The notes beneath the pieces were generated by a model. That model did no database searches. It saw only the letters and a list, made by a program, of their open reading frames with translations, and was not told the DNA's origin. A program made the translations under genes and the position numbers. Below are positions 1 through 48,782 of a stretch of DNA of 48,782 bases, piece after piece (positions within the stretch are counted from its first letter, which is position 1; every line of letters begins with the position of its first letter). The DNA is from Woeseiaceae bacterium. GTDB taxonomy: Bacteria > Pseudomonadota > Gammaproteobacteria > Steroidobacterales > Woeseiaceae. The stretch is taken from NCBI GenBank assembly GCA_028277265.1, contig JANQGP010000213.1, forward strand, positions 1 through 48,782, read 5' to 3'.

Positions 1-63
1 CCGAATTGATATGGCGAAAACGGCGGCAGGGCGGTATCGTCGACGAGGCTGAGGGAGCATGCC

Positions 64-714
64 ATGAGAAAGTCGGGAAGCCTTCTGATACCGCTGACCC
101 TGATCATGATTTACTACGCGTTCTGGGTCGCGCTGGTCGTCATAATGCTCCGGCGCTACCCGGCGCTCGGTGAATACCTGCCACTCGGTGGCGTCGGCGA
201 ACTCGCCGCCTCGGACCCGGGCACGTTCGAACCCGTCTATACGCGCGCCGAGCGAACCGTGCTGGCACCGACCGGTCCGGTGCGACTGTTGTTGTCGTGC
301 ATCGGGGCCGCGATCCTGACGGTACCGATCTCCTGGGTGTACTTCATCACGAGTCGCGCCCGGCGCATCGATCAGTCGTTCCTGCAGACGATCATGATTC
401 TGCCGATTGTCGTAACGGGCATTGCGATGATCGTGGTCAACAGTATCGCGCTCGCGTTCAGTCTTGCCGGTGTGGTCGCCGCGGTCCGGTTTCGCTTCGC
501 GCTCAGTCAGCCCTCGGATGCGATGTACATCTTCGTCGCAATCGGCATCGGTCTCGGTTCGGGCATCGGCGCGCTGGGCATTGCCGGGGTGATATCGTTC
601 ACCTTCGTCTGGGCGACGCTGATCATCTGGAAGCTCGAATACGGCAAGACGCTGTCCGGGCGCTTCCTGACGATGATGACGCGGCGTGACGGCGGCGAGG
701 ACGACTACCGGTAG
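64..714 (+). CDS. DUF4956-like integral membrane protein
   Basis: 216-aa ORF with several hydrophobic helices. The core SIALAFSLAGVVAAVRFRF...YIFVAIGIGLGSGIG resembles the conserved segment of DUF4956 proteins, which usually accompany VTC-domain and CotH proteins. Family call is from memory, not searched. Confidence 0.5.
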   Translation: MRKSGSLLIPLTLIMIYYAFWVALVVIMLRRYPALGEYLPLGGVGELAASDPGTFEPVYTRAERTVLAPTGPVRLLLSCIGAAILTVPISWVYFITSRARRIDQSFLQTIMILPIVVTGIAMIVVNSIALAFSLAGVVAAVRFRFALSQPSDAMYIFVAIGIGLGSGIGALGIAGVISFTFVWATLIIWKLEYGKTLSGRFLTMMTRRDGGEDDYR

Positions 715-722
715 GAAACACG

Positions 723-1676
723 ATGGCGGCGAACGGGGAACAACAAGCGCATTGCCTGCTCATCGTGCATGGCCGGGACTTCAAGCCGGCAGCGGAGACC
801 TATCTCGACCTGTCACGAAGCGCCTTGCGCAAGGGCGTCGAACGCGATTACCCGGAGCAGGTCGCCGATTTCGATTCGCTGCACGTCGATCTCGCCTGGT
901 ATGGCGATCTGAACGCCGGCGTACTCGGCGCGCGGGGCAGGACTTACGACGAGAAGCTCGATGTCGGCGATCGGGGAAACGTGCTGAAGGCCCTGTCACA
1001 GATTGCGCCGCGCAAGCGATTCGGGATCCGCATGTATGACAAGCTGCCCGGCAAGTCGGCCCTGCCGGAATTCTTCATGGATATCGGCGCGACGGTCTCG
1101 AGTGCGGTCGGACTGAAGATGCCCGTGATCGGGAGGATTTCCGGGGATTTTGCGGCCTATCTCGACAACGACGACGGTTTCGCGGACGAGGCGCGTGCGC
1201 GGGTACGCGGGAAGCTCTGCGAACTCATGGATGCCGGGAAACACATCATGCTGGTCACGCACGGCACCGGCAGCGTGGTTTCCTACGATGTGCTTTGGGA
1301 GTTGTCGAACGATACGGAAACGTATCCGGAGTACGGCGACTGCAAGGTCGACCAGTGGGTGACACTGGGCTCGCCGCTCGGTGACCGCATCGTGCAGAAG
1401 CGCCTGCTCGGTGCGAGCGAGCGGGGAGAGGCCCGTTTCCCGAGCAACGTCATCTCCTGGCACAACCTGTCCGCCGAAGACGACTACACGTGCCACGATG
1501 CGACGCTCGCCGACGATTTCAAGACGATGTTGCGAAACCGGCAGGTCAGCGCAGTGAACGACTATCGCGTCTTCAATCTTGCCGTGCGCTATGGCAAGGC
1601 GAATCCTCACAGTTCAATCGGCTACTATATTCACCCTCGCCTGACCAAGATTGTCGTCGACTGGATCGGCGGCTAG
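723..1676 (+). CDS. hypothetical protein, possibly alpha/beta-hydrolase-fold with a degenerate nucleophile elbow
   Basis: 317-aa ORF starting 8 nt after the DUF4956 gene, so probably co-transcribed. IMLVTHGTGSVVSYDVLW and VTLGSPLGD resemble lipase/PGAP1-like elbow and downstream motifs, but there is no clean GxSxG. Coding-like amino-acid composition. Confidence 0.45.
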   Translation: MAANGEQQAHCLLIVHGRDFKPAAETYLDLSRSALRKGVERDYPEQVADFDSLHVDLAWYGDLNAGVLGARGRTYDEKLDVGDRGNVLKALSQIAPRKRFGIRMYDKLPGKSALPEFFMDIGATVSSAVGLKMPVIGRISGDFAAYLDNDDGFADEARARVRGKLCELMDAGKHIMLVTHGTGSVVSYDVLWELSNDTETYPEYGDCKVDQWVTLGSPLGDRIVQKRLLGASERGEARFPSNVISWHNLSAEDDYTCHDATLADDFKTMLRNRQVSAVNDYRVFNLAVRYGKANPHSSIGYYIHPRLTKIVVDWIGG

Positions 1677-1679
1677 AGC

Positions 1680-2732
1680 CTAGATGCATCTCCTGACGAG
1701 TCGCGCCTCGCGCTTTTTCGGGTTTTCGAGGATGTCGAAAAACTCGTCCAGAAAGCGCCTGGTCTGCCTGCGGGTGTAGTTCGAGAATCCCGGGTGCTCG
1801 TCGAACAACGCGTAGATCGCCCCCTTCTGTTCGAGGAACGTCCGGACGGACGTATCGACGTGCTCGTTGTTGGCACAGCGTCCCCGGTACAGGCGATCGC
1901 GTACGTTCCTCAGGCCGAAGCGCGGATTCGGGGCGCCGTGCGGTGCATTGACGATGCCGGACTGGTCGAAATCGTAGGGAATGGCGAGGATCTGTCCGGG
2001 CGTCTCGCCGAACAACATGTTGTTATGGCAACAGGGTTCGCCCGGCGAGGTACGGATCGGTGAGAAGTCCGTGTTGCCGATCATGAACTGGAACAACGAC
2101 CCGAGGTTCGTGTGCGCGGCATCCAGCATCTCGATCTCGGTTTCCGTCGCATCATTCGCCTTCAATCCGAGACGTTTGCCGAGCTGGTCACGGTGCTCGA
2201 TGACGAACGCGAAGACATCGAGGACTTCGTCTTCGCCTTCACTGTCGACGTACCGAACCTGCAGCGGCCGAACACGGAAACTCCGGTCGGTGACCAGGTT
2301 GAAAATCCGGTACGCCATGTATTCGGCGAGCAGGGATTGTGCGTAGCGGTTGCTGCCCGTGCGGCAATGTGTCACGAGTTTCAGCTTGTCCGACTTCGCG
2401 AACACGGTGCCTCTGACCGAGGACTTCCTGAAGTCGAGCCGCAACGGTGCAAAGGGGCAGACGCGCGCCTGGCGGCGGAAGCGTCCACGGGTTCGAATGG
2501 CGAGTTCGACGGAAACCTCGCCGGCCTCATTGTCGGTATACGTCAGAGTGGCCGGATGCTCCTCGTCGGTGGAGCGGTCGTCCATGATCCTCGAGAACGG
2601 CGCTTCGATCGTAATGGCAAGGACGTCGTCGCCGGAAAACAACGGTGCGACGTTGTCCGACTCATCGTCGGCGTGCGCGATCGATGCGGCGCCGCCGAGG
2701 ATCAGTACGAGAACGATTCGCGACGGTGCCAT
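1680..2732 (-). CDS. secreted CotH-like (atypical kinase fold) protein
   Basis: 350 aa with an N-terminal signal peptide (MAPSRIVLVLILGGAASIAHA). LAEYMAYRIFNLVTDRSF..., FQFMIGNTDFS...CCHNNMLF...ILAIPYDFDQSG resemble the CotH pattern (GN.D...N...iPWDlD). Adjacent to a DUF4956 gene, as is usual for CotH. Function uncertain. Confidence 0.45.
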   Translation of the reverse strand: MAPSRIVLVLILGGAASIAHADDESDNVAPLFSGDDVLAITIEAPFSRIMDDRSTDEEHPATLTYTDNEAGEVSVELAIRTRGRFRRQARVCPFAPLRLDFRKSSVRGTVFAKSDKLKLVTHCRTGSNRYAQSLLAEYMAYRIFNLVTDRSFRVRPLQVRYVDSEGEDEVLDVFAFVIEHRDQLGKRLGLKANDATETEIEMLDAAHTNLGSLFQFMIGNTDFSPIRTSPGEPCCHNNMLFGETPGQILAIPYDFDQSGIVNAPHGAPNPRFGLRNVRDRLYRGRCANNEHVDTSVRTFLEQKGAIYALFDEHPGFSNYTRRQTRRFLDEFFDILENPKKREARLVRRCI

Positions 2733-2768
2733 TCCTGTTGATCAGTCCGTTGCTCAGGTGGTCAAAGT

Positions 2769-2783
2769 CTAGCAGGCTGCTAG
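2769..2783. promoter_or_regulatory. 7-1-7 inverted repeat CTAGCAG-g-CTGCTAG in a divergent promoter region
   Basis: Perfect 7-bp arms read directly from the sequence. It sits in the 95-bp gap between the divergent genes ending at 2732 (-) and starting at 2828 (+). Candidate operator; binding protein unknown. Confidence 0.3.
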
Positions 2784-2827
2784 CATAGCCACTACACTGG
2801 ACTGCCTTCGCAACGGAAGCCCTATAC

Positions 2828-4636
2828 GTGCTGTACTCGTCGAAACGCCTGCTCGCCTTCTTTCTGCTCGTGCTGCATTTCACACCTGCGGTGTTCGCCG
2901 GGGACGGCACGATCGAGGGGGCCAGCCGGGTCGTTGCGATCTCCGATATTCACGGCGACTACGCAGCGATGGTCGAGACGTTGCGCATCGTTGGCATGCT
3001 TGACGACGAGCTCGATTGGGCGGGCGGCGGCACGCATCTCGTGATCAACGGCGACCTGCTCGATCGTGGACCGCGCTCGCGTGATGCGATGGATCTGGTG
3101 ATGCAGCTCGAGGTTGAAGCCGAAGCGGCCGGCGGACGTGTCCACGTCCTGATCGGCAATCATGAAATGATGAATATGATCGGCGACCTGCGCTACGTGA
3201 GCAAAGGCGAGTATGCGGCGTTCGCCGAAGACGAGACGCCCGACGAGCGCGACCGCTGGTTCGATGCGTGGGCTGCTCGTCAGGGTGGGGCATTGCCGAT
3301 GCTCAGGGAGCGTTTCGACAGCCTGTTCCCGCGTGGGTATTTCGCGCTGAGCGACGCGTTCAGCGCCGATGGCAAGTATGGGCAATGGCTGCTCGAGAAG
3401 CCCATCATCATCGTAATCAATCGTACGGCCTTCGTGCACGCCGGGCTCCCTCCCGTCGTAGTCGAGATGGGTCTCGAAGGCATCAACAAAGGCCTCGGGA
3501 AGAACCTCTCGACGTATGTTCACGCTGTCGAAACGCTCACCGAAGCGGGTGTTCTACTGCCGACAGACAGCTTCTTCGAGCACGAGAAAATCGTGACCAA
3601 CTACGTACCTTCGCTGGACGAGGCGCCCGAGGTGCTCGATGCGATCAAGGCCGTGCAGCGCTTGAGCGACTCGGTCATTCTGGGCAGTGACGGACCGCTC
3701 TGGTACCGCGGCAACGTCAAGTGCGGCAGGCTTATCGAGGAGCATCGGCTCGAGGATGCTCTCGAGTCGATCGGCGCGGATCGCGTCGTCGTCGGCCATA
3801 CGCCAACACCGACCCGCAGGGTGCTGCAGCGCTTCGACGGCCGCTTGTTGGAAATCGACACGGGAATGTTCAATTCGTATTACAAAGGCAGCGGCAACGC
3901 GCTCGTGCTGCAGGATGAGGAACTCTACGTTCGTAACCAGGACGGCAGCGAGCCCTACGCGCCGATCGCGCATCCGCGCTCTGTCGGTGCACGACCCGGC
4001 AGGCTCTCAGCCGAAGATCTGAAGCTGCTGCTTGAAAACGGCGATATCGTATCCGAGGCGACGGACGAGGAAAGCGGCCGCACGGTCGTGCGAGTCAGCG
4101 ATGGCACGCACACGGTTTCGGCGGTTTTCGCCAGGCGCGCCGGCAAAGGCTTCTATCCGGACGTCGCGGCATACCGCCTCGACCGTCTGATCAATCTCGA
4201 TATGGTACCGGTGACGGTTGTTCGTCGGGTCAACGGCGAGGACGGGTCGTTGCAGTTCATCCCGAGCCGGGCCAGCGACGAAGCGCAGCGTTCGACGACC
4301 GGGCGGGGCCTCAGCGCGCCGTGCGCGATACCGTCCCAGTGGGATGCGATGTATGTGTTCGATACGCTGATCCATAACGAAGGCCGCAGCCTGACGCGCA
4401 TGATGTACGACACGTCCGACTGGCGCCTGATCCTCGTTGAGCACGAGCGTGCGTTCAAGGCGACGAAGTCGCGGCCGCCGCATCTGAAATCGGTCAAGCT
4501 CAAGATCACGGATGGCTGGCGCGAGGCGCTCGCGGCGATGGATGACAAGACGCTCTCCGAGCAACTCGGCGACGTACTCGACCGGCGCCGGCTCAGGTCG
4601 CTCGGCAAACGCCGCGACGACTTGCTCGAGCAGTAA
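2828..4636 (+). CDS. secreted calcineurin-like metallophosphoesterase fused to a PI3/PI4-kinase-like C-terminal domain
   Basis: GTG start and signal peptide (LLAFFLLVLHFTPAVFAG). Metallophosphoesterase motifs are SDIHGD, INGDLLDRG and IGNHEMM. The C-terminal ~200 aa carry DVAAYRLDRLINLDMVPVTVV, GSLQFIP, FDTLIHNEGRS and LILVEHERAF. Confidence 0.7.
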   Translation: MLYSSKRLLAFFLLVLHFTPAVFAGDGTIEGASRVVAISDIHGDYAAMVETLRIVGMLDDELDWAGGGTHLVINGDLLDRGPRSRDAMDLVMQLEVEAEAAGGRVHVLIGNHEMMNMIGDLRYVSKGEYAAFAEDETPDERDRWFDAWAARQGGALPMLRERFDSLFPRGYFALSDAFSADGKYGQWLLEKPIIIVINRTAFVHAGLPPVVVEMGLEGINKGLGKNLSTYVHAVETLTEAGVLLPTDSFFEHEKIVTNYVPSLDEAPEVLDAIKAVQRLSDSVILGSDGPLWYRGNVKCGRLIEEHRLEDALESIGADRVVVGHTPTPTRRVLQRFDGRLLEIDTGMFNSYYKGSGNALVLQDEELYVRNQDGSEPYAPIAHPRSVGARPGRLSAEDLKLLLENGDIVSEATDEESGRTVVRVSDGTHTVSAVFARRAGKGFYPDVAAYRLDRLINLDMVPVTVVRRVNGEDGSLQFIPSRASDEAQRSTTGRGLSAPCAIPSQWDAMYVFDTLIHNEGRSLTRMMYDTSDWRLILVEHERAFKATKSRPPHLKSVKLKITDGWREALAAMDDKTLSEQLGDVLDRRRLRSLGKRRDDLLEQ

Positions 4637-4716
4637 GCCTCGAAGCCGCAGAACCGCGATGCATTCGATCTCGACGCGTGCGCCGACCGTGCTGCTCCGA
4701 GGTCTCCGAATCAAAG

Positions 4717-4722
4717 TATAAT
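4717..4722 (+). promoter_or_regulatory. candidate -10 box (TATAAT) upstream of the purine operon
   Basis: Perfect TATAAT in the 124-bp intergenic region, 39 nt upstream of the uraH ATG, in an otherwise GC-rich context. I saw no convincing -35 element. Confidence 0.3.
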
Positions 4723-4760
4723 CCCGGGAAACCACGAGTTCAGAATCGAAAGGGGGCAGA

Positions 4761-5108
4761 ATGGGCCGGCTGACGACGCACATTCTCGATACGGCACACG
4801 GGGGTCCGGCGGCGAAGGTCGACGTAAGGCTGTTCGCAATCGGCACGACCCGTGAACTCGTCGCGAGCGCGACCACCGATGACGACGGGCGGACCCCTTG
4901 CCCGCTGCTCGAAGGCGAGGCTTTCGTCACGGGCACTTACGAACTCGAGTTCGATACAGGCCCCTATTTTCGTGCGCGGGGTGCGGCACTTGCGGATCCC
5001 GTGTTCCTCGATACGGTCGTTATTCGCGTCGCCGTGAACGGCGCGGAGCATTTTCACGTGCCGCTGCTGGTGTCGCCCTGGTCCTACTCGACGTACCGGG
5101 GCAGCTGA
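4761..5108 (+). CDS. uraH: 5-hydroxyisourate hydrolase (transthyretin-like)
   Basis: 115 aa. N-terminal GRLTTHILDTAHGGPAA and the diagnostic C-terminal YRGS tetrapeptide. Purine-rich AAGGGGG lies just upstream of the ATG. Confidence 0.93.
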   Translation: MGRLTTHILDTAHGGPAAKVDVRLFAIGTTRELVASATTDDDGRTPCPLLEGEAFVTGTYELEFDTGPYFRARGAALADPVFLDTVVIRVAVNGAEHFHVPLLVSPWSYSTYRGS

Positions 5109-5113
5109 CGCGC

Positions 5114-6556
5114 ATGGCGGCCGGTACGATACGGTTCGTTCTGAACGGCGAGGTCGTCGAGACCGGCGTCGCCGACCCGACACGAACCGTGTTGCAGTTC
5201 CTGCGCGAGGACCGGCGCCTGACGGGCACCAAGGAGGGCTGTGCCGAGGGAGACTGCGGCGCCTGTACCGTCGTCGTGGTCGACCGCAGCGGCGATGACG
5301 TCGAGGTCCGAACGATCAACTCGTGCATCCGGTTCCTGCCCACGCTCGACGGCAAGGAGCTGATCACGGTCGAAGGCTTGCGCGGCGCCGACGGTGCGTT
5401 GCACCCCGTGCAACAGGCTATGGTCGACGAGCATGGTTCGCAGTGCGGGTTCTGTACGCCGGGCTTCGTCATGTCGCTGTACGCGCTGTACCGGGACAAC
5501 CCGGCGCCGACGAGGCGCGACATCGATGACGCGTTGTCGGGCAACCTGTGCCGGTGCACGGGTTATCGTCCGATCATCGACGCCGCGCAAAAGATGGCGG
5601 CCCGGGATGACGACTGGGACGCGGCGGCTCACCGGAAAGCGCTGCAGGATGTCGGGCGCGATGGCAGCCTCGAAACCGGGCGCGGCGACGATCGGTTCTT
5701 CGCACCGCGCGACATCGGAACGTTCGCGAAGCTGTACGGCAAGCACCAGGACGCGACCGTTCTTGCCGGCGGAACGGATATCGGTCTCTGGGTCACCAAG
5801 CAGCATCGCAATCTCGGCACGGTCATCTACACGGGTAATGTTGCCGAAATGCTCGAGATTGCGAAGACCGACACGCATCTCGAGATCGGCGCCGCCGTCA
5901 CGCTCACGGATGCCATTCCGGCTTTGCTAGGGGAATACCCGGGCCTGGCCGAGATGTTCGAGCGCTACGGATCGCCACCGAGCCGCAATGCGGGCACGCT
6001 CGGCGGCAACATCGCCAACGGCTCGCCTATCGGCGATTCGATGCCGGCGCTGATGGTCATCGGCGCGACGCTCGTGCTTCAGCGCGGCTTCAGCGAGCGG
6101 GAGTTGCCGCTCGACGCGTTCTATCACGACTACCGGGTCGACGACCTGAAGCCCGGTGAGTTCATCGCGCGTATCCGCGTACCGAAGGCCGAGGACGGGG
6201 ATATCGTCAGCAGCCAGAAGTGGTCCAAGCGCTTCGATCAGGATATCTCGGCCGTCTGCACGGCCTACCGGTTGCGACTCGACGGGGACGAGGTGGCGGA
6301 CTTTCGCATGGCCTGCGGTGGGCTGGCGCCGACGATTCGCAGGGCGTCGCAATGCGAGGCGGCGGTGACGGGCAAGACGTGGGACGAGGACACGATCGAA
6401 ACAGCCTGCAACTCGCTCGAGAGAGATTTCACGCCGATCACCGACATGCGTGCGTCGGCAGAATTCCGCCTCGTCGCGGTACAGAACCTGCTGCGGCGGT
6501 TCTGGCTCGAAACGCAGGGCGAAATCGACACCACGGTGTACGGCTATGGACGCTAG
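5114..6556 (+). CDS. xdhA: xanthine dehydrogenase small subunit (2Fe-2S/FAD)
   Basis: Start placed at ATG 5114 (MAAGTIRFVLNGE), because the ORF-track start at 4898 would overlap uraH. Iron-sulfur motifs are CAEGDCGACTV, CGFCTPGFVMS and NLCRCTGYRPI. FAD-binding motif is LAGGTDIGLWVTK. Confidence 0.95.
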   Translation: MAAGTIRFVLNGEVVETGVADPTRTVLQFLREDRRLTGTKEGCAEGDCGACTVVVVDRSGDDVEVRTINSCIRFLPTLDGKELITVEGLRGADGALHPVQQAMVDEHGSQCGFCTPGFVMSLYALYRDNPAPTRRDIDDALSGNLCRCTGYRPIIDAAQKMAARDDDWDAAAHRKALQDVGRDGSLETGRGDDRFFAPRDIGTFAKLYGKHQDATVLAGGTDIGLWVTKQHRNLGTVIYTGNVAEMLEIAKTDTHLEIGAAVTLTDAIPALLGEYPGLAEMFERYGSPPSRNAGTLGGNIANGSPIGDSMPALMVIGATLVLQRGFSERELPLDAFYHDYRVDDLKPGEFIARIRVPKAEDGDIVSSQKWSKRFDQDISAVCTAYRLRLDGDEVADFRMACGGLAPTIRRASQCEAAVTGKTWDEDTIETACNSLERDFTPITDMRASAEFRLVAVQNLLRRFWLETQGEIDTTVYGYGR

Positions 6557-8834
6557 GGCCGTCGGCAAACCATTACCGCACGACAGTGCGCACCTGCACG
6601 TGTCGGGACAGGCGGCCTACACCGACGATTTGCCCGAGCCGCGCGACCTGCTGCACCTGGCGGTCGGCATGAGCAGCATCGCTCATGGCAAGCTACGGGA
6701 ACTGGACCTCTCCGGCGTGCTGGATGCCGACGGCGTCGTGGACGTATGCACGGCCGCCGACGTCCCCGGCGAAAACAACTACGGGTCCATCGTCAAGGAC
6801 GATCCGCTGCTCGCCGGCGACGTCGTGCAGTACGTCGGTCAACCGGTGTTCGCCGTTGCGGCAACGAGCGTGGACGCGGCGCGCAGAGCGGCCCGCAACG
6901 CGCAGATCGTCTGCGACGAGCTCGAGCCCGTTCTCGATCCGCTGACGGCTGTCGAACAGGCGTCGTTCGTCCTCCCGAGCGAGACGCTCGTTCGCGGTGA
7001 CCCCGACGTGGCCCTCGATCAGGCGCCGTACCGCAGGCAAAGCCGCGTCTCTGTCGGCGGCCAGGACCAGTTCTATCTGGAGGGCCAGATCGCGATGGCA
7101 CTGCCCCAGGAGGACGGCGGCATCCTCGTGTACAGTTCGACCCAGCATCCCGACCAGGTGCAGTCGATCATCGCGCGCGCGACCCGTCGCGAAGCGAAGG
7201 ACGTCGTGGTCATCTGTCGTCGCATGGGCGGTGGATTCGGTGGCAAGGAAAGCCAGGCAGCCTTGATTGCCGGGCTCGCAGCGGTCGCCGTCGACAAGAC
7301 GGGCCGACCGTGCAAACTGCGCCTGGACCGCGACGACGACATGATCATGACCGGCAAGCGCCACGATTTCGTCATCGACTATGACGTCGGCTTCGATGAA
7401 ACGGGGCGCATCCTCGGTATCGACTTCGAGTTTGCTTCACGCTGCGGCATGTCGGCCGATCTGTCCGGACCCGTCAACGATCGGGCGATGTTCCATTGTG
7501 ACAATGCGTACTACCTGGAAAACGTGCGTATTCTTTCGCACCGTTGCAAAACGCATACCGTGTCGAATACGGCATTCCGCGGCTTCGGCGGACCGCAGGG
7601 CATGTTTGCGATCGAGTACGTCATCGAGGACATCGCGCGCATACTGGGAATCGATCCGCTCGAAGTCCGGCGGCGAAATTTCTACGGCAAGGGCGAACGC
7701 AACGTCACGCAGTACCACCAGGTCGTCGACGAGAACCTTGCCGAGACGCTGTTCGACCGCCTGCTCGAAAGTAGCGACTACGCGCGGCGGCGCGAGGAGA
7801 TTCGCGACTTCAATGCATCGAGTCGTGTGCTGAAACGCGGTATCGCGATGACACCGGTCAAGTTCGGCATCTCGTTTACGAACACGATGCTCAACCAGGC
7901 GGGTGCGCTCGTGCATGTCTACAAGGACGGTACGGTCTTGCTGAACCACGGTGGGACCGAGATGGGGCAGGGCCTGTACATCAAGGTCGCCCAGGTCGTT
8001 GCCGACGAGCTGGGCGTCACGATCGACAAGGTGCGCACGACGGCCGCCGACACGAGCAAGGTACCGAACGCGTCTGCGACGGCCGCGTCGAGTGGCTCGG
8101 ACATGAACGGCAAGGCGGCGCAGAAAGCCGCTGCCAGGATTCGCAAGCGCATCACGGCATTCGCGGCGCACAAGTACGGCGTCTCCGAGGCGGAGGTCGA
8201 CTTCCGGGGCAACAAGGCCTACGTTGCAAACCGCATCGTCGAGTTTCCCGAACTCGTGCGCGAGGCGTGGGCCGCGCGCCTGCCACTGTCGGCGGCCGGC
8301 TACTACCGCACGCCGAAGATCAACTACGACCGCAGCACGTTTAGCGGACGGCCGTTCCTCTATTTCGCGTGGGGCGCTGCCGTCACCGAGGTCGTTGTCG
8401 ACATGCTCACGGGCGAGCATCGCCTTCTGCGCGTCGATATCCTGCACGACTGTGGCGATTCGCTGAACCCGGCGGTGGACCTCGGCCAGGTCGAAGGTGG
8501 CTACGTGCAGGGCGTGGGATGGCTGACGACCGAGGAGCTCTGGTGGAACGACCGCGGCGAGTTGGGCACGCACGCGCCGTCGACGTACAAGATCCCGACC
8601 TGTTCCGATCTCGCCGCCGACTTTCGTGTCGAACTGACGCGCGATCTCGCGAATACGGAGAAGACGGTCTACCGTTCGAAAGCCGTCGGCGAGCCCCCGT
8701 TGATGCTGGCCCTGTCGGCCTTTCACGCGCTGCGCGACGCAATCTCGACCGACGATCGGCCCTTGCCCGATCTACAGGCGCCCGCGACGCCGGAGGCGAT
8801 CCTGCGCGCGCTTCAGGACGAGCCGGATGAATGA
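6546..8834 (+). CDS. xdhB: xanthine dehydrogenase molybdopterin-binding large subunit
   Basis: Start at ATG 6546 (MDARAVGKPLPHDSAHLHVSGQA), overlapping the xdhA stop by 11 nt. Motifs GGGFGGKE, FRGFGGPQG and KAVGEPPL. Confidence 0.95.
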   Translation: MDARAVGKPLPHDSAHLHVSGQAAYTDDLPEPRDLLHLAVGMSSIAHGKLRELDLSGVLDADGVVDVCTAADVPGENNYGSIVKDDPLLAGDVVQYVGQPVFAVAATSVDAARRAARNAQIVCDELEPVLDPLTAVEQASFVLPSETLVRGDPDVALDQAPYRRQSRVSVGGQDQFYLEGQIAMALPQEDGGILVYSSTQHPDQVQSIIARATRREAKDVVVICRRMGGGFGGKESQAALIAGLAAVAVDKTGRPCKLRLDRDDDMIMTGKRHDFVIDYDVGFDETGRILGIDFEFASRCGMSADLSGPVNDRAMFHCDNAYYLENVRILSHRCKTHTVSNTAFRGFGGPQGMFAIEYVIEDIARILGIDPLEVRRRNFYGKGERNVTQYHQVVDENLAETLFDRLLESSDYARRREEIRDFNASSRVLKRGIAMTPVKFGISFTNTMLNQAGALVHVYKDGTVLLNHGGTEMGQGLYIKVAQVVADELGVTIDKVRTTAADTSKVPNASATAASSGSDMNGKAAQKAAARIRKRITAFAAHKYGVSEAEVDFRGNKAYVANRIVEFPELVREAWAARLPLSAAGYYRTPKINYDRSTFSGRPFLYFAWGAAVTEVVVDMLTGEHRLLRVDILHDCGDSLNPAVDLGQVEGGYVQGVGWLTTEELWWNDRGELGTHAPSTYKIPTCSDLAADFRVELTRDLANTEKTVYRSKAVGEPPLMLALSAFHALRDAISTDDRPLPDLQAPATPEAILRALQDEPDE

Positions 8835-9870
8835 GTGGATCGAGGAACTGACCGATCTCAGCGCCGCGGGTGAGCCGGCCGTGCTCGTGACGGTCGCCGG
8901 CATCCGTGGATCCGCACCCCGCGAAATCGGCGCGAAGATGATAGTGACCCGCGGGGAAACGATCGGCACGATCGGCGGCGGTCAGCTCGAATACCAGAGC
9001 ACGCGCGTCGCGGTCGGCTTGCTCGACGACGAGCAGCTTGCATTGCGAAGTTTTCCGCTGGGCTCGTCGATGGGACAGTGTTGCGGCGGCGTCGTCGAAA
9101 TACTGTTCGAGCCGATTGCGGGCGGCATGCCGGCGTGGCTGCGTGACCTCGGTGCGCTGCACGGGCAGCGCGAACCGGCGATCGTCGTCACACGCATCTC
9201 GCGGTCGGCGCCGGCGAAGTTCGTCGTCACCTCGGACGCCGTTTTCGGCGCGGACGAAGTCGATGCGGATGCCGATATGGTAAGACGTGCCCGGGACATC
9301 CTGGCCGGCGACCGTTCCGCGCAGCGCAATGTGCAGGAGTTCTATGAACCGGTCGTCATGCCCGATCTCAATATTGCCGTGTTCGGCGCCGGGCATGTCG
9401 GCTCGGCGGTCGTCGCAGCGCTGTCGCAGCTGGACTGCAACATCCGCTGGATCGACAACCGCCGCAACATCTTTCGCAACGTGCCCGGCAACGTGCGAGC
9501 GGTCGAGTCGGCCGAGCCGCCGCTCGAAGTCGCCGCAATGCCGCCGGACAGCTACTACCTCGTAATGACGCACAGCCATGCCACGGATTTCGACATTGTC
9601 GATCGCATTCTGCGGCGCGGCGATTCGCGGTACTGCGGCCTGATCGGCAGCCGGTCGAAACGGCGGCGCTTCGAGAAGCGCTACCGGCAGCAGGGTATGT
9701 CGCGGGAAACGCTCGACTCGCTGATCTGCCCGATCGGTGTCGATGGCATCAACGGCAAGAAACCGGCCGAAATCGCGGTCGCCGTCGCGGCGGAGATACT
9801 CAGGCTGCACGAGCGGGCGCAGGTTGCAGCAACCGACTACCCCGGCAATGTACACCCGATAGGCCGATAG
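8827..9870 (+). CDS. xdhC: xanthine dehydrogenase accessory/maturation protein XdhC
   Basis: N-terminal GIRGSAPRE...GTIGGGQLEY and Rossmann-like VFGAGHVGSAV. 8-nt overlap with xdhB. Confidence 0.9.
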   Translation: MNEWIEELTDLSAAGEPAVLVTVAGIRGSAPREIGAKMIVTRGETIGTIGGGQLEYQSTRVAVGLLDDEQLALRSFPLGSSMGQCCGGVVEILFEPIAGGMPAWLRDLGALHGQREPAIVVTRISRSAPAKFVVTSDAVFGADEVDADADMVRRARDILAGDRSAQRNVQEFYEPVVMPDLNIAVFGAGHVGSAVVAALSQLDCNIRWIDNRRNIFRNVPGNVRAVESAEPPLEVAAMPPDSYYLVMTHSHATDFDIVDRILRRGDSRYCGLIGSRSKRRRFEKRYRQQGMSRETLDSLICPIGVDGINGKKPAEIAVAVAAEILRLHERAQVAATDYPGNVHPIGR

Positions 9871-9871
9871 C

Positions 9872-11062
9872 ATGGAAGCCTATGTCGCGGACTGGCTCAA
9901 TCTGCTCGTACGCTGGCTGCATGTCATCGCCGGTGTCGCGTGGATCGGTTCGTCCTTTTACTTCATCTGGCTCGACAATCACCTCGAGGCGCCACGGGAA
10001 GCCGCGGACGATGAAAAAGGCGTGGGCGGCGAAGTCTGGTCCGTGCACGGCGGCGGTTTCTACCATGCGCAGAAATACAAGGTAGCGCCGGCTCGCCTGC
10101 CGGATCGCCTGCACTGGTTCAAGTGGGAGGCGTACACGACCTGGCTGTCCGGCATTTTCCTGACTGCACTCATCTATTGGTACGGCGCCGAGGTCTACCT
10201 GATCGACCCGTCGGTTGCAGACCTGTCTGCTCCCGCGGCCGTCGGCCTCGCGGTCGCCTTCATCGTCGGCGGGTGGCTCATCTACGACCTGCTGTGCAGA
10301 TCGCCGCTGGCGTCCGACACGCGTGTGTTTGCCGGTGTGCTGCTCGCATTGACGGCAGCGCTGGCCTGGGGGTTATGCGAACTGTTCGGCGGCCGGGGCG
10401 CCTACCTGCATTTCGGCGCCGTACTCGGCACGATCATGGCTGCGAACGTGTTCTTCGTCATCATTCCCGGCCAGAAGGAGATGGTTGCGGCCGCCGAGCG
10501 CGGCGAGTCGCCGGACCCGGCGCCCGGGATCAGGGCCAAGCAGAGATCGGTACACAACACGTATTTCACACTGCCCGTCCTGTTCGTCATGACGAGCAAT
10601 CACTACGCCATGGCGTACGGCCACGAGTACAACTGGCTGATTCTCGTCGGCATCGCGCTTGCCGGCGCGCTGGTTCGCGTCTATTTCGTGAACAGGCACT
10701 CGGGCAGCGCGTCGCCGTTGCCGGTCTTCGTCGCCGTCGTGATACTCGCGGTCATCGCGGTCGCGATGGCGCCGCGAGGCGGGCAGACGCAGGAAGGCAG
10801 TGTGTCCTTCGATCAGGTTCGCAACGTGATCAATGCGCGTTGCACGAGCTGCCACTCCGGCGCGCCCGTGCACCCGGCTTTCCCCGTTGCGCCGCTCGGC
10901 ATCGTGTTCGATACCGACGAGCAGATCATGCGCGACGCGGACAGGATCTATCAGCAAACGGTCGTCACCCGTGTCATGCCGATCGGCAACCTGACGGCGA
11001 TGACCGACGAGGAGCGTCAGATACTCGACACGTGGTATCGCGCGTTGCGGGGCGTCGAATGA
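9872..11062 (+). CDS. puuD: membrane-bound urate hydroxylase PuuD (cytochrome c-containing)
   Basis: 396 aa and polytopic. Has the conserved N-terminus WLHVIAGVAWIGSSFYFIWLDNHLE and a C-terminal heme c motif CTSCH. Positioned between xdhC and puuE. Confidence 0.85.
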   Translation: MEAYVADWLNLLVRWLHVIAGVAWIGSSFYFIWLDNHLEAPREAADDEKGVGGEVWSVHGGGFYHAQKYKVAPARLPDRLHWFKWEAYTTWLSGIFLTALIYWYGAEVYLIDPSVADLSAPAAVGLAVAFIVGGWLIYDLLCRSPLASDTRVFAGVLLALTAALAWGLCELFGGRGAYLHFGAVLGTIMAANVFFVIIPGQKEMVAAAERGESPDPAPGIRAKQRSVHNTYFTLPVLFVMTSNHYAMAYGHEYNWLILVGIALAGALVRVYFVNRHSGSASPLPVFVAVVILAVIAVAMAPRGGQTQEGSVSFDQVRNVINARCTSCHSGAPVHPAFPVAPLGIVFDTDEQIMRDADRIYQQTVVTRVMPIGNLTAMTDEERQILDTWYRALRGVE

Positions 11063-11964
11063 GCGACTATCCGAGAGACATGCGCGGTTACGGCCGCACA
11101 CCGCCGACGGCGGGATGGCCTCGCAATGCCCGCACGGCCGTTCAGTTCGTCATCAACTTCGAGGAAGGTGGCGAGAGCTGCGTGCTTCATGGCGATTCGG
11201 CATCCGAGGCGTTCCTGTCGGAGATCGTCGGTGCTCGGCCGATCGAGGGGCAGCGGCACATGAACATGGAGTCGATCTACGAGTACGGTTCGCGTGCCGG
11301 ATTCTGGCGGCTTCATCGCCTGTTCACCGAGCGCGGCATGCCGGCCACGGTGTTCGGTGTCGCGATGGCGCTCGAACGCAATCCGGATGCGGTCGCCGCA
11401 ATGCAGGACGCCGGCTGGGAGATCGCGAGTCATGGCTATCGGTGGATCGACTACCAGCACGTCGACGAGGATACGGAGCGTGACCATCTTCAGCGGGCAA
11501 TCGCAATTCACGAGCGGGTAACGGGCGAACGTCCGCTCGGCTGGTACCTCGGACGCTGCAGCCCGAACACGCATCGTCTCGTCGCGGAGGAGGGCGGCTT
11601 CACTTACAACGCGGACACGTATGCCGACGACCTGCCGTACTGGGATACGGCGCACGGTGAGCCGCAGCTCATGATGCCGTACACCCTCGACGCCAACGAC
11701 ATGCGCTTCGCGACGGCACAGGGATTCAATACCGGCAGGCAATTCCTGCGCTACCTCAAGGACACGTTCAGGATCCTGCACGCCGAGGGCGGTCGCATGA
11801 TGTCGGTCGGCCTGCATTGCCGCCTCGCAGGCCGCCCCGGGCGCGCCGCCGCCGTCGCCAGGTTCCTCGACCATGTCGGGAAGTTCGACGACGTCTGGAT
11901 TGCCACACGTCTCGACATCGCGCGCCACTGGCGCGAACATCATCCGCCAGGAACCACCCAATGA
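11059..11964 (+). CDS. puuE: allantoinase PuuE (polysaccharide deacetylase-type)
   Basis: Start at ATG 11059 (MSDYPRDMRGYG) with an ATGA overlap on the puuD stop. Motifs VINFEEGGE and HGYRWIDY. The upstream part of ORF 10123-11964 is an Arg-rich out-of-frame overlap of puuD and was discarded. Confidence 0.88.
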   Translation: MSDYPRDMRGYGRTPPTAGWPRNARTAVQFVINFEEGGESCVLHGDSASEAFLSEIVGARPIEGQRHMNMESIYEYGSRAGFWRLHRLFTERGMPATVFGVAMALERNPDAVAAMQDAGWEIASHGYRWIDYQHVDEDTERDHLQRAIAIHERVTGERPLGWYLGRCSPNTHRLVAEEGGFTYNADTYADDLPYWDTAHGEPQLMMPYTLDANDMRFATAQGFNTGRQFLRYLKDTFRILHAEGGRMMSVGLHCRLAGRPGRAAAVARFLDHVGKFDDVWIATRLDIARHWREHHPPGTTQ

Positions 11965-12452
11965 TGGATACTCACGATTTCATTGCACGCTATGGCGGCA
12001 TTTACGAGCACTCGCCATGGGTTGCGGAGCAGGTCGCGCCGCTGGCGAGCGAATTCGACGACGCCGAGCGTCTCGCCAGGTTGATGGCGGACTGTGTCGA
12101 CAATGCGGGCGCCGAACAGCAGCTCGCACTGATTCGCGCGCATCCGGATCTCGCGGGTAAGGCAGAGGTTGCCGGCGAACTGACGGCCGACTCGAGCGAA
12201 GAACAGACAAGCGCCGGCCTCGACCGCTGCTCCAGGGTCGAATACGAGCGCTTCCAGGCCCTGAACGAAGCGTACAGGGACAAGTTCGGATTTCCGTTCG
12301 TCATGGCGGTCCGCGGCAGCAATCGTGCCGAGATTCTCGACGCGTTCAGTGCGCGGCTGCAAAATGACTACAATCTCGAGTTCGAGACGGCACTCGAGGA
12401 GATTCACAAGATTGCACGCCTGCGCCTCGAGGCGATGGAGAGCATTGCATGA
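11961..12452 (+). CDS. uraD: OHCU (2-oxo-4-hydroxy-4-carboxy-5-ureidoimidazoline) decarboxylase
   Basis: Start at ATG 11961 with an ATGA overlap on puuE. IRAHPDLAGK motif. About 163 aa, the typical size. Confidence 0.88.
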   Translation: MMDTHDFIARYGGIYEHSPWVAEQVAPLASEFDDAERLARLMADCVDNAGAEQQLALIRAHPDLAGKAEVAGELTADSSEEQTSAGLDRCSRVEYERFQALNEAYRDKFGFPFVMAVRGSNRAEILDAFSARLQNDYNLEFETALEEIHKIARLRLEAMESIA

Positions 12453-13417
12453 GCCACGCGGTTCGCAAGTGGGTGCAACTCGAGCATCCGCGGCTGGGTT
12501 CCCGGGTCACGGCCGCGACCGACGAGTTCTTTGGCGCCAAGGAACGGCTGATCGATCCGGCGGAGCCTGTGTTCATCGAGGACAAGTACGACGATCACGG
12601 CAAGTGGATGGACGGCTGGGAAAGCCGCCGCAAACGCGAAACCGGGCACGACTGGTGCGTCGTGCGTCTGGGGGTGCCGGGCATCATCCACGGCCTTGAC
12701 GTCGATACGAGCCATTTCACCGGGAATTATCCGCCCGAAGTGTCGATCGAGGGCTGCGTCAGCGACGTCGACGATCCCGCGGACGGCTGGGTCGAGCTCG
12801 TGCCGAAGACCGCGGTCTCCGGTAATGCGCATCACTATCTCGACGTGCGCAACGACACGGTGTTCACGCATGTCAGGCTGCATATCTATCCCGATGGCGG
12901 CGTCGCGCGGCTGCGGATCTTCGGCGAGGTCCGCGCAGACTTCACGGGTATCGACGGCTATGTCGATCTTGCAGCGGTCGAGCACGGCGGCCGGCCGATC
13001 GCCTGCAGCGATGAGCATTACGGCAGCGTGCACAACCTGACGGCGCCGGGACGCGGCATCTACATGGGTGACGGCTGGGAGACGGCGCGCCGCCGCGGCC
13101 CGGGCAACGACTGGGTCATCATCGCCCTCGGGCGGCACGGCGTCATCGAGCGTGCCGAAATCGACACCGCGCATTTCAAAGGCAACTATCCCGACCGCGT
13201 GTCCCTCGAAGCGGCAATGTTCGCATCGGACGATGACGCGGTCGTCGACTCGCCCGAATGGGAGACGCTCTTGCCCGAGACCCGGCTGAAGATGGACCAG
13301 CAGCACTATTTCGACGACGTACTCAACGATGTCGGCAAGGTCAGCCATGTCCGACTGTCGATCTACCCGGACGGCGGCATAAGCCGCATTCGCCTGTTCG
13401 GGCAGGTCCACGGCTGA
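12449..13417 (+). CDS. alc: allantoicase
   Basis: Two internal allantoicase repeats (DGWESRR...IYPDGGVARLRIFG and DGWETARRR...IYPDGGISRIRLFG). ATGA overlap with uraD. Confidence 0.9.
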   Translation: MSHAVRKWVQLEHPRLGSRVTAATDEFFGAKERLIDPAEPVFIEDKYDDHGKWMDGWESRRKRETGHDWCVVRLGVPGIIHGLDVDTSHFTGNYPPEVSIEGCVSDVDDPADGWVELVPKTAVSGNAHHYLDVRNDTVFTHVRLHIYPDGGVARLRIFGEVRADFTGIDGYVDLAAVEHGGRPIACSDEHYGSVHNLTAPGRGIYMGDGWETARRRGPGNDWVIIALGRHGVIERAEIDTAHFKGNYPDRVSLEAAMFASDDDAVVDSPEWETLLPETRLKMDQQHYFDDVLNDVGKVSHVRLSIYPDGGISRIRLFGQVHG

Positions 13418-13424
13418 ATCGATC

Positions 13425-13913
13425 GTGATTACGCTGCGTCCCGTGCCCCTGACGCGAGAGCGGTTTGCGCCGTACGGCGACGTCATCGAATCGTCCTTTC
13501 AGGTATCCGAGGCGATGAATGAGGCGCGTTTCGAGCGTTTTGACGATCTGTGCACGGTCGATATCGACGGCGACGTTGCGATCAGCGTCGCCCGATGCCG
13601 CACGCCGACCGCTATGCCGTATCGTGTCGACGTGGTGGAACGCCACCCGCTGGGCAGCCAGGCGTTCGTTCCCCTTGCGCGGTGCCGCATGGTCGTGGTC
13701 GTCGCACCGGCCGGTGAAAGCGTGGACCCTGGCGACCTGCGTGCCTTCGTGACCAACGGCAAACAGGGTGTCAACTACCATCGCGGCACCTGGCACATGC
13801 CGCTGATCGCGTTCGATGCGGGCCAGGAGTTCCTGATCGTCGATCGCCGCGGCAGCGAACCCAACTGTGACCAGCACACGCTCGATGAGGCCGTGTTGCT
13901 GGAGGACGCCTGA
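13425..13913 (+). CDS. allA: ureidoglycolate lyase
   Basis: 162 aa with a GTG start. FAPYGDVIE and NYHRGTWH cupin-type motifs. Follows alc. Confidence 0.85.
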   Translation: MITLRPVPLTRERFAPYGDVIESSFQVSEAMNEARFERFDDLCTVDIDGDVAISVARCRTPTAMPYRVDVVERHPLGSQAFVPLARCRMVVVVAPAGESVDPGDLRAFVTNGKQGVNYHRGTWHMPLIAFDAGQEFLIVDRRGSEPNCDQHTLDEAVLLEDA

Positions 13914-15211
13914 TGCGGGCGCTGCGAGCATCCGTGCTGCATTGCGTAGCCGATCCGGGGGAGGCGTCCGATCCGCGGGCGTTCGAGTGCTTCGAGGACG
14001 GCCTGCTCGTCGTCGAGGGTGGCCATGTCGCCGACGTCGGTCCGGCCGATGCGTTGCTGAGCAAGCTGCCCTCGGATGCCGAGATCGTCGACTGCAGCGG
14101 CAAACTGATCGTGCCCGGATTCATCGACTGCCACGTACACTTTCCGCAGCTCGACATCATCGGTTCGTTCGGCGCGCAGCTGCTCGACTGGCTGAATCAA
14201 TACGCATACCCGGTCGAGATGAAGTTTGCCGATCCGGACCATGCGCGGGACGTCGCGCGGGCGTTCGTCGACGAACTCTTACGCAACGGCACGACATCGG
14301 CGCTGGTGTTCGGTACCGTGCACGCGCATTCGGCCGACGCGATCTTCGAAGCGGCGAACGCCAGGGGCATGCGCGTGGTTGCGGGCAAGGTGTTGATGGA
14401 CAGCAATTGCCCCGAGGCACTGCGCGACGATCCCGAGTCGGGTTACGCAGAAAGCAAGGTACTCATCGAGCGCTGGCATGGCAACGGCCGCCTCGGATAT
14501 GCGATTACGCCCCGCTTCGCGTTGACGTCATCGCGGGAACAGCTCGAGTCAGCGGGCCGGCTGGCCTCCGAGTACCCGGACGTCTGGATCCACACCCACC
14601 TTGCGGAGAATCATGACGAAGTCGAGGAGATCGCCCGGCAGTTTCCCGACAGTCGCAGTTACCTCGATGTCTACGACCGCTACGGCCTGCTGCGTGAACG
14701 CGCCGTCTTCGCGCACTGCCTGCACATGGACGATGAAGACCGCTCGAGGATGGCAGGGAAGGGCGGCGCCGCCGCGTTCTGCCCGACGTCCAATCTGTTT
14801 CTCGGCAGCGGCCTGTTCGACCTGCCGGCGATTCGCGCGGCCGGCATACGCTGCGGACTCGGGACCGACGTCGGTGGCGGAACGAGCCTGTCATTGCTCG
14901 CGACGGCGAGCGAAGCGTACAAAGTACTGCACCTGCAGGAGCATGCGCTGCCGGCGAGTCGCGCCTTGTATCTTGCGACGCTGGGCGCCGCCGAGGCGCT
15001 TTACCTCGACGACAAGATCGGCAACTTCGAAACCGGCAAGGAAGCAGATTTCGTCGTACTCGATTTCGAAGGCTCCGAGCTCACGGCACGCCGAACGGCG
15101 GCGGCGGAATCCATCGAGGAGAAGCTGTTCGCACTGATGACGCTGGCCGACGATCGCAACGTGGCAAGCACGTGGATTCTCGGGGAGCGGGCAACGGGGA
15201 CGGCGTCCTGA
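13913..15211 (+). CDS. guaD: guanine deaminase
   Basis: 432 aa amidohydrolase. Motifs PGFIDCHVHFPQ and HTHLAENHDEV. TGATG 1-nt overlap with allA. Confidence 0.9.
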   Translation: MRALRASVLHCVADPGEASDPRAFECFEDGLLVVEGGHVADVGPADALLSKLPSDAEIVDCSGKLIVPGFIDCHVHFPQLDIIGSFGAQLLDWLNQYAYPVEMKFADPDHARDVARAFVDELLRNGTTSALVFGTVHAHSADAIFEAANARGMRVVAGKVLMDSNCPEALRDDPESGYAESKVLIERWHGNGRLGYAITPRFALTSSREQLESAGRLASEYPDVWIHTHLAENHDEVEEIARQFPDSRSYLDVYDRYGLLRERAVFAHCLHMDDEDRSRMAGKGGAAAFCPTSNLFLGSGLFDLPAIRAAGIRCGLGTDVGGGTSLSLLATASEAYKVLHLQEHALPASRALYLATLGAAEALYLDDKIGNFETGKEADFVVLDFEGSELTARRTAAAESIEEKLFALMTLADDRNVASTWILGERATGTAS

Positions 15212-15231
15212 TTCGCCGTTCTTGCGCCAGG

Positions 15232-15247
15232 CGGCAACGGCTTGCCG
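15232..15247. terminator. short GC hairpin between convergent genes (weak bidirectional terminator candidate)
   Basis: CGGCAA-cggc-TTGCCG, a 6-bp stem with a tetraloop, read from the sequence in the 40-bp gap between the guaD stop (15211) and the minus-strand stop (15252). No U-tract. Confidence 0.25.
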
Positions 15248-15251
15248 GGCC

Positions 15252-15779
15252 TTACGCGCGCTGCTCCTTGATGAAGCGATTGATCGACGCCACCAGGTCG
15301 TCGATCTGCCGCCTTTGTTCGGGCTTGAGCATGCCGCGAAACGGACCGGTGAACAGAACGAGCAACACGAGCGGCACGAACAGCAACGGCCCGAGGACGC
15401 CGAACAGAACGAACCCGCCGACCAGTATCAACCCGAGCACCAATCTCGGGAGCGACACGAGCCAGCCGGCCAGCCCTGCCCAATCGAGCGTCTCGACGTC
15501 CTGCGCTGCCGTGGTCGGCGTCGTTCGCGGCACGTGTTGCGCTTCCTGCGTGATGGGCGTGTGCTGCCAGGACAGTTGCGTGGTGTAGGCTTCCTCACCG
15601 AGACGCATCAGGATGGCATGTGCCTCGGCCGCTTCCGTCGTGCCCGGGTATCTGCGCAGGATCTTGTGACACAGCGACATCGCGCGGCGTTTGTTGCGCT
15701 TGTTGCCCGGCGTTTCGCCATAGCTGATGCTATTGAACGCGAAGTACGCCTCGTGCAGCATTTTTTCCGCGGTCGCCAT
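15252..15779 (-). CDS. hypothetical membrane-anchored protein
   Basis: 175 aa. A soluble N-terminal ~85 aa is followed by a Thr/Pro linker and two hydrophobic helices (LVLGLILVGGFVLFGVLGPLLFVPLVLLVLF). No family recognised. Confidence 0.55.
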   Translation of the reverse strand: MATAEKMLHEAYFAFNSISYGETPGNKRNKRRAMSLCHKILRRYPGTTEAAEAHAILMRLGEEAYTTQLSWQHTPITQEAQHVPRTTPTTAAQDVETLDWAGLAGWLVSLPRLVLGLILVGGFVLFGVLGPLLFVPLVLLVLFTGPFRGMLKPEQRRQIDDLVASINRFIKEQRA

Positions 15780-15797
15780 CGGCGCCTGCGATACCCG

Positions 15798-16247
15798 CTA
15801 CGGCCGGTCCCGGTCTTCGACGATGACGCTGGCATCGAGATGCGAGGCAGCCTTCATCGAATTCGTGACCAGGCAGTATTTCTCGGCCTTCTGAAGGAGG
15901 GTCGCGGCCTTTTTCTCGTTCGTGCCGGACGGAACGAGAAGCTCCGCCGTCACTTTGAATTCCGTGAACTGGGTCATGCCGTCGAGCTTGTCGAGCGTGC
16001 CGTCGGCCTTGCACTCGAGCGTCAGCCAGTCGAGTTTCGCGCTGCGGGCAATGGCGCGGAACGTCAGGACGAAACAGTCGGCGACCGCCGCCACGAGCAG
16101 GCCCTCGGGCGACCAGACGTCCCCGGGACCCCCGAACTCGGGCGGTCCGGCGGACTCGATATCGGAGACCCCGGCGCTTGCGAGAATGACGTTGTCGTTG
16201 CCGGCCGTGCTGGCGGTGACCGTGTAGAGGTGGGGTAGATCCTGCAT
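15798..16247 (-). CDS. OsmC/Ohr-family peroxiredoxin-like protein
   Basis: 149 aa. SPEGLLVAAVADCFVLTF and KYCLVTNS contain the two conserved Cys positions of the OsmC family. Confidence 0.8.
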   Translation of the reverse strand: MQDLPHLYTVTASTAGNDNVILASAGVSDIESAGPPEFGGPGDVWSPEGLLVAAVADCFVLTFRAIARSAKLDWLTLECKADGTLDKLDGMTQFTEFKVTAELLVPSGTNEKKAATLLQKAEKYCLVTNSMKAASHLDASVIVEDRDRP

Positions 16248-16346
16248 GTCGTGCCTCGTCGGAGGAGTGATTTGTACGTATGTTCCCGACTAGATGGACG
16301 CGATGCAATGAATTCATAGTCTCGGATTACCGAAACGGAAGCGACC

Positions 16347-16934
16347 ATGCGAGACCAGTCGATCGATCGAATCATGACCCCGGACCCGGTTGTCATCGGG
16401 CACGAGGAGAGCGTTGCCGACGCGCGTAAGTTATTCGCCTTGAAGAAGATTCACCATTTGCCCGTCGTTGACGAGGGCAAGCTGGTCGGCATCCTGTCCT
16501 CGTCCGACCTGCACAAACTCTACCTGCTGCAGGATCATGCGACCGCGACGCTGAACACGGCGGTCGGCCAGATCATGCACAAGCGACCCGTGGTCATCGA
16601 CATCAGCGCCAACCTGCGCGATGCGGCCGAAATCCTCTACGGCAGCGGCTTCCATGCCTTGCCGGTCGTGCAGGGCGACCGTGAGATCGCCGGCATCGTC
16701 ACATCGAGCGATCTGATCGATGCCCTGCTCAAGACCTTGCCGGTCGGCGACGGCAGCATCATCGAGCAGCCGGAGGACGGTATCGGCTCACTGGTCGAGG
16801 AAAACCGGCGGCTGCGGGCCGTTTGCGATGCGGCCGAACACTACATCCGCAGCGGAATGGCCGACAGGGAACACACCGTACTCGTCAAGCGACTCGAGGA
16901 GGCGCGCGGAAACGACGACTCGGTGTCGCTCTAG
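16347..16934 (+). CDS. CBS domain-pair protein
   Basis: Two CBS repeats (IMTPDPVVI...HHLPVV and IMHKRPVVI...HALPVV) plus a ~55-aa C-terminal tail. Confidence 0.8.
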   Translation: MRDQSIDRIMTPDPVVIGHEESVADARKLFALKKIHHLPVVDEGKLVGILSSSDLHKLYLLQDHATATLNTAVGQIMHKRPVVIDISANLRDAAEILYGSGFHALPVVQGDREIAGIVTSSDLIDALLKTLPVGDGSIIEQPEDGIGSLVEENRRLRAVCDAAEHYIRSGMADREHTVLVKRLEEARGNDDSVSL

Positions 16935-16938
16935 CACA

Positions 16939-18084
16939 TCAACCAGCTGACCGGATCAGTATCGCCCGGAAGTCGTTGACGTTGGTGCGCGTCGGTCCCG
17001 TCATCACGAGATCGCCCAGGCGTTCGAAGAACGCATAGCCGTCGTTGTTCGCCTGCATTGCGCCGGCGTCGTCGGCAGTACGCGCCAACGAGTCCGGCAG
17101 CACGAACACGCCCGCATTGTCGCCCGCACCGTCTATGCCGTCGGTATCGCAGGCGATTGCCGAGATTCGGGGGTGTCCATCGAGAGCGAGGGCCAGAGCA
17201 AGTCCGTATTCGCTGTTACGGCCGCCTCGGCCTGTTCCGGTCACGTGCACCGTCGTCTCGCCGCCCGAGAGGATGACGCAGGGCGCTTCGACCGGCCCGG
17301 TGCCCGCGGCGATGTCGAGGGCAAGCTTCGCGTGCTCCTCGGCGACTTCCCGCGCGTCTCCGGCCAGGTCGCCGAGCAGGTATGGGTTGATGTCCTGCTC
17401 GAGTGCACGGAGCGCCGCCGCCTGCAACGCGTCGTCGCTTGTCGCCAGTATGCGGACGTCCGCGTCCCGGGCGCTGGTTGCATCGACGATGGTTGGTCCC
17501 GACGCGACGACCGACGGGTCGTTGCCGGGCACGTCCGAGATGATCAGCGTAATGACGTTGGCCGGGGCGCATGCGGCGGCCAGCTTGCCGCCTTTGACCG
17601 CCGAGAGTTCGCGACGCCTGGCGTTGATCTCCTGGATCGGCGCGCCGCTTTTGAGCAGCGCTTCCGTGGCGGCCTGCTTCTCGGCCAGCGTCACGCCTTC
17701 GGCCGGCGCGCACAACAGCGACGAGCCGCCGCCGGACAACAGGCAGAGCACCGTGTCTTCGACCCCGAGGTCGGAGACCAGCTCGAGAATGCGGCGAGTC
17801 GCGGCAACGCCGCTGTCATCCGGCACCGGGTGGGCAGCCTCGACGACTTCGATGTATTCGCAGTCCGTGCCGTGGCCGTACGGGACGATGACGAGGCCGG
17901 AGAGCGGCGCCGCCCATTGCTGCTCGACAATCGCCGCCATGCTGGCGGCGGCTTTGCCGGCGCCGACGACGAGGACGTCGCCCTTCGGCCGGTCCTCGAG
18001 CCACAGCGGCATGCATGCCGCCGGGCTCGCGGCAGCGACGGCTGCGTCGAACAGGAAACGCAGGAATTCGCGGTCGTCGGTCAT
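16939..18084 (-). CDS. glycerate 2-kinase / hydroxypyruvate reductase (TtuD-type, DUF4147+MOFRL)
   Basis: 381 aa. Motifs VVGAGKAAASMA, GGETTVHVTG, GRGGRNSE, CDTDGIDG and TGPTRTNVNDF. Its ATG overlaps the stop of the upstream PRTase gene (ATGA at 18081-18084). Confidence 0.85.
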   Translation of the reverse strand: MTDDREFLRFLFDAAVAAASPAACMPLWLEDRPKGDVLVVGAGKAAASMAAIVEQQWAAPLSGLVIVPYGHGTDCEYIEVVEAAHPVPDDSGVAATRRILELVSDLGVEDTVLCLLSGGGSSLLCAPAEGVTLAEKQAATEALLKSGAPIQEINARRRELSAVKGGKLAAACAPANVITLIISDVPGNDPSVVASGPTIVDATSARDADVRILATSDDALQAAALRALEQDINPYLLGDLAGDAREVAEEHAKLALDIAAGTGPVEAPCVILSGGETTVHVTGTGRGGRNSEYGLALALALDGHPRISAIACDTDGIDGAGDNAGVFVLPDSLARTADDAGAMQANNDGYAFFERLGDLVMTGPTRTNVNDFRAILIRSAG

Positions 18085-18686
18085 CCTGCGGTCAATTCGT
18101 CCTCGTCGCGGACGTGCGGCTCGAGCCGCTTCAGCAGTCCGGCCATCGCGGGGCGGTTGTCCTGAAGCTCGGCGATCGAGAAGCCCGACAGCTCATAGGG
18201 CAGCACGAGCCAGTCTCGGGTTTCGTGGACATAGTATTCGGGTGTGCGCAGCGTCTTTTCCGTAGGCCGGTACCACACCGTGCCGATGCGAATATCGTGC
18301 GGCAGATTGCGGCGCGTCTTCCGTGTCAGTTGCTCGATGACGGCATTGACGCTCGAACCCGTGCTGTAGACGTCATCGACGATCAGCATCGAATGGTGCG
18401 AGCACAGGTTTTCCAGAAGGTACTGCAGACCGTGAACGCGGATCGAGTCGGCTTTGCTGACCATCTGCGAGTAACTTCGTGCGCCCGTGTACGACGTGCG
18501 TATCGCGATGTGATCGGTCTTGACGCCGAAATAGTCGAGGCCTTCCTGCACGGCGATGCCGACTGCGCTGCCGCCGCGCCACAGGCCGACCAGGAAGTCG
18601 GGCTTGAAGCCCGCCTCGTAAATACTGGCGGCGAGCTGGAACGAGTCCCGGAGCAGGTCGTCGGCCGCGATGAATCGCTCGTTCAT
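18081..18686 (-). CDS. Gpt-like purine phosphoribosyltransferase, paralog 1
   Basis: Start taken at ATG 18686 (MNERFIAADDLL), which aligns with the N-terminus of paralog 2; the ORF-track start is 18743. PRPP loop MLIVDDVYSTGSS. WRGGSAVG and WLVLPYE resemble xanthine-guanine PRTase architecture. Confidence 0.75.
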   Translation of the reverse strand: MNERFIAADDLLRDSFQLAASIYEAGFKPDFLVGLWRGGSAVGIAVQEGLDYFGVKTDHIAIRTSYTGARSYSQMVSKADSIRVHGLQYLLENLCSHHSMLIVDDVYSTGSSVNAVIEQLTRKTRRNLPHDIRIGTVWYRPTEKTLRTPEYYVHETRDWLVLPYELSGFSIAELQDNRPAMAGLLKRLEPHVRDEDELTAG

Positions 18687-18745
18687 GGTTGTTGTACCCG
18701 GGGCGTGCTGAGCTAGAATGTGGGCAGCCATTATAGATAACAAAA

Positions 18746-19318
18746 ATGCACAAGATCGTAATTTCCGCCCAGGACCTGCTCGAGGACTCCATCGAACTCG
18801 GAATCCGTATTCTCGACAGCGGATTCGAACCGACCATGATCATCGCGATCTGGCGCGGCGGAACCCCGGTCGGCATGGCGCTGCAGGAAACGCTGTCCTA
18901 CTGCGGCCTGGCATCCGACCACATCGCGATACGAACGTCGTCATACACGGGAATCGACCAGCGAGGCCACGTCGCCGTGCACGGTCTGAACTACATCATC
19001 AAGAAGATCAACTACGACGATCGTGTGCTCATCGTCGACGATGTCTTCGACACGGGCAACACGATCAAGGCCGTTATCGAGGAATTGACGCGGCGGGCTC
19101 GCGACAACACACCCGAGGATATCCGAGTCGCGGTGCCGTGGTTCAAGCCGAGCCGTAACGAGACGGACCTGACGCCGGAATACTACCTCCACAAGACCGA
19201 GGAGTGGCTGGTCTTCCCGCACGAGCTCGATGCGCTGTCGCCCGAAGAGCTACAGGAACACCGACCCGAAATCGCCGAGATCGTGCATCGGGTCAGGTCG
19301 CCGAAGCTATCGGCCTGA
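18746..19318 (+). CDS. Gpt-like purine phosphoribosyltransferase, paralog 2
   Basis: 190 aa. Aligns along its whole length with paralog 1 (ISAQDLLEDSIELG, IWRGGTPVG, DHIAIRTSSYTG, LIVDDVFDTGNT, WLVFPHEL). Transcribed divergently from paralog 1. Confidence 0.75.
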   Translation: MHKIVISAQDLLEDSIELGIRILDSGFEPTMIIAIWRGGTPVGMALQETLSYCGLASDHIAIRTSSYTGIDQRGHVAVHGLNYIIKKINYDDRVLIVDDVFDTGNTIKAVIEELTRRARDNTPEDIRVAVPWFKPSRNETDLTPEYYLHKTEEWLVFPHELDALSPEELQEHRPEIAEIVHRVRSPKLSA

Positions 19319-19321
19319 ATC

Positions 19322-19891
19322 ATGCGGCGCGTTTGCGTTTACTGCGGCTCGAGTACGGGAAAGCGCCAGGAATACGCGGATGCCGCAACCGAGCTGGCGG
19401 ACGTGCTGGTTCGCCACGAACTCGAACTGGTTTACGGCGGAGCCGACAAGGGCATCATGGGCATCATCGCCGATGCGGTGCTCGAGCTGGGCGGCAAAGT
19501 GCACGGCGTCATTCCCGGGATGCTTACCGAAAAGGAAATCGCGCACCGGGGACTGACGGAACTGCATGTCGTCGCGTCGATGCACGAGCGCAAGACGATG
19601 ATGGCCGCGCTCTCCGACGGCTTCATCGCCATGCCGGGAGGGTACGGCACGCTCGAGGAGATCATCGAGATCATCACCTGGGGACAGCTGCGCTTTCACG
19701 ACAAGCCTTGCGGCCTGCTGAACACGGGCGGTTTCTTCGATCACCTGCTGGCGTACCTCGACCATGCCAGCAAGGAGGGCTTTCTGCGTCCTGAGAATCG
19801 GAACATGCTGCTGGTCGATAGTGATCCGGCCGGACTGATACAGCGGTTCGAGCGTTATACCGCGCCAAACGTCGAGAAGTGGACCGCCTGA
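19322..19891 (+). CDS. LOG-family nucleotide 5'-monophosphate phosphoribohydrolase (TIGR00730-type)
   Basis: 189 aa. Motifs VCVYCGSS, VYGGADKGIMG and the signature PGGYGTLEE. Starts 3 nt after PRTase paralog 2. Confidence 0.88.
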   Translation: MRRVCVYCGSSTGKRQEYADAATELADVLVRHELELVYGGADKGIMGIIADAVLELGGKVHGVIPGMLTEKEIAHRGLTELHVVASMHERKTMMAALSDGFIAMPGGYGTLEEIIEIITWGQLRFHDKPCGLLNTGGFFDHLLAYLDHASKEGFLRPENRNMLLVDSDPAGLIQRFERYTAPNVEKWTA

Positions 19892-19892
19892 C

Positions 19893-21059
19893 CTAGCGGA
19901 ATTCGAGTTTCAGTTGTCCGGATACCGGCGCGCGCAGGTTTTGTGCGTGCAGCGTATAGCCGATGTTGCACCGTTGTCCGGTAAGTTCCCCGGCGACGCA
20001 AAGGCGGAGCGGCATCGACAACACGTCGACGGGTTCGCCCGCCGGAATGTCGCCGATCTTGCAGCTGACCTCGAACGTCTTCTCGCGGACCGTGACGGAC
20101 GGGTAGGCCGCGATCTCGTCGGGCGAGCGCTCGGCGAAGTGCCCGTTGACCGGTCGCTTCGGCAAAGCCGTGGCGACGTAAAGCGACTCGTGGTTCGGCA
20201 GCGTCAGCGTCAACGACGCATCGCGGATCTCCTCGGCACCCTGGTGAAAAACGACGATGCGCAGGTGCTGCGCGTTCTGCTCGAAAAGGAAGAAGTCGTC
20301 CTGTTCGCTGTACTTGCTCCGAATTTGCTCGAGCTCTGCCAGGAGTTCCGCCGGTGTTCTCGCCACGTACGGATCGTCGGAACCGTAAAGACGGGCATGG
20401 GTCAGTCGAACGAGCGTCGTCGTCGCGCCGGAGTTGGCCGCGTCCTCGCGAATGTCGAGCATCTGTTCGAGCTTGGCGGAGGCCTGGGCCGACGGCATCT
20501 GCAAGAGATCGCAGGTCGGTACTTCGAGAGCCTTGTGAATGATCTCGCCGGGGAACCCGATCTCGATGTCGCCCGCAGACACCGAATCGCGGAACTTGCG
20601 CTCGAACAGTTCCTGGAGCTGCCGGCGGCCCAGCTTTACGATCGTCCGTTTGATGCGCGTGTAAGCATCGCCGCGCCGCAACTTCTCCGAGTAGTCGACG
20701 CGCATCATGTAGGGACGGTCCTGGCAGTCGCCGATGTCGAATACACCGACCCGGGTACCGTCTATCGAGACCGGTTTGTAGCGCAGCCGAATCGGGGGTT
20801 CGATGTACTGGTTCGCGAGTGCCTGATACGAGGGCGTGCCCGAGAAGTCCGTCGAGTCGACTCCGTGACGGCATCTCGCGCCGCTATCATCGAAATAAAC
20901 GCCAACGACAATGAAGCGATGGCCTTCAACCGACGCGTTGGCGAGCGCCAGAACGTCGCGCAGGAATTCGCCGGTACCGGTCTTTCCGTAAGATTTCTTG
21001 CGGAAAACGACTCCGGATTGAGGCATCGTACCCTGGGCTATTTTGAGCAGACGATCCAT
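19893..21059 (-). CDS. AlbA_2 (Schlafen-like) N-terminal domain protein with an unassigned C-terminal domain
   Basis: 388 aa. The N-terminal ~130 aa (VVFRKKSYG...EFLRDVLALANASVEGHRFIVVGV...RVGVFDI) fit the AlbA_2 pattern (EFK...LkxIxAfaNtxGGxlxiGV). The C-terminal ~250 aa are unrecognised. Confidence 0.5.
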   Translation of the reverse strand: MDRLLKIAQGTMPQSGVVFRKKSYGKTGTGEFLRDVLALANASVEGHRFIVVGVYFDDSGARCRHGVDSTDFSGTPSYQALANQYIEPPIRLRYKPVSIDGTRVGVFDIGDCQDRPYMMRVDYSEKLRRGDAYTRIKRTIVKLGRRQLQELFERKFRDSVSAGDIEIGFPGEIIHKALEVPTCDLLQMPSAQASAKLEQMLDIREDAANSGATTTLVRLTHARLYGSDDPYVARTPAELLAELEQIRSKYSEQDDFFLFEQNAQHLRIVVFHQGAEEIRDASLTLTLPNHESLYVATALPKRPVNGHFAERSPDEIAAYPSVTVREKTFEVSCKIGDIPAGEPVDVLSMPLRLCVAGELTGQRCNIGYTLHAQNLRAPVSGQLKLEFR

Positions 21060-21149
21060 AGCAGCATAATCTTCGCCTGGTTATGTTCAAAAGACCGCGA
21101 CCTGATCGACACTTCGGGCACGCGCACACGAGAAGAAGGGGCGAGATCG

Positions 21150-21521
21150 ATGAAACGTTGGGTGGGTCGGTGGATCATGTTCGTTGGCGCGACACACTGC
21201 GTGTTTGGTGCGTTCGTCTTCTTTGAGCCCCTTTCGGGGATACTGCGCGATGGCCTGTGGAATGCCGTGAGCGGGTACCCGGGACGGCCCCTGGCGTTCT
21301 GGTTCGAATTGCTCGGTATATTGATGGTTCTGTTCGGCGCGACGATCGACCAGCTGGAAAAGAACCAGCAGGCAATTCCGAGGTACATCGCTGTCGGCTT
21401 TGCTTTCCTGACTGCACTGGCTATCGTCGCGATCCCTGCGAGCGGCGGCTGGCTCATGCTGCCGAGTGCCGTTGGTCTGTTCCTGGAGAAAGCTGACGTA
21501 CCCGGGCAGAACGGCCGCTGA
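21150..21521 (+). CDS. small membrane protein (about 4 TM)
   Basis: Only the last 123 codons of ORF 19914-21521 are used, starting at ATG 21150 (MKRWVGRWIMFVGATHCVFGAFVFF) after the purine-rich GAAGAAGGGG. The upstream part of that ORF is antisense to the AlbA_2 gene. Confidence 0.6.
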   Translation: MKRWVGRWIMFVGATHCVFGAFVFFEPLSGILRDGLWNAVSGYPGRPLAFWFELLGILMVLFGATIDQLEKNQQAIPRYIAVGFAFLTALAIVAIPASGGWLMLPSAVGLFLEKADVPGQNGR

Positions 21522-21529
21522 CATCTCCG

Positions 21530-22603
21530 ATGCCGGTTTACAGCTGCGGGCGTATTGGTGACACTGCCCGAATGACACCCCGCAAGACCTCGCTATCGGC
21601 CATTGCTGTCGCGCCGCCCATGGCGGATCCGGCCGACGTCGCGGCACAGGTACGGGCCGAGTTTGGCCTGGCCGGAGACTTCGTGTCCCTGGTCAGCGAA
21701 CGTGACCAGAATTTTCGCCTGACAACCCGGGATGGCCCCCGCTTTGTCGTGAAAGTGACGAGTTCTCTAGAGGAAAGCGCCGTCACCGATTTCCAGATCG
21801 AGGCATTGCTGCACCTGGAGTGCGAGCCGAGCCTGCCCTTGCCGCGGGTCGTGCGTACGATCAAGGGCGAGAGCTCGGCGTCGATCGATGTCGGCGGCAC
21901 GGCGTGTCGCCTGCGCGTTGTCGAATTCGTCGAGGGACAGCCGCTCGTCGACCTCGACGTTTCGCCCGACCTCGCCGGGCGATTCGGCAATGCACTGGCA
22001 ACACTCGATTGTGCGCTCGAGGGGTTTTCACACCCCGGGCAGACCCCGTTGCTGCTGTGGGACATGCAACGAACCGGCGAAGTCCGACACCTGCTGGATT
22101 TCATTGCTGACGAGACGCTGCGCAATCGGGTCGAGACCGTCATTGACGACTTCGACGTGCGTATCGCTCCCGGTATGGATAACCTGCGCGCGCAGGTCAT
22201 CCACTCGGATGCCAACCCGGAGAACGTCCTGCTTTGTGACGGCGGCATCGGCTTCATCGACTTCGGCGACATGATGAGGGCGCCGGTCGTTTTTGAAGTT
22301 GCGATCGCCGCGTCCTACCTGCGTGCAGCGGATCCGCTCGAGCTCGTCGTACCTTTCGTCGCCGCGTACCACGACACATTGCCGTTGCAGAAAGGCGAAC
22401 TGCGCTTGCTGTTCGACCTCGTCCGGGCACGCCTCGCGACGTCGATTACCCTGTTGTTCTGGCGACTGCGCGAACGAGAGGCCGATGACGAGTATCGCAA
22501 CAAGCTGCTCGCGACCGAGAAGGACGCCATCGCGTTCCTGATCGCGCTGGACGAACTCGGCCGCGAGCGGTTCCTGGCGGCGTTCGATCAGTTGTTGTCG
22601 TAA
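21530..22603 (+). CDS. aminoglycoside/hydroxylysine-kinase-type phosphotransferase (APH family)
   Basis: Catalytic loop VIHSDANPENVLL and metal-binding IDFGD. The N-terminal lobe has FVVKV. The true start may be ATG 21572 (MTPRKTS). Confidence 0.75.
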   Translation: MPVYSCGRIGDTARMTPRKTSLSAIAVAPPMADPADVAAQVRAEFGLAGDFVSLVSERDQNFRLTTRDGPRFVVKVTSSLEESAVTDFQIEALLHLECEPSLPLPRVVRTIKGESSASIDVGGTACRLRVVEFVEGQPLVDLDVSPDLAGRFGNALATLDCALEGFSHPGQTPLLLWDMQRTGEVRHLLDFIADETLRNRVETVIDDFDVRIAPGMDNLRAQVIHSDANPENVLLCDGGIGFIDFGDMMRAPVVFEVAIAASYLRAADPLELVVPFVAAYHDTLPLQKGELRLLFDLVRARLATSITLLFWRLREREADDEYRNKLLATEKDAIAFLIALDELGRERFLAAFDQLLS

Positions 22604-23061
22604 GGATTGAAGCCTGACTCGGCCGGCGGTGCGTCGTCTTCAGTGTCGCCTTCGACGTTGAGGAGTTGCTTCAGCATCTGCGTACTCACGAGCGAAAGCT
22701 CTTCTTCGTCGCCTCCCGCTTCGTCGAACGTCGGCGCGTCTTCGCTCGCGAGGCTGACTTCGCGGTCGCTGACGTCGGCTGCACTGTCGAGCGCCGCCAT
22801 CAGGTCATCATCGTCGATGATCTGAAAGCGGTCGTCCGCCGCATTGTGCGCGAGAATACCGTCTTTCTTCGCAGCGACTTTCGCGATGCGGTCCTTCGCT
22901 CGCTGACCGTCGGCCGCGATCATTTGCTCGAGGCGCTCCGTCGACAGGAGTTCGAGCTCGGTGTTCTCGATCGGCACGTTCCATACGGTTCTGCCTCGAT
23001 CGTCGGTGACGCATTTGTTCTTGCGCACCAGCCGGATGGTCTTTTTGAGGTCGTCGGACAT
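22588..23061 (-). CDS. hypothetical acidic protein
   Basis: Start taken at ATG 23061 (MSDDLKKTIRLV); the ORF-track start is 23082. It has a basic N-terminal ~60 aa and a very acidic C-terminal half (DDDDL, GGDEEEL, EGDTEDD). Its 3' end overlaps the convergent APH gene by 16 nt. Confidence 0.5.
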   Translation of the reverse strand: MSDDLKKTIRLVRKNKCVTDDRGRTVWNVPIENTELELLSTERLEQMIAADGQRAKDRIAKVAAKKDGILAHNAADDRFQIIDDDDLMAALDSAADVSDREVSLASEDAPTFDEAGGDEEELSLVSTQMLKQLLNVEGDTEDDAPPAESGFNPYDNN

Positions 23062-23224
23062 GGCATGCGGGCAGTTTGACAATAATCCTACCGAGTATAC
23101 GCCTATAAACCGCTATCGGCCGCAGGCGCCGGAGCTGAAGTGTGCAAGCTGAGAAACAGTTCCGCGAATCAAAAGCTTACGCCGGATAGTATGGACGGCG
23201 GATTCAGTTAAACAGCGCCTATCG

Positions 23225-25180
23225 ATGAATCTGAACGTCGCCATTGCCGGAGTGCTGATTTTCGCGGCCGCGTGCTATGCGCTGCTCGGCCTTCGTCTCG
23301 TCGTTCTCAGACGTGACGTCGGTACCGTCCCGATCGGGGTGTTGTTCATCGTCGTCGGCCTGTGGGTGGTCGGTGGCGGCATCGAGCTCCTGTCGACGAC
23401 TTTTCTCGGCTTTTCAATCGGCCGGACCGGCCATTTCGTCGGCACCGCGCTCGTGCCCATCGTCGCGTACGTGTGCTTTCGCGAATACACGGGTACGGAG
23501 ACCTCGGCGACCCGACTCGCCCTGCTGAGCTTCATCCCCGTGGCGTCGATCGGTCTGGCGGCAACCAATTTCCATCACGAATTCATGTGGTACGCGCCTT
23601 TCGCCAACGAGGCCGGTGAGTTCCTGACCCGCCCGACGGACTGGGGGCCGTGGTTCCTGTTCGTCCACCTGCCGTACAGCTATCTTTTGATGGGCACGGC
23701 GCTCTTCACACTCATCTCGCACAGTTCCGCCGTCGCCCCGGCCCACCGCCGCGGGTTGTTCCTGCTGGCCGCGGCCTGTGTCCTGCCGATTTGCGCGACC
23801 GTTGCTTACGATCTCGGCGTCGGTCCGAATACCATTTCCTATGTCCCGCTCGTATTCGCGGCGATGTTGCCTGTCTACGCATGGCTGATCGTCGGTGAGC
23901 AGATCATCGAATTCACGCCACTCGCCTACGAAACCGTATTCCAGAACATGCAGGACCCGGTCGTTGTCATCGACGATCACCGCCGCGTCATTGGGCTGAA
24001 TCACACTGCGGAGAGCATGCTGTCGATTGACGGGGCGAAGGCGCTCCGCACCCCGCTCGAGGAGTTGTTCGGTACAGGTGCGCACGAAGTCTATGAAGCA
24101 CTGGAAACCGGCGAGCCCCAGAGGTTGCTGACCGATACGGGGCGTTTCCTGCACGTGCAGGTGTCGAAGATCGATACACACCGTACCTCGGCGCGAGGCG
24201 GGCAGGTGCTGATGTTCCGTGACGTCAGCGATGTCGAAAGGGCTCAGAGCGAGGTGCGCAAGAGTGAAAAGCTGTTACGCACGCTCATCGACCACTCTGT
24301 CAACGGTGTCGTTCGCTTCCGCTGGTCCGACGATTCGGTGGGCGAACGCAAGCTGCGCAGCATTTTTGCCAACCCCGCCGCGGGCAAATTCCTCGGTTCG
24401 GGTGTCGACGACATCGTAGATTGTTCGGCAACCCAGATCATGCGCCTGGCCGTCACGGGAATGGGCGATCAGGAGGCAACCAGCCTTGTCGACCGTTTCG
24501 CGACGTCGGCTGCAAGTAGCGAAGTGCTGGACGTCGAGGTCCGGCAGCGAAGCGCCGGCATGCCCTTGCGCTGGCTGCGAGTCATCTGTGAGCCTGTCGG
24601 TGACGACATCGCGGCGACCTTCATCGACATCACGGATCGTAAAGCAAAGGAGCGGCATATGAACTCGATCGCGATGTCCGATCCGCTGACCGGCGTGCTC
24701 AATCGTCGCGGTTTCGAGCGACGTGCATCGAAACGCCTGAGCCAGAGTGACGACGATGCGACCGGTGCACTGCTGTTCATCGACCTCAACGAGTTCAAGG
24801 GCGTCAATGACCGGTTCGGCCACGAGGTTGGCGACCAGCTGTTGAAGATCTCGGCGGAACGCCTGCGCACGAGCCTGCGTACCCGTGACATCATCGGACG
24901 TCCGGGTGGTGACGAATTCGTCGCGCTCGTGCCGGATGTCGATCAAGAGACCGCCGAGGAACTCGCCAGGCGACTGACAAGCGCGTTGGAGGCGCCTTAC
25001 AACATCGCCGGTCGGGAACTCGTGTGCGTGGCGAGCATCGGTCTCGCATTGTATCCGGACAACGCCAACACGCTGACGGGGCTCCTGCGAGAAGCCGACC
25101 AGGCGATGTACCGCGCCAAGGCCCGTTCCCGCGGCGTCAATGACATCAGCGGCAGCGATCTCCTCGAGAAGGCGATGTAA
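23225..25180 (+). CDS. membrane-bound diguanylate cyclase (7TM N-domain, PAS-like repeats, GGDEF)
   Basis: 651 aa. About 7 N-terminal TM helices and two PAS-like segments. The GGDEF domain has active site RPGGDEFVAL and an intact I-site RTRD five residues upstream. Confidence 0.88.
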   Translation: MNLNVAIAGVLIFAAACYALLGLRLVVLRRDVGTVPIGVLFIVVGLWVVGGGIELLSTTFLGFSIGRTGHFVGTALVPIVAYVCFREYTGTETSATRLALLSFIPVASIGLAATNFHHEFMWYAPFANEAGEFLTRPTDWGPWFLFVHLPYSYLLMGTALFTLISHSSAVAPAHRRGLFLLAAACVLPICATVAYDLGVGPNTISYVPLVFAAMLPVYAWLIVGEQIIEFTPLAYETVFQNMQDPVVVIDDHRRVIGLNHTAESMLSIDGAKALRTPLEELFGTGAHEVYEALETGEPQRLLTDTGRFLHVQVSKIDTHRTSARGGQVLMFRDVSDVERAQSEVRKSEKLLRTLIDHSVNGVVRFRWSDDSVGERKLRSIFANPAAGKFLGSGVDDIVDCSATQIMRLAVTGMGDQEATSLVDRFATSAASSEVLDVEVRQRSAGMPLRWLRVICEPVGDDIAATFIDITDRKAKERHMNSIAMSDPLTGVLNRRGFERRASKRLSQSDDDATGALLFIDLNEFKGVNDRFGHEVGDQLLKISAERLRTSLRTRDIIGRPGGDEFVALVPDVDQETAEELARRLTSALEAPYNIAGRELVCVASIGLALYPDNANTLTGLLREADQAMYRAKARSRGVNDISGSDLLEKAM

Positions 25181-25228
25181 TAGATTCGGCCGAATCCCGG
25201 TCATTTACCCAAATACCGGAGATTCGCT

Positions 25229-25903
25229 ATGCCCCGTTACCTGATTCCCGCCGCGCTGGCCCTCGTCCTGGCTTTCAGCCTGGTCTGCAGCGTCGCCATT
25301 CGCCAGGGCCACGCCGATGTGCCGATTGCGGCGTCGGCCGACGACGTACAACCACTGACCGCCGGCGATCCTGCCCCACGTTTCATTGTGCGCACGGTCG
25401 AAGGCAAACCGTTCGACTTCAATCCGAAAGAGCTCGAGGCCCCGGTCGTCCTGCTCAGTTTTCGGGGCGGCTGGTGCCCGTTCTGCAATATGCACCTGTC
25501 CGACGTACGTCATGTCATTCCCGAGATTCGCGAGCTCGGCATCGACGTGCTGTTCCTGAGCGGCGATGGACCCGCACAGCTCTATGAGAGTCTCGAAGCC
25601 GGTACGAAGGACGACATCGCCGCACTCGACTATACGATTCTTTCCGACGGCGACGCGCAGGCGGCCATAGCGCTCGGCATTGCCTTCAAGGCATCCGAGC
25701 GCACGATACGCCGACGCCATGAAAAGGGGCAGAACATCATGGGCTCGTCGATGGCGAAGAAAGGCGTGCTACCTGTGCCGGCGGTGTTTGCCGTAGACAC
25801 CGACGGAATGATCGCTTTCAGTTACGTCAATCCGGACTACAAGACACGCTTGCCCGGCGACGAACTCCTCGCAGTCGCGAAACGGATTTCTGCTGCAGAC
25901 TAA
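25229..25903 (+). CDS. secreted thioredoxin-fold redoxin (AhpC/TSA-like)
   Basis: Signal peptide (MPRYLIPAALALVLAFSLVCS). The redox motif GGWCPFCNMHL is typical of peroxiredoxin-like/redoxin proteins. Confidence 0.7.
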   Translation: MPRYLIPAALALVLAFSLVCSVAIRQGHADVPIAASADDVQPLTAGDPAPRFIVRTVEGKPFDFNPKELEAPVVLLSFRGGWCPFCNMHLSDVRHVIPEIRELGIDVLFLSGDGPAQLYESLEAGTKDDIAALDYTILSDGDAQAAIALGIAFKASERTIRRRHEKGQNIMGSSMAKKGVLPVPAVFAVDTDGMIAFSYVNPDYKTRLPGDELLAVAKRISAAD

Positions 25904-25959
25904 GACGCGCAAATGGTAGGCTTCGGGCTCCGATTTCAGGCACGGAGCAAGAGCGGCCG

Positions 25960-27255
25960 ATGAGCGAATCCCGGCAAGCGGGGACGCTGCAGCGCGTCTT
26001 CAAGTCCGCGGCGAACGTGGAGCCGAATGAGATCCGGGCGACGGTGCTGTCGTTCCTCTGGGTATTCTTCGTCATGTGTGCCTGGTATATCCTCCGACCC
26101 GTCAGGGACTCCCTGTCGTCGGACTGGACCAACGAGCAGTTGAGCTGGTTGTGGACGTCGACGTTCTTCTTCAGCGCACTGGCGGTCAGTATCTACGGGG
26201 CCGTCATATCGCGTGTCCGGTTCAATCTCATCGTGCCGAGCGTCTACGTGTTCTTTGCGCTCTCGTTCATCGGTTTTTATATTGCGGGCGCCACGATGAG
26301 CGGGAACGACATCGTCAACCGCATCTACTACGTGTGGACGAGCGTGTTCGGTCTGTTCCACCTGTCCGTCTTCTGGACTTTCATGTCGGGGCTTTACAAC
26401 AGTCGACAGGCCGAGCGTCTTTTCGGTGTGATCGCCGTCGGCGCCACGACCGGGGCGATAGCCGGCCCCGCGTTCGTCAGCGCGTTCGCCGACAACATCG
26501 GATCGCTGAACATGTTGTTCGTCAGCGCCGTGCTGCTATTGACGCCCCTCCCGATCATGGTCGCACTCAACAAGTTGCGTTCCGCGGCGCTCGGGAATCC
26601 GGACACCGCCAGGGATCTCGTCCGGGACGACCGGCTTGGCGCGAACCCGTTCTCCGGCTTCAAGGAATTCGTCGGCAGCCCGTACTTGCTCTGGATCGGT
26701 GTGTTCATCCTGCTGTACGTAACGATGAGCACTTTCCTGTACTACGAGATTCGCAAGCCGCTGGGCGATCTCGACCAGGTCCGCCGGTCGCAAATCTGGG
26801 CCAATATCGATCTCGCGGTGAATCTGCTGGCGGCAGTGACTGCATTGTTTGCGACGGGTCGGCTTGCGACGAAAGCCGGCATGCCGAGAACGCTCGCGCT
26901 CGTCCCGGCCATCATGATCGTGGCGTGGACCGTCGTCTCCGTCAATCCGACGGCACTGACCCTGTTTGTCGTGCAGGTAGTTCGCCGCGCAGGCAACTAT
27001 GCGATCACACGCCCGGCGCGCGAGATGCTGTTTACGCTCGTCGACTCCGAAAAACGCTACAAGGCCAAGCCGGTCATCGATACCGTGGTCTACCGGGGAG
27101 GTGACGTCATGACGGCATGGTTCTATACCGGCATCGTCGGTGCGTTCGGACTTACCCTGACGGGTGTCGCGGCCGTCGGTGCCGTGATCGCCGCGGTCTG
27201 GGTGGCCGTCGGCATCGTACTCGGCCGCAAATACAACCAGGGCGGGGAGCTGTGA
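25960..27255 (+). CDS. MFS-type transporter related to the TLC/Npt nucleotide-translocase family
   Basis: 431 aa with about 12 TM helices. The N-terminal FLWVFFVMCAWYILRPVRDSL matches the conserved YILKPVRDSL segment I recall from TLC-like MFS proteins of free-living bacteria. Substrate unknown. Confidence 0.55.
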   Translation: MSESRQAGTLQRVFKSAANVEPNEIRATVLSFLWVFFVMCAWYILRPVRDSLSSDWTNEQLSWLWTSTFFFSALAVSIYGAVISRVRFNLIVPSVYVFFALSFIGFYIAGATMSGNDIVNRIYYVWTSVFGLFHLSVFWTFMSGLYNSRQAERLFGVIAVGATTGAIAGPAFVSAFADNIGSLNMLFVSAVLLLTPLPIMVALNKLRSAALGNPDTARDLVRDDRLGANPFSGFKEFVGSPYLLWIGVFILLYVTMSTFLYYEIRKPLGDLDQVRRSQIWANIDLAVNLLAAVTALFATGRLATKAGMPRTLALVPAIMIVAWTVVSVNPTALTLFVVQVVRRAGNYAITRPAREMLFTLVDSEKRYKAKPVIDTVVYRGGDVMTAWFYTGIVGAFGLTLTGVAAVGAVIAAVWVAVGIVLGRKYNQGGEL

Positions 27256-27833
27256 AGAAAGCGCCGAGCTACGAGACACAGGAGCTGCGAGAGTTTGCGC
27301 GCGTTTTGCGCGGGCGCCGAACAATCGACCAGTACATCCAGACACCGGTGCCCGACGAGCTCGTGCTCGAGGCTATCGAGCTCGCGACCTGGGCGCCGAA
27401 CCACTACGTGACCGAACCGTGGCGCTTCATCCTTCCCGGCGAGGAGACGATCGGCCGTATCGTCGACCTGTGCGCCGAGACGGTAGCCGCGCAGAAGGGC
27501 CCGGAGCTCGGTGAGCACAAGCGCAAAACATGGAGCCAGAAACCCGGGTGGCTCGTCGTAACGTGCCGCCGCAATGATGACAAGCTGCGTGAGCGAGAGG
27601 ATTATGCGGCGTGCAGTGCGGCCGTGCAGAACTTCATGCTGTACCTCTGGAAAGCCGGTATCGGTTCTAAGTGGACTTCGGGTGCCGTCACGCGCGATGA
27701 ACGTCTCTTCGAAATCATCGGCGCGGACCCTGCGGCTGAATTCGTCGTCGGCATGATCTGGTTCGGCTATCCGAAGATCACGCCCCAACAGTCACGCACG
27801 GATTCGGACGAGGTTCTGACCCGGTTGCCCTGA
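27252..27833 (+). CDS. YdjA-like NAD(P)H nitroreductase family protein
   Basis: GTG start at 27252 with a GTGA overlap on the transporter stop. RGRRTIDQY, APNHYVTEPWRFIL and IGSKWTSGA...GMIWFGYP align with E. coli YdjA as I recall it. Confidence 0.75.
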   Translation: MKKAPSYETQELREFARVLRGRRTIDQYIQTPVPDELVLEAIELATWAPNHYVTEPWRFILPGEETIGRIVDLCAETVAAQKGPELGEHKRKTWSQKPGWLVVTCRRNDDKLREREDYAACSAAVQNFMLYLWKAGIGSKWTSGAVTRDERLFEIIGADPAAEFVVGMIWFGYPKITPQQSRTDSDEVLTRLP

Positions 27834-27875
27834 ACAGGAGAGCGATTGCTCTTGCTGCAGTTGACCGGATCTCAC

Positions 27876-27899
27876 GGGAGGCGGCCGTCATGCCCTCCC
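27876..27899. terminator. weak hairpin in a convergent intergenic gap
   Basis: GGGAGG-N12-CCTCCC, read from the sequence between the nitroreductase stop (27833) and the GH3 stop (27918). Large loop and no U-tract, so low confidence. Confidence 0.2.
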
Positions 27900-27917
27900 T
27901 GCCGCAGCGCATGCTAC

Positions 27918-29399
27918 TCAGCGATTCGCCGCAAACAGCTGCGGCCAGTCCCGCCTGCGATTGAGCGGCGTCGGTTTGATGTCACCGAGGCGCATGCCGT
28001 CGGAGACAAGCGCGCGGGTGTAGGTGCGATAGGCATTGCCTTCGGTCCTGAGCACGCGCACCGGCTGCAATTGCCCGAGTTCGCGACACAGGTTGTAGTG
28101 ATAGCCGGATCGCAGCGACCGGTCGAGATGGTCGCTCAGCTCCGCGGGGAGCGGATCGCGGCTCTCGATGAACAGGCAATAGCGTGGCTTATCACCATCC
28201 GGTGCGAGCATCGCGAACAGGGGCCTGACACCCGCATTATCCAGCACCGATGCGAGACAGGCGCCGACAAAATCCTCGCTGATCTTCTCGCCGCGGAGAT
28301 CGGAGACGTTGTCGGCTTTGCCGAGAAATTCGAGGCACGGCGTCGTGCGGTAGAAACCGGTTACGCGCACACGGTCGCGCAGGGCGTACCGGTACAGGCC
28401 GCCGCCCGTCGTGAGAATAACGGCATACTCCGCACCGTCTTGAAGAACCCAGGACGGCGATACGGTGCCGGTTTCGTCCTCGAATTCGAAAAAATGGCTG
28501 CGGATTGCGAGCGGCCGGTTCCCGCCAAACGGGATCGTGATCGCGCCCTCGGTGGCCAGGAGGCCCTTGGGCTGGATCGTGATGCCGGGAAAAGCGGCTT
28601 GCAGGTCCGGCAGTACGGAAGCGGCCTGCGCGTCGCCCCAGCAACTGATCAGCCTCAGCCCGGGCCACGGCAAGGTATCCGTCCCGGTTTGCTCGCGCAC
28701 CTTTTCCCGTAACAGAAGGACGAATGACGGGTGCCATGCGGAGATGAGGCGCAGGTCCGGACAGTCGAGAAGGGTTCTGGCCGTCATTCGCCAGAAGTCA
28801 TCATCGTCCTCGATCCCGGCCAGGTCCGGCAGTGACACCAATGCCCGGCCGAGGAGCCGCTGCGCGATTCCGCCGAGGTAGGCGGTATCGTCGTCGAAGC
28901 CGATTGGCACGGCGCTGGCCGGGCGCTCCGGGCGCGGCGCAGGCGGCGTCAGGCTCCAGTAGGCACGCCCGCCGCCAAGCGCCGGGTCGCCGAGGAACAG
29001 GCCGCAGATCCAGGCTGCGACTGCGCGCCGAAGCTCGCGTTGCAGGGAATCGGTGTAAGGAATCCACTTCTCGGCGCCCGACGAGCCGCTCGACGGCTCG
29101 AAAAGGCGCACGTTGTCGACCGTCAGCACGTTTTGCTCGCCTGAGGCGATACGCGCAATCCAGTCCCCGTAGTCTTCGTAGCGGCGCACGGGTACGGCGC
29201 CAACCCAGTCGTCATAGTCGCGGATCTTCTCGAAGCTGTGTTCACGGCCGAACCGTGTTGCGGCATTGCGTCGGAGATACTGGCTCAACAGATTCTGCTG
29301 CGCCGCTTCGGGGCGCCTGCTCGCGCGCCGATACCCAAGGTACTCGGGCAGGCATGACGCAAACCACGCGGCGTTGGCAATTGCGGCCGGGGCGTTCAC
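27918..29399 (-). CDS. GH3-family adenylate-forming amido-synthetase
   Basis: 493 aa with a GTG start. The N-terminal LLSQYLRRNAATRFGREHSFEKI and the nucleotide-binding motif EPSSGSSGAEKWIPYT match the GH3 signature SSGTTxGxxKxIP. Last gene of a five-gene, translationally coupled operon. Confidence 0.8.
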   Translation of the reverse strand: MNAPAAIANAAWFASCLPEYLGYRRASRRPEAAQQNLLSQYLRRNAATRFGREHSFEKIRDYDDWVGAVPVRRYEDYGDWIARIASGEQNVLTVDNVRLFEPSSGSSGAEKWIPYTDSLQRELRRAVAAWICGLFLGDPALGGGRAYWSLTPPAPRPERPASAVPIGFDDDTAYLGGIAQRLLGRALVSLPDLAGIEDDDDFWRMTARTLLDCPDLRLISAWHPSFVLLLREKVREQTGTDTLPWPGLRLISCWGDAQAASVLPDLQAAFPGITIQPKGLLATEGAITIPFGGNRPLAIRSHFFEFEDETGTVSPSWVLQDGAEYAVILTTGGGLYRYALRDRVRVTGFYRTTPCLEFLGKADNVSDLRGEKISEDFVGACLASVLDNAGVRPLFAMLAPDGDKPRYCLFIESRDPLPAELSDHLDRSLRSGYHYNLCRELGQLQPVRVLRTEGNAYRTYTRALVSDGMRLGDIKPTPLNRRRDWPQLFAANR

Positions 29400-30127
29400 C
29401 CGTCAACGACGTCGGGAAACAGTTCACGACCTTTGCGCCACATACGCTGTCCGAGGCGCGTAAGGCCGTCTTCGGCGAGAACGGCGAAGCACACGAGCTC
29501 GTCACCCTGTTCGTGGTTCGGGTTCCGCTCGGCGAAAAAGGCGATGTGCGGGTCCAACAGGCGATGCTCGGGAATTCCCCGGAATTCGTCCTTCAATACG
29601 GCCGGAGTATCGAGTTGCACAATGCCCGACGCCGGATCATACCGGGCACCGAAGCGGTCGCCGGCCACGGCATCCATGATCGCCTGCACCTCGGGCGGAG
29701 TAGCCTCGTCATAGCGCGGGTAGAAGCGCTGGCTGTAAACCGGCAGGAAGCGGTAGGTCCGGAAACCCGAGACGATCAGGAACCAGTAGAGCGCGTCCTT
29801 CCGGTACAAACGGCGCAGGTAGTCGATCGCTCCCATCCAGTAGTAGCTGAGTGCAGAATCGCTCCGGGTATCGGCACTAACGACCGTGTCGCCCGAATAC
29901 ACGACGGACATGTCGCGACCGTGGACCTCGACGTCGTAGATATCCATGCAGGAGAAGCCGCACAGCCGGCCTGTATCGTCGTCGAGCAGGAGCACCCAGT
30001 TCTTGCCTGCAAGATCGGTGTCGAAAACGACTTGCGGCACTCCATCGAACTGTTCGCAAAACAGTGCGTACATCGCGGCGCGAGTCGAGGGCAGCAGGTC
30101 AGTGCGTTTCACAACCTTGCCTTTCAC
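29396..30127 (-). CDS. hypothetical protein, possibly GNAT-like acyltransferase fold
   Basis: 243 aa with a GTG start. GTGA overlaps at both ends (with the upstream ORF and with GH3). Non-repetitive, coding-like composition. The fold guess rests only on beta-alpha patterning (WVLLLDDDTGRLCGFSC...YSGDTVV) and on context. Confidence 0.4.
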   Translation of the reverse strand: MKGKVVKRTDLLPSTRAAMYALFCEQFDGVPQVVFDTDLAGKNWVLLLDDDTGRLCGFSCMDIYDVEVHGRDMSVVYSGDTVVSADTRSDSALSYYWMGAIDYLRRLYRKDALYWFLIVSGFRTYRFLPVYSQRFYPRYDEATPPEVQAIMDAVAGDRFGARYDPASGIVQLDTPAVLKDEFRGIPEHRLLDPHIAFFAERNPNHEQGDELVCFAVLAEDGLTRLGQRMWRKGRELFPDVVDG

Positions 30128-31221
30128 AGGATGGCTACCTCCGGGTGCGGTATCCGATCGTCGAGTGCATCGACCGCTTGTTCGCCGTCCTGCCAGAACA
30201 CCGCGTACATGACGCTGACGTATTCATGGCAGGGAAAACTGCGACGAACGATACCTGCCAGCGGATTGCGTGCCGCGAACGCGAGCATGACGTAGTCGAT
30301 GCCGCGTTCCATGGCAAGCTGGCAACCTCGCGCGACGAGCCCCACAAGCGTATCGGCATCATCGTCGACTACAGCCACGTGTGACAGGAACGCGTTTTCG
30401 AGCCGCGCACCTGGCGCCGGCAGCCGCGGTCGGCCAACAAGGGGCGCCGCAAGGTTGTACAGCGGCCGAAGGCGCGCCAGTCGCTGGGCGTAGCCGCGAA
30501 TCACTGTCTGTTTGAAAGCGCGTTGGTCCCAGAGCGCAAGGCAGCCGCGGTCGCCGTCTCCGCAGACGATGAAGTCGTTCGGCGAGAGTCCGCGGCATCG
30601 CTCTTTCGATGCCAATGTGGCAGGCGTCCAGGCCGGGTGAAACTGGTAGCCACGGCCATTGCTCTCCAGCAACGCGACGACGTTCCCGACATGCCGGGTC
30701 GCTGCATTCGATGCCGGCGCGCCACGCCGGCGTGCGCCGAGTCTCGTCGGAATCGTGAACGTCACCAGGTCCTCGAGCGGGCGGTAGGTCGGCATGTCGC
30801 CGAGCCCGGCCTCGAGCAAGCGCCGGGCAGGCCGGTTGTCCGCGACAATCGTCGTCAGGTAGAACAAGACATCGCCCGCATTGTGGAACTCGTGCATCTT
30901 GCGATAGGAGCCGAGCAATAGTTTGCGCCGCGCGCGCAGGCCGCCCTCGGCGCGCAGTTCGCCGAAGTAGCCGATGCACTGCGGCTCGCCATTGACATAG
31001 GCCTTCAGCTCGAAGCGCCCACCCGATCCGATAACGTCGTCGTTTCGCATCGCCAGCATCATTTGCCAGTCGTCGCCCGAAACGGCGGCAGCATGGAATG
31101 CGTTGGGTTCGCGTTCCAGCGAGACACGAATCTCGCCGACAACGGGGTTTTCCCGTAGCAGGCGACGCAGTCCGGGCTCGGTCGCTTCAGTCGCCGCCGT
31201 GAACGTCAGTTCCGCTGACAT
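30124..31221 (-). CDS. hypothetical protein, possibly double GNAT-like/acyltransferase
   Basis: Start taken at ATG 31221 (MSAELTFTAA), 13 nt after the upstream radical SAM stop; the ORF-track start at 31299 would overlap that gene. 365 aa in two halves of similar size. No family recognised. Confidence 0.4.
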   Translation of the reverse strand: MSAELTFTAATEATEPGLRRLLRENPVVGEIRVSLEREPNAFHAAAVSGDDWQMMLAMRNDDVIGSGGRFELKAYVNGEPQCIGYFGELRAEGGLRARRKLLLGSYRKMHEFHNAGDVLFYLTTIVADNRPARRLLEAGLGDMPTYRPLEDLVTFTIPTRLGARRRGAPASNAATRHVGNVVALLESNGRGYQFHPAWTPATLASKERCRGLSPNDFIVCGDGDRGCLALWDQRAFKQTVIRGYAQRLARLRPLYNLAAPLVGRPRLPAPGARLENAFLSHVAVVDDDADTLVGLVARGCQLAMERGIDYVMLAFAARNPLAGIVRRSFPCHEYVSVMYAVFWQDGEQAVDALDDRIPHPEVAIL

Positions 31222-31234
31222 GCGCGCGACCTGG

Positions 31235-32602
31235 TCAGGCGACCGCGTGCGCCGGTTGCAGCTTGCCGCACCAGCCTTCGTCGCCCAGCGGCAGGTCATT
31301 GCGCTGCCGTACTTCGCGCCGCATCATGAAGTTGATCAGCGGGTATTGCCGCGCCATGAAAGCGGTCGAACGATTCACCGGGTCGGCGAATCGCCGCAGG
31401 ATACTCGGAATCGAGTAGAAGCGTTCACGGGCCCTGATGCAGAGTTCCTGCAGTTCTTCGGGTTCGAGTTGCTCCGGCCGGAACGGAATCTTGTTGTAGG
31501 TGTAGGTCGGGTCCATCCACCACGCGTCGTAGAGGAGGCGACCCTCTTCTTCGAGTCGCTGGTACAGCGGTGTACCGGGAAACGGCGTCAGGTGATTGAA
31601 CGCGGCCATGTAGAACCGGTGCTCGTGAGCAAAGGCGACGGCTTCATCGAAAGTCTGTGCCGTGTCGCCCCCGTAGCCGAACACGAAAGTGGCGTAAAGG
31701 CGAATGTGGTAGCGGCGCAGGTTCGCAAGCGCAACGTCGTAGCCGCCGCCCATCGTGTTGAACTTCTTCTTCATCAGGCGCAACGTTTCGCGCTCGAGAC
31801 TTTCGAAACCGATCAACAGCCCCTGGCAGCCGCTCTTCGAGATCAGGTCGAGGAATTCTTCGTCATGGGCTGCATTGATGCTCGCCTGCGAAACCCAACG
31901 AATCTTCAGGCGCGCAAGCTCACGGTACAAGTACTTGGCCTCGTCGAAATTCGAGGTAATGTTGTCGTCGACGAAAAAGTAGAAGTTGCCACGCTTCCGC
32001 GTTTCCTCCACTTCCTCGAGGATGTGGTCGATCGGGCGGCGGTTCTGCGTTGCACCGAAGTAACTTTGAACTGCGCAGAATTCGCAGCGAAAATGGCAGC
32101 CGCGACCTGCCTCGATAAGTGTGACCGGCACGTAGCGCTTGCCGCGAAAAATGCTTCGATCGAAACGCGCACGATCAAGATCGGGCCGGCTGTCCTGCCG
32201 ATAAAACGTCTTCAGCGTGTCGTGGCGGGCATCATCGAGCACCGTCTCCCACTGGCCTTCCGCCTCGCCAACGATGACGGCATCGGCGTACAGCGCCGCT
32301 TCGTCCGGGCACAGCGTGGCGTGAAAACCACCGAGCACCACCTTGACGCCGCGGGTTCGAAACTCGGTTGCAATCTGATAGGCGCGCCGAGCCGTATACG
32401 TCTCTATGCTGATCGCGACGAGGTCGGTCGGCTCGTCGTAGGGAATCCGCTCAAGACGATCGTCGTAGAAACGCACATCGACATCGTCAGGTGTGAGACC
32501 GGCGATCGATGCCGGCGCGAGCGGCTCCATTTGCCAGCTACGGATGTACTTCCGGTCACCGGCCCAGCGCCCGACGCAGGGATGAATCAGTGTGAGTCTC
32601 AC
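31235..32602 (-). CDS. B12-binding domain radical SAM protein (paralog A, DUF4070-type C-terminus)
   Basis: 455 aa with a GTG start. N-terminal B12-binding Rossmann segment (DLVAISIETYTARRAYQIATEFRTRGVKVVLGGFHAT). Radical SAM cluster motif GRGCHFRCEFCAV (CX3CX2C). C-terminal NHLTPFPGTPLY...WWMDP. Confidence 0.88.
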   Translation of the reverse strand: MRLTLIHPCVGRWAGDRKYIRSWQMEPLAPASIAGLTPDDVDVRFYDDRLERIPYDEPTDLVAISIETYTARRAYQIATEFRTRGVKVVLGGFHATLCPDEAALYADAVIVGEAEGQWETVLDDARHDTLKTFYRQDSRPDLDRARFDRSIFRGKRYVPVTLIEAGRGCHFRCEFCAVQSYFGATQNRRPIDHILEEVEETRKRGNFYFFVDDNITSNFDEAKYLYRELARLKIRWVSQASINAAHDEEFLDLISKSGCQGLLIGFESLERETLRLMKKKFNTMGGGYDVALANLRRYHIRLYATFVFGYGGDTAQTFDEAVAFAHEHRFYMAAFNHLTPFPGTPLYQRLEEEGRLLYDAWWMDPTYTYNKIPFRPEQLEPEELQELCIRARERFYSIPSILRRFADPVNRSTAFMARQYPLINFMMRREVRQRNDLPLGDEGWCGKLQPAHAVA

Positions 32603-33933
32603 GCGGCCTCCGGCTGCAGCATTCGCCAGTCACAGGTATAAAAACGGTCGAGGCGTCGGCCGTAATAGCGGTAGCCGAAGTTGGCGCCGAGATAAAGCGT
32701 CTTCGCAATCGGCGTCGCCAGCATGCGCTTGGCGATAGAGCGATAGCTATACACGCGGCGCCAGGTTTCCTGGTTGCCGAGCTCGAGTTCTCTCATACTC
32801 ATGCCGCGCGGCTGGAAAACGACGTGCTGCCCGTCGTAGAGCTCCCAGTTGCGCGTCAGGATGCGCCCCTCTCTTGCGAGCCGCTGATAAAGGCCCGTTC
32901 CGGGAAACGGCGTCAGGATGGCGAAGCGCGGCAGGTCAATGCGTGTGTCGATTACAAACTCGGCCGTTTTCTCGAAGACATCGGGCGTGTCGCTGTCGAG
33001 ACCGAAGACGAACGTGCCGTTGATGGCGATGCCGTGATCGTGGAAGCGGCGAATCCACTCCGCGTAGAGCTCCGGTGAGTTGAAACTCTTGCTCATGTCC
33101 TTGAGCGCCGCCCCGGAGATCGATTCGAAACCGACGAGCAGCGCAATGCAACCGCTTCGCGCGCACAAGTCGAGCAATTCTTCGTCGCGTGCCAGCAGGC
33201 TCGTTGCAAGCCCGCCCCACTTGATACCGAGGGGGGCCAGGGCCGTGAACAACTCTGCCGCGTAGGCCTTGTCGGCAACGAGGTTGAGGTCGATGAAAAT
33301 CGCGCGCCTGGCGCCCGTCGAGCGGATCTCGTCAATAACGTCGGCGACGGGTTTTTGATAGGGTTTGCGCCCCCACGCAAACGGCACGACGCAGAAGTCG
33401 CAGCGGTGATTACAGCCGCGGGTCGCCTCGAATACTCCGGTCTTGACGTGGCGCCCGCTCGGGATCAGGTCACGTCGCGCCGGCGGACGATTGGCAAGGC
33501 TCAGATCCGGCGCCTGCTCATAGCGCGCTTGCAGGCGGCCCGCGACGAAGTCGCGCAAGAGTTGAGGCCAGGTATCTTCAGCATAGCCGACGACGATGGC
33601 GTCGGCATGCGGCGCAGCATCGTCAGGTACCAATGTGACGTGCGGGCCGCCGAGCACGACCGTGATGCCGCGTGCGCGAAAGGCTGATGCGAGTTCGTAG
33701 GCGCGGCGTGCGGTGCCGGTGATGACGGTCATCCCGATAATGTCGGCGTCAAGATCGTGAGGAATCTCCTCGACGCCTTCGTCGTAAAGCGTGAGTTCGT
33801 GCTCGATGTCTTCCGGGATCAGCGCAGCAAGCGTCGGCAGGGTCAGGGGCGGGTACCGCAAGGACTTGCGAAAGATACCTCCGCGATGGCGGTATAACGG
33901 GCCCTTCGGCGATAGCAGGCTGATTCTCAGCAT
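32599..33933 (-). CDS. B12-binding domain radical SAM protein (paralog B, more divergent)
   Basis: 444 aa. B12-binding segment DIIGMTVITGTARRAYELASAFRARGITVVLGGPHVT. Cluster motif TRGCNHRCDFCVV. ILTPFPGTGLY. GTGA overlap with paralog A. Confidence 0.88.
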   Translation of the reverse strand: MLRISLLSPKGPLYRHRGGIFRKSLRYPPLTLPTLAALIPEDIEHELTLYDEGVEEIPHDLDADIIGMTVITGTARRAYELASAFRARGITVVLGGPHVTLVPDDAAPHADAIVVGYAEDTWPQLLRDFVAGRLQARYEQAPDLSLANRPPARRDLIPSGRHVKTGVFEATRGCNHRCDFCVVPFAWGRKPYQKPVADVIDEIRSTGARRAIFIDLNLVADKAYAAELFTALAPLGIKWGGLATSLLARDEELLDLCARSGCIALLVGFESISGAALKDMSKSFNSPELYAEWIRRFHDHGIAINGTFVFGLDSDTPDVFEKTAEFVIDTRIDLPRFAILTPFPGTGLYQRLAREGRILTRNWELYDGQHVVFQPRGMSMRELELGNQETWRRVYSYRSIAKRMLATPIAKTLYLGANFGYRYYGRRLDRFYTCDWRMLQPEAA

Positions 33934-34041
33934 AAGTAATGCCCCTGTGACGTGCGAACGTCTTCAACTGCTATCATCGTTACGGAAGGATTAACGACAA
34001 ACGCAGTTCAAGCAGCTTACCATGAGGGTATAGGAACCCGG

Positions 34042-35379
34042 ATGCGTATAACCTTCATCCGCCCGAACATGTACGACGATCGTTCTTCGGACGCGATGGA
34101 GCCATTGTGCTTTGCCATACTCAAGTCACTGACGCCAGCGGACGTCGAGGTCGAACTATTCGACGAACGCATTGAGGACATCCCTTTCGACCGCGAAACC
34201 GATCTCGTGGCGATGACGGTCGAAACTTACACTGCGCAGCGCGCCTACCAAATCGCCAGGTGTTTTCGTCGCCGCGGCATCCCGGTCGTCATGGGCGGCT
34301 ACCACCCGACGTTTCTCCCCGACGAGGCGCTGCGATTCGCTGACGCCGTGGTGAAGGGCGACGCCGAGGGCTTGTGGGAGAAGGTGGTCGAGGACGCCGC
34401 CAACGGCCGCCTGCAACGCCTGTACGAAGCGACGGAATTTCCAACGCTCGAGGGGCGCTTGCCCGATCGCTCGATCTTCGAGGGCAAGCGTTACGCTCCG
34501 ATAGGCCTGGTACAGTTCGGTCGCGGATGCCGCTTCAATTGTTCGTTCTGTTCGATTCGCGCGTTCTATGGCAACAGTCTGAGGCATCGCTCGGTCGCGG
34601 ACGTGGTCGAGGATATTCGCCGGTCCGGCAAGCGCCACATCTTTCTCGTCGACGATAACCTGTTCCTGAATCGGGATACGGCACGGTCGCTGTTCGAGGC
34701 GCTTGTCCCGCTCGGTATCGGCTGGTCGTGCCAGGTATCGATCGATATCGCGCGTGACGAGGAACTCGTAGGACTCATGCGAAAGAGCGGTTGCATCAGT
34801 GCGTTGATCGGCTTCGAGTCGCTCAACCCCGACAGCCTGCGTGAACTCAACAAACACTGGAATACCAAGTGGCAGTCCTACGATGACGCCGTAGAGGTCT
34901 TCCGGCGCGCCGGCATCATGCTCTACGGCACCTTCATTTTGGGTTGCGACCACGATTGCCCCGCATCATTCGATGCGACGGTCGACTTTGCGCTGCGTAA
35001 CAGATTCGTGCTGGCAAACTTCAACCCGCTGACGCCGACGCCGGGGGCGCCGCTGTTCGACAGGATGCGCGAGGAAGGTCGGTTGCTGCACGAGCGCTGG
35101 TGGCTCGACCCGGACTTCGGCTATGGCGATGCGACGTTTACACCGCGCGGCATGACGGCCGGGGAGCTGACTGCCGGGTGCTTTGCTGCACGTCGTCGCT
35201 TCAATACATTCGGATCCATCGCCCGGCGCCTGCTCGACGTGCGGGCAAACGCGCGCAGTCCGTTACGCGCGGGCGTCTTTCTCGCAGCGAACCTGATGTC
35301 GCGGCGCGAGATTCTCTCCAAGCAGGGGCGCCGGCTAGGTGCCGCAACACCTTTACAAGAGGCGGAGATCAGCGCGTGA
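34042..35379 (+). CDS. B12-binding domain radical SAM protein (paralog C)
   Basis: Start at ATG 34042 (MRITFIRPNMYDD), matching the N-termini of paralogs A and D. Motifs DLVAMTVETYTAQRAYQIARCFRRRGIPVVMGGYHPT, GRGCRFNCSFCSI and NPLTPTPGAPLF...WWLDP. Confidence 0.88.
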   Translation: MRITFIRPNMYDDRSSDAMEPLCFAILKSLTPADVEVELFDERIEDIPFDRETDLVAMTVETYTAQRAYQIARCFRRRGIPVVMGGYHPTFLPDEALRFADAVVKGDAEGLWEKVVEDAANGRLQRLYEATEFPTLEGRLPDRSIFEGKRYAPIGLVQFGRGCRFNCSFCSIRAFYGNSLRHRSVADVVEDIRRSGKRHIFLVDDNLFLNRDTARSLFEALVPLGIGWSCQVSIDIARDEELVGLMRKSGCISALIGFESLNPDSLRELNKHWNTKWQSYDDAVEVFRRAGIMLYGTFILGCDHDCPASFDATVDFALRNRFVLANFNPLTPTPGAPLFDRMREEGRLLHERWWLDPDFGYGDATFTPRGMTAGELTAGCFAARRRFNTFGSIARRLLDVRANARSPLRAGVFLAANLMSRREILSKQGRRLGAATPLQEAEISA

Positions 35380-36752
35380 GAGTTTCGTTCATTCGACCCA
35401 ACATCGGGCGGCTCGTCGACGGACCGTATATTGACGAGGGTCGTATGCAGCCGCTGACGCTCGGCGTGATCGCAGCGTATACACCACCGGATGTCGAGTG
35501 CGTGCTGCACGACGATCGTATGGAGGAGATTCCCTTCGACGACCCGACAGACCTCGTGGCGGTTACCGTGGAGATCTACAATGCCCGGCGTGCCTTCGAG
35601 ATTGCGGCCGAGTACCGCAGGCGCGGTGTGCCGGTAGTCATGGGTGGTTTTCACCCCACGCTGGTTCCGGACGAGTGCCTCGAGCACGCCGATGCGATCG
35701 TGACGGGCGATGCGGAGGAAGTTTGGCCGCAGATCGTAGAGGATGCCCGTGCAGGACGACTGCAAAGGACCTACTCCGGAACGACGGGCGCGCCGCAGCC
35801 GGGCGGCAGACCCGCGCGCCGTGACCTGTTCAAGGGGAAGGGCTACCTGCCGGTTGGTCTCGTCCAGTTCGGCAGGGGTTGCCGCTTCGCGTGCTCGTTC
35901 TGCGCCATATCGACGTTCTTCAATCGCACGCAGTGTGTGCGGCCGGTCGAGGATGTCGTCGCGGAGATCGAGGGCCAGGACCAGAAGCTGATCTTCTTCG
36001 TCGATGACAACCTTGTATCGGATCACGAGCGCGCCAAGGAATTGCTGCGAGCGCTGATTCCGCTGAACATTCGCTGGGTGTCGCAGGGGTCGATCGACAT
36101 GACCGAGGACCCTGAGCTCATGGACCTCATCGAAGCGAGTGGTTGCCAGGGGTTCGTCATCGGATTCGAATCGATGATGCCGGAAAGCGTCAAGAGCATG
36201 CGCAAGGCCTGCAACCTGAGCAAGGTCTACAGTGGCTGGGACCGGTACCAGCGCCAGGTAGACATCCTGCGCAAACACCACTTGCAGACCTGGGCCGCGT
36301 TTACCCTTGGCCACGACACCGATACCCTCGAGTCCATCGCCGAAACCTTGCACTTTGCCGAGGAGTCCAGGTTCTGCTTCGCGGCATTCAATATCCTCAT
36401 GCCGTATCCGAGTACACCGCTGTACGCGAAGCTCGAGGCGGAAAATCGTTTGCTGTGGCGGGGCAAGTGGTGGCTGCACCAGGATTACCGTTTTAATCAC
36501 GCGGCTTTCATACCGAAAAACATGTCGCCCGACGAGCTGACCGAAGCCGTGCTGCGAAACCGTTTACGCTGGAATTCACTGTCGTCGATTTTCAATCGCG
36601 TGTGGGATTTCCAGACACACCTCAACTCGTTCTATCGCCTTGGTACGTACCTCGTCTACAACCGGCTTTACGCCAGGGAAAGCCTGACCAAACAGGGTAT
36701 GTTCTTCGGGAAGTACAGGGGACGCATTCCGGATGTCAGGCAAGCAATCTGA
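35376..36752 (+). CDS. B12-binding domain radical SAM protein (paralog D)
   Basis: GTG start at 35376 (VRVSFIRPNIG) with a GTGA overlap on the paralog C stop. Motifs DLVAVTVEIYNARRAFEIAAEYRRRGVPVVMGGFHPT, GRGCRFACSFCAI and NILMPYPSTPLY...WWLHQD. Confidence 0.88.
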   Translation: MRVSFIRPNIGRLVDGPYIDEGRMQPLTLGVIAAYTPPDVECVLHDDRMEEIPFDDPTDLVAVTVEIYNARRAFEIAAEYRRRGVPVVMGGFHPTLVPDECLEHADAIVTGDAEEVWPQIVEDARAGRLQRTYSGTTGAPQPGGRPARRDLFKGKGYLPVGLVQFGRGCRFACSFCAISTFFNRTQCVRPVEDVVAEIEGQDQKLIFFVDDNLVSDHERAKELLRALIPLNIRWVSQGSIDMTEDPELMDLIEASGCQGFVIGFESMMPESVKSMRKACNLSKVYSGWDRYQRQVDILRKHHLQTWAAFTLGHDTDTLESIAETLHFAEESRFCFAAFNILMPYPSTPLYAKLEAENRLLWRGKWWLHQDYRFNHAAFIPKNMSPDELTEAVLRNRLRWNSLSSIFNRVWDFQTHLNSFYRLGTYLVYNRLYARESLTKQGMFFGKYRGRIPDVRQAI

Positions 36753-36853
36753 TCGCGCGCGGCGCATGCGCAGCGGGCCGTGAACAAGATCAAATACGGC
36801 GACTGGGGGCTCAAGCCCTGCGTCGACGTTATTGAAGGAAGGGAATCAATATC

Positions 36854-37276
36854 ATGAATACAGTGTCAATCCTCAAATTCTGCCTGTGGGTAGCGTGTGC
36901 ATTCCATCTCGTTATCGGTCTCGGACTCAATCTGTTGCCGTCGTTCCCGCAAGTGATGGCGGGCTACTATGGCGCCGAGGTCGAATTCACGCCGCAGTTT
37001 CTCTATATCCTGAAGCCGCTCGGCGCGTTCATGATTGCCGTCGGCATCATGGCTGCCGCTGCCGCGAGGGATCCTCTGAATAATGCGATGATCGTCTACG
37101 CACTCGTCGCGTTGTTCACGATGCGCGCACTGCAGCGCTTCGTATTCCAGGACACGATCGTTTCAGAGCTGTCGATCGAAGCATCGCGCAACATCGTCAA
37201 TGCCATTGTTTTCCTGGCGCTGGCCATGATTTTCGCGGTTCTGTTCAAGACGGCGCAGAATAACGCGGCCACCTGA
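36854..37276 (+). CDS. small 4-TM membrane protein
   Basis: 140 aa with four hydrophobic helices. Starts 101 nt downstream of paralog D on the same strand. The start region is noticeably more AT-rich than its surroundings. No family recognised. Confidence 0.6.
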   Translation: MNTVSILKFCLWVACAFHLVIGLGLNLLPSFPQVMAGYYGAEVEFTPQFLYILKPLGAFMIAVGIMAAAAARDPLNNAMIVYALVALFTMRALQRFVFQDTIVSELSIEASRNIVNAIVFLALAMIFAVLFKTAQNNAAT

Positions 37277-37294
37277 GCGCCGTTCTGTCCGACT

Positions 37295-38521
37295 TCAATC
37301 GCGTGCAAGCTCGTCAGGGTGGTGCACGAGGTCGCCCGGCGCGATCAGCGGTCGTAACACGAACACGATAGTTGTCAGCAGGCCGACGGTTGCCATGATC
37401 AGCACCGCATTTCGCACCGATCCGTCATAAATCGTCGCGCCGATCAGTGCGCCCGTCGCCGCCATGATGTTCTGGAGCGTGCCGAGAATGGACGAAGCGA
37501 CACCGGCGATGCGGGGCAACGGGTCCAGCGCCAGCACGGTCGCGTTCGACATGAGGATGGCGATCGTGAACATGAACTGGCAGACGCTGAACCAAACCCA
37601 CCAGAACGGCGCGGCGTCGAGCCAGGCGATGATGGCAAGCTGGCTGCTTGCCGCAAGTATCAGGCCTACACCCAGACCGATGAGCTGAACCGGGTCGAAT
37701 CGCATGACGAGCCAGCGGTTGGCGGCGGAGCCGGCGAGGATCGAGATTCCCGCACACGCGAAGATCAGGCCGTACTGCCGGATCGAGAAGCCGTAAATCT
37801 CGACGGTCAGCGCCGCCGATACGGCGATGATCGACATGAAGCCGGCTGGCGGCAGGACGATCAGTAACAGGCCGAAGACTGACTGCCGGTGCGAGAAGAA
37901 CTCGCGTATGCTCGAAATCAGTTGCCGCATCGGATGCTCGTTGACGTTCGATACATGCGTCTCCGGGATATTGGCGCGCACGCCGAAGATGATCAGAAAG
38001 CCGCACAGCGCGATCACGATGAACGGTGCTCGCCAGTCCCAGGTCGCTACGAGCAGGGCGCCCAGGGTCGGGGCAACAACGGGCGCTGCGGTGAAGATCA
38101 TCGTCATCAGCGACATCAGGCGCGCGGCGTCCTTGCCCGACGCAACGTCCCGGACGATGGCTCGTGACAAAACGATCGCGGACGCGGCCCCGATGCCCTG
38201 CACGTAGCGCGCGGCGAGCAGGAGTTCCATGTCACTCGCCATCGCGGCAACCGTCGCCGAGATCGCGAAGATGCCGAGACCGACATAGAGCGTCGGAAGG
38301 CGCCCGTATCGGTCGGCAAACAGGCCCGCCGGAATCTGGCCGCAGGCCATGCCGATCATGAAGACACCCACGATCTTCTGGCCGCGCTGCACGGTCGTGC
38401 CGAGCGCCTCGACCATCGCGGGTATTGCGGGCAGGCTGAGGTCTATGGTCAGCGCCGCCACGGCAGTCAGCAAGCCGAGCGTGATCACGAAGCGCTTGCG
38501 GTGGGCGAGGTCGGTGTTCAA
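37295..38521 (-). CDS. MFS drug/proton antiporter, Bcr/CflA (DHA1) type
   Basis: 408 aa with 12 TM helices. Loop 2-3 motif GLFADRYGRLPT and the N-terminal TLGLLTAVAALTIDLSLPAIP are typical of the Bcr/CflA subfamily. Confidence 0.8.
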   Translation of the reverse strand: MNTDLAHRKRFVITLGLLTAVAALTIDLSLPAIPAMVEALGTTVQRGQKIVGVFMIGMACGQIPAGLFADRYGRLPTLYVGLGIFAISATVAAMASDMELLLAARYVQGIGAASAIVLSRAIVRDVASGKDAARLMSLMTMIFTAAPVVAPTLGALLVATWDWRAPFIVIALCGFLIIFGVRANIPETHVSNVNEHPMRQLISSIREFFSHRQSVFGLLLIVLPPAGFMSIIAVSAALTVEIYGFSIRQYGLIFACAGISILAGSAANRWLVMRFDPVQLIGLGVGLILAASSQLAIIAWLDAAPFWWVWFSVCQFMFTIAILMSNATVLALDPLPRIAGVASSILGTLQNIMAATGALIGATIYDGSVRNAVLIMATVGLLTTIVFVLRPLIAPGDLVHHPDELARD

Positions 38522-38541
38522 CGGGCGTGCTGCCGCAGGAT

Positions 38542-39744
38542 CTAAGGGGCCGTAGTGTGCCCGTCCGTCAGTAACTCCGCCAGTTGCGGCGTTCCGAGCC
38601 AGTAGGCCAGCTCGCGCGGATGACCGATCTCCCAGATGGCCAGGTCGGCGCGTTTACCCACTTCGACGGTGCCACGATCGTCGAGTCCCAGCGCACGTGC
38701 AGCCTCGCGCGTGGCGCCGGCGAGGCATTCCTCCGGTGTCAGCCGGAACAGTCGGGCGGCGAGCATCATTGCGTTCCGAATGCTGCATATCGGTGACGTG
38801 CCGGGATTGCAGTCGGACGCCACCGCCATCGGCACGCCTGCGCCGCGCAATGAATCGACGGGAGGAACCTGTTTCTCGCCCAGCGTCAGGAACGCGCCGG
38901 GCAGGAGCACGGCCACGGCACCGGCGCGAGCCATCGACCTGACGCCGTCGGCGGAGGCGTACTCGAGATGATCGGCCGACAGGGCGCCGAACCCCGCGGC
39001 AAGGGCGGCGCCGCCGGAATCGCTCAGTTGATCGGCGTGCAGTTTGACCGGGAGGCCGAGTTCCGTAGCGCGCGCGAATACCCTTGCCACCTGACTGGTG
39101 GAGAAGGCGATGGACTCACAATACGCGTCGACGGCATCCGCCAGCCGTCCGGCAACGACTTCGGGCAGTAACTCATCGCAGATCAGGTCGACATAGCCGT
39201 CCGGATCGTCCGCAAACTCAGGTGGCACGGTGTGGGCGGCCAGCAGCGTCGTACGAATCGTCGCGCCGCTCGCCTCGCCGAGCCGTCGCGCCACCGACAG
39301 CATCTTGAGTTCACTGTCAATGTCGAGTCCGTAGCCCGACTTGATCTCGATCGTTCCCGTGCCCTCGGCCTGCAAGGCGAGAACGCGAGGTAATGCCGCG
39401 GCGTAGAGTTCGTCGGCGGAGGCTCGTCGCGTCGCCCTGACCGTCGACATGATGCCGCCACCGGCTCGGGCGATGTCCTCGTAACTCTCGCCACGCAACC
39501 GACGTTCGAATTCCCCGGAGCGGTCGCCGGCGAACACGAGATGCGTGTGGCAGTCGATCAGCGCGGGCGTGACCCAGCGGCCGCCCAAGGATCGGCGCTC
39601 GGTCGCTTCGATACCGGGCAGGTCGGCCAGCGGACCGAGCCAGGCGATCCTGCCGCCTTCGATTGCGATCGCGGCGTCGTCGACGACGCCGTAGTCAGGC
39701 CCGGCCATGGTCGCAATGCTCAGATTGGTCAGCAGCAGGTCCAT
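38542..39744 (-). CDS. hutI: imidazolonepropionase
   Basis: Start taken at ATG 39744 (MDLLLTNLSIATMAG), which aligns with known HutI N-termini; the ORF-track start is 39762. Motifs LIDCHTHLVFAGDRSGEFERRL and ARAGGGI. Confidence 0.92.
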   Translation of the reverse strand: MDLLLTNLSIATMAGPDYGVVDDAAIAIEGGRIAWLGPLADLPGIEATERRSLGGRWVTPALIDCHTHLVFAGDRSGEFERRLRGESYEDIARAGGGIMSTVRATRRASADELYAAALPRVLALQAEGTGTIEIKSGYGLDIDSELKMLSVARRLGEASGATIRTTLLAAHTVPPEFADDPDGYVDLICDELLPEVVAGRLADAVDAYCESIAFSTSQVARVFARATELGLPVKLHADQLSDSGGAALAAGFGALSADHLEYASADGVRSMARAGAVAVLLPGAFLTLGEKQVPPVDSLRGAGVPMAVASDCNPGTSPICSIRNAMMLAARLFRLTPEECLAGATREAARALGLDDRGTVEVGKRADLAIWEIGHPRELAYWLGTPQLAELLTDGHTTAP

Positions 39745-39771
39745 TGCATCGCACGGTATCATGCACTAACC

Positions 39772-39781
39772 TGTATATACA
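39772..39781. promoter_or_regulatory. HutC operator candidate: perfect palindrome TGTATATACA (TGTA-N2-TACA)
   Basis: A 10-bp perfect palindrome read from the sequence. It sits in the 53-bp divergent hutI/hutF intergenic region, and a hutC repressor gene lies in the same locus. It matches the TGTA-N2-TACA HutC site reported for Pseudomonas. Confidence 0.65.
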
Positions 39782-39797
39782 ACTTGAGGGGTCGTGA

Positions 39798-41150
39798 ATG
39801 ACAACGCTGTTTGCCCGCAAAGCCCTGCTTCCGGACGGATGGACCGACCGCGTCCGACTGCACGTCGATGGCGGGCGCATCGCGAAGGTCGAGGCCGGCG
39901 TCGACGCCGAGTCGGGCGATGAATCGCTGGGTTGTGTCATCCCGGGTCTTTGCAATGCGCACAGCCATGCGTTTCAGCGCGCACTGGCCGGCCACACCGA
40001 GCAGCGTTCGCCGGCCGGACGGGACAGTTTCTGGACCTGGCGCGAGAAGATGTATGAGCTCGCCGGGCGCGTCGGTGCGTCTGCACTGACGGCCATCGCC
40101 CGCCAGGCCTATTGCGAGATGCTGCGCTCGGGCTACACGTCGGTTGCCGAATTTCACTACCTGCATCGTGACCCCACCGATGGCGATGCCGTCGACACGA
40201 TGTTCGACGCGATCGTGACGGCGGCGCGCGACAGCGGCATACGCCTGACCTATCTGCCGGTGCACTACGAACGCGCCGGCTTCGAAGCACCGGAGCCGAC
40301 CGAGCGCCAGGCCGGCTTCGCCATGTCGGTGGATGAATTCCTGGCGCATCTCGATCGCGCCGCCGGGCGCTGTGCCGGGCGCATCAGCCTCGGCGTCGGG
40401 GCACACAGCCTGCGCGCCGTCAGTGCGACGTCGTTGCAGCGAATCGTCGACGTTGCCTCGCGGGACGGCTTACCGATGCACCTGCACATTGCCGAACAGC
40501 GGCGCGAGGTCGATGAGTGTCTGGCGTCGTACGGACTGCGGCCTGTCGAGTGGCTGCTCGACAGCTTTGACGTCGGAGATGACTGGAGCCTCGTTCATGC
40601 GACCCACATGAACGTCGAGGAGACCGAGGCGCTGGCAGTGTCGGGCGCTGTCGCCGTGCTCTGTCCGAGTACCGAGGCCAACCTCGGCGACGGCCTGTTT
40701 CCGTTGCATGATTTCCTGGCCGCCGGCGGTCACATTGCGATCGGCTCGGACAGTCACGTTTCGATAAACCCCTTCGAGGAGCTTCGCTGGCTCGAGTACG
40801 GGCAACGACTCGCGACACAGACACGTAACGTCGTATCGCTGCGTGAAGGCCATGTCGGCAGCGAGCTGTTCGCGCGCGCGCTCGAAGGCGGCGCACGCGC
40901 GAGCGGGCAGGAGACGGTCGGCCTTGGCGTCGGCGCACCCGCCGATCTTGTCGCGCTTGGCGACGACGATCCGATGTTCGCCGGCCACGACGACGATTCG
41001 CGGCTCGATGCCCTCGTGTTTTCCGGTTATCCGCTGCCCATCGAACGCGTGATGGTAGACGGCTGTTGGCGTGTCGAGGACGGCGTTCACGTCGATCGTG
41101 ATCGCGCGCGCGATGCATTCATCACGACGCTGGAGCGAATCGGGTCATGA
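39798..41150 (+). CDS. hutF: formimidoylglutamate deiminase
   Basis: 450 aa amidohydrolase. Motifs PGLCNAHSHAFQRALAG and HLHIAEQRREV. Located in the hut locus together with hutG. Confidence 0.9.
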   Translation: MTTLFARKALLPDGWTDRVRLHVDGGRIAKVEAGVDAESGDESLGCVIPGLCNAHSHAFQRALAGHTEQRSPAGRDSFWTWREKMYELAGRVGASALTAIARQAYCEMLRSGYTSVAEFHYLHRDPTDGDAVDTMFDAIVTAARDSGIRLTYLPVHYERAGFEAPEPTERQAGFAMSVDEFLAHLDRAAGRCAGRISLGVGAHSLRAVSATSLQRIVDVASRDGLPMHLHIAEQRREVDECLASYGLRPVEWLLDSFDVGDDWSLVHATHMNVEETEALAVSGAVAVLCPSTEANLGDGLFPLHDFLAAGGHIAIGSDSHVSINPFEELRWLEYGQRLATQTRNVVSLREGHVGSELFARALEGGARASGQETVGLGVGAPADLVALGDDDPMFAGHDDDSRLDALVFSGYPLPIERVMVDGCWRVEDGVHVDRDRARDAFITTLERIGS

Positions 41151-41911
41151 ATACGGGCAAGCCGCGTTACCAGCAGCTCAAGGACCTGATCATCGGGCGC
41201 ATCTCGAGCGGCGAGCTTCGTCCGGCCGATCGTGTACCGTCGGAAAACGAGCTCGTCGAGTCGATGAACGTATCGCGCATGACGGCAAATCGTGCGCTGC
41301 GCGAACTTCACGACGAGGGCTACGTCGAGCGTATCGCAGGGCGCGGCACGTTCGTCTCGGACTTTCGCTCGCAGTCGCACTTGCTGGAAGTCAAGAGCAT
41401 TGCCGACGAGATCGCGGGTCGCGGCCACACGCACACGAGCGAAGTCGTCCGGCAGTCGCGGCAGCACGCGCGCGGCGAGGTAGCCAGGGCACTGCATGTC
41501 GAGCAAGGCAACGACGTTTTTCACCTGTTGCTCGTGCATTACGAGAACGGCGCGCCGGTCCAGGTCGAGGACCGGCACGTGCTGGCAAGCTTTGCGCCGC
41601 GGTGCCTGGAGCAGGATTTCCGGCGAGTGACACCGAGCGCCTACCTGACATCGGTCGCGCCGTTGCAGGAGGCTGAGCAGGTCGTTCGTGCCGCCATGCC
41701 GAACGCTGCTGTCAGGCAGCGGCTCAACATGGCAGAGGGCGAGCCGGCGCTCGTCGTGATCCGTCGCACCTGGTCGAAGGGGAGGCCCGTGACGTTCTCG
41801 CGTCTTCATCACCCCGGCAGCCGTTACGAGTTGACCGCGCACTACACACCACCCGGCACATCGCGTTCGGCGTCGCCCGACGTCGTGCAACTGGAGCAGT
41901 TGAGACAATGA
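41147..41911 (+). CDS. hutC: histidine utilization repressor (GntR/HutC family)
   Basis: The winged [43 protein letters not shown] is followed by a UTRA-type effector domain. ATGA overlaps on both sides. Confidence 0.92.
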
Positions 41912-43560
41912 GCAGAACGATCAAAGCCCCGACGGGCACCGCGTTGCAGGCCAGGAGCTGGCTGACCGAAGCGCCGCTCAGGATGCTGATGAACAACCTC
42001 GATCCGCAGGTCGCGGAGCGGCCGCAGGATCTCGTCGTCTACGGCGGCATCGGCAAGGCCGCGCGCAACTGGGAGTGCTTCGACAGGATCGTGGAGACGC
42101 TGCGCACGCTCGAAGACGACGAGACGCTGCTCGTCCAGTCCGGTAAACCGGTCGGTGTCTTCAGGACGCACGCCGACGCGCCACGCGTCCTGATCGCCAA
42201 TTCGAATCTCGTTCCGGCCTGGGCAAACTGGGAGCACTTCCGCGAGCTGGATCGCAAGGGCCTGATGATGTACGGGCAGATGACGGCGGGTTCGTGGATT
42301 TACATCGGCAGCCAGGGCATCGTCCAGGGGACTTATGAGACGTTCGCCGAGATGGGTCGCCAGCATTACGGCGGCGACCTTTCAGGGCGCTGGATCCTGA
42401 CGGCCGGCCTCGGCGGCATGGGCGGCGCGCAGCCGCTGGCCGCCACGATGGCGGGCGCATCGATGCTGGCTGTCGAATGTCAGCCCGATCGCATCCGGAT
42501 GCGACTGGATACCGGCTATCTCGACAAGTCGGTGGAAACGGTCGACGACGCGCTCGCGATCATCGAGGAGGCCGTCGCGGCCAAAAAGGCGATCTCGGTC
42601 GGGTTGCTGGGCAACGCCGCCGAAGTCCTGCCCGAGCTGGTCAGGCGCGGCGTCCGGCCGGATGCCGTGACGGACCAGACGTCGGCGCACGATCCGGCCA
42701 ACGGGTACCTACCGATCGGCTGGACGGTCGACGAGTGGATCGAAAAGCGCGAAAGCGATCCCGACGGCGTGGTCGCCGAGGCGACGAAGTCGATGGCGAT
42801 CCATGTCGGGGCGATGCTCGAGTTCCGGGCGCAGGGCATCCCGACGTTCGACTACGGCAACAACATCCGGCAGGTCGCATTCGACGAAGGGGTCGAAAAC
42901 GCGTTCGACTTCCCGGGATTCGTGCCGGCGTACGTCCGCCCGCTGTTCTGTCGGGGTGTCGGCCCGTTCCGCTGGGCGGCGCTGTCGGGGGATCCCGAGG
43001 ACATCTACAGGACCGATGCCAGGGTGAAGGCGTTGATCCCGGACGATCCGCACCTTCACCAGTGGCTCGATGCCGCGCGCGAGCGCATTCACTTTCAGGG
43101 CCTGCCGTCCCGGATCTGCTGGGTCGGCCTCGGCCAGCGCGACAGACTCGGCCTCGCGTTCAATGAGATGGTGCGTAACGGCGAGCTCGAGGCGCCCGTC
43201 GTGATCGGGCGCGATCATCTCGACAGCGGTTCGGTCGCGAGCCCGAATCGCGAGACCGAGTCGATGCTCGACGGCAGCGATGCGGTATCCGACTGGGCAT
43301 TGCTCAACGCGCTGCTCAGCACTGCCGGCGGCGCGACCTGGGTATCGCTCCACCACGGCGGCGGCGTCGGTATGGGTTACTCGCAACACGCCGGCCTCGT
43401 CATCGTTTGCGATGGCACCGAAGCGGCAGACAGGCGCATTGCCCGTGTCCTGTGGAACGATCCGGCCAGTGGTGTGATGCGGCACGCCGACGCGGGTTAC
43501 GACATCGCAATCGACTGCGCCCGCGAGCACGGTCTCAACCTGCCGATGGCGGAGTCGTGA
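41908..43560 (+). CDS. hutU: urocanate hydratase
   Basis: 550 aa. Motifs [26 protein letters not shown] and RVLWNDP. Confidence 0.95.
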
Positions 43561-43561
43561 C

Positions 43562-45091
43562 ATGAGTCTCACGATAAACAGACAGCTGATAATGCTGCGC
43601 GAGTTGCGCCTTGCGTGGCTCGAACCGCTTACGGTGACGCTCGGCGACGATGCACGACGCGCCATCGCCGAGTCGCAGGAGCTGATCGACGACATCGTGG
43701 CCCACGGCGAAACGGTCTACGGCGTAAACACGGGTTTTGGACGGCTGGCCTCGGTCAATGTCAGTGATGACGAACTCGCGCACCTGCAGGAAAACCTCGT
43801 GCGCTCGCACGCGGTTGGCGTCGGCGAGGATCTCGACGACGATACCGTCCGGCTCATCATGCTGATGAAAGTGATCGCCCTGGCGGAGGGCTTTTCGGGC
43901 GTTCGTCTCGAGCTCGTCGACACCATGTGCGCGCTGATCAACGCCAACATCTACCCTCGGATTCCGTCGCGCGGCTCGGTCGGTGCGTCCGGCGATCTTG
44001 CACCTCTCGCTCACCTGGCAGGGGCATTGATCGGTATCGGCGAAGTCCGCGTCAACGGCAACCTGGTACCCGCATCGATCGCGCTTCGCGACGCCGGCAT
44101 CAGGCCTGTCAGGCTGGCGCCGAAGGAAGGGCTCGCGCTGCTCAACGGCACGCAGGTATCGACAGCGTTGGCGCTGGGAGCCGTGTTCCGTACCGAAAAC
44201 GTGCTCTCGGCCGCACTCATGGCGGGCGCGATGTCGTCGGATGCCGTCAAGGGCAGCGATACACCGTTCGATCGACGCATCCAGAGTGTGCGCGGCCACG
44301 GTGGCCAGACTGCCGTCGCGGCGGTGCTCCGCGATCTGATGCATGGCAGCGAAATCAGGGCATCCCATATCGGTTGCGATCGCGTCCAGGATCCGTACTC
44401 GATTCGCTGCCAGCCGCAGGTTATCGGCGCGTGTCTCGACGTGCTTCGCCACGTCTGCAAGGTGCTGGAGACCGAGGCAAACGCCGTCACCGACAATCCG
44501 CTCGTGTTTACCGATTCCGGTACCATTCTGTCGGGCGGCAACTTTCACGCCGAGCCGGTCGCCCTGGCGGCTGACTACCTGGCGCTCGCGATTGCCGAGA
44601 TAGGCGCGCTCTCGGAGCGGCGGATCGCGCTGCTGATCGACGAAAACCTGAGCGGCCTGCCCGCGTTTCTCGTCCGGGACGGCGGGCTGAACAGCGGTTT
44701 CATGATGGCGCAGGTCACGGCCGCGGCGCTCGCGTCCGAGAACAAGTCGCACGCACATCCGGCCAGCGTGGACAGCCTGCCGACGTCGGCGAACCAGGAA
44801 GACCACGTCAGCATGGCGACCTACGCGGCCAGGCGCCTGCACACGATGCTCGACAACGTTGCCGACATCGTTGCCATCGAGTTGCTCGCCGCGGCGCAGG
44901 GCATCCATTTCCATTACCCCGAGAAGAGCTCGCCGCCAATCGACGACGTCATCGCGGCCATCCGCGAAATCTCCCCCTTGTACGAACAGGATCGCTCGCT
45001 GTCGTCGGACATTCGCCGCATCGCCGCGACGATCGACAACGGCGAGTACTGCCGCTACGCCGAGTCCGTGCTGCCGAGTTTCTCACGATGA
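43562..45091 (+). CDS. hutH: histidine ammonia-lyase
   Basis: 509 aa. MIO-forming motif GSVGASGDLAPLAHL, plus NPLVF and SANQEDHVSM. Confidence 0.95.
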   Translation: MSLTINRQLIMLRELRLAWLEPLTVTLGDDARRAIAESQELIDDIVAHGETVYGVNTGFGRLASVNVSDDELAHLQENLVRSHAVGVGEDLDDDTVRLIMLMKVIALAEGFSGVRLELVDTMCALINANIYPRIPSRGSVGASGDLAPLAHLAGALIGIGEVRVNGNLVPASIALRDAGIRPVRLAPKEGLALLNGTQVSTALALGAVFRTENVLSAALMAGAMSSDAVKGSDTPFDRRIQSVRGHGGQTAVAAVLRDLMHGSEIRASHIGCDRVQDPYSIRCQPQVIGACLDVLRHVCKVLETEANAVTDNPLVFTDSGTILSGGNFHAEPVALAADYLALAIAEIGALSERRIALLIDENLSGLPAFLVRDGGLNSGFMMAQVTAAALASENKSHAHPASVDSLPTSANQEDHVSMATYAARRLHTMLDNVADIVAIELLAAAQGIHFHYPEKSSPPIDDVIAAIREISPLYEQDRSLSSDIRRIAATIDNGEYCRYAESVLPSFSR

Positions 45092-45876
45092 TCGATGCTT
45101 TCGCTTTTCGCGAAGGCGATACACCGCTGCTGATCAGTGTGCCGCACGACGGCCGTCGTCTGCCGGCCGGCATGCGGGACTCGATGACTGCGGAGGGCAT
45201 CGCGCTGCCGGACACGGACCGGCATGTTGCCCGCCTCTATGAATTCGCCGGCGACCTCGGTGCGAATATCCTCGTCGCGAACTACTCGCGTTACGTCGTC
45301 GACCTGAATCGCCCTGCAACCGACGAGGCGCTGTATCCGGGGCAGGTCGCGACAGGCTTGTGCCCGAGACAGACGTTTGCCGGTGAGCCGATCTACCAGG
45401 GCGAGGCGGCCCCGGACATCGCGGCACGAGTAGAGTCTTACTGGAAGCCCTATCACGACAGGCTTCGGGCCACGCTGGATGCCCTGCGCGAGCGGCACGG
45501 TTACGCGCTGCTCTGGGATGCGCATTCGATTCCGAGCCGCGTGCCGCGGCTTTTCGACGGTGAATTGCCGGTGCTGAACATAGGTACGAACGACGGCGCA
45601 AGCTGCAATGCTTCGCTGGAACGAGCCATCAATGCCGTTGCGGCGTCGAGCGACTACAGCGCCGTTCTCAACGGGCGCTTTCGCGGCGGCTACATTACGA
45701 GGCACTACGGCGATCCGGGCAACGGCATTCACGCCGTGCAACTCGAGATTGCACAACGGGTCTACATGGACGAGCAGACGAAGACGTTCAACGCCGAAAA
45801 GGCGTCGGGTCTTCGTGATACGCTCCGCACCATGCTCGGGGTTTACCTCGATACTGCAGAGAACATGGGGGATTGA
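45088..45876 (+). CDS. hutG: N-formylglutamate amidohydrolase
   Basis: 262 aa. Motifs LISVPHDG, VDLNR and WDAHS. ATGA overlap with hutH. Pairs with hutF for the five-step pathway. Confidence 0.88.
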   Translation: MIDAFAFREGDTPLLISVPHDGRRLPAGMRDSMTAEGIALPDTDRHVARLYEFAGDLGANILVANYSRYVVDLNRPATDEALYPGQVATGLCPRQTFAGEPIYQGEAAPDIAARVESYWKPYHDRLRATLDALRERHGYALLWDAHSIPSRVPRLFDGELPVLNIGTNDGASCNASLERAINAVAASSDYSAVLNGRFRGGYITRHYGDPGNGIHAVQLEIAQRVYMDEQTKTFNAEKASGLRDTLRTMLGVYLDTAENMGD

Positions 45877-45878
45877 GA

Positions 45879-46421
45879 ATGGTGAAGCATCTTCTGGTCA
45901 TCGCATTGTTGCTGGCTTGCAGCGCCGGCATGAGCGGCTGTGCAACGTCGGCGGGCAGTCTCAACCGGCAGGCAGATCATGCGCTGGGCGTGTTTTCAGA
46001 GCAGGTGAACGGGTCCCAGGTCTTCCTGAACCAGGCGGCCGGCTACCTGGTGTTTCCGCGCGTCATCAAGGCGGGCGCCGGTGTCGGCGGCGAGTCCGGT
46101 GAAGGCGTGCTGCGCGTCGGGGGATCGACCGTGGCCTACTATCGGACGACGAGCGGCTCGATCGGCTTCCAGTTCGGCGCCCAGGCCAAGTCGATCGTCA
46201 TCGCGTTCATGACTCGCGAGGCGCTCGATCGCTTCCGCAGCTCCGAAGGCTGGCGCGTCGGCGTCGACGGCTCCGTCGCCTTGATCGATATCGGCGCCGG
46301 CAAGACGATCGATTCCGACAACATCCGCGATCCCGTTGTCGGCTTCATCTTCGGTTCGAAAGGCCTGATGTACAACCTGACGCTGGAAGGGACGAAGTTC
46401 ACGAAGCTCGACAAGACCTGA
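45879..46421 (+). CDS. lipoprotein with Ysc84/SYLF-like lipid-binding domain
   Basis: Start taken at ATG 45879 (MVKHLLVIALLLACSAGMSGC), which has a lipobox-like MSGC. The body motifs (GEGVLRV, FQFGAQAKSIVIAF, GFIFGSKGLMYNLTLEGTKF) resemble the SYLF/DUF500 domain. Confidence 0.6.
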   Translation: MVKHLLVIALLLACSAGMSGCATSAGSLNRQADHALGVFSEQVNGSQVFLNQAAGYLVFPRVIKAGAGVGGESGEGVLRVGGSTVAYYRTTSGSIGFQFGAQAKSIVIAFMTREALDRFRSSEGWRVGVDGSVALIDIGAGKTIDSDNIRDPVVGFIFGSKGLMYNLTLEGTKFTKLDKT

Positions 46422-46431
46422 CAGCCTGCCG

Positions 46432-46827
46432 ATGATCAACGGCTTCGTCGACAAGGGGCATGGCTGGTTTCGCCGGTGGTTTCGCAAGGTCTGGAGAGTG
46501 CGCGGCGGCGGCCTGTATGCCTGCGGTTTCGCGTTGACGTTCATCGTGCTCGAGATCGGCGCGCTCGCCGATGACGTCCTCGGCGTCGGTGCGGTTTTCA
46601 GGGGCCAGGCGATGGCGTTCCTCCTCGATTTCCTGATGGACTCGCTGATGAACACGCTCAAATCCTTCATGTGGCCCGTCTACGTCGTGCAGTTTGCGCC
46701 GCCCTGGGGTGCGATCGGTCTCGGTCTCGCATTCTGGCTGTTTCCGACGACGCTCAAGAAACCGATCGAACAGTGGTTGTTCCAGGACGAGCTCGAGGTG
46801 GCCGACGAACCCGAGTCGGGCCGCTAG
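46432..46827 (+). CDS. hypothetical small membrane protein
   Basis: 131 aa. Basic N-terminus, 2-3 hydrophobic helices and an acidic tail. Starts 10 nt after the lipoprotein gene. Confidence 0.5.
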   Translation: MINGFVDKGHGWFRRWFRKVWRVRGGGLYACGFALTFIVLEIGALADDVLGVGAVFRGQAMAFLLDFLMDSLMNTLKSFMWPVYVVQFAPPWGAIGLGLAFWLFPTTLKKPIEQWLFQDELEVADEPESGR

Positions 46828-47150
46828 TCTTTGAGAACCGGCCGCAGGTCCTCGAGCTTGTCGAACAGGTGCCAGATGTAATCTTCGGTGCCGTTCTCGC
46901 GGTGCTCGTGCAGGTCCGTTATCGCAGGATCATTGCAGTAGTTGTCGAATGCCTGCCGAGATTCCCACTCGACGAGAATCAGGACCTGGCGCGGTTTGAT
47001 GTCGCCGACTTCGGCCTCCCGGAACCTGCCGAGAGCCACGACGCGGCCGCCGTGCTTGCCCACTTCCGAGGCCGAGCGGCGCGAGTAGGCGAGGTACTCG
47101 TCCTTGCTGGAGACGTCGAAGAGGTTGAGGGCGTAAACGGGCCCGGACAT
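46824..47150 (-). CDS. DUF1330 domain protein
   Basis: 108 aa. MSGPVYALNLFDV...YLAYSRRS...GGRVVA...ILVEWESRQAFDNYCNDP matches the DUF1330 pattern. Its stop overlaps the convergent upstream gene in a CTAG. Confidence 0.75.
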   Translation of the reverse strand: MSGPVYALNLFDVSSKDEYLAYSRRSASEVGKHGGRVVALGRFREAEVGDIKPRQVLILVEWESRQAFDNYCNDPAITDLHEHRENGTEDYIWHLFDKLEDLRPVLKD

Positions 47151-47342
47151 GATCGCTTCAGCCCCCCTGTTTCCCGGGCCTATAAGAAACCCCGGCCAAT
47201 GCGATCGAGCTCGCTGTCAGCGCCGGTACGGCACGCAATGTGCAAATCCGGTTGAGCATTTCCCGTCCCTCGACTGTCGAATGACCATGGTACCGCGGAT
47301 GAACCGCCAGATCTCAGGGTCCTGTCAAGACGAGCTACAATC

Positions 47343-48539
47343 ATGGGTATGAAGACATCACTCGTTTCGGCCCTGATCCTGCAGTTCTCCATCGCGAACG
47401 TGGCGATCGCGGCGGATCAGAACGTCCTCGGGCAGGCGACCGTCTCCCACATGCCCGACTCGGTCCGGACCTCCGTGTCGAAGATCGTCATCCTGCCCAC
47501 CGACGGCTCGAGCAGCGAATCCGTGAAAGGCACCTACGACCGCAAGACCGACGGTGTCCTCGGCGGCATGGCCAAGGGCGCCGGTATCGGCACGATCCCG
47601 GTCGAGGTAGGCCATGTTCCGGTGGGCATTCCGATCCCGATCCTGCGGGAACTCGGCATGATCGCGGGCGCGATTGCCGGTGGTACGGACCGGCAGGTCC
47701 AGGAATTCCGCGATCGTCTCACCGAGGACCTGCGGAGCACCGTGGACCAGCCGCTCACCAACGATTCCCTGGCCAACGATGTTTACTGGGGGCTGCGTCG
47801 TGTCGACGAGCTGCAGCCCAGGCTGTTTGCGCTGACGACGCCGGTCCCGGAAGACACCGAAGCGCTGCTGTACGTTGCGATTACGGATCTCAGTATCAAC
47901 GTGCAGAAGAACGAGGCGATCATCTCGTCGACGGCGCTTGCGCGGCTCGAGCGATACAGCGACGGCAGCACGCTCTATCGCGGAGAAATCAAGTACGAGG
48001 ATCGGGACACGCTGTCCAACTGGACGAGAAACGATGCGATCCTGTGGCGCGAATACCGCAACTTCGCGCGCCACTACATCGGCCGTGAGATCTCTGCCCT
48101 GTTGTTCGAGCGTATCGACGTCGATCACGACGTGGAACCGGACAGGAGCGACTCGATCAGGGCGAACAAGAAGAACATCTGGTCGGGAAGAACGAAGACC
48201 CGGACACCCACGCTCGTATGGCGCAGCGATCTCGGCGATTCCGGTATCGACCCGGCGAGCATCACCTGGGATATCGAAATCTACGACCGGCAACGTCCGA
48301 TCTATTCCGCGACCAGCGTACGCGGTACGAACCACACCCCCGACCTTCCGCTCGAATCCTGCGGCGATCTTTACTGGACCGTCCGGCCGACCTATACGAT
48401 TGACGGTGATACGAAAGTCGGCCGCTGGATGCGACGGCCAATGGACGGCGGTGCGAGCAACGGCAACGTTGGCCGGAGCGTCTCGACCGCGCACGCGTAC
48501 GTTCAGGACTTCGCTCTGTTGCAGGTTTCGTGCCGGTAG
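47343..48539 (+). CDS. hypothetical secreted protein
   Basis: 398 aa with a signal peptide (KTSLVSALILQFSIANVAIAADQ). No recognisable family. The only two Cys residues lie in the C-terminal part. Confidence 0.55.
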   Translation: MGMKTSLVSALILQFSIANVAIAADQNVLGQATVSHMPDSVRTSVSKIVILPTDGSSSESVKGTYDRKTDGVLGGMAKGAGIGTIPVEVGHVPVGIPIPILRELGMIAGAIAGGTDRQVQEFRDRLTEDLRSTVDQPLTNDSLANDVYWGLRRVDELQPRLFALTTPVPEDTEALLYVAITDLSINVQKNEAIISSTALARLERYSDGSTLYRGEIKYEDRDTLSNWTRNDAILWREYRNFARHYIGREISALLFERIDVDHDVEPDRSDSIRANKKNIWSGRTKTRTPTLVWRSDLGDSGIDPASITWDIEIYDRQRPIYSATSVRGTNHTPDLPLESCGDLYWTVRPTYTIDGDTKVGRWMRRPMDGGASNGNVGRSVSTAHAYVQDFALLQVSCR

Positions 48540-48563
48540 AGGAAGGCCGGCGGTCGCCCCCGG

Positions 48564-48782
48564 TTATGCCTGCTCAGGTTCCGCGAGCTTCTGCTGCTCT
48601 TCGGCACGAATCGCGAATTCATCCTGCCACTTCGAGCGGTGTGACGCCGGGGCGATCTGCACGGCAGTAACCTTGTACTCGGGGCAGTTGGTTGCCCAGT
48701 CGCTGTGCTCGGTCGTCACGACATTGGCGCCCGTCTCCGGGTTGTGAAAGGTGGTGTAGACGACGCCCGGCTTGACCCGTGT
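48564..48782 (-). CDS. formate dehydrogenase alpha subunit-like molybdopterin oxidoreductase, C-terminal fragment (5' end beyond the window)
   Basis: Not in the ORF track because it is truncated by the window edge. My hand translation of the reverse strand is TRVKPGVVYTTFHNPETGANVVTTEHSDWATNCPEYKVTAVQIAPASHRSKWQDEF...EPEQA*. This is the conserved C-terminal molybdopterin dinucleotide-binding tail of FdsA/FdhF-type enzymes. Confidence 0.7.
   Translation of the reverse strand, partial: TRVKPGVVYTTFHNPETGANVVTTEHSDWATNCPEYKVTAVQIAPASHRSKWQDEFAIRAEEQQKLAEPEQA

Follow-up and report, generated by a model that had tools for sequence, protein, structure and literature searches.

Do the genes of an 11-kb cluster from a Woeseiaceae bacterium, four for radical SAM proteins, one for an amide ligase and two without Pfam or NCBIfam family among them, belong together, and what could they make? 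The cluster lies in a window (the whole stretch of DNA analysed) of 48,782 nucleotides. Our analysis identifies it as one copy, in reduced form, of a biosynthetic cassette that is widespread but uncharacterised.

Organisation of the gene cluster

All ten genes are present among the ORFs of the window, and their operon layout, with stop/start overlaps and head-to-head as well as convergent orientation, was borne out by coordinates and sequence. The minus-strand operon consists of the core genes. Its first gene is rSAM-B (32599..33933, 444 aa), followed by rSAM-A (31235..32602, 455 aa), both coding for B12-binding radical SAM (rSAM) proteins, by ORF365 (30124..31221) and ORF243 (29396..30127), and by the gene for a GH3-family acyl-acid amido synthetase (27918..29399, 493 aa). 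The divergent plus-strand operon encodes two further B12-binding paralogues, rSAM-C (34042..35379, 445 aa), an accessory gene paired with rSAM-D, and rSAM-D itself (35376..36752, 458 aa from the GTG at 35376), next to a four-helix membrane protein of 140 aa (36854..37276, plus strand). At the other end, the plus-strand genes for an MFS transporter with marginal TLC resemblance (25960..27255) and for a nitroreductase-superfamily flavoprotein (27252..27833), which is translationally coupled to the MFS gene, converge on the GH3 gene. Overlaps of 4 nt were found at rSAM-B/rSAM-A, ORF365/ORF243, ORF243/GH3, rSAM-C/rSAM-D and MFS/nitroreductase; the intergenic gaps are 13 nt (rSAM-A to ORF365), 84 nt (nitroreductase to GH3), 101 nt and 108 nt. 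Before start refinement, the ORFs extended over 33952-35379(+) for rSAM-C, 35100-36752(+) for rSAM-D and 30124-31299(-) for ORF365; the most likely starts are ATG 34042, GTG 35376 and ATG 31221, respectively, and GTG 27252 for the nitroreductase.

The 108-nt spacer between rSAM-B and rSAM-C (33934..34041) presumably contains the promoters of both divergent operons. A sigma-70 consensus site was not found in it, and an Rfam search gave no match, thus the spacer does not contain a cobalamin riboswitch. Profile scans of the cluster and of the large flanking ORFs detected no carrier protein, PKS or NRPS; the reported absence of PKS and NRPS genes from the window therefore holds for the large flanking ORFs scanned, which are purine-catabolism and histidine-utilisation genes.

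A five-gene core conserved across phyla

The complete core (rSAM-B, rSAM-A, ORF365, ORF243 and GH3) was found in the same order and on the same strand in 41 of the 47 loci that had enough flanking DNA to be counted. It is present in Woeseiaceae, Acidobacteriota, Verrucomicrobiota, Planctomycetota, Campylobacterota and others, together more than ten phyla. The hosts are almost all diderm bacteria, and two loci are in bins assigned to DPANN archaea (putative binning). The five core genes are translationally coupled and have been kept en bloc across phyla, and this synteny supports the view of an earlier note, made from the sequence alone, that the genes form a single functional unit. An accidental adjacency, or decaying remnants without joint function, would fit the finding that the window copy has lost the MMPL, thiolase, 240-aa membrane protein and FA_hydroxylase genes in comparison with its closest relatives. 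However, this explanation is contradicted by the order and strand kept in multiple phyla, by the 4-nt overlap junctions and by the fact that every ORF of the cluster is full length compared to its homologues, making its probability negligible.

Two other parts of the earlier description had to be revised. The cluster is no orphan: members of more than ten phyla carry the cassette, and the ORF365 family alone comprises 1,863 representatives (50%-identity clusters, E<=1e-30). Nor is it an accessory insertion in this genome: the GC content does not deviate, and related Woeseiaceae MAGs have the same genes on either side (GGDEF and AhpC at one flank, MFS and amidohydrolase at the opposite one), showing that the cassette did not arrive here recently. 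In other lineages it is mobile, judging from its location. Sulfuricurvum carries a virtually gapless operon of 11 genes on an integrase-flanked island, so compact that it leaves no space for other functions, and the same gene set is located on a Citrobacter IncF plasmid. The trio of GH3, ORF243 and ORF365 also occurs without rSAM genes, in Acinetobacter interleaved in an HlyD-MFS-OEP efflux operon and in Burkholderia accompanied by a desaturase and a Rieske protein, thus the trio is a separate module. The Acinetobacter efflux context is as compatible with a secreted small molecule as with a lipid, a point against a lipid-like product.

Several accessory genes recur beside the core: genes for a membrane-anchored NTF2-like protein (66% of loci), FA_desaturase (55%), PAP2_3 (53%), a Rieske protein (32%) and an MMPL/HAE3 exporter (15%). 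Some relatives have an FA_hydroxylase with OlsE as best match, and a PEMT/ICMT methyltransferase is also among the neighbours. From their predicted families, these recurrent neighbours are of lipid type. AurF-like and Rieske oxygenases are found at some loci. The desaturase, PAP2, NTF2-like, MMPL and 240-aa membrane protein genes are absent from the window, so that the lipid context is taken over from the relatives.

The neighbours that the window does contain are lineage specific. The MFS gene is located beside the cassette in close Woeseiaceae relatives only; of its earlier label "TLC-like MFS" the second part stands (MFS_1 37.3 bits, passing), whereas the TLC match is marginal (20.3 bits vs a cut-off of 21). 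The nitroreductase, present at 9% of loci, matches Pfam Nitroreductase with 76.6 bits; its resemblance to YdjA is at superfamily level only (40.9 bits, cut-off 183), and the BluB and FbiB models were likewise far below cut-off. For the four-helix protein, which matches no Pfam or NCBIfam family, homologues adjoining rSAM-D were confined to loci of Woeseiaceae type and a single planctomycete (about 9% of loci). A dedicated transport can therefore be upheld only loosely: the MFS, nitroreductase and four-helix genes of the window accompany the core in only about 9% of loci, all of them from close relatives, and other lineages have exporters of other types, for example MMPL/HAE3 or HlyD-MFS-OEP.

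Predicted enzymes of the cassette

The GH3 protein, present at 98% of the well-flanked loci, contains the N, M and C domains of the family, all exceeding the Pfam cut-off, and nucleotide-binding-type motifs (SSGSSG, ATEG and YRYALRD). Its best NCBIfam match is OlsH, with 55.8 bits vs a cut-off of 620.

ORF243 and ORF365 had been considered unassignable, and indeed Pfam gave nothing on 29396-30127(-) and 30124-31299(-), nor on 36854-37276(+). AlphaFold2 models searched with Foldseek however assigned both proteins to the GNAT acyltransferase fold, with no significant sequence match of either to any GNAT family. The ORF365 model (pLDDT 86.1, pTM 0.87) is that of a tandem-GNAT protein, with N-myristoyltransferases (NMT) as best matches (E about 3e-12, TM about 0.6, about 400 columns). 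E-x-x-x-Leu followed by the stop codon ends 78 of 79 ORF365 homologues, the remaining one being truncated at a contig end; the family form is PE(V/I)A(L/I)L-stop, with PEVAIL-stop in the window, and even the remote versions from Citrobacter, Acinetobacter and Burkholderia retain the spacing and the hydrophobic last residue. In the model, pLDDT is <50 for the final three residues. The catalytic base of NMT is its C-terminal carboxylate. The ORF243 model (pLDDT 92.8) is a single GNAT plus an additional C-terminal domain of about 100 aa; its N-terminal ~135 aa match the GNATs NatD and AAC(2')-Ia (E about 1e-5). The protein is present at 98% of loci, and all of its 1,433 homologues are named hypothetical.

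The four rSAM proteins (ORFs 31235-32602(-), 32599-33933(-), 33952-35379(+) and 35100-36752(+)) have B12-binding and Radical_SAM domains, share 37-45% pairwise identity and each contain a CxxxCxxC motif: CHFRCEFC at residue 169 in rSAM-A, CNHRCDFC at residue 174 in rSAM-B, CRFNCSFC at residue 163 in rSAM-C and CRFACSFC at residue 169 in rSAM-D. Domains and motifs together define a class-B (cobalamin) architecture. rSAM-A matches B12-binding (41.7 bits), Radical_SAM (59 bits) and DUF4070, and is below cut-off for every NCBIfam family; rSAM-D matches Radical_SAM with 47.4 bits and B12-binding with 31.6 bits, slightly under the cut-off of 32.1. Identity across phyla is 50-65% for rSAM-A and 55-66% for rSAM-B, much higher than for the other cassette genes (55-65% for the pair vs 30-45%). 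An rC-like gene (rSAM-C type) is present in 45% of loci and an rD-like gene in 34%.

Among solved rSAM structures, the closest relative in sequence is the MCR glutamine C-methyltransferase (9CCB, E 3e-13), and class-B enzymes such as QCMT, Mmp10 and PoyC methylate residues. Together with the protein N-myristoyltransferase fold of ORF365, this would be in line with modification of a protein or ribosomal peptide by NMT-like lipidation of an N-terminus or lysine and rSAM methylation of residues. We consider this quite improbable, since the gaps of the window and the virtually gapless Sulfuricurvum operon cannot accommodate a precursor-sized ORF, Pfam and NCBIfam scans found no protease, RRE or leader-binding domain, GH3 enzymes use small carboxylic acids as substrates and the neighbours are lipid-type enzymes.

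A possible product and related systems

The best explanation, to which we assign a probability of about 45%, is that the cassette builds an N-acylated, lipid-like molecule and tailors it by cobalamin radical chemistry. The trio would generate an amide-linked amphiphile. GH3 would adenylate a carboxylate, that of a fatty acid as for OlsH or that of an N-acyl amino acid, and ligate it to an amine. The NMT-like ORF365 would acylate a primary amine with a long chain taken from acyl-CoA or acyl-ACP, its conserved C-terminal carboxylate serving as base by analogy with NMT; donor length and acceptor are guesses from the fold. ORF243 might add a second acyl group, and the two to four rSAM paralogues might then modify unactivated carbons of the scaffold, by methylation or another rearrangement. 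In fuller cassettes the membrane desaturase/hydroxylase, the periplasm-facing PAP2_3 and the membrane-anchored NTF2-like protein could tailor the product further, and MMPL or a tripartite pump could deliver it to the envelope or to the outside; the window copy has the MFS, nitroreductase and small membrane protein genes instead of these accessories. An amide-linked small molecule or lipid with radical modification had been proposed earlier; GNAT folds and lipid-type neighbours give this still hypothetical proposal a better foundation. A point against it is that the substrates of class-B rSAM enzymes also include peptides, cofactors and antibiotics.

It might also be possible, though it seems unlikely, that no new scaffold is made and an existing envelope lipid is remodelled (phosphatidylethanolamine or a lyso-lipid amine, an existing aminolipid or lipid A). 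Its head group would be decorated by GH3 and the GNATs, and its acyl chains would be methylated or cross-linked by the rSAMs. The commonest accessories, periplasm-facing PAP2_3 and signal-peptide-bearing, membrane-anchored NTF2-like proteins, would suit this, as would the diderm hosts, the strong conservation of rSAM-A and rSAM-B and the universally available substrate that transfer between phyla needs. However, GH3, both GNATs and the rSAMs are without membrane segments or signal peptides (sequences judged by eye), trio-only versions in efflux-pump operons suggest a free, exportable product, and two loci are putatively binned to DPANN archaea, which lack LPS.

The Acinetobacter operon, where genes for HlyD, MFS and an outer-membrane efflux factor alternate with those of the trio, would also fit a soluble or secreted specialised metabolite, for instance an amino-acid or polyamine conjugate with several C-methylations that serves as signal, siderophore or antibiotic. 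Exporter types varying with lineage, the AurF-like and Rieske oxygenases and the frequent presence of class-B rSAMs in antibiotic pathways (PhpK, CysS and AprD4 are distant matches) agree with this. It is nevertheless a doubtful reading, as ORF365 is closest to a long-chain acyltransferase fold, the neighbourhood is of lipid type (desaturase, PAP2_3, PEMT/ICMT and MMPL), PKS, NRPS and carrier protein are missing, and strong conservation in >10 phyla is atypical of antibiotic clusters.

That the cluster matches no characterised pathway, as noted earlier, agrees with NCBIfam scores that are all far below the cut-offs; we found no description of this gene set in the literature, and no GH3/GNAT system appears in a review from 2026 on rSAM enzymes that modify lipids. 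The N-acylated, lipid-like product proposed here has partial parallels in known systems. Like the class-B enzymes of lipid and natural-product pathways (HpnJ, HpnP/HpnR, BchE, PhpK, GrsA/B, Gmm, CysS, TokK and QCMT), the cassette rSAMs consist of an N-terminal B12-binding domain, a radical SAM core with the CxxxCxxC motif and a C-terminal region of DUF4070 type, and they lie in gene contexts of lipid type. In contrast, all named NCBIfam models reach only 50-97 bits on them (cut-offs 250-775), the four paralogues are nearer to each other than to any named family, and none of the rSAM systems in the review is paired with a GH3 or GNAT protein. ORF365 shares with eukaryotic glycylpeptide N-myristoyltransferase the tandem-GNAT fold (model vs structure) and a strictly conserved extreme C-terminus with hydrophobic final residue, but its sequence is not detectably similar to the Pfam families of NMT, and the protein is bacterial and encoded in an operon beside GH3 and rSAM genes, and probably uses a non-protein acceptor. 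A further analogy is mycothiol synthesis, in which an ATP-dependent amide ligase (MshC) is followed by a tandem-GNAT N-acyltransferase (MshD) that acylates the amino group just introduced; the ligase there is of another superfamily, there is presumably no sequence relationship, and the cassette has no sugar-inositol context.

A bacterial precedent for the GH3 step is OlsH, a lipid-synthesis enzyme that joins fatty acid and amino acid (PMC12493201). The OlsH/OlsI/OlsG ornithine-lipid pathway of Singulisphaera acidiphila (PMC12493201) resembles the cassette in its ATP-driven amide bond formation by a GH3-family enzyme within a membrane-lipid pathway, in OlsH being the top match of the GH3 in the window, and in the FA_hydroxylase neighbour of some relatives, which matches the ornithine-lipid hydroxylase OlsE best. 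The cassette differs by the low GH3-OlsH score and by lacking an OlsI-type alpha/beta-hydrolase and the OlsG N-methyltransferase, whereas the Ols pathway is without the two GNAT-fold proteins and the two to four cobalamin rSAM enzymes of the cassette.

Organisation, surroundings and conservation of the cluster

The gene layout that an earlier note had read from the sequence alone was borne out by the ORF list and a Pfam scan. On the minus strand, the genes for two radical SAM proteins identified with Pfam, rSAM-B (32599-33933) and rSAM-A (31235-32602), are followed by two ORFs without a Pfam family, ORF365 (30124-31221) and ORF243 (29396-30127), and by a gene with all three GH3 domains (27918-29399). 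According to the ORF list, these five core genes overlap by 4 nt at every junction except rSAM-A/ORF365, where a 13-nt gap is found. A divergent spacer of 108 nt separates rSAM-B from the plus-strand genes rSAM-C (34042-35379, ATG start) and rSAM-D (35376-36752, GTG start), both likewise recognised by Pfam, and on the same strand lies the gene for a four-helix membrane protein of 140 amino acids (36854-37276). An MFS gene (25960-27255) and a nitroreductase gene (27252-27833), both on the plus strand and overlapping by 4 nt, converge on the GH3 gene across an 84-nt gap. The closer labels proposed for this pair did not hold: the TLC model reaches 20.3 bits against a cut-off of 21 and covers only the last 100 residues of the MFS protein, whereas MFS_1 passes with 37.3 bits, and the resemblance of the nitroreductase to YdjA is sub-threshold only.

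Among the large ORFs scanned outside the cluster, those upstream belong to purine catabolism and those downstream to histidine utilisation; none encodes a PKS or NRPS, as had been noted before. The upstream flank (4898-18084) contains genes for xanthine-dehydrogenase subunits, a membrane urate oxidase (Urate_ox_N) and an amidohydrolase as well as a glycerate-kinase-like gene; downstream (38542-45091), imidazolonepropionase-like, GntR/UTRA regulator, urocanase and histidine ammonia-lyase genes form a histidine-utilisation set. A 535-amino-acid ORF with a TTG start (19914-21521) matches DUF6463 at residues 414-526 only, and since its long N-terminal part is without a match, this ORF may be over-extended. 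Rfam gave no match in the whole window, thus the window contains no cobalamin riboswitch. The scan for promoters and terminators was uninformative, with counts not exceeding the shuffled expectation.

Contrary to its first description, the cluster is not an orphan, because 1,863 relatives of ORF365 were found at E<=1e-30 when 1.84 billion cluster representatives were searched with a profile. Homologues number in the hundreds for ORF365 and exceed a thousand for ORF243; the named ones are all annotated as hypothetical and come from Woeseiaceae or other MAGs. Scanning one genome per species yielded 123 relatives, and the best 80 of these gave 79 loci (L006-L084). Going by the MAG labels as binned, the hosts among these best 80 of 123 include Woeseiaceae and other Gammaproteobacteria, Acidobacteriota, Verrucomicrobiota, Planctomycetota and Desulfobulbia, and furthermore Myxococcota, Campylobacterota, Bdellovibrio, Calditrichia and Gemmatimonadales. 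All 79 loci are from MAGs, with no isolate genome among the best 80 of 123.

The window proteins were matched to all ORFs of the 79 loci, and percentages were calculated for those 47 that are flanked by sufficient DNA. The core genes are individually present in 94-98% of these 47 loci and all five occur together in 41 of them, showing that the core is conserved as a neighbourhood and that its adjacency is not due to chance. Almost everywhere the genes lie on a single strand in the order rSAM-B, rSAM-A, ORF365, ORF243, GH3; a permuted order (ORF243, GH3, rSAM-B, rSAM-A, ORF365, rSAM-C, rSAM-D) is found in Campylobacterota and some Gammaproteobacteria. An rSAM-C-like gene is present in 45% and an rSAM-D-like gene in 34% of the 47 loci. 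The MFS, nitroreductase and four-helix protein genes of the window are each found in about 9%, in close relatives only.

Two loci (L080, 1-21044, and L067) were binned to DPANN archaea (Nanoarchaeota, Woesearchaeota). The first has a GC content of 31%; here the cassette is accompanied by a membrane methyltransferase gene of the PEMT/ICMT type and lies just upstream of genes for an STT3/AglB oligosaccharyltransferase and a GT4. Either the cassette has reached archaea or these contigs are misbinned.

Predicted activities of the core proteins

All four radical SAM proteins pass PF04055 (Radical_SAM), and each contains a single CxxxCxxC motif, located at residues 163-174. The N-terminal B12-binding domain (PF02310, cut-off 32.1 bits) is found in rSAM-A (41.7 bits), rSAM-B (46.4) and rSAM-C (33.7); rSAM-D scores just under the cut-off with 31.6 bits, and is 44% identical to rSAM-A and to rSAM-C over its full length. 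By motif and domain, the four proteins have class B architecture and are predicted to be cobalamin-dependent. They share 37-45% pairwise identity. Comparison with the named class B subfamilies (HpnJ, HpnR, BchE, PhpK, rSAM_ladder_B12, BzaD, QCMT, AprD4 and others) gave at best 85-97 bits against NCBIfam cut-offs of 481-600. The closest solved radical SAM structure by sequence, that of the MCR glutamine C-methyltransferase (PDB 9CCB), belongs to a distant class B relative only. Across phyla, rSAM-A and rSAM-B are 55-65% identical, whereas ORF365, ORF243 and GH3 retain only 30-48%.

The N-terminal, central and C-terminal GH3 domains encoded at 27918-29399 score 116.7, 53.7 and 36.2 bits against a Pfam cut-off of 23.6, and plant GH3 structures match the protein with E-values of 1e-9 to 1e-14. 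By domain content it is thus predicted to be a GH3 acyl-acid amido synthetase. Inspection by eye only, against the plant-type motifs S/T-S-G-T/S-T/S, Y-x-x-S/T-E and Y-R-x-G-D, located the stretches SSGSSG, LLATEG and YRYALRD, variants of the plant ATP/AMP-binding motifs.

ORF365 and ORF243 had been regarded as unassignable, but the combination of AlphaFold2 and Foldseek gave GNAT folds for both. The ORF365 model, built with family alignments, has a pLDDT of 86 and a pTM of 0.87, and its top 50 matches in the PDB are mostly N-myristoyltransferases (NMTs; E 3e-12 to 5e-11, TM 0.57-0.66), the best of them eukaryotic, followed by Eis-like and other tandem GNATs. The model therefore assigns ORF365 as a predicted tandem GNAT in the NMT domain arrangement. 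At the sequence level this kinship is not visible: Pfam NMT and NMT_C did not hit the window protein, none of 35 family members hit NMT even at E<=5, and a sequence-profile search against the PDB returned chance-level myosin matches only (E ~0.8).

In NMT the C-terminal carboxylate acts as the catalytic base. ORF365 ends in PEVAIL followed by the stop codon (window 30124-30160), and the same length and an E-x-x-x-Leu-stop ending are found in 78 of the 79 loci, across phyla; the single exception is truncated by a contig end. Remote versions from Citrobacter, Acinetobacter and Burkholderia have kept the glutamate at position -5, the spacing and a hydrophobic last residue. Since the last three residues are modelled without confidence (pLDDT <50), the parallel to the NMT base is suggestive only.

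The ORF243 model (pLDDT 93) contains an N-terminal GNAT domain of about 135 amino acids similar to NatD and AAC(2')-Ia (E ~1e-5, TM ~0.4 for the whole protein) and about 100 additional C-terminal residues. Four of 35 family members touch Acetyltransf_9, weakly (E 0.016). Profile comparison of ORF243 with ORF365 gave a weak match to the N-terminal half only, and at 31% probability a paralogy of the two is not established. Across all members of both families, Pfam at E<=5 gave sporadic weak GNAT matches only, and no NCBIfam model covers either family, even at relaxed thresholds.

Accessory genes, mobility and cultured carriers

Clustering of the flanking ORFs of all loci and annotation of the representatives revealed recurrent neighbours: an NTF2-like protein (SnoaL_3/DUF4440) that has a signal peptide and is anchored in the membrane at its C-terminus (66% of loci), a fatty-acid desaturase family protein (55%), a PAP2_3 protein (53%), a Rieske protein (32%), a 240-amino-acid membrane protein (28%), an AurF-like di-iron protein (26%) and an MMPL/HAE3 exporter (15%). 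No core or accessory protein reached an NCBIfam cut-off. In the closest well-assembled relative, also from Woeseiaceae (L003, 1-21116), the same four radical SAM genes and the four-helix protein gene are accompanied, inside the same flanks, by genes for MMPL, thiolase, AsnC, the 240-amino-acid membrane protein, an FA_hydroxylase and a TPR protein; the best but weak match of the hydroxylase is OlsE, an ornithine-lipid hydroxylase. The window (25960-37276) is without all six, the corresponding junctions being only 84-101 nt, and its cluster is therefore a reduced version of the cassette. A complete Woeseiaceae chromosome carries the core with MMPL, PAP2, DUF4440, desaturase and further radical SAM genes.

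The proposal that the cluster is an accessory insertion was not supported. Its GC content (0.56-0.65) is inside the range of the window, and both flanks are shared with five related Woeseiaceae MAGs: at 63-80% amino-acid identity, these have GGDEF and AhpC genes next to the cassette on the upstream side and genes for an MFS transporter and an amidohydrolase on the downstream side. These two observations rule out a recent horizontal insertion in this genome; the cassette is thus resident in the Woeseiaceae lineage.

On a wider scale the cassette is clearly mobile. In a Sulfuricurvum MAG (L070) the whole set forms a single gap-free operon of 11 genes (desaturase, PAP2_3, DUF4440, ORF243, GH3, rSAM-B, rSAM-A, ORF365, rSAM-C, rSAM-D, membrane protein). 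It is bracketed (1064-20602) by genes for a resolvase, a type I/III restriction subunit, a Fic/DOC protein, a Dam-type methylase and two phage-type integrases, and since resolvase, restriction and integrase genes enclose it, this copy is located on a mobile island. The restriction-modification, Fic and integrase flanks also prompted the idea of an anti-phage defence, which was ruled out by PADLOC: no defence-system model matched, with only a weak generic radical SAM similarity to PDC-M51A (20-30 bits).

In a protein-level search of plasmid records, an IncFIB/IncFII plasmid of Citrobacter portucalensis 64A:C was found to carry the complete cassette (L085, NZ_CP134684.1, 51417-63512), where the annotation reads only hypothetical protein, GH3, radical SAM (five copies), N-acetyltransferase, PAP2 and fatty acid desaturase. 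The strain is a cultured gull isolate, the plasmid is mobilizable, and the cassette adjoins an alpha-2-macroglobulin operon. No copy of the Citrobacter cassette was found in complete E. coli genomes. Two further records, megabase-sized replicons filed as plasmids, carry GH3, ORF243-like and ORF365-like genes without radical SAM genes. In Acinetobacter baumannii X4-300 (L086, NZ_CP064203.1, 6022-14799) this trio is interleaved with HlyD, MFS and outer-membrane efflux factor genes and followed by SurE, and in Burkholderia arboris MEC_B345 (L087, NZ_CP101525.1, 11953-19383) it occurs with a desaturase and a Rieske protein. GH3 and the two GNATs therefore form a module of their own, to which radical SAM proteins, membrane enzymes and exporters are added. 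The Citrobacter plasmid and the trios in Acinetobacter and Burkholderia make direct tests possible in cultured carriers.

A possible product and comparison with known systems

The presence of three amide- or ester-forming enzymes and the absence of a carrier protein, PKS or NRPS suggest that a small scaffold is assembled from carboxylic acid, amine and acyl donors. GH3 would couple a carboxylate, activated by adenylation, to an amine; ORF365 would transfer an acyl group from acyl-CoA or acyl-ACP to the nitrogen of a primary amine, and another acyl group would be added by ORF243. The cobalamin radical SAM paralogues would then methylate or rearrange unactivated carbons of the scaffold. Judging from the exporters, the membrane desaturase or hydroxylase and the PAP2_3 and NTF2-like proteins of the periplasm, the product would be an amphiphile that ends in or beyond the envelope. 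Our main reading, with a probability of about 0.45, is thus an N-acyl amide amphiphile assembled by GH3 and the GNATs and tailored by the cobalamin radical SAM proteins, the lipid part of which leans on neighbours absent from the window itself. The envelope-related neighbours might also belong to a cassette that decorates an existing envelope lipid, which we regard as unlikely, and a secreted non-lipid metabolite has similarly little probability. Modification of a protein or peptide is very improbable: intergenic gaps of only 13-108 nt in the window and none in the Sulfuricurvum operon leave no room for a precursor gene, which speaks against a RiPP cluster and agrees with the earlier remark that there is no obvious RiPP precursor.

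The N-acyl amide amphiphile might be specified further, and here we are doubtful, as an envelope lipid of a class not yet described, with methyl branches or rings installed by cobalamin radical chemistry in its head group or chains. It would be made by uncultured bacteria that are very abundant in sediments and soils (Woeseiaceae, Acidobacteriota, Verrucomicrobiota), and its acyltransferase would be a bacterial NMT-like enzyme with the C-terminal carboxylate as base. If this is true, the unassigned lipids of sediments could originate from it. The cassette is a large and strongly conserved one that has no annotation, and its host lineages, mostly uncultured, dominate marine sediments and soils.

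A 2026 review of lipid-modifying radical SAM enzymes covers Tes, Mss, Gms, GrsA/B, Gmm, Cds, HpnH/J/P/R, Jaw5 and the ladderane genes and mentions no GH3 or GNAT partner for them. The cassette is described neither in the OlsH paper (PMC12493201) nor in a 2026 aminolipid review, and no description was found in literature on GH3 with radical SAM and GNAT, Woeseiaceae radical SAM, brGDGT methylases, bacterial NMT-like proteins or Acinetobacter GH3. Together with the NCBIfam cut-offs that were not reached, this agrees with the view that the pathway is not a characterised one. The cassette is a combination of known superfamilies without a described counterpart, including two protein families without a model. 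In it a GH3 ligase is combined with an NMT-like acyltransferase and with multiple cobalamin radical SAM enzymes, three enzyme logics that are not known to act in concert; the molecule it makes is therefore likely to be chemically new and to require cobalamin.

The only characterised bacterial GH3 example is OlsH, which joins ornithine and a fatty acid in a membrane-lipid pathway (PMC12493201). The GH3 protein of the window is not an OlsH lyso-ornithine lipid synthetase, scoring 55.8 bits against a cut-off of 620 for NF052613. The OlsH operon also encodes OlsI, an alpha/beta-hydrolase, and the N-methyltransferase OlsG, whereas Pfam detected neither type among the genes of the window cluster. 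A neighbour of about 365 amino acids without a family match, present in 21% of loci (L052, 2721-3815, and 15 others), contains an S-L-S-K-G-G stretch resembling the nucleophile elbow of alpha/beta-hydrolases, the fold of OlsI, the O-acyltransferase of the OlsH pathway.
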